Below are positions 1 to 34,582 of a DNA stretch of 34,582 nucleotides, piece by piece. Below the pieces are notes generated by a model that did not search any database, was not told where the DNA came from, and saw only the letters and a list, made by a program, of their open reading frames with translations. The translations under genes were made by a program, and so were the position numbers. Origin of the DNA: Candidatus Deferrimicrobiaceae bacterium. Its GTDB lineage: Bacteria; Chloroflexota; Limnocylindria; Limnocylindrales; CSP1-4. Numbering within the stretch: the stretch's first letter is position 1; each line of letters begins with the position of its first letter. Location of the stretch: positions 1 to 34,582 of the forward strand of contig DATHRO010000085.1 of the NCBI GenBank assembly GCA_035465135.1, written 5' to 3'.

Positions 1-1707
1 GGTGCCACCGCGGTTCGCTTCGCCACGCAGTCGCAGCGCGCGCGGCCGCCGATCGCCGATCCGGTGTTGCTCGCGGAACTCGTCTCACGACTACTCGTGT
101 TCGCCGCTCGCTTCGTGCCGCACGAGGTCCAAGAGCTGGAAGTCAACCCGCTGGCGGTCACGCCGGACGGCCTGGTCGCACTCGACGTGCTGGTCACGCT
201 CGGGGACGCGCCGTCCGATGCGGCGGCCCACACACCGGCCCGCCCGGTCTGGAAGCTGCCACGCCTCCTCGAGCCGCGCACGATCGCCATCGCCGGCGTC
301 TCAAGCGGCGAGAACCCCGGCCGGACGATCCTGCGAAACGTCCTGCGTGACGGCTTCGATGCCGAAGCCGTGACCGTCATCAAGCCGGGCGTCGAAGCGA
401 TCGACGGCTGTCGCTGCGTCCCCGCGATTGACGCCCTGCCGGGCAAGGTCGACCTGTTCGTCGTGGCGCTCGCGGCGCGCCCTGCGGCCGAGCTCGTCGC
501 CGAGATCGTGGAGCGCGACGCCGCCGAGACGCTGATCCTCATCCCCGGCGGCCTCGAGGAGAAGGCCGGCGGCGAGGCGCTTGCGGCGCGGATGCGCGAC
601 GCCCTCGCCGAAGCGCGCGGTCGACCCGACGGCGGGCCGCTCGTCAACGGCGGCAACTGCCTCGGCGTCCGGTCCCGGCCGGGACGCTACGACACGCTGT
701 TCATCCCTGAGTCGCGGCTTGCCGGTCCGGGCGGCGTGTCGGCGCCGCTGGCGCTCCTTGCCCAGAGCGGCGCCTTCGCGATCTCGCGCCTGAGCCGCAT
801 CGAGGGCCTCGATCCGAAGTACGTCGTCAGCGTCGGCAACCAGCTGGACCTGACCCTCGGCGACTACCTCGACTACTTCGCCGACGATCCGGAGATCGCC
901 GTCGTCGGCGCGTACCTCGAGGGCTTCGCCCCGCTCGACGGCCTGCGCTTCCTGGCTGCGGCGCGGCGGATCGCGGATCGGGGCGGTGTCGTCGTGCTGT
1001 ACCGCGGCGGCCGGACGCGCGCTGGGGCGACCGCCAGCACGAGCCACACCGCGGCGATCGCCGGCGACGCGGCGCTCGGCGCGGCACTGGCGCGAGAGGC
1101 CGGCGTCGTCGTCGCCGAGACACTCGACGACTTCGACGACCTCGTCGGAACCTTCGCGCGGCTCGCCGGCCGCACGATCGGTGGCCGGCGCCTGGCGGCG
1201 CTGTCGAACTCGGGCTTCGAGTGCGTCGCGGTCGCGGACAACCTCGGGCGCCTTGAGCTGGCGTCGTTCGACGCCGCGACGGCAGACCGGCTGGCGGAGG
1301 CGCTCGGTGCGGCCCACGCGGCCGACGTCGTCGACATCCACAACCCGGTCGACCTGACGCCGATGGCCGATGACGCGGCGTTCGGCGAAGCGGCGGCGGC
1401 GATCCTCCGTTGCGCGACCGTCGACGTGGCGGTCATCGGCAACGTGCCGTTCACCCCGACGCTCCGAACCATCCCGCTCGACGATGTCGGCGCCTCGCTC
1501 GTGGTTCCCGGCACGATTGGCGGGCGGCTGGTTGAGCAGTGGTGGTCGACGACGAAGGCCTGGGTCACCGTGGTCGATGCCGGCCCGCGCTACGACCCGC
1601 TGGCCGCGGCGCTCAGCGCCGCCGGCATCCCGACGTTCCGGACCGTCGATCGGGCCGTTCGCGCGCTCGCCGCGGTCGTCGAGGCGCGTCTCGGCCCCCA
1701 CTCCTGA
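1..1707 (+). CDS. ADP-forming acyl/acetyl-CoA synthetase family protein (end of ATP-grasp domain + CoA-binding + CoA-ligase domains); 5' end outside window
   Basis: Frame 1 is open from nt 1 with no stop before the listed GTG at 64, so the gene is probably 5'-truncated. ELEVNPLAV resembles the end of an ATP-grasp domain. It is followed by the CoA-binding Rossmann stretch PRTIAIAGVSS...GRTILRNV and by succinyl-CoA-ligase-like stretches (LLAQSGAF, SVGNQLDL, TSHTAAIAG). Stop TGA at 1705-1707. Confidence 0.7.
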   Translation, partial: GATAVRFATQSQRARPPIADPVLLAELVSRLLVFAARFVPHEVQELEVNPLAVTPDGLVALDVLVTLGDAPSDAAAHTPARPVWKLPRLLEPRTIAIAGVSSGENPGRTILRNVLRDGFDAEAVTVIKPGVEAIDGCRCVPAIDALPGKVDLFVVALAARPAAELVAEIVERDAAETLILIPGGLEEKAGGEALAARMRDALAEARGRPDGGPLVNGGNCLGVRSRPGRYDTLFIPESRLAGPGGVSAPLALLAQSGAFAISRLSRIEGLDPKYVVSVGNQLDLTLGDYLDYFADDPEIAVVGAYLEGFAPLDGLRFLAAARRIADRGGVVVLYRGGRTRAGATASTSHTAAIAGDAALGAALAREAGVVVAETLDDFDDLVGTFARLAGRTIGGRRLAALSNSGFECVAVADNLGRLELASFDAATADRLAEALGAAHAADVVDIHNPVDLTPMADDAAFGEAAAAILRCATVDVAVIGNVPFTPTLRTIPLDDVGASLVVPGTIGGRLVEQWWSTTKAWVTVVDAGPRYDPLAAALSAAGIPTFRTVDRAVRALAAVVEARLGPHS

Positions 1708-1758
1708 GGCTCCGTCCCGAGTCGACGCCGGCCGAGTCAGAGCACGTCGGGCTCAGAT

Positions 1759-1782
1759 TGATTACCATATGACAACTAATCA
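1759..1782. promoter_or_regulatory. Inverted repeat TGATTA-N12-TAATCA inside the only clearly AT-rich island of the window; candidate promoter/operator of the HesB-like/MarR gene pair
   Basis: The sequence gattgattaccatatgacaactaatcac lies 30-50 nt upstream of the ATG at 1811. The arms at 1759-1764 and 1777-1782 are exact reverse complements. I could not place a convincing -35/-10 pair. Confidence 0.3.
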
Positions 1783-1810
1783 CACTCGGTCTCCGAAGAA
1801 AGAAGGCGTC

Positions 1811-2104
1811 ATGGTTCAACTCACCCAGGAAGCGACCAAGCATCTCGTGCGGGTGCGCGGCGAGCGCGGCATCGACTCCGGCGCCGGGGCCCGATTCGTG
1901 CCCAGCGGCAAGGGCGTCGGGCTGACCTTCGCGCCCGAGCCGAAGCCGGGCGACCAGGTAGTCGAGGGAGCCGACATCCCCGTCTATCTCGCGCCCGAGG
2001 TCGCCGACAAGCTCGAGGAGAAGACGATCGACGTCAGCGAGAAGGACGGCAAGGTCGGACTCGTCATGCGATCCCAGAACGGCGGCGGGTCGAGCGCCAC
2101 CTGA
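1811..2104 (+). CDS. Small HesB/IscA-fold-like protein lacking the Fe-S ligand cysteines (97 aa)
   Basis: ATG at 1811 is preceded by gaaagaagg (SD-like). MVQLTQEATKHLVRV...GARF...GVGLTF...D.VVEG.DIPVYL...L....IDV follows the IscA/HesB layout, but the protein contains no Cys. GC3 is high. Confidence 0.45.
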   Translation: MVQLTQEATKHLVRVRGERGIDSGAGARFVPSGKGVGLTFAPEPKPGDQVVEGADIPVYLAPEVADKLEEKTIDVSEKDGKVGLVMRSQNGGGSSAT

Positions 2105-2147
2105 GGATCCGGTAGCGCCCGAACCGACTCTCGGCCGCTGGCCCGGC

Positions 2148-2630
2148 ATGGGCAACCAGCGCGTGGCCGGCACGCTGCTGCGTGACAACCGCGAAGACCG
2201 GCTCGAGCCGGGCGTCATCGATGCGCTCGAGCAGCTCATCGGCGCGGCCGTCGGGCTGACGACGGTCGCGATCTCCCAAGCCGCGCCCGCAGACCTCAGG
2301 TTCCAACAGTGGCGGGCCCTGGTCGTCGTCGGCCATCGCGGGGGAGTCCGCGTGGGCGAGCTGGCGACGAGGATCGGAATGTCGATGCCGTCGGCGAGCC
2401 GATTGGTGGACCGCCTCGAAGCTCGGGGGTACGTCTCGACGTCACGAGACCCGCGGGACGGCCGCGGGCTGATCGTCGCGCTGACCGACCACGGCGCGGA
2501 GGTCCGCCAGGCGGTCATGGTGCGACGGCGATCGTTGCTCGCCGAGGCCCTCGCCGGCGAGGACGGGACAATGCCCGACGTTGGAACCGGGCTGACGAGC
2601 CTCGTGCGCGCCCTCGAACGCTTCTCGTAG
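2148..2630 (+). CDS. MarR family transcriptional regulator
   Basis: Winged-HTH pattern LRFQQWRALVVVGHRGGVRVGELATRIGMSMPSASRLVDRLEARGYVSTSRDPRDGRGLIVALTDHG. The size (160 aa) is typical. Confidence 0.8.
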   Translation: MGNQRVAGTLLRDNREDRLEPGVIDALEQLIGAAVGLTTVAISQAAPADLRFQQWRALVVVGHRGGVRVGELATRIGMSMPSASRLVDRLEARGYVSTSRDPRDGRGLIVALTDHGAEVRQAVMVRRRSLLAEALAGEDGTMPDVGTGLTSLVRALERFS

Positions 2631-2657
2631 CACCCGCTCCCGGCTCGGGCGCGCCGG

Positions 2658-3569
2658 TCAGCCTCCTCGGAGTTCCTCAAGAACTGGCGCCATGGCGTCG
2701 AGCGCCTCGGTCGTCGGTGGCCACAGGATGATCTCGAGCTGCGTGAACCCGGCCGCCTCGAACTCCCGGAACCCGTCGGCGATCTGATCCGGCGCGCCGC
2801 GGATCGGTGCCCCGATCACCTCGGCTGCCCCGGTGATCGACGTCGGCTCGACGATGATCCCGGCCGACCGTCCGATCGTCGCCGGGTCGCGACCGCCCGC
2901 CTCGCACGCTGCCAGGAGGGCCTCCAGCCGCGGCCGGAACTCGTCGAGATCGCTCCGTTCCTCGACGTACCAGCTCCAGACGTCGGCGTGCTCAACCGCC
3001 AGCTGGAGCATCTTCGGACCCTTGGCGCCCATCATGATGGGGATGCGACCGGGCCGCGGCCCGACCGGCCGGTGCTCCAGGTCGCGGGCGGCGTGGACCG
3101 AGCCCTCGAAGTCGGCGCGGCCGGCGCGCAGGAGGGGGACGATAACCTGGAGCGCCTCCGCGAAGCGCGAGAATACGTGGTCCTCGGGCAGCCCGAACGC
3201 GTGCGCCTGGCGGCCGGCATGTCCCGAGCCGAGGCCGAGCACGAACCGGCCGCCGCTGATCTCGTCGATCGTCTCGACGGCCTTGGCACTGCGCCCGGGG
3301 TTGCGGTGGAGCGCCGAGAGGACCCACGTCCCAACCTTGATCCGCGATGTCGCCGCGGCGACGGCGCCGGTCATCGCCACGCACTCCCACCAGCCGTGGG
3401 TCGGGCCGTCGGGTGGTCGCCATAACAGCTCGTCGGGGATCCAGACGATGTCGAAGCCGAGCGCCTCGGCTCGAACCGCGAGGTCGCGGATCGTCGTCCA
3501 GCGCGCGGTCGAGCCGTCGACGAACGACTCACCCATCGGCAGCACGAGGCCGATCTCGAGCTTGGGCAT
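2658..3569 (-). CDS. LLM-class (luciferase-like) flavin/F420-dependent oxidoreductase
   Basis: Motifs seen: EALGFDIVWIPDE, RIKVGTWVLSALHRNP, IDEISGGRFVLGLGSG and PIMMGAKGPKML. SD GGAGGAAAGCGCC precedes the ATG at 3569. Confidence 0.8.
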   Translation of the reverse strand: MPKLEIGLVLPMGESFVDGSTARWTTIRDLAVRAEALGFDIVWIPDELLWRPPDGPTHGWWECVAMTGAVAAATSRIKVGTWVLSALHRNPGRSAKAVETIDEISGGRFVLGLGSGHAGRQAHAFGLPEDHVFSRFAEALQVIVPLLRAGRADFEGSVHAARDLEHRPVGPRPGRIPIMMGAKGPKMLQLAVEHADVWSWYVEERSDLDEFRPRLEALLAACEAGGRDPATIGRSAGIIVEPTSITGAAEVIGAPIRGAPDQIADGFREFEAAGFTQLEIILWPPTTEALDAMAPVLEELRGG

Positions 3570-3640
3570 GGCGCTTTCCTCCGGCGGTTTGCGCCCGAGT
3601 CTACGGACCGGACTCCCGCTTCGCGAGATCAGAGGCCGCC

Positions 3641-4348
3641 CTACGGCTGGCCCTCCAGCATCCCGAGTCGAACGGCGTACCGCATCAGTTGCGCCCGGCT
3701 GTGGAGGTTCAACTTGTCCATGATGTGGCCGCGGTGCGTCTGGACCGTGTTGATGCTCAGCTCCAGCTCGTCGGCAATCTCCTGGTTGGAACGGCCCTCG
3801 CCGATCAGCGACAGGACCTCCCGCTCGCGGGCAGTCAGCTTCTCGTAGCTGCCGCGTTCCTCGCCCGTGCTGACGCGATCGAGGTACTCCTCGACCAGCC
3901 GCTTCGCGAGCGGCGGATGGAGGTACACGCCACCGCGGTGGACCGCCCGCACGGCAGCCACCAGCTCGGTGGCGGCCGCGTCCTTGGCCAGGAAGCCGTG
4001 GGCGCCGGCCTCGAGCACGCGGAAGAAGTAGTCCTCAGTGTCGTGGACGGTGATCACGAGCACGCGGATGGCAGGGTTGGCGGCCGCGATGCGACGAGTC
4101 GCCGTGAGCCCATCGAGCTCCTTCATCCCGATGTCCATCAGGACCACGTCGGGCCGCTGCCGGAGCGCGCACTCCACGGCCTCACGCCCGGTCGATGCCT
4201 CACCGATGACCTCGCAATCGCCCTGCGACGCGAGCAGCGCCCGCAGCCCCTCCCGAACGAGCGTGTGGTCGTCGGCGATGAGCACCCGAATGCGGTTCAC
4301 GGCCTTCTCGCTCCGGCCCTCCTGCGCATCCCGGCCCACCTCAGGCAT
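3641..4348 (-). CDS. NarL/LuxR-family response regulator (REC + HTH_LuxR)
   Basis: REC domain: RVLIADDHTLVREGL...PDVVLMDIGMKELDG...VLVITVHD. C-terminal HTH: LTAREREVLSLIGEGRSNQEIADELELSINTVQTHRGHIMDKL. The start ATG overlaps the kinase stop (ATGCCTGA at 4341-4348). Confidence 0.9.
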   Translation of the reverse strand: MPEVGRDAQEGRSEKAVNRIRVLIADDHTLVREGLRALLASQGDCEVIGEASTGREAVECALRQRPDVVLMDIGMKELDGLTATRRIAAANPAIRVLVITVHDTEDYFFRVLEAGAHGFLAKDAAATELVAAVRAVHRGGVYLHPPLAKRLVEEYLDRVSTGEERGSYEKLTAREREVLSLIGEGRSNQEIADELELSINTVQTHRGHIMDKLNLHSRAQLMRYAVRLGMLEGQP

Positions 4349-6173
4349 ACGGCAGGCGGGCCCGGATCCGCGTCCCGCCGCCAGCGCGTGACTCGACCGT
4401 CAGTGTGCCCCCGAAGAGCTCGGCGCGCTCGCGCATGCCAAGCAGCCCCAGGCCGCGGCCGCTCTGGTCCGGCTCGGGCAGGGCGTCCGGCTCGAAGCCG
4501 GCTCCATCGTCTTCCACGAGCGCGACCATGTCGGAGGCCCGGAACTCGAGCCGGATCCGCACGTGACGGGCGGCAGCGTGCCTGGCCGCGTTGCTGACGG
4601 CCTCCTGGACGATGCGGAAGATTGCGGTCGCCTCCGATCCGGTCGCCCGGCGCTCGTCACCGACGACCCGGAGGGCGACATCGATGCCCAGCGGCCGCAG
4701 GTGGTCGTCGGCGTAGGCGCGGACCGCGGCCCCAAGTCCGAGGTCGTCGAGCGCGCTCGGTCGGAGATCGACGATCGCCTTGCGGATCTCACGCAGGGCC
4801 ATCTCCAACTGGGTTCGGCTCCGGACCAGCGCGGCTCGCGCCTCGATCGAGCGTTCCGGAAGGCCATCCTCGGCGGCCTTGAGGGTCATGAGCACGGCGG
4901 TGAGGGTCTGGGCCGAATCGTCGTGGAGGTCGCGGGCCAATCGCTTCCGCTCCTCCTCCTGAGCCGTGATCGTCTTGGCGAGGAGCTGGCGGCGGATGCG
5001 GTTCAGAGCATCCAGCTGGCGGTTCCGCTCCTCGGCCTCTCGCGTCCGCTCCAGGACGCGGCTCTCGAGCTCCTCCGCCCACCGGGCTCTCTCGTCGAGC
5101 GACGCCTTGAGCCTGACCCGCATGTCGTCGAAGCGCTGGCCGAGTTCGCCGATCTCGTCATCACGCGGAACGACGATGGGCTGGTCAAGCTCCCCCGAGG
5201 CCATCCGCGCTGCGTCCGTCGAGAGGCGGCGGATCGGTCGCACGACGCTGTTTGCGTGGAGCCACGCGCCGCCGCTCGCGAGCAGCAGCGCGGCGAAGCC
5301 GTAGATCAGCAGGGTCCGCTGCATGTCGCTCGGGATCGCGAGCGCCTCGTCCTCGGTCTGCTCGATGACGATCCCGCCGGGCAGCGTCGCGAAGGGATAG
5401 AAGGCGACCACGTGGTCCGAGAAGTCGTCGAAGCGGTGAATCGCGGTTCCACCCCGCGACGATGCGATCAGCGGGGCGAGGATCGCGACGTGCTCGGTCT
5501 CGGGCTCCCCGTCATGGCTGCCCGCCGCCGCGATGACGACGCCCGACGAGTCGACCACCTGTGACTGGACGGAGCTGGACGTCTCGACAACGGGCAGGAG
5601 GTGGTCGCCGAGGCGAGCCGCGAGGATCTCGCCGGCCAGGGTGCCGACCCGCTCGCCGCTGCCATCGGCGAGCGGCACCAGGACCACCACGAACGGAGGG
5701 TTGGCCAGTCCGTCCCCGGCGGGGGCGATGACGCTCGTCGACGGGCGATCCAGCGCCGCGAGCACCGCCGCGTCGGAGGCGAGCGGCCAGGGCGCCGTGG
5801 ACGAGCCGCCGGGCGCAACCCAGATGACGTGCGCGGCGGCATCGAGAGCCACGATCTGATCGAACTCGTCGATCAGCTCGAAGAGCTCATCTCCCAGCGC
5901 TGCCGCGTTCGCGTCCCCTGACTGACCGGCGATCGACGCCACGGCCTCCAGCTGTCGGGCGGCGTGGTCGACCAGGTCGTCCATCGACAGCGCCGTCAGC
6001 TGGGCCAGGCGAAGGCGCTCGTCGAGCGCAACCTGCGTGCTGAGCTCGATCGTCCTGACCACGAGCAAGCCGAAGATCGAGAAGAGCACGACCAGCCCGA
6101 TCAGGACGCCCCCGGCGATCCGGTCCCGCAAGCTCAGGCGGCGAAGCAGTCCTGCTCGAGGTCCCTCTGTCAC
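4341..6173 (-). CDS. Sensor histidine kinase: TM, ~260-aa extracytoplasmic domain, TM, HAMP, HisKA_3, HATPase_c
   Basis: Two hydrophobic segments (IAGGVLIGLVVLFSIFGLLVV and LLIYGFAALLLASGGAWL). HAMP-like RPIRRLSTDAARMASGELDQPI. H-box RLARDLHDDSAQTL (HisKA_3 type). ATPase G-boxes DDGAGF and GRGLGLLGMRERAELFGG. GTG start at 6173. Confidence 0.85.
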   Translation of the reverse strand: MTEGPRAGLLRRLSLRDRIAGGVLIGLVVLFSIFGLLVVRTIELSTQVALDERLRLAQLTALSMDDLVDHAARQLEAVASIAGQSGDANAAALGDELFELIDEFDQIVALDAAAHVIWVAPGGSSTAPWPLASDAAVLAALDRPSTSVIAPAGDGLANPPFVVVLVPLADGSGERVGTLAGEILAARLGDHLLPVVETSSSVQSQVVDSSGVVIAAAGSHDGEPETEHVAILAPLIASSRGGTAIHRFDDFSDHVVAFYPFATLPGGIVIEQTEDEALAIPSDMQRTLLIYGFAALLLASGGAWLHANSVVRPIRRLSTDAARMASGELDQPIVVPRDDEIGELGQRFDDMRVRLKASLDERARWAEELESRVLERTREAEERNRQLDALNRIRRQLLAKTITAQEEERKRLARDLHDDSAQTLTAVLMTLKAAEDGLPERSIEARAALVRSRTQLEMALREIRKAIVDLRPSALDDLGLGAAVRAYADDHLRPLGIDVALRVVGDERRATGSEATAIFRIVQEAVSNAARHAAARHVRIRLEFRASDMVALVEDDGAGFEPDALPEPDQSGRGLGLLGMRERAELFGGTLTVESRAGGGTRIRARLPYA

Positions 6174-6246
6174 GCGCGTCGCGCCCCAACGTCAGCAACC
6201 GCTCGGTTGCCGCGAGTGTGCGCGCCGGCCGCGTCCACGGACAAGT

Positions 6247-6285
6247 CTGCCCTCCCGTCGCGCCATGAATCGGACGGGAGGGCAG
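6247..6285 (-). terminator. Strong GC hairpin (13-bp perfect stem, 13-nt loop) 18 nt after the EB_dh-like gene stop; candidate intrinsic terminator or attenuator between the redox operon and the kinase gene
   Basis: CTGCCCTCCCGTC (6247-6259) and GACGGGAGGGCAG (6273-6285) are exact reverse complements. On the minus strand only a weak U-containing tail (ACUUGU) follows, as is often described for high-GC genomes. Confidence 0.45.
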
Positions 6286-6303
6286 CGAACACGGTCCCCT
6301 CGA

Positions 6304-7209
6304 CTAGTCCAGGTGGACCTCGATCCAGCCCTGGTTCGAGCTCTGGACGTGGCCGTCATCGTCCCAGCCATCCGCACCCTGGTCGGGGTCCCAGTAGGCG
6401 AGGGCCAGGTGGAGCTCCCCGCCAGCGGTGAACTGGCCATCCTGCTCGTCGCCGGTCTGAAGCGGCCGGCGGAGCTCGAAGATCCAGGTGCCCGCCGAGC
6501 CCGCGGTCGGGCTCGTGTGGTTCCAGACACCGAGAATTGAGTTCTCGGCCCCGGTGGCGTTGTCATCCTCGCGCTCGTCGGGCTTCGTCGCCCACTCGTC
6601 ATCGAGGTTGCAGGCTTCATCGTTGCCGGAACCGCTGCTGACGCCCGACGCCGCGGCGCCACCGCCGCTCTGATCGCCGGCCGCGCAGTCGAGCTCCCAG
6701 TGCCACAGGTCGACCATGCCGAGGCTGGTTTCCCGATCCGGTTCGTCGGCGCCCATGTGCTCGCCGGCTCCCGGATCGATCTCCCACATCACGGCTGCCG
6801 AGCCGGAGCGGTGCGGGTCGCCGTCGACCCAGTCGTAGTCATCCTCGACCTCGAAGAGCACGTACAGGAACTGGTCGTCGTAGGCGACCCTGATGTGCGC
6901 GTCCTTCGACTCGACCCCCTCGCCCATGATCGCCTCGAGCGTGAGATCGAGGCCCTCGATGGCCGCCCAGTCCGTGGGGTCGCCGTCAACGTCGATGGTC
7001 GCCTCGGCGGCCTCCACGATCCGAGCGTCGCCGTGCCCATCCTCGGTGGGCATCGCGGTCGGCTCGGGCGTCTCGAGGACGGTCATCTCCGGGGTCGGCT
7101 GCGGCGTCGTGACCGCCGTCGGCTCGGGTGATGCGCCGCCCGAGCAGGCCGCAGCGGCTAGCGCGAGGGCTGCTACCCAGGCGAGCAGCTTGGGTGTCGA
7201 TCTGTTCAC
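6304..7209 (-). CDS. Secreted lipoprotein with EB_dh (ethylbenzene-dehydrogenase gamma-subunit-like) / DOMON-like putative haem-binding domain
   Basis: GTG at 7209 sits 6 nt after GAGGAG. Signal peptide plus lipobox-like LALAAAACSG, then a P/T/E-rich linker. The domain pattern is DGDPTDWAAIEGL...IRVAYDDQFLYVLFEV.D...GEHMG...MVDLWHWE...LALAYWD...GWIEVHL. The longer 485-aa ORF in the track would overlap the cytochrome c gene. Confidence 0.6.
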   Translation of the reverse strand: MNRSTPKLLAWVAALALAAAACSGGASPEPTAVTTPQPTPEMTVLETPEPTAMPTEDGHGDARIVEAAEATIDVDGDPTDWAAIEGLDLTLEAIMGEGVESKDAHIRVAYDDQFLYVLFEVEDDYDWVDGDPHRSGSAAVMWEIDPGAGEHMGADEPDRETSLGMVDLWHWELDCAAGDQSGGGAAASGVSSGSGNDEACNLDDEWATKPDEREDDNATGAENSILGVWNHTSPTAGSAGTWIFELRRPLQTGDEQDGQFTAGGELHLALAYWDPDQGADGWDDDGHVQSSNQGWIEVHLD

Positions 7210-7238
7210 GTCGGTCTCCTCATGCTCCCGTCCATTGG

Positions 7239-7691
7239 TCAACCACCGGTATCGGGCCGGGCCAGTGACTCGAGGTAGCGAAAGATGGCTTCGAGGTCCT
7301 CGTCGCCTACAACCTGCGGGTCGAAGGCGGGCATGCCGCCCGGCCCGCGGCGTATGTCGCTGCGAAGGCCTCCCAGTCCGAGCTCCTCCGGGTCGAGCGC
7401 CGGCCCGACGACCCCGCCTTCGCCGCGCAGCCCATGGCAGGTGGCGCAGCCGAAGCCGAAGAACAAGAAGCGGCCCCGATTCGCCGGGTCCGCCACCGGC
7501 GCCGGTTCCGCCAGCCCGACACCGGTGAACGTGCTGTCGAGGCCGACGTACGAGATCGGCGTCCGGTCGAAGCCCTCGGGCCGGACGTTGGCGTGCGTCT
7601 CCGGGCTCCGAGCGACGATGCCCCAGATGAGGACGACCGCCAGCCCGCTGATCGTCGCGGCCAGGACCGCTGGAATGAAGTACCGGCTCAT
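7239..7691 (-). CDS. Membrane-anchored mono-haem class I cytochrome c
   Basis: N-terminal TM segment IPAVLAATISGLAVVLIWGIV. One CxxCH site (CATCH), with the downstream Met-ligand context RRGPGGMPAF. The start overlaps the upstream gene stop (ATGA at 7688-7691). Confidence 0.8.
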   Translation of the reverse strand: MSRYFIPAVLAATISGLAVVLIWGIVARSPETHANVRPEGFDRTPISYVGLDSTFTGVGLAEPAPVADPANRGRFLFFGFGCATCHGLRGEGGVVGPALDPEELGLGGLRSDIRRGPGGMPAFDPQVVGDEDLEAIFRYLESLARPDTGG

Positions 7692-8284
7692 CCGCCTCGC
7701 CTGGATGCCTCGCGGACTGGCTCGCCGCCAGCGCGCGCGATGCGAATGAGAACGACCGCAACGCCGAGGAGGATGGTCCAGACGATCGTCAGGATCGCCA
7801 TCAGCAGGCCGACGTTCAGGCCAGGGATCGACAGGCCCGGGTCGGCGATGAAGAGCTGGGCATCGCCGGCGACCTCGACCGAGATCGTGGCGATCTCAGG
7901 CTCCGACTCGTTCGGCAGGAGGTACTCCACCCGGATGTCGTGGTGGCCGGTGACGCGCGGCCGATAGGCCAGCGTCGCGACGCCGGCATCGTCGGTGACC
8001 GCGGTCGCCACCTCGACCTCGCCGGAGACGCCCGCGAACGTCGCGTCGAGGTAGAACGTCACCGGCGTGCGGGCGAGCGGCGAGCCGTCGGCCGAGCTCA
8101 GCGCGACCGGGATGTTGGTCACCGTGCCGACCTCGAGCGTGCCCGGGACGCCGATCCTGACCGTCACATGGCTGGCGCCGACGGGCCCCGCGAGGACGAG
8201 GCTCATGACGGCCAGGGCGACGGTCGTTATCGCCCATGCTGCGAGTCGCTTCGTGCCCACCATCGAACGTGTCCCTCCTGTCAT
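7688..8284 (-). CDS. Unknown exported protein: signal peptide, all-beta (Ig-like) domain, C-terminal TM anchor
   Basis: Signal peptide KRLAAWAITTVALAVMSLVLAGPVGAS followed by HVTVRIGVPG. The middle region is beta-rich with V/T alternation. C-terminal TM segment VGLLMAILTIVWTILLGVAVVLI followed by a basic tail. ATGA overlaps at both ends (8281-8284 and 7688-7691). Confidence 0.5.
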   Translation of the reverse strand: MTGGTRSMVGTKRLAAWAITTVALAVMSLVLAGPVGASHVTVRIGVPGTLEVGTVTNIPVALSSADGSPLARTPVTFYLDATFAGVSGEVEVATAVTDDAGVATLAYRPRVTGHHDIRVEYLLPNESEPEIATISVEVAGDAQLFIADPGLSIPGLNVGLLMAILTIVWTILLGVAVVLIRIARAGGEPVREASRRGG

Positions 8285-9624
8285 CCCTCTGCCGGTGATG
8301 GCGCCGGCAGCGTCTCCGGCGGCGACTCAGCGGCCTCGAAGTCCTCGGCGATCTCCCAGACGGCGAGGATCGGGAAGAGCTTGGTGAAGATCGTGATGAG
8401 GAGCGCGAACAGCGCGAGCCCAGCCGCGAGCATCGACCACTCCACCCACGTCGGGGCGTAGGCGGACGGGTCGTAGGGCATCAACGGCACGCGCAGCCCG
8501 CTGACGACGATCACGTAGCGCTCGATCCACATCGCCACCGTGACGAGGCCGGCGGCCACGATCGCGCCGCGGGCATTGCGGGTCCAGGGCAGGAGCACGG
8601 TCACGATCGGCGCGACCAGACCGCCGAGGAGGTAGAACCAGTACAGCGGGCCGAACTGGTTGAGGAAGAGTTGCCGGAAGTGGAACTCGACCCCCTCCTC
8701 CATCTTGTAGCCGTGCGTCATCAGCTCCGAGATGTTGGCGTAGAGCATGATCGCGGCGAAGGCCGCCATCAGGTAGCCGAGGTACACGAAGTGCGTGTCA
8801 GTCACGTACCTCCCGAGCCTGTAGGCGCGCCGGAGGACGGCCATCACGAGGATCAGGATCGCGATGCCGGAGAAGATCGCGCCGGCCACGAAGAAGGCGC
8901 CGAAGAGCGTGCTGTTCCACGGCACCCGGAGCGTCATCCCGAAGATCCATGAGACGACGGTGTGGACGGACACCGCGATCGGGATGATCAGGATCATCAG
9001 CACGCCGATCGCCCGGGCGAGGGAGCGCTTCTGCCCGTCGCTGCCCACCCAGCCGATGGCCAGGACGCGGTAGAGCCCGCTGCGCCAGCGCGACGACGAG
9101 CCGGCCAGCCGATCCCGGAACAACGCGAGGTCCGGGATCATCGGCACGAACAGATAGGTGATGCTCGCGGTCAGATACGTCGTGATCGCGAGGACGTCCC
9201 AGATGATCGGCGACTGCCAGCGGCCGTAGATCACGACGTTGAGCAGCCGGTCGGGACGGCCCAGATCGATGATCACGTAGGAGGCCCCGCAGACCAGGGC
9301 GACGACCGTGATGAACTCGGCCATCCTGGTCACCGGCGTCCGCCAGCGAGCGTTCGAGACACGCAGGATCGCGGAGATCAACGTTCCGGCGTGGCTGATG
9401 CCGATGAAGAACACGAAGGTGGCGATGTAGAGGCCCCAAGAAATCCGGTCGCGCATGCCGGTCACGACGAGCCCGTCACGGAGCTGGGTGAAGTACGCGT
9501 AGGCGCCCCAGGCGATGATCGCGAGCAGGATCGCGACGACCAGCCAGAAGCGGCGCGACGTCCGGCGAACCGGCGCGACCGCGGTTTCGACGAGGCGTTC
9601 GCGTTCGCGGCTCAGCGCGTCCAC
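8281..9624 (-). CDS. NrfD/PsrC-family polytopic membrane subunit (quinone-interacting)
   Basis: Multi-TM protein with the typical N-terminal FWLVVAILLAIIAWGAYAYFTQLRDGLVVTGMRDRISWGLYIATFVFFIGISHAGTLISAILRV. I chose GTG 9624 because GGAG lies 7 nt upstream. The track start (GTG 9660) has no SD and overlaps the FeS gene by 49 nt; either start is possible. Confidence 0.85.
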   Translation of the reverse strand: MDALSRERERLVETAVAPVRRTSRRFWLVVAILLAIIAWGAYAYFTQLRDGLVVTGMRDRISWGLYIATFVFFIGISHAGTLISAILRVSNARWRTPVTRMAEFITVVALVCGASYVIIDLGRPDRLLNVVIYGRWQSPIIWDVLAITTYLTASITYLFVPMIPDLALFRDRLAGSSSRWRSGLYRVLAIGWVGSDGQKRSLARAIGVLMILIIPIAVSVHTVVSWIFGMTLRVPWNSTLFGAFFVAGAIFSGIAILILVMAVLRRAYRLGRYVTDTHFVYLGYLMAAFAAIMLYANISELMTHGYKMEEGVEFHFRQLFLNQFGPLYWFYLLGGLVAPIVTVLLPWTRNARGAIVAAGLVTVAMWIERYVIVVSGLRVPLMPYDPSAYAPTWVEWSMLAAGLALFALLITIFTKLFPILAVWEIAEDFEAAESPPETLPAPSPAEG

Positions 9625-10559
9625 GGGATCGCTCCGTCGACGTCCACCTGCCACGGCCACTCGGTCGGCAGGCGCCCGGCTGCATAGACGTCTCGACCGA
9701 CGGCCTCGCCATGACCCGCGATGTAGTAGACGCGCGGGTTCGTGCCCAGGTCGCTCTTCAGCTGGTAGGCCTGGTTGTCGGACATGAACCGCGAGGCCGA
9801 AACGACGACCTCGCCGTTCGTCGCCAGATCCTCTTCAAGATCGCCGTACAAGATCGCGCCGTGGGGGCAGCCCTGGACGCAGTACGGCAGCGTCGCCGCT
9901 CGGGCCATGTCAGGGCAGAAGTCGCATTTCATCACCGTCCCCCGCTTCGCCGGGACCTGGTGCTCGGCGGAGTACTCGGCGAGGCCGGCCTCCTCCGGGA
10001 TCGGGGGGTCGCCCCAGTTGAAGAAGCGGCGGTCGTAGGGGCAGGCGGCCATGCAGATTCGGCAACCGATGCAGCGCTCCTGGTCGATCAGCACGGTGCC
10101 CTCCGGCGCGGAGAACGTCGCCCCGACGGGGCAGACGTTGACGCACGGCGGGTTCTGGCACTGCTGGCAGGGCGTCGGGATGAACTGCGTGCCGCCACCG
10201 GGCAGCTCGGACTCGAAGACCTGGATCCACTCCATCGGCTCGGGCGCGAAGTGGCCCTCGATGCAGGCGGCGGTGCATCGAGGCGCGGAGCCGACGCTCT
10301 GGCAACCGTCGCACAGCCGGAGGTCGATGATCATCGTCCACTGGCGGACCCGGCCGTCCGGAGTCAGCGCCGGCTGCTGACCCGGAGGTATCGCCGCTCT
10401 CTCGCTCGTCAGCGATTCCAGAACCCGCGGGAGGACCGGCACGGGCGCCAGGGAGGCGGCACCAAGACCGATGACGCGGAGCATCGTGCGGCGCCCGATC
10501 GTCGGACCGGACTGCGGCGTCGCCTGGGCTGTCGCCTCTTCTGGCCGGAATCGTGGCAT
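9612..10559 (-). CDS. Tat-exported 4x[4Fe-4S] ferredoxin-type subunit (NrfC/PsrB/DmsB/ActB2-like)
   Basis: ATG 10559 follows GAAGG. The twin-arginine signal IGRRTMLRVIGLGAASLA lies at residues ~21-38. Four Cys groups: CDGCQS...C...C, CQQCQNPPC...CP, CIGCRIC..ACP, CDFC...C..CP. Confidence 0.85.
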   Translation of the reverse strand: MPRFRPEEATAQATPQSGPTIGRRTMLRVIGLGAASLAPVPVLPRVLESLTSERAAIPPGQQPALTPDGRVRQWTMIIDLRLCDGCQSVGSAPRCTAACIEGHFAPEPMEWIQVFESELPGGGTQFIPTPCQQCQNPPCVNVCPVGATFSAPEGTVLIDQERCIGCRICMAACPYDRRFFNWGDPPIPEEAGLAEYSAEHQVPAKRGTVMKCDFCPDMARAATLPYCVQGCPHGAILYGDLEEDLATNGEVVVSASRFMSDNQAYQLKSDLGTNPRVYYIAGHGEAVGRDVYAAGRLPTEWPWQVDVDGAIPWTR

Positions 10560-10614
10560 GCGCACCTTCGCTGCGAGCCTTCGCCCGCCCATCGTCGCGG
10601 CGGAGCGTCGGCCT

Positions 10615-10673
10615 ACGCATCCCCCGAGGAGGTCATGCGTCGATCGGACTTCGGCGAAACGCACTAGTGCGTT
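10615..10673. promoter_or_regulatory. Two inverted-repeat operator candidates sharing an ACGCA(Y) half-site in the divergent FeS-operon/DinB promoter region
   Basis: There is a perfect 16-bp palindrome AACGCACTAGTGCGTT at 10658-10673. ACGCAT (10615-10620)-N14-ATGCGT (10635-10640) forms a second inverted repeat. The palindrome is 99 nt upstream of the FeS-gene ATG and 81 nt upstream of the DinB ATG. Confidence 0.5.
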
Positions 10674-10753
10674 CCAGCGATGCCAGTCGGGCCCCCCGGC
10701 GAGGTCCAGAGGGCAGCCTCGAACGACTGTGGCCGCCGCCGCCCGGAGCGGTC

Positions 10754-11314
10754 ATGATGGTGACGATGACCGACTCGATCCGTCCGTTCTACGCCGACTG
10801 GCCGGGCTACAACCGTCGCCTGACCGAGGCGCTGCGCGGCCTGCCCGCCGCGGACCTCGGGCTGCGGGTTCCCGGCTCCGACCACTGGCCGATCTGGGCG
10901 ATCGCCGGCCACTTGGCCGGGACGCGCGTCTACTGGCTGTGCGAGGTCGTCGGCGAGCCGGGCGCGGACGACACGCCGTTCACCGACGTGGCCAACACCG
11001 GTTGGGAGGACGACCTCTCGCACCCGCGTTCGGGCGCCGAGCTGGAGTCAGCGCTCACCTCGACCTGGCGGATCGTCGAGGGCTGCCTCGAGCGCTGGAC
11101 ACCGGAGATGCTCGGCGAAAGCGTCGCTCGCCAGCGGGGCGCGACGCGGCAGGTCCATACGCGCCAGTCGATCCTATTGCGCCTGATCCACCACGAGGCG
11201 TACCACGTAGGCGAGATCAGCCTCGTCCTCGGCGCCCACGGGCGCGAGCCAATCAACCTCTGGCCGCCGGCCGACTGGGCCGCGGATGCACCGCGCGCGC
11301 TGCGCGAGGGTTGA
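10754..11314 (+). CDS. DinB/DinB_2 superfamily (four-helix-bundle metal-binding) protein
   Basis: ATG 10754 follows GGAG. The spacing of WPIWAIAGHLAG and LIHHEAYHVGEI is typical of the His-triad DinB fold. Confidence 0.75.
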   Translation: MMVTMTDSIRPFYADWPGYNRRLTEALRGLPAADLGLRVPGSDHWPIWAIAGHLAGTRVYWLCEVVGEPGADDTPFTDVANTGWEDDLSHPRSGAELESALTSTWRIVEGCLERWTPEMLGESVARQRGATRQVHTRQSILLRLIHHEAYHVGEISLVLGAHGREPINLWPPADWAADAPRALREG

Positions 11315-11323
11315 GGCGAGTCG

Positions 11324-11845
11324 TCAGGCGCGCGATCGATTGTCGGCCCAGGCCCGCCACAGGATGAACAGGCCGACCGCGACGACCGCGACGCCCCAGT
11401 AGTCGAGCACGTCGACGGCCTGGCCGCCGATCAGCAGCGCGGCCCCGACGATCGAGAGGATGCCGCCGGGGATGATCGGCCACCAATGGCTCTCGGCGGC
11501 CTGCATGAGGGCGCCGATGACCCAGATCGCCACGAAGCCGAGACCGAGGCCCAGCACGATCGCCCCGCCTTCGCCCTCGTCACTGCTCCAGGTGATCGCC
11601 TGCGAGACGACGATCCCGGCCCCTAGACCGGTCATGATCCCGCCGGGCACGAGGTAGCCGTACTGGCGCGTATAGACGAATGCGCCCAGGAAGCCCAGGC
11701 CGATGAGCAGCACGATCCAGCCGCCGATGTCGGTCGTCGGCTGCCACACCTGGGTGATCAGGCCGATCACGCCGATGATGATCAGGACGATGGCGAAAAC
11801 GGTGCGGTCGCGTCCCTGCCTCGCGCCGCCGGCAACCTCAGACAT
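11324..11845 (-). CDS. Integral membrane protein of unknown function (about 5-6 TM segments)
   Basis: ATG 11845 is preceded by GGAGGGAG. The protein consists of repeated Gly-rich hydrophobic segments (FAIVLIIIGVIGLI, WIVLLIGLGFLGAFV, GGIMTGLGAGIVV, IVLGLGLGFVAIWVIGAL, GGILSIVGAALLIGG, VAVVAVGLFILW). Confidence 0.55.
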   Translation of the reverse strand: MSEVAGGARQGRDRTVFAIVLIIIGVIGLITQVWQPTTDIGGWIVLLIGLGFLGAFVYTRQYGYLVPGGIMTGLGAGIVVSQAITWSSDEGEGGAIVLGLGLGFVAIWVIGALMQAAESHWWPIIPGGILSIVGAALLIGGQAVDVLDYWGVAVVAVGLFILWRAWADNRSRA

Positions 11846-12011
11846 GCGCACTCCCTCCGAGCCCAGCATCCCGGCGGCCCGTCGGGCCGCCTCGAGCACG
11901 GATGCCGCCAGTCTCTGATTCCGCACGCAGGCGAGCCCCGGCCGAAAGGGCCCTCCGGCACCCGCCAACGGGGCCGGTCGGCCTCAACGGACCACGCGGC
12001 CTCGGCCGCCC

Positions 12012-12869
12012 TCAGCCCGACGAAGCTCGAAGGATCACGCCGCCGACGCATCCTGGCCCGATATGTGGGCCGATCGTCAGCCCGATCGGACAGACGACCA
12101 CCTTCGATGCGTCGATCTCGCCGGGCATCCTCGCCAAGAGCTCGTCCCGGAAAGCCTCGCCATCGGCGGGCGGGCTGTAGAGGATCGCAAGTCGCTCGAC
12201 CGGTGCGCCGGTCAGGTACCGGAGGACGCGCTGCCGAGCGGCACGTCGGGTCGGAACCCGGTCGAGAATCGCGACCTGGCCGTCCGAGACGGTGATGACC
12301 GGCTTCACCGCGAGCAGCGCCCCGATCCGCGCGGCCGCCCCGGAGATCCGGCCTCCTCGGCGAAGGTATTCCAGTGTGTCGAGGGCCGCGTACAGCTCGA
12401 CGTCGGCCGCACGCCGGGCGAGCACGCGAGCGATCTCGGCGGCCGAGACGCCGAGGGCTGCCATCTCGGCACCGAGGATCGTCAACAGCCCGGTCGCCAT
12501 CGAGGCCGTCCCGCTGTCGACGACATGAATCTCGCGGTCCGGATAGAGCTCGGCCGCAACGCGCGCCGAATCGAACGTCGCCGACATTCGCGCGCTCATC
12601 TGGACCGAGACGATGGCCTCGGCGCCCGCATTGAACGCCGCCTCGTACGCGTCCTTGAACGCGCCGGGTGAGGGCGGCGCCGTGATCGGAAACGGCGCGT
12701 CCCGACCGCGCATCCGGTCCCAGAAGGCGTCCGTCGCAAGGTCGATTCCGGCCTGGTACGTGTCCGCGCCGAAGGTCACGACGCTCGGGACGACGAAGAT
12801 CCCGAGCGCCTCGGCCAGCTCGGGCGTCAGATCCGCAGCCGTGCTCGTGACGATGGCAGCAGTGACCAT
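12012..12869 (-). CDS. DegV family fatty-acid-binding protein
   Basis: ATG 12869 follows GGAGGGAGG. Motifs seen: IVTSTAADL, T.PPSPGAF..AYE, IVSVQMSARMSATFDSA, VVDSGTASMATG and LEYLRRGGRIS. Confidence 0.85.
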   Translation of the reverse strand: MVTAAIVTSTAADLTPELAEALGIFVVPSVVTFGADTYQAGIDLATDAFWDRMRGRDAPFPITAPPSPGAFKDAYEAAFNAGAEAIVSVQMSARMSATFDSARVAAELYPDREIHVVDSGTASMATGLLTILGAEMAALGVSAAEIARVLARRAADVELYAALDTLEYLRRGGRISGAAARIGALLAVKPVITVSDGQVAILDRVPTRRAARQRVLRYLTGAPVERLAILYSPPADGEAFRDELLARMPGEIDASKVVVCPIGLTIGPHIGPGCVGGVILRASSG

Positions 12870-12957
12870 CCGCTGGCCTCCCTCCAGTCCCCCGGCCATT
12901 CTTGCACGCCCGGCGCGCGGCGGACCGTATCCGGCGCCCGTTTCGTATCCTGATCCG

Positions 12958-13974
12958 GTGACGCTGCGGGTCGGGCTCTTCGGCGCCGGCAACATCTTCG
13001 AGCGCGGCTACCTGCCGGCCCTCGTCGAGACCGAGGCCGTCCGGGTCATGGCGGTCTGCGACCTCGACGCGGAGCGAGCGGCCCGAGCCGCCGACCGCCT
13101 CGACGGGGCCGTCGCGCTGTCGACCGACGAGGAGCTGCTGGCCTACCCGAATCTCGACGCCGTGTTCGTGCTGACGCCGCCGGATAGCCACGCCGCGCTG
13201 ACGATCGCCGCGCTGGAGTCGGGACGCGACGTCCTGTGCGAGAAGCCGATGGCCAGGTCCGGCGACGACGCTCGCCGGATGGCCGCGACCGCCGAACGGA
13301 CGGGTCGCCGCCTGATGGTCGGCCACACCCGCCACTTCGACGATCGCTGGACCGCGATGCACGACCAGATCGCGGCCGGCCGTGTCGGCGAGCCCGTCTA
13401 CGCCTACCGCTCCGAGCACGCCTACAACGGCGCACCGGAGGGCTCGTGGATCTGGCAGGGCGAGATCAGCGGCGGCGTCCTGTGGGACGTCGGGGTCCAC
13501 GTCGCCGAGCTGTTCCGGTGGTTCATGGGCGAGATGCCGCAAACGGCCTTCGCGAAGGTCATCAACAGCCGACCAGAGGCCCGCGCTGGCGGCGCGCCGG
13601 ACGCCGCGGTGGCGACGTTCACGTTCGGGCCGAATCGCCACGCGCTCATGAGCGTGTCGTGGCTGCACCCGCCGGCCTGGGGCCCGTTCTACGCCACGAC
13701 CGAGGTCGTCGGGACCACCGGCCGGATCGAGGCCTACGATCGCGAGAGCAACCCGGCCAGCATCGTGGGGTCCGGGCTGGAGATCCCACGGACCTCGCCA
13801 CTGCTGTCGGCGATCTCAACCGCGTTCCGGCGCGAGATCGAGCACTTCGCCGAGGCGATCGAGACCGGGGCCCCGTTTGCGGTCACGGTGGACGACGCCA
13901 TCGGGGCCATCGACATGATCGAGGCGGCCGACCGCTCCGTTCGCAGCGGCCGGCCGGAGGCGGTACGACGGTGA
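12958..13974 (+). CDS. Gfo/Idh/MocA family NAD(P)-dependent oxidoreductase
   Basis: N-terminal Rossmann RVGLFGAGNIFERGYLPAL plus the LCEKPMA motif. The start is uncertain: GTG 12958 is in frame but has no clear SD. Confidence 0.75.
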   Translation: MTLRVGLFGAGNIFERGYLPALVETEAVRVMAVCDLDAERAARAADRLDGAVALSTDEELLAYPNLDAVFVLTPPDSHAALTIAALESGRDVLCEKPMARSGDDARRMAATAERTGRRLMVGHTRHFDDRWTAMHDQIAAGRVGEPVYAYRSEHAYNGAPEGSWIWQGEISGGVLWDVGVHVAELFRWFMGEMPQTAFAKVINSRPEARAGGAPDAAVATFTFGPNRHALMSVSWLHPPAWGPFYATTEVVGTTGRIEAYDRESNPASIVGSGLEIPRTSPLLSAISTAFRREIEHFAEAIETGAPFAVTVDDAIGAIDMIEAADRSVRSGRPEAVRR

Positions 13975-14972
13975 GCGCCAGGATCCGGCTCGGCATCGTC
14001 GGCTTCGACCATCCTCACGTCCTGCGGTTCGCGCCGATGCTGGCCGCCGACCCGCGGGTCGAGCTGGCCTGGATCTCCGAGGACGGGCCGAACCGGGCGG
14101 CCGCGGCGGCGATGGCTGAGCGCCTTGGCGTGCCGCTCGTCGAGGAACCGGCCACCGACGTCGATGCGGCCTACCTCGCGATCCGGCCGGGACGCCACCT
14201 CGAGATCGTTCGGCACCTCGCGCCGGACGGCGTCCACCTGCTGGTCGACAAGCCGATTGCGCTGACCGCCGAGGACGGTCGCGCGATCGTCGAGGAGGCC
14301 GGGCGGGTGGGCGTTCGCCTGATGGTCCCGTTCAACCCGCGCGGCCAGGTCGGGCCGCGGCTGGTGAAGGACCGGATCGATCGGGGCGAGCTCGGCGAGA
14401 TTCGCCTCGTCCACGTCGTTAAGGTCGGCAAGGTCCCGCTGACCATCCCCGGCATCGATGCGTCGTGGCTGACCGACCCGGCCGAGGCCGGGTTCGGCGG
14501 CTTCGGCGACATCGGCATGCACGCCGTCGACGCACTGCGCTGGCTGATCGGAGCGGAGCCGCAACGCGTCTACGCCCGGATCCATCGCGGCGTCCGGCCG
14601 GCCCTGCCGGTCGACAGCATCGGGACGGCGACGATCGAATGGGCCGGCGGCGCGATCTCGACGCTCACCGCGGGCTGGGCCAACCCGGACGGCTACCCGT
14701 CGTTCCTCGACGCTCGCTTCGAGGTCGTCGGCAGCCTTGCCGCGGCTCGCGTCGACCACGCCTACCAGGAGATCCGGATCGCCGACATGGCTCGCTCCGA
14801 GCGCCTCGCCGCAACGCGCACGGACGCCGCCTGGAACCTCGATGCGTTCATCGACGCGGTCAGGTTCGACCGGCCGCCGCCGATCAGCGGCGAGGACGGC
14901 CTGCGGGCGCTCGAGCTGATGCTCGCCTGCTACCGCTCGGCGGCCCTCGGCGAGGAGGTCGTGCTGGCCTGA
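13971..14972 (+). CDS. Gfo/Idh/MocA-like oxidoreductase (divergent N-terminal nucleotide-binding motif)
   Basis: The GTG start overlaps the upstream stop (GTGA at 13971-13974). Motifs seen: IRLGIVGFDHPHV and LLVDKPIALT. The C-terminal alpha/beta domain is similar in layout to its neighbour. Confidence 0.7.
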   Translation: MSARIRLGIVGFDHPHVLRFAPMLAADPRVELAWISEDGPNRAAAAAMAERLGVPLVEEPATDVDAAYLAIRPGRHLEIVRHLAPDGVHLLVDKPIALTAEDGRAIVEEAGRVGVRLMVPFNPRGQVGPRLVKDRIDRGELGEIRLVHVVKVGKVPLTIPGIDASWLTDPAEAGFGGFGDIGMHAVDALRWLIGAEPQRVYARIHRGVRPALPVDSIGTATIEWAGGAISTLTAGWANPDGYPSFLDARFEVVGSLAAARVDHAYQEIRIADMARSERLAATRTDAAWNLDAFIDAVRFDRPPPISGEDGLRALELMLACYRSAALGEEVVLA

Positions 14973-14984
14973 CCGGCACCGGCG

Positions 14985-15476
14985 TCAGCGCAATCGGGCC
15001 TCCGCGGCGATGCGACCGTCGCGCGGCCGGACGATCCGGTCGAACAGCGCCGGCAGGAACCAGCGCAGGAAGTACAGCCGGCAGCCGAGGCAGTAGCCGG
15101 TGACGGCCAGCACGGTCTGGAGCCCAGCGACCGCGAGGACGGCGAGCCAGCCGGCAGTCGTCGCACCGGCCGCGAGCAGGGCCAGGCCGACGGTCAGCCC
15201 GATCGTGCCCAGAGCCTGGGCGAAGCGAGGCGGGAACTCGGCCTCGAGCTCGGTCGGCGGACCGATCCGGAGCACCCGCCTGACGATCGGCCACGGCCGG
15301 CCGAGCGCCGAGTACTGGGTTCCGAAGAACGCACTGACGCCGAGCGCCAGCGCGATCGCGGCGACGACGAGCGGAGCGTCGGCCACCACGGCGAGTATGA
15401 GCAGCGTTGCCGACAGGCCGCCGCCGAAACGGTGGCCGCGTGGGTCGATGAGGCGGGTGGTTGAGCTGGCGGACAC
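14985..15476 (-). CDS. DUF4395-family membrane protein
   Basis: GTG 15476 follows GGGAG. IDPRGHRFGG, E.EFPPRFAQALG and the C-terminal YCLGCRLYF are hallmark stretches of this family. I rejected the longer Arg-rich N-terminal extension. Confidence 0.65.
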   Translation of the reverse strand: MSASSTTRLIDPRGHRFGGGLSATLLILAVVADAPLVVAAIALALGVSAFFGTQYSALGRPWPIVRRVLRIGPPTELEAEFPPRFAQALGTIGLTVGLALLAAGATTAGWLAVLAVAGLQTVLAVTGYCLGCRLYFLRWFLPALFDRIVRPRDGRIAAEARLR

Positions 15477-15808
15477 TGGATCTCCCTCGGATTCCGGGAC
15501 GACGCGCGATGCGGCGGCGATCCGGGGAGAGTCCGAACGGGCTGACCGGCGGGCCGTGGCGCGCGGGACGCTTGGGGCCTGCGAGGTCGGTCGGTGATGA
15601 GCCGGGCGGTCCTCAGGCGGACCGGCGCGCACCCGCGGCCGACGCTCGCCGGCTACACGCGCAGGTTTGGAGGGTGCGGGACGCGCTCATCAGAGGCCGG
15701 ACTCTAGCACACACCTCGGTGAGACCTGCCAGCGGTACCGCCGGCCCGCGGTCGGCGTACGCGCGCACGGTTGCGGCCCGCGGCCGTCGCCCCTACGCTG
15801 CCGCTTCC

Positions 15809-16885
15809 ATGCCGTTCCCTTCGCGACGTCGCGGCCTGCCGCTGCGCCTGGCCGGCTGCGCGTTGGCGCTGGCCCTCGTCGCGCTGGTTGCCGCGCCCGC
15901 AGCCCGAACGACGTTCCTGCCAGACGACCCGGCCGGCGCGGCCCGGGCGATGGGGCCGCTGCCGGCCTGCCGCTACGACGACATCCTGACGTCGCCGCGC
16001 GGCTACGGCGATTGGGCCGTGACCCTCGTCGACGCGATCCTGCGAGTTCCGCGGACGTACGTGCCGCCGAATCTCGTCCCGGTCGCGGAGGCCGGCATCG
16101 AAGGCTCCGGCAAAGTGCGGCAGGTGATGGTCGACGACCTGCGGGCCATGGCCGACGCGGCACGTGCCGCCGGCGCCGCGCTCGGCGTCCAGAGCGCGTA
16201 CCGCAGCTACGACAAGCAGCGCAAGACGTTCCGCGGGTGGGTCGACCGCTATGGCCGCGAACAGGCGCTCAAGTTTTCCGCGAGGCCCGGCCACAGCGAG
16301 CACCAGCTGGGCCTTGCGATCGACTTCCGGTCCGAGTCCGGGGGGAGCCCGTTCGAGGGCGACTGGGGCGAGACGAAGGCCGGCAAGTGGATGGCCGCCA
16401 ACGCCTGGCAGTACGGCTTCGTCATGAGCTATCCGAAGGGCAGGCAGGCGGTCACCTGCTACGAGTACGAGTCGTGGCACTACCGCTACGTCGGGCGGGA
16501 CCTGGCCGAGGCGATCCACGACTCCGGACTGACGATTCGGGAGTACCTGTGGGCCCACTACACGACGGCCGTTGTGCCGCCGCCCTCGGGCGCTCCGCTG
16601 CCGACCTACGCGCCGACGGCCACGCCGGATGCCTCACCGACGCCATCGGAATCGGCCGCAGCCTCCCCGGAGGCGAGCCCCAGCCCGACGCCCTCACCGT
16701 CGCCCTCGCCGTCCTCCTCGCCGACGCCCTCGGCCGAGCCGTCCGCGGCGCCGTTCCCGCCGCCGACCGGCGGCGCCGCAGCGATCTCGCCGGACGCGGC
16801 CGCCATCGGGCTCGGCGTGATCCTGGTGATGGTCAGCGCCGTGGCGCTCCTCGCCCGGCGTGGGTGGTTCGGGGCAGTACCGTAG
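15809..16885 (+). CDS. VanY/M15B-type D-alanyl-D-alanine carboxypeptidase with Pro/Ser/Thr-rich linker and C-terminal TM anchor
   Basis: Signal peptide LRLAGCALALALVALVAAPAA. Zn-ligand contexts SAYRSY, ARPGHSEHQLGLAIDF and ESWHYRYVG. The PSPTPSPSPSPSSSPTPS linker lies at ~16571-16775, followed by the TM segment AAIGLGVILVMVSAVALLA. Confidence 0.8.
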   Translation: MPFPSRRRGLPLRLAGCALALALVALVAAPAARTTFLPDDPAGAARAMGPLPACRYDDILTSPRGYGDWAVTLVDAILRVPRTYVPPNLVPVAEAGIEGSGKVRQVMVDDLRAMADAARAAGAALGVQSAYRSYDKQRKTFRGWVDRYGREQALKFSARPGHSEHQLGLAIDFRSESGGSPFEGDWGETKAGKWMAANAWQYGFVMSYPKGRQAVTCYEYESWHYRYVGRDLAEAIHDSGLTIREYLWAHYTTAVVPPPSGAPLPTYAPTATPDASPTPSESAAASPEASPSPTPSPSPSPSSSPTPSAEPSAAPFPPPTGGAAAISPDAAAIGLGVILVMVSAVALLARRGWFGAVP

Positions 16886-16965
16886 GGCTACATACAGGTC
16901 TGGTGGGGTTCCATACGCTGCGGCCCTAGCCGCTCGCGATCAGTCGAGCCGCATGGGGAGGTCGC

Positions 16966-18216
16966 ATGTCGCAGCGCCATCGATCCGGCCTGCCCTTCGC
17001 GATGGCCGTCGTCCTCGCGCTCGCGGCACTGCCGTTCCTCGCCAGCCGGCCCGCCGCGGCGGCGGGGACCGACCATGTCACGAACTGCCGGATCAACCTC
17101 CGAGGCGGACCCTCGACCTCGACCGCGCTCGTCGCCACGCTGCCGAAGGACAGCGTGGTGTCGGTCTCCGCAACCGTGAGCGGCGGAGCCTGGACGACGC
17201 ACTGCGGCACGAGCGTCGCGGGGGCGACGTGGTTCAAGGTCGTCGCGATCGACGGCCGCAGCGTCGCGTCGCGCTACGGGACCAGCATCCTCTACGCGGC
17301 CACGGGCCTGTTCCACCCAGCCCCAGCGCCGACGCCGGATTACCGGTCGAACTGTGGCGTCAACCTTCGGGCCACGGCCTCGACCGGCGCATGGATCAGG
17401 GGCGTCGTGGCCAGGAATGCCGTCGTGACCGCGGCGGCGACCGTCAGCGGCGGGCGCTGGCGAGCCGACTGCGGCAGGAGCGTCAGCGGCAGTCGCTGGC
17501 TCAAGATCGTCGCGATCAATGGCCGCAGCGTGCATTCGCTGTACGGCGTGAGCGCCGTCTACGCCGCACGGGGTCTCTTCACGTCCATCCCGCTGACCGG
17601 CTACCTCGAGGGGATCGACGTCTCCAACTGGCAGGGCCGGATCGACTGGGCCCGGGTCAGGGCCGCCGGCGTGCGCTTCGCAATCGCCAAGGCGAGTGAG
17701 GGGGTCGGCTACGAGGACCGGAGCTACGACCGTAACCGGGCCGGCGCGCTGGCCCAGGGCATCGCGTTCGGGGCGTACCACTTCGCCCGGCCGGAGAACA
17801 ACCCGATCAAGGAGGCCGACTGGTTCATCGAGGTCGCGAGCTACCGGCGCGGCATGATCATCCCGACGCTCGATCTCGAGCGAACCGGGGGCCGGAACCC
17901 GACGGGCCTGGCGAACTGGACGAAGGCCTGGCTGACGCGGGTCCACGAGCGGCTTGGCGTGCGGGCCATGATCTACGTCAGCCCGTCGTTCTGGCGCCAG
18001 AATCTTGTCAACACCGAGTGGTTCGCCCGGCACGGCTACCACGTCGTCTGGATCGCCCACTGGCGCGCCACGAACCCGAAGGTGCCGGCCTCGAGCTGGA
18101 ACGGCCGGTCGTGGACCTTCTGGCAGTACTCGACCACCGGCAGCGTGCCGGGCATCTCCGGCCCCGTCGATCTGAACCGCTACCGCTACGCCGGGCTCGC
18201 CGCCGTTCTCTACTGA
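16966..18216 (+). CDS. GH25 muramidase (lysozyme) with two N-terminal SH3b-like repeats
   Basis: Signal peptide with AAA cleavage site. The catalytic domain shows GIDVSNWQG.IDW..V...GV.FAIAKASEG..Y.D, AYHFARP and WTFWQYS..G.VPGI.G.VDLN. Confidence 0.8.
   Translation: MSQRHRSGLPFAMAVVLALAALPFLASRPAAAAGTDHVTNCRINLRGGPSTSTALVATLPKDSVVSVSATVSGGAWTTHCGTSVAGATWFKVVAIDGRSVASRYGTSILYAATGLFHPAPAPTPDYRSNCGVNLRATASTGAWIRGVVARNAVVTAAATVSGGRWRADCGRSVSGSRWLKIVAINGRSVHSLYGVSAVYAARGLFTSIPLTGYLEGIDVSNWQGRIDWARVRAAGVRFAIAKASEGVGYEDRSYDRNRAGALAQGIAFGAYHFARPENNPIKEADWFIEVASYRRGMIIPTLDLERTGGRNPTGLANWTKAWLTRVHERLGVRAMIYVSPSFWRQNLVNTEWFARHGYHVVWIAHWRATNPKVPASSWNGRSWTFWQYSTTGSVPGISGPVDLNRYRYAGLAAVLY
17083..17580 (+). 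repeat. Intragenic tandem duplication: two 77-aa modules (each with two Cys) in the GH25 N-terminus
   Basis: By hand alignment, NCRINLRGGPSTS...GGAWTTHCGTSVAGATWFKVVAIDGRSV...YAATGLF and NCGVNLRATASTG...GGRWRADCGRSVSGSRWLKIVAINGRSV...YAARGLF are identical at about half of the aligned positions. Confidence 0.6.
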
Positions 18217-18243
18217 GTCGCCCGTCGCGGCTACGATGCGCCG

Positions 18244-18957
18244 ATGACGGGCGGCACCGCTCGCTTGATGGCCATCGTGCCGGCCCACGACGAGGCGCCG
18301 CGGATCGGCCCTGTGGTCGCCGGAGCGGCCCGCTACCTACCGGTCCTCGTCGTCGACGACGGCTCGACGGATGCCACGCCCGAGGTCGCCGCGGCGTCCG
18401 GAGCCAGGGTCCTCGAGCAGCGCCCGAACCGCGGTAAGGGGGCCGCGCTGCGGGCCGGATTCAGTGAGGCTCTGCGGTCCGGGGCCGAGGCGGTCGTGAC
18501 GCTGGACGGCGACGGACAGCATGATCCGGCCGAGATCCCGGCGTTCCTCGCGGCCCATGCCGATCGCACCGCCGCCGGCCTGCCGAGCGCGCTGATCATC
18601 GGCCGGCGCGACTTCGCCCGGATGCCGATCGCCCGCCGCATCGCCAACACCCTCGGCACGATCGTCCTGTCGCTGGCCCTCGGTCGCCACATCCCGGACA
18701 ACCAGTCGGGCTATCGGCTCGTCGGCCGGAAGCTGATGGCCGCGACCCTCGACAGCGCCGAGGCCGGCTTCGCGTTCGAGGTCGAGATGATCGCGATCTG
18801 CCTCCGCGAGCGTTGGCCGATCGCCTGGGTCCCGATCCGCACGATCTACGCCGACGAACGCAGCCACATGCGGCCGTTTGCCCACCTGCGCGAGTTCCTG
18901 GCGATTGCCCGCCGGGCGCGCCGGATCGCTCGCTCGCCGAGGACGGAATCCCGCTAG
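18244..18957 (+). CDS. Family 2 glycosyltransferase (polyprenol-phosphate glycosyltransferase-like, soluble domain only)
   Basis: Motifs seen: AIVPAHDEA, VVDDGSTD, NRGKGAAL, LDGDGQHDP and NQSGYR. Confidence 0.8.
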   Translation: MTGGTARLMAIVPAHDEAPRIGPVVAGAARYLPVLVVDDGSTDATPEVAAASGARVLEQRPNRGKGAALRAGFSEALRSGAEAVVTLDGDGQHDPAEIPAFLAAHADRTAAGLPSALIIGRRDFARMPIARRIANTLGTIVLSLALGRHIPDNQSGYRLVGRKLMAATLDSAEAGFAFEVEMIAICLRERWPIAWVPIRTIYADERSHMRPFAHLREFLAIARRARRIARSPRTESR

Positions 18958-21380
18958 CGCAGGACCTCGAAGGCGTCCACATCGACCCGCGGCCGGCCCG
19001 CGGTCCCGACCACGACGATCTTGATCGTGTGATAGCCGACCGACGACCACGTCTTCGAGAACGCGACGTAGCGGGTCGTCCGCGTCGGCGCGTACAGGTC
19101 GATCGTCGCGGCGAGGGAACCGTCGACGTAGACCTTGACCGCGCCGCGGTTGGGTCCGCGGGTCGTGACGAACGCGAGGCTTCGCGCCCTGGTCGTCAGC
19201 TTGGCCTTCGCGCCCGCGACCTTCGCGAATCGCACGGATCCGCCGGAGTAGGCGCTCGAGGACCCGGTCCGCCAGGTGCCGCGGTAGACGATCGCGGCCT
19301 TGGTCTGCTGGAACAGCTTCGGGCGGAGCGTCGGGCCGGCCTTCCAGGGCCCCACGTTGCCGGCCTTGTCGCGGGCCCGGACCTCGAAGCGATAGGTGTG
19401 GCCCGGCTTCAGCGAGGCTTTCCGGGCCGCGCTGCTCAGGCCCGTGGCGATGATCTTGAACGCGCCGCCGTCCCTGCTGCGAGCGACCTCGAAACTGGCG
19501 ATGCCTGCCGGCCCGACGTCGCTTCCAGTCCACGACAGCCGGACGGCGACCTTCGTCCCGATCTGGAGGTTGGAGCGGAGCGCCGCGACGGGCGCGGTCG
19601 TCGTCGGCTTGCTCGCGTCGAGGACCATCGACACGGTGTTCGACGCCGAGACCGGGTTGCCGGCCAGGTCGGTGACCGCGCCGGCCGGGATCCGGAAGGT
19701 CAGCGTCCCGTCGGTCCAGCTGTCGTTGGTGACGCTGAAACCGTAGGCTGCGCCGCTGCCGAAGATCAGCGGTACCTCCCACGGGCTCGCCGCGTGGGAC
19801 GTTCCGCCGATGACGACGTCCGAGGGTTCGAAGCCGAGCACCGGTTCGCTGTAGACGGCCGTCACGTCGATGTACCCCAAGCCGGCGTCGTTGACGTAGG
19901 TCTTGTGGGGTGTCTGCCACAGCGACACGGTCGGCGCGTCGTCGTCGAAGGCGTACGACGTCGTGGCCGTCGCCGGCCCGACGGGGCCGGCCAGCCCGGC
20001 CAGGTCGCTGGTCGTCTCGGCACCGAGCGTCAGCTCGACGGTTCCGTCGGCCGGATCGGCGGCCGAGAGCGTGACGGTATACGAGGCCGCGCTCCCGGTG
20101 ACGGCGTCGACGGACCAGCCGCCCGACGACCCGCCAACCTCGAAGTCGGACGGCTCGAGGCCCGTCACCGGCTCGCTGAAGATCAGCCCGAACGGGATCG
20201 TGTGGCTGCCCGTTGGATCGGGGACGAGCGGCACCAGCGACGCCACGGCCGGCGGCGTGGCGTCGTTGTCCGGGCCCGTCGTGGCGGCGATCCGGTTGGC
20301 GACGTTCTGGCGCAGCGTTGGGAACGTCGGGAAGAACGTGTCGCCCGGGCAGGCCGTGGCGCTGACCTGACGGTGGCCCGAGATGTTCGGGATGGTCTTC
20401 GTGTTGCCGAGCACGGGGTTGACGTAGGTCGACGAGCCGAGCGGGTCGAGCCCGTGGCGCTCGAGCTTCCAGGCCAGCATCGCCTCGAGCGACGACCGAG
20501 CGGCCGCCGTCGGCAGGCGGTTGGTGAAGGTCCCGAGGAGGACGATGCCGACGGTTCCGTCGTTGAAGTTCGTGGCATGAGCGCCGCGGACGACGTTGCT
20601 GGCCAGGTCCTCCCCGGTCGGCTCCTCGCCGCCGGCATAGGGGCGCGAGTAGCGGCCCTCGTAGATCCGGCCCGATTCGTCGATCAGGAAGTTGTAGCCC
20701 ATGTCGCCGAAGTCGCGGGTGACCGCGTAGAGGTGATAGATCGCGCGCACTGTGGCCGCGGGATTAGGGTCGTCGTTCCGGCCGGCGGTGTGATGGACGA
20801 TTGCCTTCTGCATCGGCGCGAAGCTCGGCGGCCAGATCTCGTTGCCGCCCGAGTCGAAGCGCTTCGACTCGTCGGCGCCCCACTCGGCGCGGGAGATGAC
20901 GTCGGGCTGGCTCGTTGCCGCACTGGCCACGCCGGTCTGCCCGTCGGCGAGCCCGCGGTCGGCCCGGGCATCGATCCCGATGACCGTCAGTCGGCCGATC
21001 GGCCGATCGGTCGTGATCCGCACGAACCATGCCCCGCCGGTCCACAGGACGGCGCCCCAGGTCTCGTCGCCGACGTCGTCCGAGGCCTCGGCGTGGCCGA
21101 CCGGCACCTCCTCGCCGAACTCGTTCGGCCGCTCGGCGAAGGCGACCGTGATCTCGGCGTCATGCGCCCGGGACCATCGCACGCTCACGTGCGAGGCGTT
21201 GAACGGCAACGGCACGATCCGGCGGTGCGTGACCGAGGTCGTGACCTCGTGGCTGACGACCTTGATCGGCTTCGGCGCTGCCAGCGTGCCGATCGCCGGC
21301 ACCAGCGCGGTCAGCAGCGACGCGAGCACCAGGCTCGTCCCGAGGTTCGTCGTCAGAGAGCGGCGGCGAGCGGGGCGCAT
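18954..21380 (-). CDS. Large secreted N-acetylmuramoyl-L-alanine amidase (Amidase_2/PGRP domain) with tandem Ig-like domains, an FN3-like domain and a C-terminal beta-sandwich domain
   Basis: Amidase_2 stretches: ISRAEWGADES, AIVHHTAG, GYNFLIDESGRIYEGR, GAHATNFNDGTVGIVLLG and GHRQVSATACPG. A SEPV.G.EPSDF/V motif is repeated, and there is an FN3-like SWTGSD...HTYRFEVRARDKAGN. I took ATG 21380 (signal peptide MRPARRRSLTTNLGTSLVLASLL) as the start; ATG 21416 is also possible. Confidence 0.8.
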   Translation of the reverse strand: MRPARRRSLTTNLGTSLVLASLLTALVPAIGTLAAPKPIKVVSHEVTTSVTHRRIVPLPFNASHVSVRWSRAHDAEITVAFAERPNEFGEEVPVGHAEASDDVGDETWGAVLWTGGAWFVRITTDRPIGRLTVIGIDARADRGLADGQTGVASAATSQPDVISRAEWGADESKRFDSGGNEIWPPSFAPMQKAIVHHTAGRNDDPNPAATVRAIYHLYAVTRDFGDMGYNFLIDESGRIYEGRYSRPYAGGEEPTGEDLASNVVRGAHATNFNDGTVGIVLLGTFTNRLPTAAARSSLEAMLAWKLERHGLDPLGSSTYVNPVLGNTKTIPNISGHRQVSATACPGDTFFPTFPTLRQNVANRIAATTGPDNDATPPAVASLVPLVPDPTGSHTIPFGLIFSEPVTGLEPSDFEVGGSSGGWSVDAVTGSAASYTVTLSAADPADGTVELTLGAETTSDLAGLAGPVGPATATTSYAFDDDAPTVSLWQTPHKTYVNDAGLGYIDVTAVYSEPVLGFEPSDVVIGGTSHAASPWEVPLIFGSGAAYGFSVTNDSWTDGTLTFRIPAGAVTDLAGNPVSASNTVSMVLDASKPTTTAPVAALRSNLQIGTKVAVRLSWTGSDVGPAGIASFEVARSRDGGAFKIIATGLSSAARKASLKPGHTYRFEVRARDKAGNVGPWKAGPTLRPKLFQQTKAAIVYRGTWRTGSSSAYSGGSVRFAKVAGAKAKLTTRARSLAFVTTRGPNRGAVKVYVDGSLAATIDLYAPTRTTRYVAFSKTWSSVGYHTIKIVVVGTAGRPRVDVDAFEVLR

Positions 21381-21427
21381 GGTCGCGGGCTGGACCTCGA
21401 GCTGGGCTGGCCGCATCCCCCGGCGGC

Positions 21428-21466
21428 GCGGACACCACCCTAGGCCACGGCCGTCCGCGGACACCA
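21428..21466. repeat. 10-bp direct repeat GCGGACACCA x2 (29 nt start-to-start) just upstream of the amidase gene
   Basis: Copies at 21428-21437 and 21457-21466 are exact. On the amidase (minus) strand they read TGGTGTCCGC, 48-86 nt upstream of ATG 21380. If ATG 21416 is the true start, the copies lie 12-50 nt upstream instead. Confidence 0.25.
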
Positions 21467-21519
21467 TAGCGAAGCGGGCCTAGCGCGACCCGGGACTTCT
21501 GCGCCCAGGTGCGCCGCGC

Positions 21520-22533
21520 TCATCCGGTCGGGCTCGGCGTCTCCCGGCTGGGCTCGAGATTGAGCCCCGGCAGGACCTCGCGCCCGAAGACCTCGATGAA
21601 CTCCGCCTGGTTGCGACCGACGTTGTGGAGGTGGATCTCGTCGAAGCCCATGTCGAGATAGTGCTGGATGTGCTTCGCGTGGACCTCGGGGTCGGAGCTG
21701 ATCAGGACCCGGTTCGTGAAGTCCTCGGGCCGGACCAGCCTGGCCATCGCGGCAAAGTCCTCGGGCTGCCTGATGTCCTGCTTCGGGAAGGCCATCCCGC
21801 CGTTGGGCCACTCCTCGAGCGCGTTCCTCAGCGCCTCGTCCTCGGTCCGGGCCCAGCTCAGATGGAGCTGGAGGAGCTTCGGAACGGGCGCCTTGCCGGC
21901 TTCGGCACAGCCCGCGTCGCACTGCAGCCACAGCAGCCTGACCTTCTCGTCGGCAGCCCCGACGGTGATCATGCCCTGGGCATAGCGGCCGGTCCGCTTG
22001 GCGTTCAGCGGACCCGACGTCGCGACGTAGATCGGAACGGGCTCCTCAGGACGCGTGTAGAGCTTCGCGCTCTCGAGCTTGAAGTGCTTCCCGCGGTGCC
22101 GCGTGACCTCGCCGGAGAAGAGCTTGGCGATGACCTCGATCGCCTCGAACAGCATCTCCGATCGGACGCCGATCTCCGGCCACTCGCCGCCCAGGACGTG
22201 CTCGTTCAGCGCCTCGCCGGCGCCCAGCCCCAGCCAGAACCGGCCGGGGAACATCGCCCCGAGGGTCGCCGCGGCGTGGGCGATGACGGCCGGGTGGTAG
22301 CGCCCGCCCGGAAAGACGACCGCCGTGCCGAAGCGCAGCGAGGTGCGGGTCCCGAGGGCGCCCATGAATGACCAGGCGAACGCGCTTTGGCCCTGCGACG
22401 GGGTCCAGGGGTGGAAGTGCTCCGAGACCATGAAGCCGGCCTCGAACCCGGCGGCCTCGGCCTGCACGCACCAGTCGAGCAGGTCGGTGGGGTGGAACTG
22501 CTCGAGCATCGCCGCGTAGCCGATCGTCGCCAT
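21520..22533 (-). CDS. F420-dependent oxidoreductase, glucose-6-phosphate-dehydrogenase (FGD)-like LLM family
   Basis: MATIGYAAMLEQFHP..L.....AEAAGFEAGFMVSEHFHPW, GTAV..P..RYHPAVIAHAAATLGAMFPGRFWLGLGAGEALNEH and PIYVA.SGP are collinear with mycobacterial Fgd-type proteins as I recall them. Confidence 0.8.
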   Translation of the reverse strand: MATIGYAAMLEQFHPTDLLDWCVQAEAAGFEAGFMVSEHFHPWTPSQGQSAFAWSFMGALGTRTSLRFGTAVVFPGGRYHPAVIAHAAATLGAMFPGRFWLGLGAGEALNEHVLGGEWPEIGVRSEMLFEAIEVIAKLFSGEVTRHRGKHFKLESAKLYTRPEEPVPIYVATSGPLNAKRTGRYAQGMITVGAADEKVRLLWLQCDAGCAEAGKAPVPKLLQLHLSWARTEDEALRNALEEWPNGGMAFPKQDIRQPEDFAAMARLVRPEDFTNRVLISSDPEVHAKHIQHYLDMGFDEIHLHNVGRNQAEFIEVFGREVLPGLNLEPSRETPSPTG

Positions 22534-22597
22534 TCGCGGATGGTACGGCAGCGAGCGTCCCGATCGCCGCGTTCCAGCCGCGACGGGGAATGGCACG

Positions 22598-23332
22598 ATG
22601 ACGCCCGGGAACCTTGCGATCCTGGGTCGCGCCGCCGGCGGGCCGGCCTACGAGCCGTCCGACGCCGACCTCCGCGACGCCCGGCTCGCGGGCCTGGCCC
22701 TGCCGCGCCGGGCCACGATGGCGTTGCTCGCGGCCACGGCGCTCATCCTTCTCGACGTGACCCGGGCGCTCGTGACGCCGGAGCTGCTCGGCCTACCGGC
22801 CGACGCCGATGGCCTCGCGCGGGCCGTCCAGCGCTTCGGCCTGTTCCTCCTGGTGCCCCTGGCCGTCGTCGTCGGCGCGTTCCGTGACGACCCGCGGCGC
22901 TACGGCCTGACCCTCGGAGACTGGCGCTCGGGTGCGGGTCTCCTGGCCGTGGGCGTTGTCGTGATGACCCCGATCATCCTGGGCCTCGCGACGCTGCCCG
23001 ACTTCCGCGCCTACTACGGCCGGCCGGCCGGATCGCTGCCCGAGGTCGTCGGGGCCTACGCGCTCGAGCTGGTGTCGGCCGAGTTCGTGCTGCGCGGCTT
23101 CCTGCTCTTCGCGCTGCTGCGCCGGATCGGGCCGCTGGCGGTCATCGTCGTGCAGGTCCCGTTCATCTTCGCCCACATCGGAAAGCCCGAGCTCGAGCTC
23201 TGGTCGACCTTCTTCGGCGGGACCGTCTTCGCGTGGCTGAACTGGCGGACCGGCTCGATCGCCTGGAGCAGCCTCGGCCACCTCTACATCCTGGTGCTCA
23301 TGCTCCTCGCCGCCGGTGGCGTGACGGGCTGA
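22598..23332 (+). CDS. CPBP (CAAX/Abi-type) intramembrane metalloprotease family protein
   Basis: Polytopic membrane protein with the motif series ELVSAEFVLRGFL, FIFAHIG and LGHLYILVL. Confidence 0.7.
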   Translation: MTPGNLAILGRAAGGPAYEPSDADLRDARLAGLALPRRATMALLAATALILLDVTRALVTPELLGLPADADGLARAVQRFGLFLLVPLAVVVGAFRDDPRRYGLTLGDWRSGAGLLAVGVVVMTPIILGLATLPDFRAYYGRPAGSLPEVVGAYALELVSAEFVLRGFLLFALLRRIGPLAVIVVQVPFIFAHIGKPELELWSTFFGGTVFAWLNWRTGSIAWSSLGHLYILVLMLLAAGGVTG

Positions 23333-23335
23333 GCG

Positions 23336-23824
23336 TCAGGCGACAGGCCGGCGCCCGGCGCCCCAGCGGCGGACCTCGGCCTCGAGATCGAGCGGCATGA
23401 TCGCGCCGCGACGCTCGAACTCGCCCCACGCCTCCCGTGGGACGCGCCACATGATCTCGAACTCGTTGCCGTCCGGATCGGCGCCGTAAAGCGACTTCGA
23501 GACGCCGTGGTCGCTGGCTCCGGTCAGCGCGCCCACGCCCTGGAGCTCGGCCGCGGCGGTCGCCAGGTCCTCGATCGTGGGCACCTCCCAGGCAAGGTGG
23601 TACAGCCCGGTCGAGCCACGTGGCGGGCGAGGCGCCGCCGACCCGACCGAGAAGAGGCCGAGGTCGTGATGGTTCTCGCCGTTGTTGGCGCGCATGAAGA
23701 CCGCGCGACCGTCGAGCTCAGAGGACACCACCTCGAACCCGAAGACGCGGCCGTAGAACTCGGACGCGGCCTGGGCGTCGCGGACGAAGAGCACGGCGTG
23801 GTTCAGGCGAGCGACGGGGATCAT
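23336..23824 (-). CDS. VOC (glyoxalase/bleomycin-resistance/extradiol dioxygenase) family protein
   Basis: ATG 23824 follows GGAGG. Motifs seen: LNHAVLFVRD...FYGRVFGFEV, HHDLGLF, LYHLAWEV and YGADPDGNEFEI. Confidence 0.8.
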   Translation of the reverse strand: MIPVARLNHAVLFVRDAQAASEFYGRVFGFEVVSSELDGRAVFMRANNGENHHDLGLFSVGSAAPRPPRGSTGLYHLAWEVPTIEDLATAAAELQGVGALTGASDHGVSKSLYGADPDGNEFEIMWRVPREAWGEFERRGAIMPLDLEAEVRRWGAGRRPVA

Positions 23825-23872
23825 CGTGGGCCTCCGATCAGCGGGCATTCGCCGCATGTCTTTGACGACGCA

Positions 23873-23878
23873 ACTATA
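23873..23878 (-). promoter_or_regulatory. Possible -10 hexamer TATAGT (minus strand) for the VOC gene
   Basis: This is a rare AT-rich hexamer about 49 nt upstream of ATG 23824 in the divergent VOC/pntAA spacer. I saw no convincing -35. Confidence 0.25.
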
Positions 23879-23978
23879 TGCCATGTGCGGCGGGTCTCGC
23901 CGCTTCCAGCGATCGCCCGCGCGCCCGCGTATCCTTCGACGGAACCCACTGCGACAGTCACGACATCAGGTGGTGCCC

Positions 23979-25130
23979 ATGAAGATCGGAGTCGCCAGGG
24001 AGACGGCTCCCGGCGAGCGGCGCGTCGCGCTGGTCCCCGACGCGCTCGGCAAGCTCACCGCGGCCGGCCTCGAGGTGCTCGTGGAGACCGGCGCCGGGGT
24101 GGGCGCGCTGATCCCCGACGGACAGTACGAGGCGGCCGGGGCGAAGGTCGTGGACGTCAAGACCCTGTACGCCGAATCGGACCTCATCGTCCGGGTCCAG
24201 AAGCCAAGCGGCGACGAGGTCAAGAAGCTGCGGTCTGGGCAGGCGCTCGTCGGGCTGCTCCAGCCGCTGCTCGACCCCGGCCTGATGGCCGACCTCGCCA
24301 AGGCCGGCGTCACCGCGATCAGCCTCGACGCGATCCCCCGCACCCTGTCGCGGGCGCAGTCGATGGACGTCCTGTCGTCGCAGGCCAACGTCGGCGGCTA
24401 CAAGGCCGTCGTGATGGCCGCCGAGGCGTTCGGTCGGTACTTCCCGCTCCTCACGACGGCCGCCGGAACGGCCAAGCCGGCCAACGTCCTGATCCTGGGC
24501 ATCGGCGTCGCCGGCCTCCAGGCCATCGGGACCGCTCGCCGCCTCGGCGCCGTCGTGAAGGCGTACGACGTGCGGCCCGAGACGAAGGAGCAGGCCGAGT
24601 CCCTCGGCGCCCAGTTCGTGAAGCTCAAGACCCAGATCGATGCGACGGGCGCCGGCGGGTACGCGCGCGAGCTGACGCCCGAGGAGCGGGCCGCCCAGCA
24701 AGCCGAGCTCAACGAGGTCATCGGGACGATGGACGTCGTGATCACCACGGCCCAGGTTCCGGGCCGCAAGCCGCCGGTCCTCGTGACCGCCGATGCCGTG
24801 GCCAAGATGAAGCCCGGATCGGTCATCCTCGACATGGCAGCGTCCGCCCTCGGCGGCAACTGCGAGCTGTCGAAGGCTGGCGAGACGGTCGTGACCGACA
24901 ACCTCGTGACGATCCTCGCGCCGGAGAACCTGCCGGCCACGATGCCGGTCGGCGCCTCGCAGTTCTACGCCCGCAACCTGTCGGCCCTGCTGCTCCAGCT
25001 GCTGAAGGATGGCGCGCTGGACCTCGACCCGGAGGACGAGATCGCCGGGCCGGTCACGATCACCCACGGCGGCGAGATCCGATCCGACGCCGTCAAGAAG
25101 CTGCTCGACCCGGCCGGAGGTGCCGCGTGA
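23979..25130 (+). CDS. pntAA: NAD(P) transhydrogenase subunit alpha part 1 (dI, NAD(H)-binding)
   Basis: Motifs seen: MKIGVARETAPGERRVALVP, DAIPRTLSRAQSMDVLSSQANVGGYKAV and VLILGIGVAGLQAIGTARRLGA. Confidence 0.9.
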   Translation: MKIGVARETAPGERRVALVPDALGKLTAAGLEVLVETGAGVGALIPDGQYEAAGAKVVDVKTLYAESDLIVRVQKPSGDEVKKLRSGQALVGLLQPLLDPGLMADLAKAGVTAISLDAIPRTLSRAQSMDVLSSQANVGGYKAVVMAAEAFGRYFPLLTTAAGTAKPANVLILGIGVAGLQAIGTARRLGAVVKAYDVRPETKEQAESLGAQFVKLKTQIDATGAGGYARELTPEERAAQQAELNEVIGTMDVVITTAQVPGRKPPVLVTADAVAKMKPGSVILDMAASALGGNCELSKAGETVVTDNLVTILAPENLPATMPVGASQFYARNLSALLLQLLKDGALDLDPEDEIAGPVTITHGGEIRSDAVKKLLDPAGGAA

Positions 25131-25459
25131 CGGATCCGCTCCTCACCAACTTCATCATCTTCGTGCTCGCGATCCTCTGCGGGTTCGCCGTGATCTCGAA
25201 GGTCCCGGCGACCCTGCACACGCCGCTCATGTCGGGCGCCAACTCGATCCACGGCATCGTCCTCGTCGGCTCGATGGTCATCGCCGCGGCGGCCCATGAC
25301 CCGCTCAGCTACGCGATCGCCTTCGTGGCGGTGGCGTTCTCGGCGATGAACGTCGTCGGCGGCTACGTCGTGACCGACCGGATGCTCCAGATGTTCCGCA
25401 AGAAGGCCCCGCCGGCGCCGCCACCGTCCGACGCGGTCGCCGAGCGGGCGGAGGGCTAG
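25127..25459 (+). CDS. pntAB: NAD(P) transhydrogenase subunit alpha part 2 (membrane dII-alpha)
   Basis: The GTG start overlaps the pntAA stop (GTGA at 25127-25130). Motifs seen: LTNFIIFVLAILCGFAVISKVPATLHTPLMSGANSIHGIV and NVVGGYVVTDRML. Confidence 0.85.
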   Translation: MTDPLLTNFIIFVLAILCGFAVISKVPATLHTPLMSGANSIHGIVLVGSMVIAAAAHDPLSYAIAFVAVAFSAMNVVGGYVVTDRMLQMFRKKAPPAPPPSDAVAERAEG

Positions 25460-25464
25460 GCCGC

Positions 25465-26892
25465 GTGGACGCCTTCGACGTGCTCGTTCGCCTTGCCTGG
25501 CTGGCCGGGGCGGCCACCTTCGTCATCGGCCTGATGCGGATGAACTCGCCGGCCACCGCCCGCAACGGCAACCTGCTGTCGGCGGCCGGCATGGCCCTCG
25601 CGATCGGCGCGACCGGGGTCCTGCTGCTCCGGGGCGAGGAGGGCATCTCGCCGGCCGACGGCGTCGCCTGGCTCCTGATCGCGGGCGGTATCGCCGTCGG
25701 CGGCGGGCTGGGCCTGTGGATGGCCCGCACGGTTGCGATGACCGCGATGCCGCAGCTCGTGTCGCTGTTCAACGCCGTCGGTGGTGGGGCCGCCGCCCTG
25801 ATCGGCATCGACGAGTACATCCGGCTCGTCAACTCGCCCGAGGCGGCGCCGCTCACGACGACGGTCTTCGTCGTCCTCGACATCGTCATCGGCAGCGTCA
25901 CCTTCAGCGGCTCGCTCATCGCGTCCGGAAAGCTGATGGGCCTGTCGATCACGCCCTCGCGGCCGGTCATGATCCCCGGCGGCCAGCTGGTCACGATCGG
26001 GCTGGCGGCGATCGTCGTCGTCTCGGCCGGCTACCTGTTCTTCGTCGAGGACAGCCTGGCCGTGCTGTTCGTCATCCTCGCAACCTCGCTCGTCTTCGGG
26101 GTGACGATGACGCTCCCGATCGGGGGTGCCGACATGCCGGTCGTCATCAGCCTCCTGAACTCGTTCACCGGGACCGCGGTGGCGATGGCCGGCTTCGTCA
26201 TCGACAACGTCGTGCTCATCATCGCCGGCGCGCTCGTCGGCGCCTCGGGCGCGATCCTGACGAAGCTCATGGCCGACGCCATGAACCGCTCGGTCATGAA
26301 CATCATGGTCGGCGGCTTCGGCGGCGGCGAGGGCACGGTCGGCGGCGGCGGCCCGGAGGGCGGCAGCGTCCGCTCGATCGGCGTCGACGACGCCGCGATC
26401 CAGCTGGCCTACGCCTCGTCGGTGATCATCGTGCCCGGCTACGGCCTCGCGGTCGCGCAGGCCCAGCATGCGGTCCGCGAGCTGGCCGACCTGCTCGAGG
26501 AGCGAGGCGTCACCGTCAACTACGCGATCCACCCGGTCGCCGGCCGGATGCCGGGCCACATGAACGTCCTGCTCGCCGAGGCCAACGTCCCCTACCCGCA
26601 GCTGCGCGAGATGGAAGACATCAACCCGGAGTTCGACCGGGCCGACGTGGCCCTCGTCGTCGGCGCCAACGACGTCACCAACCCGGCCGCCCGCCGCTCC
26701 GGGAACCCCGTGTCGGGGATGCCGATCCTCGACGTCGACCACGCCAAGTCGATCGTCGTCATCAAACGCTCGATGGGGCGCGGCTATGCCGGGATCGACA
26801 ACGAGCTGTACGTCAACCCCAAGACGGGCATGCTGTTCGCCGACGCGAAGCAGGGCCTCGCCGACCTGGTGGCCGCCGTCAAGGCCGTCTGA
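25465..26892 (+). CDS. pntB: NAD(P) transhydrogenase subunit beta (dII-beta + dIII, NADP(H)-binding)
   Basis: Motifs seen: MPQLVSLFN..GG.AA, VPGYGLAVAQAQH, YAIHPVAGRMPGHMNVLLAEANVPY and VVGANDV.NPAA. Confidence 0.9.
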   Translation: MDAFDVLVRLAWLAGAATFVIGLMRMNSPATARNGNLLSAAGMALAIGATGVLLLRGEEGISPADGVAWLLIAGGIAVGGGLGLWMARTVAMTAMPQLVSLFNAVGGGAAALIGIDEYIRLVNSPEAAPLTTTVFVVLDIVIGSVTFSGSLIASGKLMGLSITPSRPVMIPGGQLVTIGLAAIVVVSAGYLFFVEDSLAVLFVILATSLVFGVTMTLPIGGADMPVVISLLNSFTGTAVAMAGFVIDNVVLIIAGALVGASGAILTKLMADAMNRSVMNIMVGGFGGGEGTVGGGGPEGGSVRSIGVDDAAIQLAYASSVIIVPGYGLAVAQAQHAVRELADLLEERGVTVNYAIHPVAGRMPGHMNVLLAEANVPYPQLREMEDINPEFDRADVALVVGANDVTNPAARRSGNPVSGMPILDVDHAKSIVVIKRSMGRGYAGIDNELYVNPKTGMLFADAKQGLADLVAAVKAV

Positions 26893-26964
26893 CCGTCTGC
26901 GCCCCGCGCGGCGCTCGCCGCGGCCGCCCGGAACCGCCGAGCCGGGTCGCGCGTCGGAGCGAGC

Positions 26965-27846
26965 GTGAACGCCACCGTTGCCCGTGCGCTGCTCGCCCTC
27001 GCCCTCGCGACCGCGACCCTGGTCGCGTGTTCCGGCGCCGGACCGTCGCCGTCGCCGAGCCCTGAGCCGACGCCCGAGTCCGGCGTCCTGCTGCGCGTCA
27101 CCAGGTTCCAGGCGCTGCCGCCGGCCGCGACGTTCAGCTGGACGCCGTCGATCGTCGTCACCCTGGACGGTCGGGTCCTCGTCGGTGGCGCCGTTCCGGC
27201 GATCTACCCGGGCCCGATCCTGGCGCCGATCGTCGAGCGCCAGCTGAGCCCGGCTGGCTGGGGGGCGATCGTGGCCGAGGCTCGCCAGGCCGGCCTGCTG
27301 TCCGGGGCCCGCGACTTCACCGACGGCGGGGTTCCGCCGGGTGGCGTGACCGCCCGCCTCCAGATCGCGGCCGACGGTCGGGTCCATGACCTGATCGGCG
27401 ACCCATCGCGAGTCATGATGTGCATCACGGCCCCGTGCGATCCGCCGCCCGGCACGCCGGAGGCGTTCGCCGGCTTCCTCGTGCGGCTCGCGGACCTGGC
27501 ATCGTGGCTGCCCGGTGCGCTCGGGCCTGAACGGCAGTACGTTCCGGCTGGATTCGCCATGCTCATCGGCCAACCGCCGGCCGAGGAGCCGGGGCTCAGC
27601 GGGCCGCCGGTCGCGTGGCCGCTCGCCGCCGGGTTCGCCGAGCTGGGCAAGCCGCTCACGGATGGCTCCGGCGGCCGCTGCGCCACGGTGACCGGTGCGG
27701 ACGCGGCCGCTGTCTGGCCGGCGCTCCGGGCCGCGACGACGCTAACGCGTTGGGTGGATCCCGTCGACGGAACGCTGCACGGCCTGGTCGTGCGGCCCGT
27801 GCTGCCCGGCGACGACGACGCCTGCGCCGGGTTGGCAGCGGGCTGA
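26965..27846 (+). CDS. Lipoprotein of unknown function
   Basis: GTG start. Signal peptide with a canonical lipobox ATLVAC|SG, followed by a PSPSPSPEPTPE linker. I recognise no family motifs. GC3 is high. Confidence 0.55.
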   Translation: MNATVARALLALALATATLVACSGAGPSPSPSPEPTPESGVLLRVTRFQALPPAATFSWTPSIVVTLDGRVLVGGAVPAIYPGPILAPIVERQLSPAGWGAIVAEARQAGLLSGARDFTDGGVPPGGVTARLQIAADGRVHDLIGDPSRVMMCITAPCDPPPGTPEAFAGFLVRLADLASWLPGALGPERQYVPAGFAMLIGQPPAEEPGLSGPPVAWPLAAGFAELGKPLTDGSGGRCATVTGADAAAVWPALRAATTLTRWVDPVDGTLHGLVVRPVLPGDDDACAGLAAG

Positions 27847-27865
27847 ACCGGCGCGCGACTGGGCG

Positions 27866-28366
27866 CTATTCGGACGGGCCGGGGTCGGAGACGTCCGCCA
27901 CGTCGGCCCGGAGCACCCGGACGAGGTCGTCGGGCGCGGCGTGGATGTTGACGCCGCGGATCCCGCCGCCGATCGAGACGAGCGGCTGCTCGAGCATCGA
28001 GGCGTCGGCGATGACCGGCCATGGTCGGGTCGAGCCGAACGGCGTGATCGCGTAGCGCGGGTAGCCCGTCACGGCCTGGGCCGCGTCGGCATCCGGCAGC
28101 GACAGGCGGGTCACGCCGAGGTGCGCCCGGAGCTTCGGCCAGTCAAAGCGCCGGCCGGCCGGAACGAGGACGAACACGAAGTCGTCGGCGCCCCGTCGGA
28201 CGACGATCGTGCGCAGCAGGGCCGCGACCGGGATGCCCTGCCATTCGGCGCTCTCCTCGGCGCTCGAGGCCGGCGCGGTGCGGACGACGCGGTGGTCGAA
28301 GCCCATCGCGGCTGCGGCGCGGAGCGCCGGCGTGTCGGGCGGTTCGGACGCGGGCTTGGCTGCCAT
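27866..28366 (-). CDS. YbaK/EbsC-type aminoacyl-tRNA trans-editing domain protein
   Basis: Layout typical of YbaK/ProX deacylases: LLRTIVVRRGADDFVFVLVPAGRRFDWPKLRAHLG...DADAAQAVTGY.....TPFG...PWPVIADASM......VSIGGG. I rejected the 200-aa upstream extension of the track ORF. Confidence 0.75.
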   Translation of the reverse strand: MAAKPASEPPDTPALRAAAAMGFDHRVVRTAPASSAEESAEWQGIPVAALLRTIVVRRGADDFVFVLVPAGRRFDWPKLRAHLGVTRLSLPDADAAQAVTGYPRYAITPFGSTRPWPVIADASMLEQPLVSIGGGIRGVNIHAAPDDLVRVLRADVADVSDPGPSE

Positions 28367-28516
28367 CGCGGCCCACTGTAGCGGGGCCGTGCGCACCACC
28401 GCGAAGGGACCGAATGGCCCGCCGCGCTCGGGCCGTGCGGGCCTCGTGCCACCCACCAGCCGAGCCAACACTGGCCACGTCGGCCCAGCCGTCGGCCCGC
28501 GCCAGAGAAGGGACCG

Positions 28517-30271
28517 TTGGACGATCAGTCGGATCTCCGCGACCTGCGCCGCCTGAAGCGGATCGGCATCATCGCGCCGATCGTGTTCCTCGCGGCCTTC
28601 GAGCTGTGCCGCGTCGCCCTGATCGACACCTCGTTCGAGGCGCCGCACTCGAACCTGATCGCGGCCGGCCTGGGGGTGACGGCGGCGCTCGCATTCGGGC
28701 TCGCCGTCTTCGTGTACCTCGAGCGGGCGCAGCAGAGCGTGATCCGGCGCAACCGGGACCTTGCCTACGTCGACGGCGTCGCGAGCGCGATCCAGGGCGA
28801 CATCGACGTCGACGGCGTCGTGCGCCACGCGCTCGAGGCGATCGTTCGCTTGACCGGTGCCAGCGAGGCCCGGGCGACGATTCAGCCGCTCGACGCCGAC
28901 GCCGGCCCGGCCCACGAGGTCGTGGTGGCCGACCCGGCTGGCGGCGGTGACGCGCTGGCCGTCCCGGATCACCTCGTTGACCTGCCACTTTCGACCAGCG
29001 CCGCACCGATCGGCTGCGTCAGCATCCGGATCCCGTCATCGAAGATTGCGACCCTGCCGAGCTCGGAGGCGCTGTCGACGGCCGCCCACCAGATGGCGGC
29101 CGCGGTCCAGATCGCCCTGCTCGTGAGCGACATGCAGCGCCGCAAGACCGAAGGCCACACGCTCTACCAGGTGCTCCTGCAGATCTCGAACCACGTCCCC
29201 GTGACCGAGACGCTGGGTGCGATCGTCGCGGGTGCTCGCGAGCGCCTGGACGCGGACGAGGGGCGCCTGTGCCTGACGCCGACGACGCTGGCGGCGTTCG
29301 ACGCCGACGCCGAGCTCTCCGCGGAACTCGAGGACGGCCTCAGCTGTGGCGCCCCGGTCGAGGGCGAGCGGCCACCGCCGAACGCGCCCGCCCGCCACCA
29401 TCGCTGCCCGATCGGAGACGAGTCAGGCTATGGGGCGACGCTCAAGGCCGCGATCTGGGCGCCCGGCGAGCTGCTCGGCGAGCTGTGGATCGCGAGGGCG
29501 CGGGAGGAGCCGTTCTCGGAGCGCGACCGCCGCTATCTCGTCACGCTCGCCGGGATCGCCGCGATCGCGATCAGCGGCGCTCGTCTCCGGGAGCGGGATC
29601 GGCAGTCCGCGATCCTCGCCGAGCGCGACCGGATTGCCCGCGAGCTGCACGACAGCCTGGCCCAGGTCCTGGGCAGCACCCACCTCCGGCTGCGGACCCT
29701 CCTGGCTCGGCCGGAGGTCGCCGAGCGTGGACGCATCAGCGGCGAGCTGGAGGACCTCGCGACCGTCAACGAGGAGGCCTACCACGACGTCCGTGAGGCG
29801 ATCCTCGGGCTTCGCGAAGCCAGCCGAACGCAGGGCCTCATCGAGGCGCTGGGCGCCTACGTCGACAAGTACGCCCAGCAGTCCGGGTTGCCCGTCGAGC
29901 TCGAATCGACGATCGACGGCGAACCGGCCCTCTCGGCGGCCAGCGAGATCCAGGTCATCCGGGTCATCCAGGAAGCACTGACCAACGTCCGCAAGCACGC
30001 CCGGGCGACGAAGGCGTGCGTCCGGATCGCGTCGGCCGAGCCGGGCACGATGACGATCGTCGTCGAGGACGACGGTCGCGGCTTCGACCCGTCAGCGGCA
30101 CCGAGCCACCGTGACGGCGGCTACGGTCTCCAGACGATGCGCGAGCGCATGCAGCTCGCCGGCGGCAGCCTCCGGATCGACTCTCGGCCGGGCCAGGGGA
30201 CGCGGGTCATCGCGGTCGTCCCCGACGGCTCGCGGCCGCGCGGCAACCGCCTCGTGGCAGCACCGAACTGA
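28517..30271 (+). CDS. Sensor histidine kinase: 2 TM, GAF-like region(s), HisKA_3, HATPase_c
   Basis: TTG start follows GAGAAGGGA. TM segments IGIIAPIVFLAAFELCRVALI and LIAAGLGVTAALAFGLAVFVYL are separated by a ~10-aa loop. H-box RIARELHDSLAQVL. ATPase motifs NVRKHA, DDGRGF and GYGLQTMRERMQLAGG. Confidence 0.8.
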   Translation: MDDQSDLRDLRRLKRIGIIAPIVFLAAFELCRVALIDTSFEAPHSNLIAAGLGVTAALAFGLAVFVYLERAQQSVIRRNRDLAYVDGVASAIQGDIDVDGVVRHALEAIVRLTGASEARATIQPLDADAGPAHEVVVADPAGGGDALAVPDHLVDLPLSTSAAPIGCVSIRIPSSKIATLPSSEALSTAAHQMAAAVQIALLVSDMQRRKTEGHTLYQVLLQISNHVPVTETLGAIVAGARERLDADEGRLCLTPTTLAAFDADAELSAELEDGLSCGAPVEGERPPPNAPARHHRCPIGDESGYGATLKAAIWAPGELLGELWIARAREEPFSERDRRYLVTLAGIAAIAISGARLRERDRQSAILAERDRIARELHDSLAQVLGSTHLRLRTLLARPEVAERGRISGELEDLATVNEEAYHDVREAILGLREASRTQGLIEALGAYVDKYAQQSGLPVELESTIDGEPALSAASEIQVIRVIQEALTNVRKHARATKACVRIASAEPGTMTIVVEDDGRGFDPSAAPSHRDGGYGLQTMRERMQLAGGSLRIDSRPGQGTRVIAVVPDGSRPRGNRLVAAPN

Positions 30272-30272
30272 G

Positions 30273-30965
30273 ATGCACGAGACCGCCCAGCCCGAGATCC
30301 GGATCCTGCTGGTCGACGACCAGCCGCTGTTCCGGCGGGCGATCGCGACCCTCGTCGGCGACCAGCCGGGCCTCGTCGTCGTCGGCGAGGCCGACAACGG
30401 CGTGCAGGGCCTCGAGATGGCCCGTGCCCTGAAGCCTGACGTCGTGCTGCTCGATGTCGAGATGCCGGTCATGAACGGGGTCGAGGCGACGCGCCGGATC
30501 CGCGACGAGGTCCCGGCTGCGAAGATCGTGATCCTGACCGTGTCGGAGGCAGACGACCATCTGTTCGACGCGATCCGCTTCGGCGCCCATGGCTATCTGC
30601 TGAAGAACCTCCGGCCCGAGCAGCTGTACGAGTTGATCCGGGCCGTGATGCGCGACGAGACCGTCCTCTCGCCGGCGATCGCTGGCCGGCTGTTGCGCGA
30701 GTTCCGGGAGCATCCCGAGGGCCGTCGCGTGTCCACCCCGAGCGCACCGGAGCCGAGCCTCACCGCGCGCGAGATCCAGATCATGCAGCTCGTCGCCGAC
30801 GGTCTCAGCAACAAGGAGATTGGCGTTCGCCTCTCGATCACGGAAGGCACGGTCAAGAACCACGTCCACAACGCCCTCGAGAAGCTGCAGCTCGAGAACC
30901 GCATCCAGGCGGCGGCGTACGTGGTTCGGCACGGCCTCGGACTGCGCGTCGGAACAGAAGGCTGA
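30273..30965 (+). CDS. NarL/LuxR-family response regulator (REC + HTH_LuxR)
   Basis: The ATG lies 1 nt after the kinase stop. Motifs seen: IRILLVDDQPLFRRAI, PDVVLLDVEMPVMNG, KIVILTVSE and LTAREIQIMQLVADGLSNKEIGVRLSITEGTVKNHVHNALEKL. Confidence 0.9.
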   Translation: MHETAQPEIRILLVDDQPLFRRAIATLVGDQPGLVVVGEADNGVQGLEMARALKPDVVLLDVEMPVMNGVEATRRIRDEVPAAKIVILTVSEADDHLFDAIRFGAHGYLLKNLRPEQLYELIRAVMRDETVLSPAIAGRLLREFREHPEGRRVSTPSAPEPSLTAREIQIMQLVADGLSNKEIGVRLSITEGTVKNHVHNALEKLQLENRIQAAAYVVRHGLGLRVGTEG

Positions 30966-31023
30966 GCCCGGCCGACGCGCGGCCCTCATGGCGGGTCGAT
31001 CCCCCGTCCGGTACAGCATTCCG

Positions 31024-31078
31024 CCGCCTGCCTGTGCCCTCCAGCGGATTTACGCGAGATCGGCAGGCGGCTAGTTTT
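31024..31078 (+). terminator. Candidate terminator or structured spacer after the response-regulator gene
   Basis: CCGCCTGCC (31024-31032) pairs perfectly with GGCAGGCGG (31062-31070), followed by CTAGTTTTC. The 29-nt loop is large for an intrinsic terminator. Confidence 0.3.
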
Positions 31079-31108
31079 CGCTGCGACGTCCACCACTGGA
31101 GGCGGTCG

Positions 31109-31513
31109 GTGCCAGGCGATTCCCAACGGGTCGTGATCCTGTACGCCCATCCGCTGCTGGGCGAGGGGCTCGCGCGGATGCTCGGCGAGGACCCTCGCCT
31201 CGTCGTGACGGCTGTCCACGTCGAGGACCTCGAGTCCGCCAAGGCGGTGCTCCGCGACGCACCCGACGTCGTGGTGGTGGAACGGGCCGCTTCGATGCAC
31301 GCCATCGACCTCCTGGCGCTCGCCCCGTCCGCGCTGCTCATCGACGTCGGGCTGGACGCCGGACCGAGCTGGGCGTACCACCGCGACGAGATCTCCCCGC
31401 AGCCGGACGAGATCCTGCACACCATCCGGCGCTGCACGGCCGCGGGGAACCCGTCGGTCGTCCGTCGCCGCCGGCCGGGTCAACCCCACCGAACTGCCCC
31501 GGCGCCTTCCTGA
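31109..31513 (+). CDS. Stand-alone degenerate receiver-like (pseudo-REC) protein
   Basis: GTG 31109 lies 7 nt after GGAGG. VVILYAHPLLGEGLARMLGEDPRLVVTAV....ESAKAVLRDAPDVVVVERAA mirrors the REC layout of the neighbouring regulator (ILLVDDQPLFRRAI...PDVVLLDVEMP). The acidic pair is YA and the phospho-acceptor position is Glu. GC3 is high, and there is no output domain. Confidence 0.45.
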   Translation: MPGDSQRVVILYAHPLLGEGLARMLGEDPRLVVTAVHVEDLESAKAVLRDAPDVVVVERAASMHAIDLLALAPSALLIDVGLDAGPSWAYHRDEISPQPDEILHTIRRCTAAGNPSVVRRRRPGQPHRTAPAPS

Positions 31514-31584
31514 CCGCACCAGCGGCGGCCGATTCCTTATCCGAGCGATAGAGGAGCGCGTCCATCGGCGCGTCGCGCTCGCTG

Positions 31585-31602
31585 TACCCGTTTTCTACCC
31601 CC
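31585..31602 (+). promoter_or_regulatory. Two direct TACCC-type heptamers one helical turn apart (TACCCGT-N4-TACCCCC); candidate NarL-family binding site
   Basis: The motifs start at 31585 and 31596 (11 nt start-to-start), about 135-148 nt upstream of the TPR gene ATG. Each differs at one position from the E. coli NarL heptamer consensus TACYYMT. Confidence 0.3.
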
Positions 31603-31651
31603 CGGCGGATGGGAAGTCCGCGCCGCACCCGTCACGATCAACGGTGGACGG

Positions 31652-31693
31652 CTCCGCCCCGGGGCTCTCTTCCCTTCTCGCCCCGGGACGGGG
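31652..31693 (+). promoter_or_regulatory. Leader hairpin whose pyrimidine loop carries an anti-SD sequence complementary to the TPR-gene ribosome-binding site
   Basis: The core stem is CCCGGGGC (31658-31665) paired with GCCCCGGG (31680-31687). It is extendable to 31652/31693 with one mismatch. The loop is UCUCUUCCCUUCUC. CCUUCUCG (31673-31680) is the exact complement of CGAGAAGG (31719-31726), which is the SD of the ATG at 31733. Confidence 0.4.
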
Positions 31694-31732
31694 TCCGCCC
31701 ACGCAACTCGAACCAGCACGAGAAGGAAACGT

Positions 31733-32692
31733 ATGAAGACCCTCGACGTCGTCCGGCGGACGTCAGACGAAGACCTGTCGCGATGGATCAGGCGGCTGTC
31801 GCTGATCCTCGTCCTCGGCGTGCTCGCCTTCGGGGTGTTTTACGCGGTCGACCGCTGGCGGCCGGCCGCGCCGGCGATCGTGGATCAGCAGATCGCATCC
31901 CTCGAGCAGGCGGTTCGCGACAACCCCAACGACATCTCCATCCGCGGCAGCCTGGCGGATGCCTACGCCGCCAAGGGCCGCTTCGAGGACGCGCTCGGCC
32001 AGTACGACGTGATCATCGCCGCGGGCGTCAGCCTGGAGCCGGCCAACCTCGGCCGGGCCCGCGCGCTGCAGGCCCTCGGGCGACTCGACGAGGCCGCCGC
32101 GGCGTTCGAGGCGGTCGTCGCGATCGCCAAGGACGGCGAGATGGCTCATGTCGACATGGGCCTCCAGGCCGCCTACTACGGCCTCGGCTTCATCGCCAGA
32201 GAGCAGGGTCGCCCGGCCGACGCGATCGGCCATCTCGAGCGGGCCCTCGCGATCAGCCGCTCCGACGCCGACTCGCTGTACCTGATCGGCACCGCGTTCG
32301 TGGCGACGGGCGAGTACGAGAAGGCCATCACCGTCCTCCGTGCGTCGGTGACGTTCGTGCCGGTCGGCTGGGACGAGCCGTATGCGGCGCTGGCCGAGGC
32401 CTACGAGGCCAGCGGCCAGCCGGCGATGGTCGCCTGGGCGAACGCGATGGCCGGGCTGATGGCCGGGGACGCCGAGGCCGCCGAGCCGGCCCTGCTCGAG
32501 CTCGTCGACGGCGAGGCCGCGCTCGACGCGGCGATCGGCCTGGGCCTGCTGTTCGAGACGCGCGGCGACAACGCGCAGGCGGCCGAGTGGTACCAGCGCG
32601 CGCTGGCGATCGAGCCGACCAGCAACGCGGCGGGCCTGGGGCTGGGCCGGGTCGGGCCAATCCCGACGACCGGCGTGGAGAGCGGGTCGTGA
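31733..32692 (+). CDS. Membrane-anchored TPR-repeat protein
   Basis: The ATG follows GAGAAGGAAACGT. N-terminal TM segment LSLILVLGVLAFGVFYAV. Several TPR-like units follow (LADAYAAKGRFEDALGQYDVII, ARALQALGRLDEAAAAFEAVV, LGFIAREQGRPADAIGHLERAL, GTAFVATGEYEKAITVLRASV, LLFETRGDNAQAAEWYQRALAIEP). Confidence 0.75.
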   Translation: MKTLDVVRRTSDEDLSRWIRRLSLILVLGVLAFGVFYAVDRWRPAAPAIVDQQIASLEQAVRDNPNDISIRGSLADAYAAKGRFEDALGQYDVIIAAGVSLEPANLGRARALQALGRLDEAAAAFEAVVAIAKDGEMAHVDMGLQAAYYGLGFIAREQGRPADAIGHLERALAISRSDADSLYLIGTAFVATGEYEKAITVLRASVTFVPVGWDEPYAALAEAYEASGQPAMVAWANAMAGLMAGDAEAAEPALLELVDGEAALDAAIGLGLLFETRGDNAQAAEWYQRALAIEPTSNAAGLGLGRVGPIPTTGVESGS

Positions 32693-33741
32693 CCGGCCTG
32701 GCGGCGAGCCCCGAGCAGGGCGTCAACCCCGGCGTCGGGGACCAGGGCGAGGACCTCGGGCCCACGCGTGAGGAGCGCGAGCGGCGACGACGCTGGCTGC
32801 TCCTGCTCCTGCTGTTCGTCTTCCTGCTGATCCTCATCGGCCTTGCGATCTGGTACTTCCTGTTCCGCCAGCCGATCCCGCTGCCACCGCCGATCCAGAT
32901 CGACCTTCCGGGCTATACGACGAGCTTCTACGGCGCCAACAACCCGGTCGGCATCGCTGTCAGCCCGGACGGCAGCCGGGTTTACGTCGCCCAGACAGAA
33001 GGCGACCGCGGCGTCCTCGTGTTCGACGGCGCGGGCAACGTCATCTCCGTTGCGGTCCCGCCGGCCTCGACCGGCGCCGACCACGTGCCGGTCTGGCTCG
33101 CGATCGACCCGATCTCGTCAGAGCTGTACGTGTCCGACCGGCCGATGGGCACAATCTACGTCTACGACCGCGACGGGCAGTTCGCCCGGGAGGTCGTTCT
33201 TGCAAGCGATCTCCCCGGCTGGCAGCCGATGGGTCTGGCGTTCGATGCCGCGGGCAACCTCTACGTCAGCGACTTCGGCGGTGCCGCGCCGCGGGTCGAG
33301 ATGTTCGACCGGACGCTGGCGCTCGTCCGGACGTTCGGCGAGGGCGACCGCCTGGCATTCCCGAATGGCGTCGCCGTGGACGAGCTGGGCAACGTCTTCG
33401 TCGCCGACAGCAACAACGGCCGCCTGCTGGTGTACGGCCCGGACGGGACGCGGCTGGCCGAGGTCGGCCGCGGCACCGGCAAGGGCGAGCTGGCGCTCCC
33501 GCGCGGGCTCGCCGTGGATGGTCGGAGCCGGATCTACATCGGCGACTCGACCGGCCAGGGCGTCCTCGTGTACCGCCTCACCGAGGGTGCCAGCCCAGCC
33601 CTCGAATACCTCGGCTTCTTCGGCGGTGAGGGCATCGCCGACGGCCGCTTCAGCTTCCCCAACGGCGTGGCGGCCGACGGCCGCGGCCGGATCTACGTCA
33701 GCGACACCAACAACGATCGCGTTCAGATGTGGAGCTATTGA
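32689..33741 (+). CDS. Membrane-anchored NHL-repeat beta-propeller protein
   Basis: The GTG start overlaps the TPR stop (GTGA at 32689-32692). TM segment WLLLLLLFVFLLILIGLAIWYFLF. NHL-type blades repeat: PVGIAVSPDGSRVYVA, LAIDPISSELYVSD, PMGLAFDAAGNLYVSD, PNGVAVDELGNVFVADSNNGRLLVY, PRGLAVDGRSRIYIGD and PNGVAADGRGRIYVSDTNNDRVQMW. Confidence 0.8.
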   Translation: MTGLAASPEQGVNPGVGDQGEDLGPTREERERRRRWLLLLLLFVFLLILIGLAIWYFLFRQPIPLPPPIQIDLPGYTTSFYGANNPVGIAVSPDGSRVYVAQTEGDRGVLVFDGAGNVISVAVPPASTGADHVPVWLAIDPISSELYVSDRPMGTIYVYDRDGQFAREVVLASDLPGWQPMGLAFDAAGNLYVSDFGGAAPRVEMFDRTLALVRTFGEGDRLAFPNGVAVDELGNVFVADSNNGRLLVYGPDGTRLAEVGRGTGKGELALPRGLAVDGRSRIYIGDSTGQGVLVYRLTEGASPALEYLGFFGGEGIADGRFSFPNGVAADGRGRIYVSDTNNDRVQMWSY

Positions 33742-33842
33742 TGGAAAGCGTCCCAGAGGAGGTGCAGCCGAGTGACGTGCTTGCCGCCGGACAGGCGGCT
33801 CCAACCGCCAACCCCTATCGCAACAGACAGGAGGTGGGAACA

Positions 33843-34582
33843 GTGAGACGACTGGCCCTGCTGTTCGCAGGGGCCACACTCTGGCTGTTCCTCGCCGCGT
33901 TCCCTGTGTTTGCGGATGGTGGGGTCCACGTGGCCGGCAACAACTCGGGGCTCAGCACCCTGACGGCCGACAGCTGCGCGGGCTGCCACCGTGCCCACAC
34001 GGCACAGGGCGAGTACCTGATCAACTCAACCTCGACCGAGGGCCTGTGCCTGACGTGCCACGGCGCGTCGAGCGTCGGCTCCGCAGTCGACGTCAAGACC
34101 GGTATCCAGTACGAGGTCGGGACAACCGACCCGCGAGGCGACGTCATCCTCGGCGCGCTGCGCGGCGGCGGCTTCGACCAGGCCAGGATCGACGCCGGGG
34201 TCGTGACCCGGCTGTCCTACCTGCGCAACGCCACTGCCGTCTCGCAGCGGCCTCGCGTAGGTGTAGGCGCCGCCGAGGACGTCAACTCGGCGCACATCGC
34301 GATGACAGAGAACGGCCTCACCAACCCGGGCGTCGCCTGGGGCAACGGGGCCGTCGGGACCGGGGCCGGCCCATCCGTGACGGTGACGTGCACCTCGTGC
34401 CACAACCCGCACGGCAATGGTCAGTATCGGATCCTGAAGCCGTTCCCTGAGGACCACGACGCGGTCATCGACAACGCCTGGGTCGTCAACATCATCGCCG
34501 CGGACGCGACGAGCGATCGGATCTACACCGACGTTTCGCACGGCCTTCTTGACGGTGACGTCGTCGACATCACGGGCCCGGG
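33843..34582 (+). CDS. Secreted multihaem c-type cytochrome (CxxCHxxH paired-CXXCH style), 3' end outside window; not in the supplied ORF track
   Basis: My own translation of this frame from 33843 is MRRLALLFAGATLWLFLAAFPVFADGGVHVAGNN...SCAGCHRAHT...GLCLTCHGAS...VTCTSCHNPHGNGQYRILKPF... There is no stop up to nt 34582. GTG 33843 is preceded by AGGAGGTGGGAACA. Haem motifs lie at 33975-33989, 34047-34061 and 34389-34403. The frame is also open back to ATG 33741, which overlaps the NHL stop. Confidence 0.8.
   Translation, partial: MRRLALLFAGATLWLFLAAFPVFADGGVHVAGNNSGLSTLTADSCAGCHRAHTAQGEYLINSTSTEGLCLTCHGASSVGSAVDVKTGIQYEVGTTDPRGDVILGALRGGGFDQARIDAGVVTRLSYLRNATAVSQRPRVGVGAAEDVNSAHIAMTENGLTNPGVAWGNGAVGTGAGPSVTVTCTSCHNPHGNGQYRILKPFPEDHDAVIDNAWVVNIIAADATSDRIYTDVSHGLLDGDVVDITGP

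Follow-up and report, generated by a model that had tools for sequence, protein, structure and literature searches.

A conserved NrfCD-type gene cluster with cytochrome c and Ig-like partners in Chloroflexota and Acidimicrobiia

A review of the NrfD family lists ACIII, QrcABCD, NhcABCD and DsrMKJOP (PMC8076601), and SirCD of Shewanella is a general, stand-alone quinol dehydrogenase (PMC11434368). An earlier note on the DNA studied here had held that, in characterised complexes, FeS/NrfD pairs are wired to a molybdopterin or multihaem catalytic partner. This is too strong, as modules with only cytochromes as partners are known (PMC8076601, PMC11434368). Here we describe a small cluster of respiratory genes, conserved in Chloroflexota and Acidimicrobiia yet undescribed.

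Layout of the locus

The cluster consists of five tightly packed minus-strand genes that span 6304-10559 of the window, the whole 34.6-kb stretch of DNA that was analysed. Pfam matches and reading of the sequence confirm the five genes on one strand at the positions claimed earlier. With their downstream surroundings, the features are:

9612-10559, minus strand: Tat-exported FeS subunit of the NrfC/PsrB/DsrO/ActB2 type (Pfam Fer4_11)
8281-9660, minus strand: NrfD-family integral membrane subunit (PF03916), overlapping the FeS gene
7688-8263, minus strand: Ig-like single-pass membrane subunit, with no family above cut-off in Pfam or NCBIfam
7239-7691, minus strand: membrane-anchored monohaem class I cytochrome c (CATCH, GGMPAF)
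6304-7209, minus strand: EB_dh/DOMON-fold lipoprotein with a GTG start (PF09459)
6249-6283, minus strand: GC-rich hairpin, 20-55 nt past the EB_dh-like stop codon
4341-6173, minus strand: sensor histidine kinase (Pfam HAMP, HisKA_3 and HATPase_c; weak dCache_1)
3641-4348, minus strand: NarL/LuxR-type response regulator paired with the kinase (Pfam Response_reg, E 5e-29; GerE, E 3e-21)

Most of the proposed gene junctions were borne out when read from the sequence: the overlap of the FeS and NrfD genes (9612-10559 versus 8281-9660), the ATGA overlap at 7688-7691 between the Ig-like and cytochrome c genes, and the 29-nt gap with GAGGAG ahead of GTG 7209, the start of the last gene. The exception is ATGA 8281-8284, taken before as the start of the Ig-like gene (claimed span 7688-8284). 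Judging from the sequence, ATG 8263 or GTG 8260 is the more likely start: AGGAGGG about 8 nt ahead of ATG 8263 supports the later position, the first ~9 residues of the longer call are absent from homologues, and the public gene call gives 190 aa. Alternative starts also exist for the FeS gene (ATG 10595 and GTG 10664) and possibly for the NrfD gene, where GTG 9624 would give 447 aa, the length of its nearest relatives P0001 and P0002.

The neighbours agree with the earlier description, in which a divergent DinB gene lies upstream and a HisKA_3 kinase and a LuxR-type regulator lie downstream (Pfam). So does the lack of a catalytic gene: Pfam scans of about 30 ORFs of the window found no molybdopterin or multihaem protein. 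The kinase has two transmembrane helices around an extracytoplasmic domain of ~250 aa, followed by HAMP, HisKA_3 and HATPase domains, and is likely to regulate the five-gene cluster. The 136-nt spacer that holds the hairpin has a dG of -73.4 kcal/mol (z -2.6 versus shuffles). A terminator scan made no call at the hairpin, because it has no T-run. The hairpin may form a transcript end or a stabiliser, setting the five-gene cluster apart from the kinase and regulator genes.

Subunits of the module

The FeS protein matches Fer4_11 (Pfam, E 2e-17). As read from its sequence, it carries GRRTML, a twin-arginine motif, and four Cys4 cluster motifs with 16 Cys in all, for four [4Fe-4S]. The RR motif is also found in FeS homologues. 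Matches in the PDB are PsrB (2vpw_B), ArrB (6cz7_B) and the C-terminal part of ActB (6f0k_B). The NrfD protein (PF03916, E 3.7e-36, Pfam) has about 10 transmembrane helices, consistent with a hydropathy scan, and is presumed to hold the quinol/quinone site of the complex. Its closest solved relatives are the ActC chains 6f0k_C (E 2e-58, full length), 8k9e_C, 6btm_C and 6lod_C; PsrC is not among its PDB sequence matches. Ser164, Asp169 and His139 of the ActC quinone site align with Ser150, Asp155 and Asp132 of NrfD, which are invariant across alignment A2. The aspartate in place of His139 is shared with DsrP, QrcD and NhcC. In contrast, the quinone-site residue Asp253 of ActC is not conserved and is an isoleucine (Ile239) in this NrfD.

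The Ig-like protein has an N-terminal signal/anchor helix, an outside Ig/macroglobulin-like beta-sandwich and a C-terminal transmembrane helix. The earlier note had described it as an unknown beta-sandwich protein with a signal peptide and a C-terminal transmembrane helix. Pfam gave only sub-threshold matches to Big_1/Big_3_5, and neither Pfam nor NCBIfam gave a described family above cut-off. Foldseek with the AF2 model (pLDDT 78) returned generic MG/CARDB/Ig folds and nothing more specific, and no cofactor site is evident in the protein. The family forms 308 clusters at 50% identity (1.84 billion representative proteins searched). The adjoining cytochrome c (Pfam Cytochrome_CBB3, E 1.2e-10; Cytochrom_C, E 4e-6) has a predicted N-terminal transmembrane helix and matches CcoP and actinobacterial QcrC domains in the PDB. 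Of 78 core homologues, 70 have both CxxCH and G.MP. Every extracytoplasmic part of the complex is anchored, either by a transmembrane helix or by a lipobox.

The EB_dh-like protein (PF09459, 49.7 bits against a Pfam cut-off of 33.3) is composed of a lipobox (Cys22), a Pro/Thr-rich tether and a beta-sandwich. The best Foldseek matches of its AF2 model (pLDDT 75, falling below 50 at residues 153-163, the loop after Met152) are the subunits NxrC (7b04_C, 2e-10) and EbdC (2ivf_C, 3e-9), with CBM9 next. Canonical gamma subunits use Met and Lys as haem ligands. These positions line up, exactly or within one residue, with Met152 and His287, which are invariant in 39 and in 25 of 26 sequences; the protein lacks the family's Lys ligand, and His287 lies one residue off its place. 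Sequence and model suggest that this is probably a haem b protein with Met152/His287 ligation, serving as an accessory electron carrier. In the Dehalococcoidia counterpart, the same fold carries a CX3CH motif for haem c.

Conservation across genomes

Scanning a single genome from each species yielded 538 stretches with relatives of this NrfD. Synteny was compared in the best 80 of these 538 loci (NrfD identity 57-82%, up to 10 kb of flank on each side). Nearly all of the 80, from Chloroflexota and Acidimicrobiia, have the order FeS-NrfD-Ig-cytochrome c. Because it recurs in dozens of genomes of two phyla, the arrangement is more than chance. The Ig-like gene follows NrfD in 50 of the 54 loci with sufficient downstream sequence. 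In Acidimicrobiia it forms a fusion with the cytochrome c gene, and such Ig-cytochrome c fusions occur in 35 loci. Fusions of cytochrome c to the EB_dh domain occur in seven loci, including L042, and P0239, found on three contigs, is such a fusion too. Gene fusions thus link the cytochrome c with the Ig-like protein as well as with the EB_dh-like one. Cytochrome c maturation genes directly adjoin the module in several loci.

Molybdoenzymes lie nearby in only two of the 80 loci, both on the opposite strand and therefore in transcription units separate from the module; in L056, a type II DMSO-reductase/Nxr-like operon is directly beside it. The EB_dh-like gene is present in 19 of the 39 fully visible loci. 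The conserved unit is four genes, encoding the FeS, NrfD, Ig-like and cytochrome c proteins, to which the EB_dh-like gene can be added as an optional accessory.

The putative final carrier is interchangeable by lineage and can be an EB_dh-fold haem b or haem c protein, a cupredoxin or a chain of cytochrome c domains. Three close relatives without an EB_dh-like gene (L011, L014 and L016) have the cupredoxin, which is sulfocyanin-like, beside the module. In sediment Acidimicrobiia, proteins with 3-8 tandem cytochrome c domains are encoded downstream of the module, and some acidimicrobial relatives encode multihaem partners beside it. The poly-cytochrome of L044 is followed by a PQQ-type GSDH dehydrogenase, and that of L047 probably is as well, by a protein of the same cluster. 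Close relatives also have the response regulator beside the module, at 71-80% identity, and a HisKA_3/GerE pair is found within 10 kb in 46 of the 80 loci, at varying position and orientation.

Proposed electron path and alternatives

We consider it fairly probable, judging from sequence, that the cluster encodes a small membrane-bound NrfCD-type complex that passes electrons from quinol via FeS clusters to a cytochrome c and a haem-binding lipoprotein, both on the outer side of the cell membrane, with no catalytic subunit. Menaquinol would be bound by NrfD near the outer membrane face and oxidised there, and the electrons would enter the chain of four [4Fe-4S] in the Tat-exported subunit seated on NrfD. 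From there they would pass to the haem of the membrane-anchored cytochrome c and on to the lipid-tethered EB_dh-fold protein, which probably holds one haem b via Met152 and His287. The latter would be the exit point to a terminal oxidase, or to an extracytoplasmic reductase or substrate. The Ig-like protein is most likely a structural subunit that keeps the cytochrome on the complex, and the adjacent NarL-type two-component system probably turns the cluster on upon an external signal. We assign the direction of flow purely from the high potentials that EB_dh-type haems and a class I cytochrome c with Met/His ligation would be expected to have.

Flow in reverse, from an extracytoplasmic donor via the EB_dh-like protein, cupredoxin or poly-cytochromes to cytochrome c and a quinone pool that is thereby reduced, would have models in QrcABCD (cytochrome c3:menaquinone oxidoreductase) and in the reverse-electron-flow route of lithotrophs. 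The QrcD-, DsrP- and NhcC-like aspartate of NrfD fits this direction, as do the Nxr-like operon of L056, the GSDH dehydrogenase of L044 and probably L047, and the best NCBIfam matches, which are DsrP and QrcD for NrfD and DsrO and QrcC for the FeS protein. However, these matches all fall well under the family cut-offs (DsrP, 145 bits against 350; DsrO, the top match of the FeS protein, 164 against 200), and no donor-oxidising enzyme is conserved beside the module among the best 80 of 538 loci. Quinone reduction would also need energy input, since Met/His class I cytochromes c, cupredoxins and EB_dh-type haems normally have much more positive potentials than menaquinone, and we regard reverse flow as rather improbable. 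It is conceivable, if unlikely, that the four-gene core is instead the main quinol:cytochrome c oxidoreductase of the cell, a complex III of a third type, which would supply an aa3/caa3 oxidase with electrons and stand in for bc1 and ACIII in these lineages. NrfD resembles ActC in sequence and is very highly conserved, with 57-93% identity across two phyla, and the maturation genes adjoin as if the cytochrome were their principal client. Chloroflexus ACIII reduces the cupredoxin auracyanin, a pair that the cupredoxin neighbour parallels. Yet the dedicated two-component system in most loci suggests conditional rather than housekeeping expression, oxidase genes were not seen beside the module, and bc-type cytochrome b genes adjoin it in some Acidimicrobiia loci, which implies that both systems coexist.

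About half of the loci lack the EB_dh-like gene, which also occurs alone in Acidimicrobiia (L004, L005), beside HmuY-like genes, and it may therefore serve a separate function. The lipoprotein would then stand outside the chain, in surface haem capture or handling with HmuY-like proteins, or as a CBM9-like binding module, and would be just a neighbour of the respiratory core in some genomes. HmuY-like genes are adjacent in L001, L024, L056, L049, L067, L079 and L004, CBM9 modules are the second-best structural matches and the canonical Lys ligand is lacking. We find this quite unlikely in view of the in-frame cytochrome c fusions in seven loci and in P0239, the location of the invariant residues Met152 and His287 on or beside haem-ligand positions, the haem b subunits NxrC and EbdC as top structural matches, the covalent-haem motif of the Dehalococcoidia equivalent, and a start 29 nt past the cytochrome c stop with its own ribosome-binding site. 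Finally, the public annotation of NrfD, 'NrfD/PsrC family molybdoenzyme membrane anchor subunit', would make the FeS/NrfD pair an ordinary molybdoenzyme anchor, with the gene for the catalytic subunit at another place in the genome. This is very improbable given that only two of the 80 loci, viewed with up to 10 kb of flank, have a molybdopterin gene, each time on the opposite strand, and given the cytochrome c and Ig-like protein as the conserved partners, and ActC rather than any PsrC-type match as the nearest solved relative.

Compared with known systems, the label of a minimal ACIII-like module given in the earlier note is apt in that ActC is the nearest solved relative of NrfD; it is less so in that the EB_dh-like part is optional and some relatives have multihaem partners. 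The note's impression that this is not a described system is upheld, as the FeS-NrfD-Ig-cytochrome c arrangement is not described in the NrfD-family review (PMC8076601) or in the literature searched. On its sequences, we would place the module among the NrfCD-type quinol dehydrogenase modules, alongside ACIII, DsrJOP, Qrc and SirCD, as one that has no catalytic partner.

The gene cluster in the window

Five genes are arranged head to tail on the minus strand at 6304-10559 of the window, which has a G+C content of about 71% and, judged by its homologues, belongs to Chloroflexota, class Candidatus Limnocylindria. They are listed here from 5' to 3', together with a hairpin that lies beyond the last stop codon.

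Genes and hairpin of the cluster
9612-10559, minus strand: FeS protein; Pfam Fer4_11 (E = 2e-17), twin-arginine motif GRRTML
8281-9660, minus strand: NrfD; Pfam NrfD, PF03916 (E = 3.7e-36)
7688-8263, minus strand: Ig-like protein; N-terminal hydrophobic helix, beta-sandwich, C-terminal transmembrane helix
7239-7691, minus strand: cytochrome c; single N-terminal transmembrane helix, CATCH and GGMPAF motifs
6304-7209, minus strand: EB_dh-like protein; Pfam EB_dh (49.7 bits, cut-off 33.3)
6249-6283, minus strand: perfect GC-rich hairpin GCCCUCCCGUC...GACGGGAGGGC, 3' of the EB_dh-like stop codon and before a kinase gene

The FeS protein (315-327 residues) contains Fer4 domains only, according to Pfam. 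Its 16 cysteines fall into four groups (CxxCx8CxxxC, CxxCx4CxxxCP, CxxCxxCxxxCP and CxxCx11CxxxCP), enough for four cubane clusters, and its sequence matches in the PDB are PsrB, ArrB and the C-terminal FeS half of ActB. The NrfD gene overlaps the FeS gene with either of its possible starts. The EB_dh-like gene starts with GTG, 6 nt 3' of GAGGAG, and its product carries Cys22 in a lipobox and a linker rich in Pro and Thr. The gene junctions are as the earlier note had described them, except at the start of the Ig-like gene, which had been placed in an ATGA overlap at 8284. ATG 8263 or GTG 8260 is more likely, because AGGAGGG lies 8 nt upstream of ATG 8263, the first nine residues of the longer version are missing from homologues, and the public gene call for the Ig-like protein is 190 residues long.

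The cluster is flanked upstream by a divergent DinB gene. On its 3' side, beyond the hairpin, a HisKA_3 kinase gene and then a gene for a LuxR-type regulator follow on the same strand. The hairpin is stable by folding and lacks a T-run; it was the sole signal in this region of 71% G+C, where scans for promoter and terminator consensus sequences detected nothing. Pfam scans of about 30 ORFs spanning the whole window revealed no molybdopterin or multihaem protein, confirming the observation that the FeS/NrfD module stands there as an orphan.

Several other gene groups were recorded in the window. At 28517-30965 there are genes for another HisKA_3 kinase, which contains a GAF domain, and for a LuxR-type regulator. 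The stretch 16966-21467 is a cell-wall remodelling cluster, in which a family 2 glycosyltransferase gene lies between those for a GH25 muramidase with an SH3 domain (416 residues) and an 837-residue N-acetylmuramoyl-L-alanine amidase with Ig and fn3 domains. Two GFO/IDH/MocA oxidoreductase genes stand in tandem at 12613-14972, and a proton-translocating transhydrogenase is encoded by an alpha-subunit gene (AlaDh_PNT domains, 23826-25130) and a beta-subunit gene (PNTB, 25465-26892).

The conserved core and its variable neighbours

Relatives were sought in GTDB release 232, at one genome per species, using an alignment of the window NrfD. This identified 538 stretches encoding a related protein. 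The best 80 were analysed by tblastn followed by our own gene calling, with labels assigned from iterated profile searches; their NrfD proteins are 57-82% identical to that of the window. These 80 loci derive from Chloroflexota (38; Limnocylindria, Dehalococcoidia and Anaerolineae), Acidimicrobiia and other Actinomycetota (36) and bins labelled otherwise (6), and their hosts are mainly soil and freshwater Limnocylindria, Dehalococcoidia and sediment Acidimicrobiia. The module is widespread and probably matters for the physiology of abundant uncultured lineages.

The order FeS, NrfD, Ig-like, cytochrome c is kept in practically all of the 80 loci whose contig is long enough, with only one NrfD gene per locus. 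Where at least 3.5 kb is available downstream of NrfD, the Ig-like gene is present in 50 and the cytochrome gene in 51 of 54 loci. In 30 of the 36 actinomycetotal loci, the Ig-like protein and the cytochrome form a single polypeptide of about 335 residues. Its topology is consistent: the Ig domain is outside, followed by a transmembrane helix, a short cytoplasmic loop, a second transmembrane helix and the cytochrome domain, again outside. These fusions strongly indicate that the two proteins cooperate physically. We conclude that FeS-NrfD-Ig-like-cytochrome c is a genuine conserved unit.

The cytochrome is of class I, as indicated by the CATCH and GGMPAF motifs of the window protein and its match to Cytochrome_CBB3 (42 bits, cut-off 27). 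CxxCH and the distal Met are kept in 70 of 78 cytochrome homologues. The Ig-like protein reaches the threshold of no Pfam or NCBIfam family. Its AlphaFold2 model (pLDDT 78) shows a beta-sandwich between two helices, for which Foldseek returned only generic macroglobulin (MG), CARDB and Ig domains, and the alignment of homologues contains no conserved Cys, His or Met pattern. On these grounds, a cofactor site and the fold of a known subunit were rejected. The family is a small one: 308 clusters at 50% identity were counted in a set of 1.84 billion representative proteins. Single-sequence PDB searches with this protein and with the EB_dh-like protein gave nothing significant.

The EB_dh-like gene is an accessory outside this four-gene core: among 39 loci visible on both sides it is present in 19, either 3' of the cytochrome gene or directly 5' of the FeS gene. 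The unit of five genes seen in the earlier note is therefore better described as four genes and an optional fifth, and the survey of relatives that it had called for finds the four-gene order recurring, with a molybdopterin gene within 10 kb in only two of the 80 loci, and the fifth gene in about half of the loci visible on both sides. In-frame fusions of cytochrome c to the EB_dh-like protein occur in seven loci, and also in a homologous protein (P0239) found on three independent contigs. An apparent triple fusion of Ig-like protein, cytochrome c and EB_dh-like protein in one locus (L052) was discarded, as its ORF crosses a run of N that marks an assembly gap.

Other carriers occupy the place of the EB_dh-like protein in some relatives. 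Three Limnocylindrales loci (L011, L014 and L016; NrfD about 80% identical) lack an EB_dh-like gene and encode a sulfocyanin-like cupredoxin directly upstream of the FeS gene. Directly behind the core, sediment Acidimicrobiia encode proteins that string together 3-8 class I cytochrome c domains in tandem, with a single CxxCH per domain.

Poly-cytochrome genes in related loci
L035: 12671-14398
L038: 2707-5460 and 12810-14492
L044: 12543-14258
L078: 3689-5191
L031: 7605-8807

From these substitutions, the module appears to combine an invariable core, linked to quinone, with terminal carriers that can be exchanged. In sediment Acidimicrobiia, the neighbourhood often also encodes ten-haem c7/MtrC-like cytochromes (for example L045:14553-16790) and a NapC-like protein (L026:5246-6835), with which the poly-cytochromes could form an electron-export chain. 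In L031 (481-3266), and likewise in L038 and L044, a split cytochrome b is encoded immediately upstream of the module. Its N-terminal half is a 227-residue protein; in L031 the C-terminal half forms a fusion with a cytochrome that has seven CxxCH motifs (701 residues), giving an unusual bc-type complex.

No large ORF recurs near the module in the best 80 of the 538 loci. A molybdopterin protein is encoded within 10 kb in only two of these 80, on the opposite strand in both. In L028 the molybdoenzyme lies 3 kb upstream of the module. In L056 (Chloroflexi bacterium RBG_16_64_32), a complete type II DMSO-reductase/Nxr-like operon at 4313-11144 is convergent to the module. It encodes an alpha subunit of 928 residues that is truncated by the contig edge, a beta subunit of 413 residues, a delta chaperone and a gamma subunit of the canonical EB_dh type, which carries a transmembrane helix at its C terminus; in this genome a canonical gamma subunit thus coexists with the divergent EB_dh-like lipoprotein. 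The interpretation in the earlier note is partly supported: no molybdoenzyme recurs at these 80 loci, and multihaem partners do accompany the module in some relatives.

A HisKA_3/GerE two-component pair is found near the module in 46 of the best 80 loci, with no fixed position or orientation. Other recurrent neighbours are genes for cytochrome c maturation (CcdA-ResB-CcsA-ResA or CcmF-CcmH-TPR) and a pair encoding a coiled-coil protein and a TIG-domain protein. Three neighbour clusters considered as oxidase subunits (c36, c37 and c23) proved to be the maturation proteins CcmF, CcmH and TPR protein.

Predicted quinone site, haem site and electron path

The window NrfD belongs to the PF03916 family (125.8 bits, cut-off 25.8), and full-length alignment to the 10-helix ActC, together with a hydropathy scan, supports about ten helices. 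Among solved structures its matches are limited to the ActC proteins of four organisms (best E = 2e-58, aligned over residues 32-438) and a weak one to ActF; PsrC gave no match at E = 1e-3. NrfD-family quinone sites feature a serine at the pocket entry and an acidic residue or histidine in helix 2 (Calisto & Pereira 2021). We took the ActC quinone-site residues from the literature (PMC8076601) and mapped them through the NrfD-ActC alignment. Ser150 corresponds to ActC Ser164 and Asp155 to ActC Asp169, while Asp132 occupies the position of ActC His139, where DsrP, QrcD and NhcC also carry an aspartate (PMC8076601). All three residues are invariant across 23 NrfD homologues, and Ser150 and Asp132 provide the pocket serine and the acidic residue. 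ActC Asp253 is not retained, its place being taken by Ile239.

The EB_dh fold of the fifth protein is supported by Pfam and by Foldseek, which placed the AlphaFold2 model (pLDDT 75) closest to the haem b subunits NxrC (2e-10) and EbdC (3e-9), followed by CBM9 modules; a profile search of the PDB reached NxrC only. The haem b of NxrC is axially ligated by Met155 and Lys305 (PMC8387239). In the EB_dh-like protein, the invariant Met152 (HMG) aligns with the methionine of canonical gamma subunits (RMG or CMG). The aligned EB_dh-like sequences share no conserved lysine, and the invariant His287 (DGHVQS) falls one residue from the canonical lysine (DGMKSVS). From sequence and model we infer that the protein probably carries a Met/His-ligated haem b. 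The fifth gene of Dehalococcoidia (L002:12449-13564, and L021) encodes an EB_dh domain that is more canonical (129 bits) and bears a GCAALCH motif (CX3CH), the histidine of which aligns with window His151. This suggests a covalently bound haem within the EB_dh fold.

The simplest reading is that the module is a menaquinol dehydrogenase. Menaquinol would be oxidized at an outer-face site of NrfD, the four FeS clusters would relay electrons to the haem of cytochrome c, and from there electrons would pass to the tethered EB_dh-fold haem protein and on to an acceptor. The FeS protein would be held on NrfD, the cytochrome by its helix, the Ig-like protein by its helices and the EB_dh-like protein by its lipid. 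Such anchoring of all extracytoplasmic parts fits cells that probably lack a closed periplasm, as we assume for these lineages. Class I Met/His cytochromes, cupredoxins and EB_dh-type haems normally have potentials far more positive than menaquinone. These expected potentials favour the quinol-oxidizing direction over the rival possibility of reverse flow into the quinone pool. A second rival casts the module as a housekeeping replacement for complex III; on this point, the dedicated two-component system suggests conditional use.

The remaining rivals concern the partners. An unlinked molybdoenzyme could be served by the FeS/NrfD pair, a proposal to be set beside the rarity of molybdopterin genes at these loci. 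Alternatively, the EB_dh-like protein might have a separate role in haem handling. In favour of such a role are its stand-alone homologues in Acidimicrobiia (L004 and L005; 55-70% identity) and an HmuY-like lipoprotein (PF14064) encoded beside EB_dh-like genes in both phyla (L001:13634-14272, L004:9028-9705). The occurrence of this neighbour even where the EB_dh-like gene stands alone hints at a haem-handling link, and the same HmuY-like cluster (c10) is also found in L024, L049, L056, L067 and L079. The fusions of the EB_dh-like protein to cytochrome c, for their part, are in keeping with a place in the electron path of the menaquinol dehydrogenase.

Anaerobic and alternative respiratory chains depend centrally on complexes of the NrfD family, whose mode of energy conservation is a matter of debate. 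We tentatively suggest, as a reading we hold possible rather than probable, that the core represents an unrecognized, phylum-spanning class of minimal quinol dehydrogenase in probably single-membrane Chloroflexota and Acidimicrobiia, with plug-in exits (an EB_dh-fold haem b/c lipoprotein, a cupredoxin, or cytochrome c chains of up to eight domains). It might then be a third kind of complex III, the membrane entry of extracellular electron transfer, or both, and the window's EB_dh/DOMON Met/His haem protein might be the first outside a molybdoenzyme, acting as a free-standing, lipid-tethered carrier. If so, the EB_dh/DOMON haem fold would be an independent electron carrier in bacteria. Composed of no more than an FeS protein, a single NrfD, a single haem c and a structural subunit of small size, the core would be the simplest natural system for studying ActC/DsrP-type quinol oxidation and possible proton movement. 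The respiratory chains of abundant, mostly uncultured Limnocylindria, Dehalococcoidia and Acidimicrobiia are now annotated as if they contained a molybdoenzyme anchor: public annotation names NrfD 'molybdoenzyme membrane anchor subunit' and the other module proteins hypothetical. The variants with poly-cytochromes suggest that Acidimicrobiia may have a route for exporting electrons.

Relation to known complexes

We compared the module with systems built on FeS/NrfD pairs. A review of the NrfD family includes ACIII, Qrc, Nhc and DsrMKJOP among its complexes (PMC8076601), and in Shewanella SirCD can substitute for CymA with several acceptors, as a general quinol dehydrogenase (PMC11434368). FeS/NrfD modules that lack their own catalytic subunit therefore have precedents, and to describe such pairs as invariably joined to a catalytic partner was too strong. 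For the present gene set, neither the review (PMC8076601) nor literature searches yielded a described precedent, and searches on the respiratory chains of Limnocylindria and Acidimicrobiia and on stand-alone EB_dh/DOMON haem proteins gave no description.

The idea of a minimal ACIII-like module fits the evidence: NrfD is closest to ActC, the FeS protein aligns with the C-terminal half of ActB, and the set includes a monohaem cytochrome c, as does ACIII with ActE. The cupredoxin neighbour of some relatives recalls auracyanin, the cupredoxin that Chloroflexus ACIII reduces. In contrast to ACIII, ActC His139 and Asp253 are replaced by Asp and Ile, and the Ig-like single-pass subunit and the EB_dh-fold protein are additional. 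The pentahaem ActA, the molybdopterin-like ActB1 domain, the second NrfD (ActF) and ActD are neither present in the window nor conserved in the 80 related loci.

With DsrJOP, QrcABCD and NhcABCD the module shares a periplasmic cytochrome c, a Tat-exported four-cluster protein and a 10-helix NrfD, and with DsrP, QrcD and NhcC the aspartate at the quinone site. The best NCBIfam models are DsrO (163.6, cut-off 200) and DsrP (145.5, cut-off 350), followed by QrcC (128, cut-off 400) and QrcD (61, cut-off 570); all of these scores, those of the NrfD models DsrP and QrcD included, stay far under the family cut-offs. Genes for DsrM, DsrK, DsrJ, QrcA, QrcB and the multihaem NhcA were absent from the module neighbourhood. 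Unlike in these systems, the cytochrome is a single class I haem domain, and the module is hosted by Chloroflexota and Acidimicrobiia instead of sulfate reducers. A true ACIII, Dsr or Qrc complex was rejected on account of missing subunits and sub-threshold scores.

NrfCD, SirCD and the Geobacter Cbc4/CbcSTU systems resemble the module in that an FeS/NrfD pair acts as a quinol dehydrogenase feeding periplasmic cytochromes, and the poly-cytochrome modules of sediment Acidimicrobiia look similar to a SirCD-like hub. NrfCD and SirCD are encoded beside the multihaem reductases NrfA and SirA, and their NrfD proteins have eight helices. In the module, by contrast, the fixed partners are the monohaem cytochrome c and the Ig-like subunit, with no reductase gene.

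The EB_dh-like protein shares its fold and the Met motif with the gamma subunits of type II DMSO reductases (EbdC, NxrC, SerC and ClrC). It differs from them in that an invariant histidine one position away replaces the lysine ligand, and in being lipid-anchored through a Pro/Thr tether and, in some genomes, fused to cytochrome c. With Pfam EB_dh it scores about 50 bits, where the canonical members of L056 and L002 score 117-129, and against NCBIfam DMSO_red_II_gam it reaches 17 bits (cut-off 170). Alpha, beta and delta genes do not accompany the module in the window or the related loci, L056 being the exception, with a separate operon that has its own gamma. The window likewise contains no catalytic subunit gene of a complex iron-sulfur molybdoenzyme (Psr, Ttr, Dms or Arr), and a PsrC-type polysulfide reductase anchor was rejected, as NrfD has no PsrC match versus 2e-58 for ActC and no molybdopterin gene is present. 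With defining subunits missing and scores below threshold, the cluster lies outside ACIII, Dsr, Qrc, Nrf and the molybdoenzymes. Mechanistically it appears close to known modules and, by analogy, would work like the FeS/NrfD quinone module that they share.

Follow-up and report, generated by a model that had tools for sequence, protein, structure and literature searches.

A conserved TPR, NHL-propeller and multihaem cytochrome locus of Chloroflexota, a candidate extracytoplasmic electron-transfer chain

Described systems and the Chloroflexota locus

Gene clusters combining NHL and TPR proteins with Ccs genes and multihaem cytochromes are known from Proteobacteria. The uet cluster of 'Ca. Tenderia electrophaga' and the Tenderiales, a conserved block proposed to serve extracellular electron exchange, encodes two NHL proteins and an NrfG-like TPR protein together with a cupredoxin, CcsAB and multihaem cytochromes (10.1101/2022.05.06.490989). 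In Desulfovibrio ferrophilus (DFE_448-451 and DFE_461-465) and at Gmet_0556 the genes for an NHL propeller and for extracytoplasmic multihaem cytochromes lie together and are expressed together, and NHL propellers have been proposed to stabilise cytochrome complexes (PMC5815863). The monoderm EET system of Thermincola (ImdcA, PdcA, CwcA, OcwA) comprises a decahaem cytochrome in the membrane, a hexahaem one in the wall and another cytochrome at the surface (PMC7911101). Within Chloroflexota, the EET-capable monoderm Ardenticatena maritima 110S carries on its cell surface ARMA_0580, a 74 kDa protein with 7 CxxCH motifs (PMC5808234).

The locus described here, which begins near the 3' end of the analysed stretch of 34,582 nucleotides (the window), has NHL, multihaem, cupredoxin, System II and TPR components in common with uet, as compared by ingredients. 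The uet cluster belongs to diderm Gammaproteobacteria and includes the outer-membrane beta-barrel UetC, a peptidyl-prolyl isomerase, trihaem c7 proteins and an undecahaem cytochrome, whereas the present locus combines hexahaem, 7+1-haem and NapC/NirT-type decahaem cytochromes with an N-terminally anchored TPR-NHL pair and a built-in two-component system. A porin (UetC-like or other) or a c7-size cytochrome was found in none of the 13 related loci, and assignment to a uet-type EET cluster was rejected. Likened by description, the Thermincola system follows the same logic as our locus for cells that have no outer membrane (a membrane-associated decahaem, a hexahaem of about 400 aa proposed to cross the wall, and at the surface a larger cytochrome), but its genes are described without TPR, NHL or Ccs partners, and PMC7911101 nowhere uses the term NHL. 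The propeller is co-encoded with cytochromes here as in D. ferrophilus and at Gmet_0556; those are diderm systems located at the outer membrane, whereas here the propeller is predicted to sit on the cytoplasmic membrane, always with an overlapping TPR gene, and the NHL role is a proposed one in each case. ARMA_0580 resembles the 7+1-haem cytochrome of the locus (Cyt3), from the same phylum and with 7 CxxCH motifs each, in haem count and size. The gene families are uncharacterised, while the type of cluster is known. An earlier sequence-only reading had described NHL and TPR proteins next to multihaem clusters, which the uet, D. ferrophilus and Gmet_0556 examples bear out; its presentation of the module as its best candidate for a novel system is overstated, since compositionally similar clusters were already described in other phyla.

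Gene order and conservation

Judged from gene order, a conserved Chloroflexota locus starts at the 3' end of the window, which contains its regulatory head and its first three structural genes; in related genomes the locus extends over about 17 kb and 13-15 genes. Its hosts are mostly MAGs of the Limnocylindria/Ellin6529 type (soil-type Chloroflexota). Related loci were reached independently via the NHL protein and via the cytochrome, and the 13 loci (L001-L010, L071-L073) show the same gene order from the kinase to ResB or the NapC/NirT-type (NNT-type) cytochrome. The head consists of a GAF-kinase, a NarL regulator and a pseudo-receiver, with a Rieske protein next in some loci. The TPR and NHL genes are followed by the hexahaem cytochrome (Cyt1, with a second copy, Cyt2, in some loci), the 7+1-haem Cyt3 and a second TPR protein, with a cupredoxin domain in some. 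The tail is formed by CcdA, ResB, CcsA and ResA (matching DsbD_TM, ResB, Cytochrom_C_asm and, in the ResA position, a thioredoxin-type AhpC-TSA/Redoxin protein) and ends with the membrane-anchored NapC/NirT-type decahaem cytochrome. Cyt1 and Cyt2 carry six haems each, Cyt3 7+1, and the NNT-type protein ten along with one TM helix; just three structural genes and three haem motifs lie within the window.

Multihaem ORFs are present in all 13 related loci that reach past the NHL gene (L006 stops at this gene), against none with at least four haems in the 58 loci fetched via only distant NHL homologues, L012 being the exception. In the locus of the closest full-length orthologue (L003) the hexahaem protein is followed by two further multihaem cytochromes and System II maturation genes. 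The Cyt1 orthologue there has 515 aa and six haems and lies outside any Nrf- or Hao-type operon; it is not the short, conventional cytochrome of a known enzyme operon that the sequence-only reading had named as the counter-case. The TPR-NHL-cytochrome triad of that reading recurs in the same order in the 13 relatives, and the sensor kinase, regulator and pseudo-receiver that it placed directly upstream are conserved with the triad. The comparison supports one conserved, co-transcribed-looking unit made up of kinase, regulator, pseudo-receiver, TPR, NHL and cytochrome genes.

Regulatory genes, non-coding elements and structural proteins

The features found in the window are listed in Table 1.

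Table 1. Features of the locus in the window.
Feature	Position	Strand	Characteristics
Sensor histidine kinase	28517..30271	+	two N-terminal TM helices, GAF, HisKA_3, HATPase_c (Pfam)
NarL/LuxR-type response regulator	30273..30965	+	Response_reg E=4.8e-28, GerE E=2.3e-19 (Pfam)
Small receiver-like protein (pseudo-receiver)	31034..31513	+	exact start uncertain
Conserved non-coding leader/promoter block	31541..31700	+	upstream of the TPR gene
TPR protein	31733..32692	+	319 aa, bitopic, about 6-7 TPR motifs, TPR_2 E=6.6e-24 (Pfam)
NHL protein	32689..33741	+	350 aa, bitopic, NHL E=6.2e-25 (Pfam)
Non-coding spacer (very probable)	33742..33842	+	101 nt, Shine-Dalgarno AGGAGG at 33829-33834
Cyt1, 5' part of a secreted hexahaem c-type cytochrome	33843..34582	+	246 codons, cut by the window end

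The kinase is the first gene of the locus in L001-L010, L072 and L073. Its best NCBIfam matches are partial NarQ/NarX (NarQ 124 bits, cut-off 553), and the regulator, likely starting at ATG 30273 and 49-91% identical across the related loci, scores 197.8 bits against the NCBIfam NarL model, under the 250-bit cut-off. As HisKA_3 and receiver/GerE domains are present but the NarL and NarQ equivalog cut-offs are missed, by domain content the pair is a NarX/NarL-class two-component system and not NarXL itself. The pseudo-receiver has YA in place of the acidic DD pair and a Glu aligned with the phospho-acceptor Asp. It resembles the receiver half of the adjoining regulator (BLASTP E=1e-4), its weak top PDB match is a LuxR-family receiver (E=0.37), and no Pfam family was found for it. 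In 9 of 10 loci it is kept between the regulator and TPR genes.

The leader block contains, in order, CGAGCGATAGAG, TGTACCCGTTTTCTACCCCCCGGCGGATGGGAAG and a GC hairpin whose CU-rich loop is conserved. The second of these comprises two TACCC half-sites 11 nt apart (TACCC-N6-TACCC). The block is invariant in the window, L003, L004 and L006 while its flanks diverge, its element occurs once in the window (0.07 expected), and it matches no Rfam family. It may be a regulator-binding site or a leader RNA.

The TPR protein has a single N-terminal hydrophobic helix with a charge of about +2 versus 0 across it (manual count from the sequences), which weakly supports an N-in/C-out topology. The orthologues are 36-76% identical and always directly upstream of the NHL gene. 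The stop codon overlaps the NHL start (GTGA, 32689-32692), and the overlap is kept in relatives (L001 8852/8852, L002 8813/8813, L072 8811/8811). The model for chaperone TPRs of the CcmI/CycH/NrfG type (PF23914, TPR_CcmH_CycH) gave 20.4 bits against a cut-off of 42; as only generic TPR models pass, a chaperone role would be an analogy from architecture.

The NHL protein scores 86.4 bits with PF01436 (cut-off 20) and begins with a cytoplasmic tail containing RRRR, followed by a TM helix and a predicted extracytoplasmic six-bladed beta-propeller. In the AF2 model (pLDDT 89.8) a helix at residues 27-59 precedes the propeller and, with the RRRR before this helix, strongly supports a propeller outside the membrane. 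The top Foldseek matches of the model are the NHL domains of Thin, TRIM2/3/71, Brat and PknD (E down to 5.9e-19, TM about 0.8 on target). There are 1559 homologues at E<=1e-10, the best 120 being 55-95% identical, and the neighbourhood is the only feature that ties this protein to cytochromes.

In the sequence-only reading the three structural genes had no real spacer, and the stretch behind the TGATG at the end of the NHL gene (33739-33743) was open in the cytochrome frame. The GTGA overlap and the TGATG are exact, and the frame is indeed open from 33741 to the window end; the NHL-cytochrome junction, however, very probably holds a non-coding stretch, with the cytochrome starting at GTG 33843. 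The AGGAGG stands 8 nt before this GTG, and relatives keep GAAAGGAGGTGRGGACA ahead of the same start. Only in the window and L003 does the spacer frame stay open; in-frame stops interrupt it in L001, L002, L072 and L073. The conserved Shine-Dalgarno sequence and these stops argue for a within-operon spacer rather than a fusion or overlap.

The part of Cyt1 in the window comprises a signal peptide ending VFA|DGG, haems 1-3 (CAGCH-RAH, CLTCH, CTSCH-NPH) and the beginning of a beta-rich insertion domain; the mature N-terminus DGG-x-H is invariant in the family. The signal peptide supports an outward location. The earlier prediction that all three products face outward therefore holds for the NHL protein and the cytochrome, and weakly for the TPR protein. 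The fragment passes doubled CXXCH models (PF09699, Paired_CXXCH_1, 43.9 versus 20.6 bits; TIGR01905, 40.7 versus 25.2) and is 79% identical to the L003 orthologue, which like P0001 and P0045 has 6 CxxCH. In the family alignment (A1) six invariant or near-invariant CxxCH and six conserved extra His residues are found, which fit six bis-His electron-transfer haems, and Cyt1 has no C-terminal anchor. NCBIfam cut-offs were missed by the fragment for DmsE (34.5 versus 192 bits), NrfH (19.7 versus 134) and OmcA/MtrC (22.1 versus 209), and it gave no NrfA or Hao match; full-length Cyt1, Cyt2 and Cyt3 of L003 likewise stayed under the cut-offs of these models. No curated family beyond the paired CXXCH domain fits the cytochromes of the locus.

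Cyt3, which lies beyond the window end, is 632-829 aa long; besides a Pro/Thr-rich linker it has a large N-terminal non-haem domain, and its haem domain is paralogous to Cyt1 (hhalign probability 98.4% over 336 columns). The cytochrome at the locus end matches the NrfH model with E=1.9e-13. In L012 (Eubacteriales) a homologous hexahaem protein (26-29% identity) is encoded next to a molybdopterin oxidoreductase, so the cytochrome family is not tied to one pathway.

Proposed function and competing readings

From its gene content the locus probably moves respiratory electrons across the cell envelope, the monoderm setting being taken from what is known of Chloroflexota and not from the window. 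We give about an even chance to an extracytoplasmic multihaem electron-transfer chain that is fed by quinol, has its own cytochrome c maturation machinery and uses the TPR and NHL proteins for assembly or tethering. The GAF-domain kinase and the NarL-type regulator, modulated by the pseudo-receiver, would turn the operon on upon a redox-related cue, probably acting via the TACCC-N6-TACCC block. Apocytochromes would be exported by Sec and receive haem from CcdA/ResA/ResB-CcsA of the locus. The TPR and NHL proteins, translationally coupled and membrane-anchored with outward-facing domains, may serve together as chaperone and scaffold, capturing the hexahaem cytochrome(s), which lack an anchor of their own, and tethering them. 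Electrons would pass from the menaquinol pool to the NapC/NirT-type decahaem cytochrome, for which a Rieske/cytochrome b/decahaem complex may substitute as the exit from menaquinol in some relatives, and then via Cyt1 (and Cyt2) to Cyt3, which is likely to be the distal redox partner, located at the cell surface. Flow could go either way: outward, reducing Fe(III), Mn(IV) or humics, or inward, with electrons donated by Fe(II), Mn(II) or other compounds.

In a rival reading that we consider unlikely, Cyt3 would be an enzyme, an oxidoreductase acting on a soluble N-, S- or metalloid oxyanion, supplied by the hexahaem proteins as shuttles from the NapC/NirT-type quinol dehydrogenase, with the TPR and NHL proteins as maturation factors. 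A NapC/NirT/NrfH-type membrane cytochrome, as found at the locus end, is the usual partner of periplasmic reductases, octahaem families include enzymes, and the NarX/NarL-like regulators, the molybdopterin oxidoreductase beside the L012 homologue and the formate dehydrogenase-like genes with FdhD flanking the locus in L002, L072 and L073 point the same way. Yet no cytochrome of the locus, including full-length Cyt1, Cyt2 and Cyt3 of L003, reaches an equivalog cut-off for NrfA, Hao, Otr, Mcc or TorC; the haem domain of Cyt3 is simply paralogous to the electron-transfer hexahaem protein, and the haems of Cyt1 all appear bis-His, without an obvious open coordination site. Because Ccs genes lie inside the locus, it could also serve cytochrome biogenesis and respiration in general instead of being a dedicated conduit. 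In its full form, to which we give quite a low probability, the CcdA-ResB-CcsA-ResA genes would be the general System II, the cytochromes would carry electrons from a bc-/ACIII-type complex to terminal oxidases and the TPR and NHL proteins would be general biogenesis helpers. A Rieske/cytochrome b/decahaem complex adjoins the locus in L001 and a Rieske gene follows it in L072, b6f-like Rieske modules and amicyanin-like cupredoxin modules occur in relatives, and Limnocylindria are mainly described as aerobes; the Rieske and cupredoxin modules are as compatible with a high-potential, possibly O2-linked chain as with EET. At least 29 haems, spread over four large proteins that are secreted or anchored, are, however, far above the need for a carrier, redox-type regulation (kinase, regulator and pseudo-receiver) is conserved with the locus, and no oxidase gene was found within 10 kb of any locus examined.

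It is improbable, in our estimate, that Cyt1 is the Chloroflexota counterpart of OmcS and CwcA, polymerising head-to-tail across the monoderm wall with a His of the DGG-x-H or CxxCHxxH motifs ligating the haem of the next subunit and with the TPR and NHL proteins as basal assembly and anchoring factors. OmcS of Geobacter sulfurreducens (PDB 6EF8; 407 aa, six c-type haems) is of the same size class and haem number as Cyt1 (six haems in about 400 residues), and both have CxxCHxxH at alternate haems (1, 3 and 5 in Cyt1; 3, 5 and also 1 in OmcS) and share the motifs CxSCHxPHG and WCxxCH, which follow each other in the same order. Among the PDB matches of the family profile OmcS ranks second (E=0.018, three collinear stretches), but MtrA outscores it in the same search; hhalign against OmcS-like fragments gives 92-95% probability, but 5-6 of 60 motif-fixed, column-shuffled nulls reach the real score (mean 38.6, sd 6.1, real 50.3), so the similarity does not clearly rise above what the haem motifs contribute. 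The invariant mature N-terminus, DGG-P-H, in a region of low AF2 confidence, and the missing anchor would suit such a filament, for which Thermincola CwcA has been modelled likewise (PMC7911101). Haems 4 and 5 are spaced differently (about 41 residues versus about 89 in OmcS), and there is no fold match: Foldseek of the Cyt1-family AF2 model (pLDDT 74, pTM 0.76) against the PDB found no cytochrome among its matches, the best E being 5.4, with low sensitivity for apo, coil-rich models. If the filament reading were true, the unexplained NHL and TPR genes beside multihaem clusters in many phyla would gain a defined role.

Architecture of the TPR, NHL and cytochrome genes

The three consecutive plus-strand genes that the sequence-only reading had placed at the 3' end of the window were borne out by ORF listing and translation (see the table); the G+C content of the window is ~71% throughout. 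The TPR protein matches TPR_2 (E=6.6e-24) and many further TPR models. The NHL gene starts with a GTG codon which, as proposed earlier, shares the GTGA tetranucleotide with the stop of the TPR gene. The same overlap is present in the closest relative (L003) and in four further loci of relatives (L001, L002, L072 and L073). The AlphaFold2 model of the NHL protein, built with 39 orthologues (pLDDT 89.8), consists of a helix (residues 27-59) and a six-bladed propeller, and among solved structures it is closest in fold to the NHL domains of Thin, TRIM2/3/71 and Brat, and to the PknD extracellular sensor.

In respect to the junction between the NHL and cytochrome genes, the 100 nt past the NHL stop had been described as open in the cytochrome frame, which holds for the window and L003; the accompanying claim that there is no real spacer does not hold, as in-frame stop codons are found in the equivalent spacer of L001, L002, L072 and L073. 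The GAAAGGAGGTGRGGACA element is conserved ahead of the V/L/M-RRL start in the relatives compared, and in the window AGGAGG lies 8 nt ahead of the GTG codon. A cytochrome start at ATG 33741, overlapping the NHL stop, was rejected on account of the in-frame stops of the relatives and the conserved Shine-Dalgarno sequence. The NHL and cytochrome genes are therefore separated by 101 nt of non-coding sequence, which includes a strong ribosome-binding site. The three genes still look operonic, since a promoter and terminator scan found no terminator-like site; the sole promoter-like match (9/12) falls within the cytochrome gene.

Features of the window, with coordinates and main characteristics
Feature	Coordinates	Strand	Characteristics
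Regulators	3641-6173	-	
Ethylbenzene-dehydrogenase-gamma/DOMON-like haem-b domain protein	6304-7761	-	
Monohaem class I cytochrome c	about 7239-7691	-	CATCH
Ig-like protein	7688-8284	-	197 aa
NrfD	8281-9660	-	
4Fe-4S NrfC-like protein	9612-10664	-	
GH25 muramidase	16966-18216	+	SH3 domain; large cell-wall hydrolase
Amidase_2 protein	18954-21467	-	837 aa; Big_12 and fn3 domains; large cell-wall hydrolase
Pseudo-receiver	31034-31513		
Conserved non-coding block	31541-31700		CGAGCGATAGAG; TGTACCCGnTTTCTACCnCCCGGCGGATGGGAA; GC hairpin with conserved CU-rich loop (TCTCTTCCCTTCTC)
TPR gene (gene 1)	31733-32692	+	319 aa; short charged N-terminus, one hydrophobic helix, then TPR motifs
NHL gene (gene 2)	32689-33741	+	350 aa; cytoplasmic tail ending RRRR, transmembrane helix, NHL domain (E=6.2e-25)
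AGGAGG	33829-33834		
Cyt1 gene (gene 3)	GTG 33843 to window end	+	signal peptide …FLAAFPVFA/DGGVH…; three CxxCH in 246 residues
Promoter-like match	34468-34495		

The signal peptide proposed earlier for the cytochrome (Cyt1) is also seen in the translation from the GTG start. The fragment scores above the cut-offs of the "doubled CXXCH" domains and below the cut-off of every curated enzyme or decahaem family model. It retrieved 1129 proteins at E<=0.001, the best of which are 50-72% identical and typically 400-430 aa long; where named, they are described only as "cytochrome c3 family" or "predicted CXXCH cytochrome" and come from Chloroflexota or Ca. Limnocylindrales. Full-length family members contain six CxxCH motifs. 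In the alignment of 57 members, all six are conserved, along with an invariant mature N-terminus (D-G-G-x-H) and six extra histidines (H29, H52, H152, H193, H343 and H358 in the homologue P0001), which is the number needed for six bis-His haems. The closest genome copy, in L003 (MAG "Chloroflexi bacterium MnB_4 Mn-Chloroflexi-1"), is 79% identical over the fragment and encodes a six-haem protein of 515 aa, into which a beta-rich segment is inserted; the beginning of this segment is also seen at the window end. When 1.84 billion representatives (50% identity) were searched with the family profile, 1978 matched at E<=1e-3, of which 393 reached E<=1e-30; many of them match in 2-4 stretches, i.e. 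with variable insertions. No significant match to Cyt1 was found in the PDB by sequence (phmmer). Membership of the cytochromes of the locus in the Nrf, Hao, Otr, Tor, Mtr or OmcA families was rejected on the NCBIfam cut-offs.

A hexahaem homologue (26-29% identical, with the same N-terminal His and motifs) occurs in an uncultured Eubacteriales (L012, 132-8897). Its gene comes after that of a very large molybdopterin oxidoreductase, which contains an inserted domain, and that of a 4Fe-4S protein with a TM anchor, and an NHL propeller with a C-terminal anchor is encoded close by; the Cyt1 family therefore also serves with a molybdoenzyme.

Conserved locus and its regulatory head

Loci of relatives were gathered in two independent ways, with the NHL protein in GTDB species genomes and by exact look-ups of cytochrome homologues on long contigs. 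One gene order is common to 13 loci, and the proposed triad is kept together in the same order in all of them. The order begins with a GAF-HisKA_3 kinase, a NarL-type regulator, a small protein and sometimes a Rieske protein, followed by the TPR protein, the NHL protein, hexahaem Cyt1 and sometimes its hexahaem paralogue Cyt2. The next cytochrome, Cyt3 (632-829 aa), has 7 CxxCH and one Cx3-4CH motif, together with a non-haem domain at its N-terminus and a linker rich in Pro/Thr. After it come, sometimes, a PCYCGC/CYCXC protein, then a second TPR protein (in L002 with an amicyanin-like cupredoxin), CcdA, ResB, CcsA, a ResA-like thioredoxin, and a decahaem cytochrome (~560-590 aa) that has a single TM helix and an N-terminus of the NapC/NirT/NrfH type. 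L001 and L005 carry a decahaem gene just upstream, in L001 preceded by Rieske and cytochrome b genes. The window covers only the locus head. An exact-sequence look-up of its NHL protein returned no record, and the downstream genes are therefore predicted from the relatives: further multihaem genes, a second TPR gene, ccdA-resB-ccsA-resA and a NapC/NirT-type decahaem gene would be expected within ~12 kb. The sequence-only reading named two findings that would speak against a system, a short conventional cytochrome of a known respiratory complex and a lack of the triad in relatives. Neither is seen: the triad recurs, and the full-length orthologue of L003 is hexahaem and lies within a multihaem/Ccs locus. 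The database labels of the loci are Chloroflexota (Limnocylindrales, "Chloroflexi", Anaerolineaceae), with two MAGs labelled Actinomycetota.

As a control, 58 loci with only distant NHL relatives were inspected, and none has an ORF with at least 4 haems within 10 kb (L012 is the exception). This rules out a link with multihaem cytochromes for NHL proteins in general, and the association belongs to this orthologous NHL subfamily alone.

The kinase and regulator, earlier assigned to the module as its own, head the conserved unit in every locus. In 9 of 10 loci the regulator and TPR genes flank a gene for a receiver-like protein, which has no Pfam family. The label of pseudo-receiver given to it in the window is supported by its alignment with the first half of the receiver domain of the regulator (E=1e-4), in which YA takes the place of the acidic DD pair and Glu is aligned with the phospho-acceptor Asp. 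The non-coding block upstream of the TPR gene is invariant in the window, L003, L004 and L006, while its flanks diverge. Two TACCC half-sites within TGTACCCGnTTTCTACCnCCCGGCGGATGGGAA are 11 nt apart, i.e. one helical turn. The TGTACCC-N6-CTACC block, at 31582-31616, is a candidate binding site for the regulator. The block is a candidate promoter/operator with a leader RNA; Rfam matched no RNA family anywhere in the window, the block included.

Only in the two closest relatives, L003 (10826-11386) and L004 (9674-10228), are the genes of Cyt3 and the second TPR protein separated by that of the PCYCGC/CYCXC protein (PF13798, E=1.9e-21; NF041379), which has an N-terminal anchor. In L002, L072 and L073 the locus is flanked on one side by NAD-linked formate-dehydrogenase-like genes (2Fe-2S/51K/NADH_4Fe-4S and a NuoG-like Fer2_4/Molybdop_Fe4S4 protein) and on the other by fdhD, and looks as if inserted into, or working with, a formate dehydrogenase region. 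The window differs: ahead of the kinase it has PntAB, a putative lipoprotein of 293 aa with no assigned family, and a YbaK-like editing protein. In one long-read MAG (L071, 5467-9469) the TPR, NHL and first cytochrome genes are split into fragments of 135, 88, 109, 165 and 76 aa, with a transposase and a PIN gene upstream, which points either to a decaying locus head or to long-read frameshifts left uncorrected.

Comparison with described systems

Cyt1 and OmcS, the hexahaem nanowire cytochrome of Geobacter sulfurreducens (6EF8), are alike in having six haems in ~400 residues, in being secreted without an anchor, and in their NHL/TPR neighbours. OmcS is the second-best PDB match of the Cyt1 family profile (E=0.018), with three collinear stretches spanning haems 2, 3-4 and 5. 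The top match is chain 6r2q_A, labelled in the table as cystathionine beta-synthase; we take 6R2Q to be the MtrCAB complex and its chain A to be MtrA. In hhalign, the Cyt1 family gave 92-95% probability against seven OmcS-like partial proteins, fetched with the OmcS fragment given in the PDB search output and not including OmcS itself. Unrelated decahaem families used as controls gave 46-53%, so haem motifs alone inflate the scores that far. The confident columns comprise the CxSCHxPHG and WCxxCH motifs only, and on shuffling the other template columns with the motifs fixed, the real score of 50.3 is equalled by 5-6 of 60 nulls (mean 38.6, sd 6.1). Membership of Cyt1 in the OmcS family was rejected, as this null removed most of the hhalign signal. 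A Foldseek search of the PDB with the Cyt1 AF2 model (pLDDT 74.1, pTM 0.76), which is apo, coil-rich and thus a weak probe, returned no cytochrome. The likeness in design (three paired-CXXCH modules) is real; homology to OmcS and polymerisation of Cyt1 are hypothetical.

The 118-aa G. sulfurreducens OmcS fragment retrieved 7 partial homologues from a collection of 5.8 billion proteins, with neither OmcS nor full-length relatives among them. Since this collection missed OmcS itself, an absence of OmcS-like matches there should not be over-read.

By composition, the closest described system is the uet cluster of Tenderiales, with two NHL proteins, multihaem cytochromes, a cupredoxin, CcsAB and a TPR NrfG-like protein (10.1101/2022.05.06.490989); its porin and c7 cytochromes are absent from the Chloroflexota locus. 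By the logic of the cell envelope, the monoderm pathway of Thermincola is the closest, the hexahaem CwcA of which, a proposed wall cytochrome, was modelled on OmcS at 18% identity (PMC7911101). The 74-kDa seven-haem cytochrome ARMA_0580 of A. maritima, also of Chloroflexota, was shown on the cell surface (PMC5808234) and may correspond to Cyt3. This locus is not described in a survey of the Chloroflexi supergroup, which was limited to counting proteins with >20 haems, and our literature searches returned nothing specific on this cluster in Chloroflexota/Limnocylindria or on the 'Mn-Chloroflexi-1' MAG. The system is real, conserved and uncharacterised; the earlier claim of novelty goes too far, as it falls in the same category as known NHL/TPR-accessorised multihaem clusters for envelope electron transfer.

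Proposed electron path, alternatives and other modules of the window

The composition, order, anchors, haem counts and dedicated System II genes of the locus are directly established. The best-supported reading is that of a regulated multihaem chain outside the cytoplasm, which would receive its electrons from the quinol pool. NapC/NirT-type proteins are usually quinol oxidisers, and electrons would pass from the decahaem cytochrome of this type to the hexahaem protein or proteins and then to Cyt3, the putative distal partner. The TPR-NHL pair may serve as an anchored chaperone or scaffold, which would retain and position the anchor-less hexahaem proteins in a cell without an outer membrane. 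The Rieske and cupredoxin modules of the relatives hint at a high-potential branch.

Three other explanations were weighed against this chain. An enzyme system for a soluble substrate would be centred on Cyt3, with its additional non-haem domain, and is considered unlikely. Housekeeping cytochrome biogenesis and respiration, to which the maturation genes could belong, is a somewhat poorer explanation still. The poorest of the three is a Cyt1 wire of the OmcS/CwcA kind, improbable for all the similarity in design. The conservation of the locus, its separate regulation, its at least 29 haems and its own maturation system suggest that Limnocylindria/Ellin6529-type Chloroflexota exchange electrons with something outside the membrane.

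Chloroflexota of the Limnocylindria/Ellin6529 type are abundant in soils and sediments, and their respiratory options are inferred from genomes; to our knowledge they have few or no cultured members. If the partner of the chain is Fe, Mn or humic material, the locus could be used as a marker of redox cycling by this lineage. The TPR-NHL pair, being invariant and translationally coupled, also offers a compact, porin-free test case for the role of NHL and TPR proteins in multihaem systems, a question which likewise stands for those of Geobacter, Desulfovibrio, Tenderiales and Gallionellaceae.

A second extracytoplasmic redox module is encoded on the minus strand (6304-10664), adjoined by a HAMP-HisKA_3 kinase and a NarL-type regulator, and looks like an ACIII/Nrf-like quinol module. 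Elsewhere in the window, a GT2 glycosyltransferase gene is located between those of the GH25 muramidase and the Amidase_2 protein.

Follow-up and report, generated by a model that had tools for sequence, protein, structure and literature searches.

The 5′ part of a c-type cytochrome gene, expected to be hexahaem, as the first cytochrome gene of a conserved cluster in Limnocylindria-type Chloroflexota

Results

At its end, the window, by which we mean the whole stretch of 34,582 nucleotides that was analysed, cuts through a genuine c-type cytochrome gene. A cluster of about 17 kb is conserved among Limnocylindria-type Chloroflexota, in about 50 Chloroflexota MAGs, and this gene is the first in it to encode a cytochrome. 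The product is expected to carry six haems, the first three sites being present in the window and the rest taken from relatives whose identity to it does not exceed 79%. We consider it probable that the protein opens the cytochrome series of the cluster as a Sec-exported hexahaem cytochrome with bis-His ligation throughout, relaying electrons across the cell envelope. Limnocylindria-type Chloroflexota are a widespread soil and freshwater lineage, abundant and uncultured, on the Terrabacteria side of the tree and usually regarded as aerobic heterotrophs; the window cytochrome adds to a family that is large and unstudied in soil and freshwater Chloroflexota.

The gene at the window end

Translation of positions 33741-34582 gave 280 codons with no stop, of which the 246 from 33843 onwards belong to the cytochrome gene, the window ending 740 nt into it, inside a lineage-specific insert after haem site 3. 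GC contents at codon positions 1, 2 and 3 of the stretch 33843-34582 are 0.66, 0.52 and 0.87, matching the pattern of the real genes in the window. An ATG at 33741, in a TGATG that overlaps the stop codon of the preceding NHL-repeat gene, was considered as an alternative start and rejected: the GC3 of 33741-33842 is only 0.68, the Shine–Dalgarno-like sequence precedes 33843 (Table 1), and every homologue begins at an M/V-RR matching that position. The open frame and the GTG start behind AGGAGG, both proposed in the initial annotation, are therefore retained. That annotation had also pointed out that the frame is missing from the supplied list of ORFs, as indeed it is, because the list leaves out ORFs running off an end, and had dismissed three minus-strand ORFs (33118-33879, 33815-34147 and 34026-34541) as shadows. 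Codon-position GC agrees with the dismissal, since the GC3 values of the three are 0.67, 0.83 and 0.64 and in none of them is the third codon position the richest in GC (two reach 0.87 and 0.90 at position 1); none has a reading supported by homologues.

The product translated from the GTG reads MRRLALLFAGATLWLFLAAFPVFA, followed by DGG at the predicted start of the mature protein, whose N-terminus, DGGVH, contains an invariant His at residue 29. The signal peptide suggested initially, here read as Sec-type, is a prediction from the sequence that finds further support in the family, in which both the signal peptide and an ADGG(P/V)H motif are kept; in the closest relative, from locus L006, the first 36 residues are identical, hydrophobic segment included. 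The three haem attachment sites, CAGCHRAH, CLTCH and CTSCHNPH, read exactly as first described, and all three CxxCH motifs proved to be invariant in 59 full-length homologues, so that the refutation offered in the initial annotation, a lack of motif conservation among homologues, does not apply. By chance, 0.007 CxxCH motifs would be expected in 246 codons, compared with the three observed. The expectation is taken from a six-frame translation of the whole window (69,160 codons), which yielded only two others, both single chance motifs in shadow frames, and thus no further cytochrome gene in the window.

In DNA of 71% GC, long spurious ORFs are common, the 710-aa ORF directly upstream being an example (a composite of two genes), and the frame might on that account be regarded as a chance opening, or as a pseudogene produced by misassembly. 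Such a non-functional origin is almost certainly wrong here, given homology to a full-length protein at E = 2e-80, the invariant motifs, the coding GC3 pattern, the conserved synteny and an alignment with the L006 orthologue that reaches the last codon without a frameshift. The appropriate annotation for the window-end gene is that of a partial hexahaem cytochrome (5′ part), and the 710-aa ORF upstream of it should become two genes, encoding a TPR protein and an NHL-repeat protein.

Table 1. Features of the cytochrome gene and of the cluster genes preceding it, in window coordinates.
Feature	Position	Strand	Basis and remarks
GAF-HisKA_3 sensor histidine kinase, first cluster gene	28517..30271	+	Pfam; syntenic
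NarL/GerE-type response regulator	30111..30965	+	Response_reg and GerE; syntenic; true start probably near 30267
Small conserved cluster protein, start uncertain	31034..31513	+	159-aa ORF; 35% identity to 154-aa equivalent in L001; present at most loci
Membrane-anchored TPR protein, 319 aa	31733..32692	+	TPR families, E down to 4e-23; GC3 0.94; syntenic
Membrane-anchored NHL-repeat beta-propeller, 350 aa	32689..33741	+	NHL PF01436, E = 4e-25
Shine–Dalgarno-like AGGAGG	33829..33834	+	8 nt 5′ of GTG 33843; read from sequence
Partial CDS, c-type cytochrome (expected hexahaem)	33843..34582	+	Open frame, GC3 0.87, PF09699/TIGR01905, homologues
Predicted Sec-type signal peptide	33843..33914	+	MRR, hydrophobic core, VFA before DG; read from sequence
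Haem site 1, CAGCHRAH (C45, C48, H49 and conserved H52)	33975..33998	+	Residues 45-52; no variation in alignment A2 (60 full-length rows)
Haem site 2, CLTCH (C69, C72, H73)	34047..34061	+	Residues 69-73; invariant
Haem site 3, CTSCHNPH (C183, C186, H187 and conserved H190)	34389..34412	+	Residues 183-190; invariant

A family of hexahaem cytochromes

The cytochrome fragment scored 43.9 bits against PF09699 (Paired_CXXCH_1; gathering score 20.6) and 40.7 bits against TIGR01905 (cut-off 25.2), and its full-length relatives reach 57-70 bits with Paired_CXXCH_1. The likeness lies in a CxxCHxxH ... CxxCH module at residues 41-75 of the window protein, and the full-length relatives resemble three such modules in series; these models name the haem-binding module only and are silent on partner or function. 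The initial annotation had recognized the paired (doubled) CXXCH signature, correctly in view of both scores, and had set it in the context of large multihaem cytochromes from metal-reducing bacteria. Of that context the family stands, whereas the size and the hosts do not: the full-length relatives hold six haems within about 390-520 aa and come from uncultured Chloroflexota. Models for other multihaem families gave only sub-threshold local motif matches to the fragment, namely TIGR03508 for the DmsE/MtrA decahaem proteins (34.5 bits against a cut-off of 192.2, with full-length relatives at 42-46, also below it) and the cytochrome c3/c7 models PF14537 and PF14522 (20.3 against 25 and 23.3 against 24.8). 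Because the latter lie below their gathering scores, the database name ‘cytochrome c3 family protein’ is generic.

Homologues of the window cytochrome numbered 1129 at 90% clustering; at 50% clustering there were 1777 representatives, 391 of them with E ≤ 1e-30. Exactly six CxxCH motifs occur in each of the 59 full-length sequences (59/59), usually with 12 Cys in total, and six more His are conserved beside them, giving a family pattern of (H, CxxCHxxH, CxxCH) ×3. The closest relative, the L006 protein, is encoded in a Chloroflexi MAG; it has 514 aa and six CxxCH and is 79% identical over 245 aa, so that a length of ~510 aa is expected for the complete window cytochrome. A phmmer search of the PDB with the cytochrome as query (P0001) returned motif-level matches only. 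Our literature search found no experimental study of any member of the hexahaem family, and its function is therefore inferred from context alone.

The conserved gene cluster

Gene order was taken from called genes and Pfam matches in four contigs, and a synteny table was compiled by tblastn for about 50 Chloroflexota MAG loci. The front of the cluster consists of the kinase, the NarL-type regulator, the small protein, a Rieske gene in most relatives, and the TPR and NHL genes; the rear consists of the hexahaem gene, a paralogous hexahaem gene, an anchored 7-8-haem cytochrome, a TPR/cupredoxin gene, CcdA-ResB-ResC-thioredoxin and NapC/NirT. The window holds the front part, without a Rieske gene, together with the start of the hexahaem gene, and the Rieske gene is likewise absent from its nearest relatives, L006, L007 and L022. 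The 159-aa ORF of the window was considered as a Rieske gene and rejected, its match in the cluster being the small hypothetical protein. The TPR protein has one N-terminal transmembrane segment (residues 18-42), and its stop codon is overlapped by the GTG start of the NHL gene (GTGA); the NHL protein consists of one N-terminal transmembrane helix and then the propeller, and its gene lies directly 5′ of the cytochrome gene in about 50 loci.

Beyond the window end, synteny predicts a paralogous hexahaem cytochrome; a 7-8-haem cytochrome that is anchored in the membrane and carried on a linker rich in Pro and Thr; a TPR protein resembling CcmH/NrfG, to which a cupredoxin is fused in some cases; dedicated System II genes for haem attachment (CcdA, ResB, ResC and thioredoxin); and a multihaem quinol dehydrogenase of the NapC/NirT type. 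The System II set sits in the cluster of the relatives, in a stretch that falls outside the window. We note that the Rieske protein and the cupredoxin fusion of the relatives would be equally in keeping with uptake of electrons or oxidation of metals.

Comparable sets of genes have been described elsewhere. In Dethiobacter alkaliphilus, multihaem cytochromes occur alongside companions of the NHL and TPR types (PMC10376724); the Uet cluster of the Tenderiales (‘Ca. Tenderia’), an extracellular electron-transfer cluster, includes a cupredoxin and CcsA/CcsB (10.1101/2022.05.06.490989); and Desulfovibrio ferrophilus has outer-membrane cytochrome clusters (PMC5815863). Across these descriptions, multihaem cytochromes are accompanied by NHL/TPR proteins, System II genes, a cupredoxin and CymA-like cytochromes (PMC10376724, 10.1101/2022.05.06.490989, PMC5815863). 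With the Chloroflexota cluster they share several multihaem cytochromes, NHL propellers, TPR/NrfG-like proteins and a CymA/NapC-like quinol oxidase, although the likeness is one of gene content, and the genes of the conserved block in Chloroflexota follow their own fixed order, with no beta-barrel porin seen among them. None of the published clusters compared is from Limnocylindria; the literature search found nothing on the conserved hexahaem cluster of Chloroflexota and nothing specific that links Limnocylindria to multihaem cytochromes or to extracellular electron transfer.

The proposed role in envelope electron transfer

In the relay that we favour, the NapC/NirT protein would exchange electrons with the quinone pool, the soluble hexahaem cytochromes would pass them on through tightly packed haems outside the cytoplasmic membrane, and the larger anchored cytochrome would span the wall, handing electrons to an extracellular partner or accepting them from it, with the TPR and NHL proteins docking or assembling the cytochromes. 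What the gene is and that it belongs to the cluster are shown above; the route of the electrons and the direction of their flow are what we infer. Nothing about the signal sensed can be read from the NarL-type regulator. If envelope electron exchange does take place, a Limnocylindria-type lineage would join the cycling of iron, manganese or humic substances by redox reactions.

Multihaem relays are reversible and so the direction is not given by the sequence alone. The cluster might serve to oxidize an extracellular donor (Fe(II), Mn(II) or a cathodic mineral), with the Rieske protein and cupredoxin carrying electrons inward to the respiratory chain, as the small Rieske gene in most relatives' clusters and, in some of them, the fusion of a cupredoxin with the second TPR protein would allow. 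The architecturally similar Uet cluster has been implicated in electron uptake (10.1101/2022.05.06.490989), a Rieske/cytochrome b/multihaem set adjoins the cluster in L001, and the MAG of the closest relative is named ‘Mn-Chloroflexi-1’ (isolate MnB_4). Such a name is not physiological evidence, however, and the window, L006, L007 and L022 all lack the Rieske gene, which is therefore not essential to the module; on balance we think uptake unlikely. The chances are slimmer still, and indeed slight, that the cytochrome is an ordinary extra-membrane carrier that lacks an extracellular partner and serves respiration of a soluble substrate, for example nitrite or some other oxyanion of N or S. Pathways of this kind typically have quinol dehydrogenases of the NapC/NirT type and regulators resembling NarL/NarQ, and there is weak, sub-threshold similarity to NrfH/NrfB-type models, but the HisKA_3/NarL architecture is generic, the conserved block contained no catalytic reductase (NrfA, Nir, Nap or molybdoenzyme) at any locus examined, and what it does encode is a row of three multihaem cytochromes, among them one that stands on a long Pro/Thr linker.

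Comparison with OmcS

The hexahaem family and the Geobacter proteins OmcS, OmcT and OscC have in common six haems, a mature length of about 400 aa, a Sec signal, a His close to the start of the mature chain and the CxxCHxxH form of the motif at haems 1, 3 and 5. In the Chloroflexota cluster and at the Geobacter omcS locus alike, tandem hexahaem paralogues adjoin a gene for a beta-propeller and lie downstream of a two-component system. As a nanowire subunit of the OmcS type, the protein would polymerize head to tail into a conductive filament, the His of the haem-1 CxxCHxxH ligating a haem of the next subunit and the TPR and NHL proteins forming the assembly apparatus. OmcS (6ef8) was the top PDB match of the family profile, and comparison by hhalign gave a probability of 97.6% and a score of 90, against 31.5 ± 5.5 (maximum 49.5) for 100 shuffles in which the CxxCH motifs were kept in place; the C-terminal two thirds alone scored 64, against 26 ± 4 for shuffles, and the other cytochromes of the cluster scored much lower against OmcS (36-55). 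Against a profile of the OmcS family, the family profile gave 99% probability and E of about 1e-18, part of this signal coming from the generic paired-CXXCH module. The OmcS homologues were collected with the full-length query, a 120-aa OmcS fragment having retrieved seven fragments only. At low stringency the six motifs align in order with OmcS, and at default stringency haems 1-4 align with OmcT; the conserved Cys and His follow an identical order in our alignment A2, with 60 full-length rows, and in A3, the alignment for OmcS, with 53 rows, the window showing the first half only. The equivalent of OmcS His16, the His at residue 52, is invariant, which does not itself imply polymerization.

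Several observations nevertheless make a nanowire subunit a rather doubtful proposition. An AF2 model of the family (pLDDT 74) found no match in the PDB by Foldseek, nothing being better than E = 2, the models being without haem and the proteins coil-rich; a model of OmcS treated by the same procedure recovered 6ef8_A (E = 3e-67, TM 0.86/0.91), so that the absence of a match speaks against close similarity of fold. The HMMER profile of the OmcS family gives the hexahaem family only 0-32 bits, and the H/CxxCHxxH/CxxCH ×3 pattern may simply represent three paired-CXXCH modules, CHNPHG being common in MtrA too. The propeller of the cluster is of the NHL type, not the YVTN type of OscD, and the NHL protein was rejected as an OscD orthologue, with a BLASTP E of 0.011; neither a PPIase nor OscEFG-like genes were seen in the Chloroflexota cluster at the loci examined. 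Even in Geobacter, wire formation is known for OmcS alone and not for its paralogues (PMC12977616). The Geobacter accessory genes are OscB and OscD-H, including the OscD propeller, the OscH prolyl isomerase and OscEFG, companions that are not matched among the NHL, TPR, System II and NapC/NirT genes of the Chloroflexota cluster.

The resemblance to OmcS, judged by these alignments, appears remote but specific, and the companion genes appear not to be orthologous. That Limnocylindria-type Chloroflexota make OmcS-like polymerizing wires from the tandem hexahaem genes, which the anchored TPR and NHL proteins would put together on the outer side of the cytoplasmic membrane with a dedicated System II, is accordingly something of a long shot; if true, it would constitute an independent, previously undescribed cytochrome-nanowire system outside Desulfobacterota and archaea, and the hexahaem family is a concrete candidate for the question of cytochrome wires in Chloroflexota. 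The hosts themselves differ, being Chloroflexota here and Desulfobacterota for OmcS. Compared with OmcS, the hexahaem family also shows a beta-rich stretch separating haems 2 and 3, a much shorter spacing of haems 4-6 and a Pro-rich C-terminal tail.

Identification of the cytochrome gene

Translation of the forward strand gave 280 codons with zero stops between 33741 and the end of the window, as the initial annotation had claimed, and an aGGAGG lies 8 nt upstream of the GTG at 33843 that it had proposed as the start. The product from this GTG begins with a signal peptide, MRRLALLFAGATLWLFLAAFPVFA, followed by DGGVH, and carries the three haem c sites previously read. At the window G+C content of about 71%, open frames alone have little meaning, and the codon-position composition was therefore checked: GC1/2/3 in 33843-34582 is 0.66/0.52/0.87, resembling the verified genes of the window, whereas GC3 is only 0.68 in the 102 nt preceding the GTG, in agreement with that start. 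The three minus-strand ORFs overlapping the cytochrome, dismissed earlier as shadows, have GC3 values of 0.67, 0.83 and 0.64, and in two of them GC peaks at another codon position. Three CxxCH motifs in 246 codons compare with 0.007 expected; only two others occur in the six-frame translation of the window (69,160 codons), and no second cytochrome c gene was found elsewhere in it. The ORF is missing from the supplied list, as had been noted, because that list omits ORFs running off an end. The original observation is confirmed in every detail, and was a correct catch of a gene beyond the reach of a mechanical ORF list.

Positions of features in the window (nucleotides) and of haem sites in the cytochrome (residues)
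Feature	Position	Strand	Remarks
Second HAMP-HisKA_3 kinase and NarL-type regulator	3641-6173	-	
NrfD-like membrane protein	8281-9660	-	
NrfC-like 4Fe-4S protein	9612-10664	-	
GH25 lysozyme with SH3 domain	16966-18216	+	
Family 2 glycosyltransferase	18244-18957		
837-aa amidase_2 with Ig-like and fibronectin III domains	18954-21467	-	
GAF-HisKA_3 histidine kinase	28517-30271	+	
NarL/GerE response regulator	30111-30965	+	
Small conserved protein	31034-31513	+	35% identity to L001 counterpart; no significant Pfam match
TPR protein	31733-32692	+	N-terminal transmembrane helix
NHL-repeat beta-propeller	32689-33741	+	N-terminal transmembrane helix; GTG start overlaps TPR stop (GTGA)
Haem site 1	residues 45-52		CAGCHRAH
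Haem site 2	residues 69-73		CLTCH
Haem site 3	residues 183-190		CTSCHNPH
Insert after haem site 3	34440-34582		L006: 5508-7052 (protein residues about 205-285)

Family assignment and full-length relatives

The paired-CXXCH signature proposed for the fragment was upheld by Paired_CXXCH_1 (PF09699; 43.9 bits, curated threshold 20.6) and TIGR01905 (40.7 bits, threshold 25.2), all other cytochrome models (c3, c7, DmsE/MtrA, NrfH and others) falling below their cut-offs. A homologue search gave 1129 proteins (best E = 2e-80; 49-72% identity among the matches listed), nearly all of 390-430 aa; the few named ones are 'cytochrome c3 family protein' from Chloroflexota or Candidatus Limnocylindrales, and generic names are already in public records for hundreds of the relatives. 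Exactly six CxxCH motifs occur in 59/59 full-length members aligned, most with just 12 Cys. The three motifs of the window are invariant among these members, and six further His are conserved, giving the pattern (H, CxxCHxxH, CxxCH) x3, the appearance expected of an all bis-His hexahaem.

The closest genomic relative, L006 ('Chloroflexi bacterium isolate MnB_4 Mn-Chloroflexi-1'), shares 79% identity over 245 residues with no frameshift. Its complete protein is 514 aa long and has six CxxCH, with an insert of some 75 aa behind haem 3. The window sequence stops within this insert too, so the full-length product should be a hexahaem of about 510 aa, and the 'large' multihaem cytochrome first suggested does not fit relatives with six haems. 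The earlier interpretation was otherwise essentially right. The gene is a paired-CXXCH multihaem cytochrome, and the cluster in which it lies is of the extracellular-electron-transfer type. The insert has no Pfam match. An exhaustive profile search over 1.84 billion representatives gave 1777 clusters at E <= 1e-3, of which 391 reached E <= 1e-30. Many of the matched proteins have 500-870 aa and aligned in 2-4 stretches, a sign of insertions. The loop after haem site 3 seems to be particularly prone to domain insertion.

A conserved gene cluster in Chloroflexota

For synteny, the genes of a single reference locus were compared by tblastn with the contigs of four homologues and with 58 loci taken from a species-level genome collection. 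A common order is shared by about 50 loci of Chloroflexota MAGs: kinase, regulator, small protein, (small Rieske protein), TPR, NHL and hexahaem, then often a paralogous hexahaem, a 630-930-aa multihaem cytochrome and a second TPR protein (CcmH/NrfG-like, sometimes with a fused cupredoxin), and finally CcdA, ResB, ResC, thioredoxin and a NapC/NirT-type multihaem protein of about 570 aa. Pfam agrees with these domain assignments. The window therefore stops at the first structural gene of this module, which spans about 17 kb, and the genes still missing are predictable from the shared order. A literature search did not find this Limnocylindria cluster as such.

Within the window, a 710-aa ORF (31609-33741) was considered as one gene and rejected, its first half having the wrong codon-position pattern and an Arg/Gly/Pro-rich translation; it is a composite of the NHL gene and a shadow, in another frame, over the TPR gene. 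The small conserved protein always has the response regulator on one side and the Rieske/TPR genes on the other. In most relatives (the window was compared with L001-L003 and others) a small [2Fe-2S] Rieske protein (148-170 aa) is encoded between it and the TPR protein; this gene is absent from the window (30965-31733) and from its nearest relatives L006, L007 and L022, and the subclade without it is the same subclade that has the insert in the cytochrome.

In L006 the two hexahaems carry 6 haem motifs each and the third cytochrome carries 7+1; this third protein begins with an N-terminal transmembrane helix and a Pro/Thr/Glu-rich linker. In the relative L002, the family profile aligns to the C-terminal part of a 632-aa cytochrome over 319 columns (96.7% probability). 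Downstream of the hexahaems, in L002/L003 and others, the large anchored cytochrome may thus contain a module resembling them, to which an N-terminal anchor and linker are fused. On L001, the contig of the closest database homologue, genes for a Rieske protein, cytochrome b and a 485-aa multihaem cytochrome (894-3920) lie directly upstream of the kinase gene, an arrangement suggesting that some genomes have, beside the cluster, a bc-type complex that includes a multihaem subunit.

Resemblance to OmcS

The Geobacter nanowire cytochrome OmcS (6ef8) was the top match of the family profile against all PDB sequences (E = 0.005, three co-linear stretches). With an OmcS query identical to 6ef8_A over residues 1-407, hhalign gave 97.6%, E = 4e-12 and a score of 90, compared with 31.5 +/- 5.5 (maximum 49.5) for 100 OmcS shuffles with CxxCH fixed; without the N-terminal paired-CXXCH region the score was 64 (matched shuffles 26 +/- 4). 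Against an OmcS-family profile of 53 sequences the result was 99% and E about 1e-18, over 152-156 columns covering haems 1-3; OmcT aligned at default stringency over 217 columns (haems 1-4), and at low stringency all six motifs of OmcS aligned in order. The OmcS profile scored 94-96 with the two hexahaems of the cluster and 36-55 with its larger cytochromes and NapC/NirT protein. The two families have the same conserved Cys/His pattern, down to a His close to the mature N-terminus; the CxxCHxxH His of the family corresponds to OmcS His16, which ligates a haem of the neighbouring subunit in the 6EF8 structure. The Geobacter locus likewise has tandem hexahaem paralogues beside a beta-propeller gene, downstream of a two-component system; this propeller, OscD, is placed in the osc companion operon by Shen et al. 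(2025), as relayed in PMC12977616 and PMC13194489. A literature search did not find this specific, remote OmcS resemblance of tandem hexahaems.

Several results weigh against a closer relationship. When a full-length member was modelled with AlphaFold2 (pLDDT 74, pTM 0.76), no PDB match was better than E = 2, whereas the same procedure on OmcS recovered 6ef8_A (E = 3e-67, TM 0.86/0.91); the procedure is therefore capable both of folding proteins of this kind and of finding them. The Chloroflexota proteins scored only 0-32 bits with a plain HMMER OmcS-family profile, the spacing of haems 4-6 is strongly unlike that of OmcS, the NHL-type propeller is not orthologous to the YVTN-type OscD, and the Chloroflexota cluster has no OscH or OscEFG equivalents. 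Membership of the OmcS family was set aside on these and further grounds: the shared Cys/His pattern may be common to all proteins built from three paired-CXXCH modules, the CHNPHG context is repeated in MtrA too, and among the Geobacter paralogues only OmcS is known to polymerise (PMC12977616). Our reading is that the family would be a remote relative of OmcS-type hexahaems, with a haem core likely of common ancestry. That the hexahaem forms nanowires is distinctly unlikely and unsupported.

Proposed role in electron transfer

A secreted hexahaem, a dedicated System II haem-attachment set, a NapC/NirT-type quinol dehydrogenase and a wall-spanning anchored cytochrome form a conserved cluster behind its own two-component regulators. 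As the most likely role we infer a path between the quinone pool and an extracellular partner, in which the NapC/NirT protein would exchange electrons with the pool, and the hexahaems and anchored cytochrome would relay them between it and the partner. The TPR and NHL proteins are type-II-anchored, their domains being probably extracytoplasmic, and may help to dock or assemble the cytochromes. In other lineages, this gene mix is the recognised mark of clusters for extracellular electron transfer: Dethiobacter clusters share NHL, TPR and CymA-like (quinol-dehydrogenase-type) proteins (PMC10376724); the Uet cluster of Tenderiales has CcsA/B and shares multihaem cytochromes, NHL proteins (two in Uet), TPR-NrfG and, with some relatives, a cupredoxin (10.1101/2022.05.06.490989); and Desulfovibrio ferrophilus also has NHL propellers beside cytochromes, thought to stabilise cytochrome complexes (PMC5815863).

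The direction of flow is not readable from sequence. Electron uptake or metal oxidation, instead of export, would suit the Rieske and cupredoxin parts found in certain relatives, as well as the name given to the closest MAG after its provenance (Mn-Chloroflexi-1), and we consider it unlikely. Respiration of a soluble acceptor is less likely still, in fact very unlikely, because the conserved block has no terminal reductase. The wider significance of the finding rests on polymerisation or envelope-crossing electron transfer being shown.

Other features of the window

The NrfD/NrfC-like pair is flanked by two proteins without a family match, in a minus-strand region (7688-11968) that shows neither a catalytic subunit nor a cytochrome; the pair may form a redox module that interacts with quinones. 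The second kinase and regulator are positionally unrelated to the cytochrome cluster. Cell-wall enzymes lie side by side at 16966-21467.
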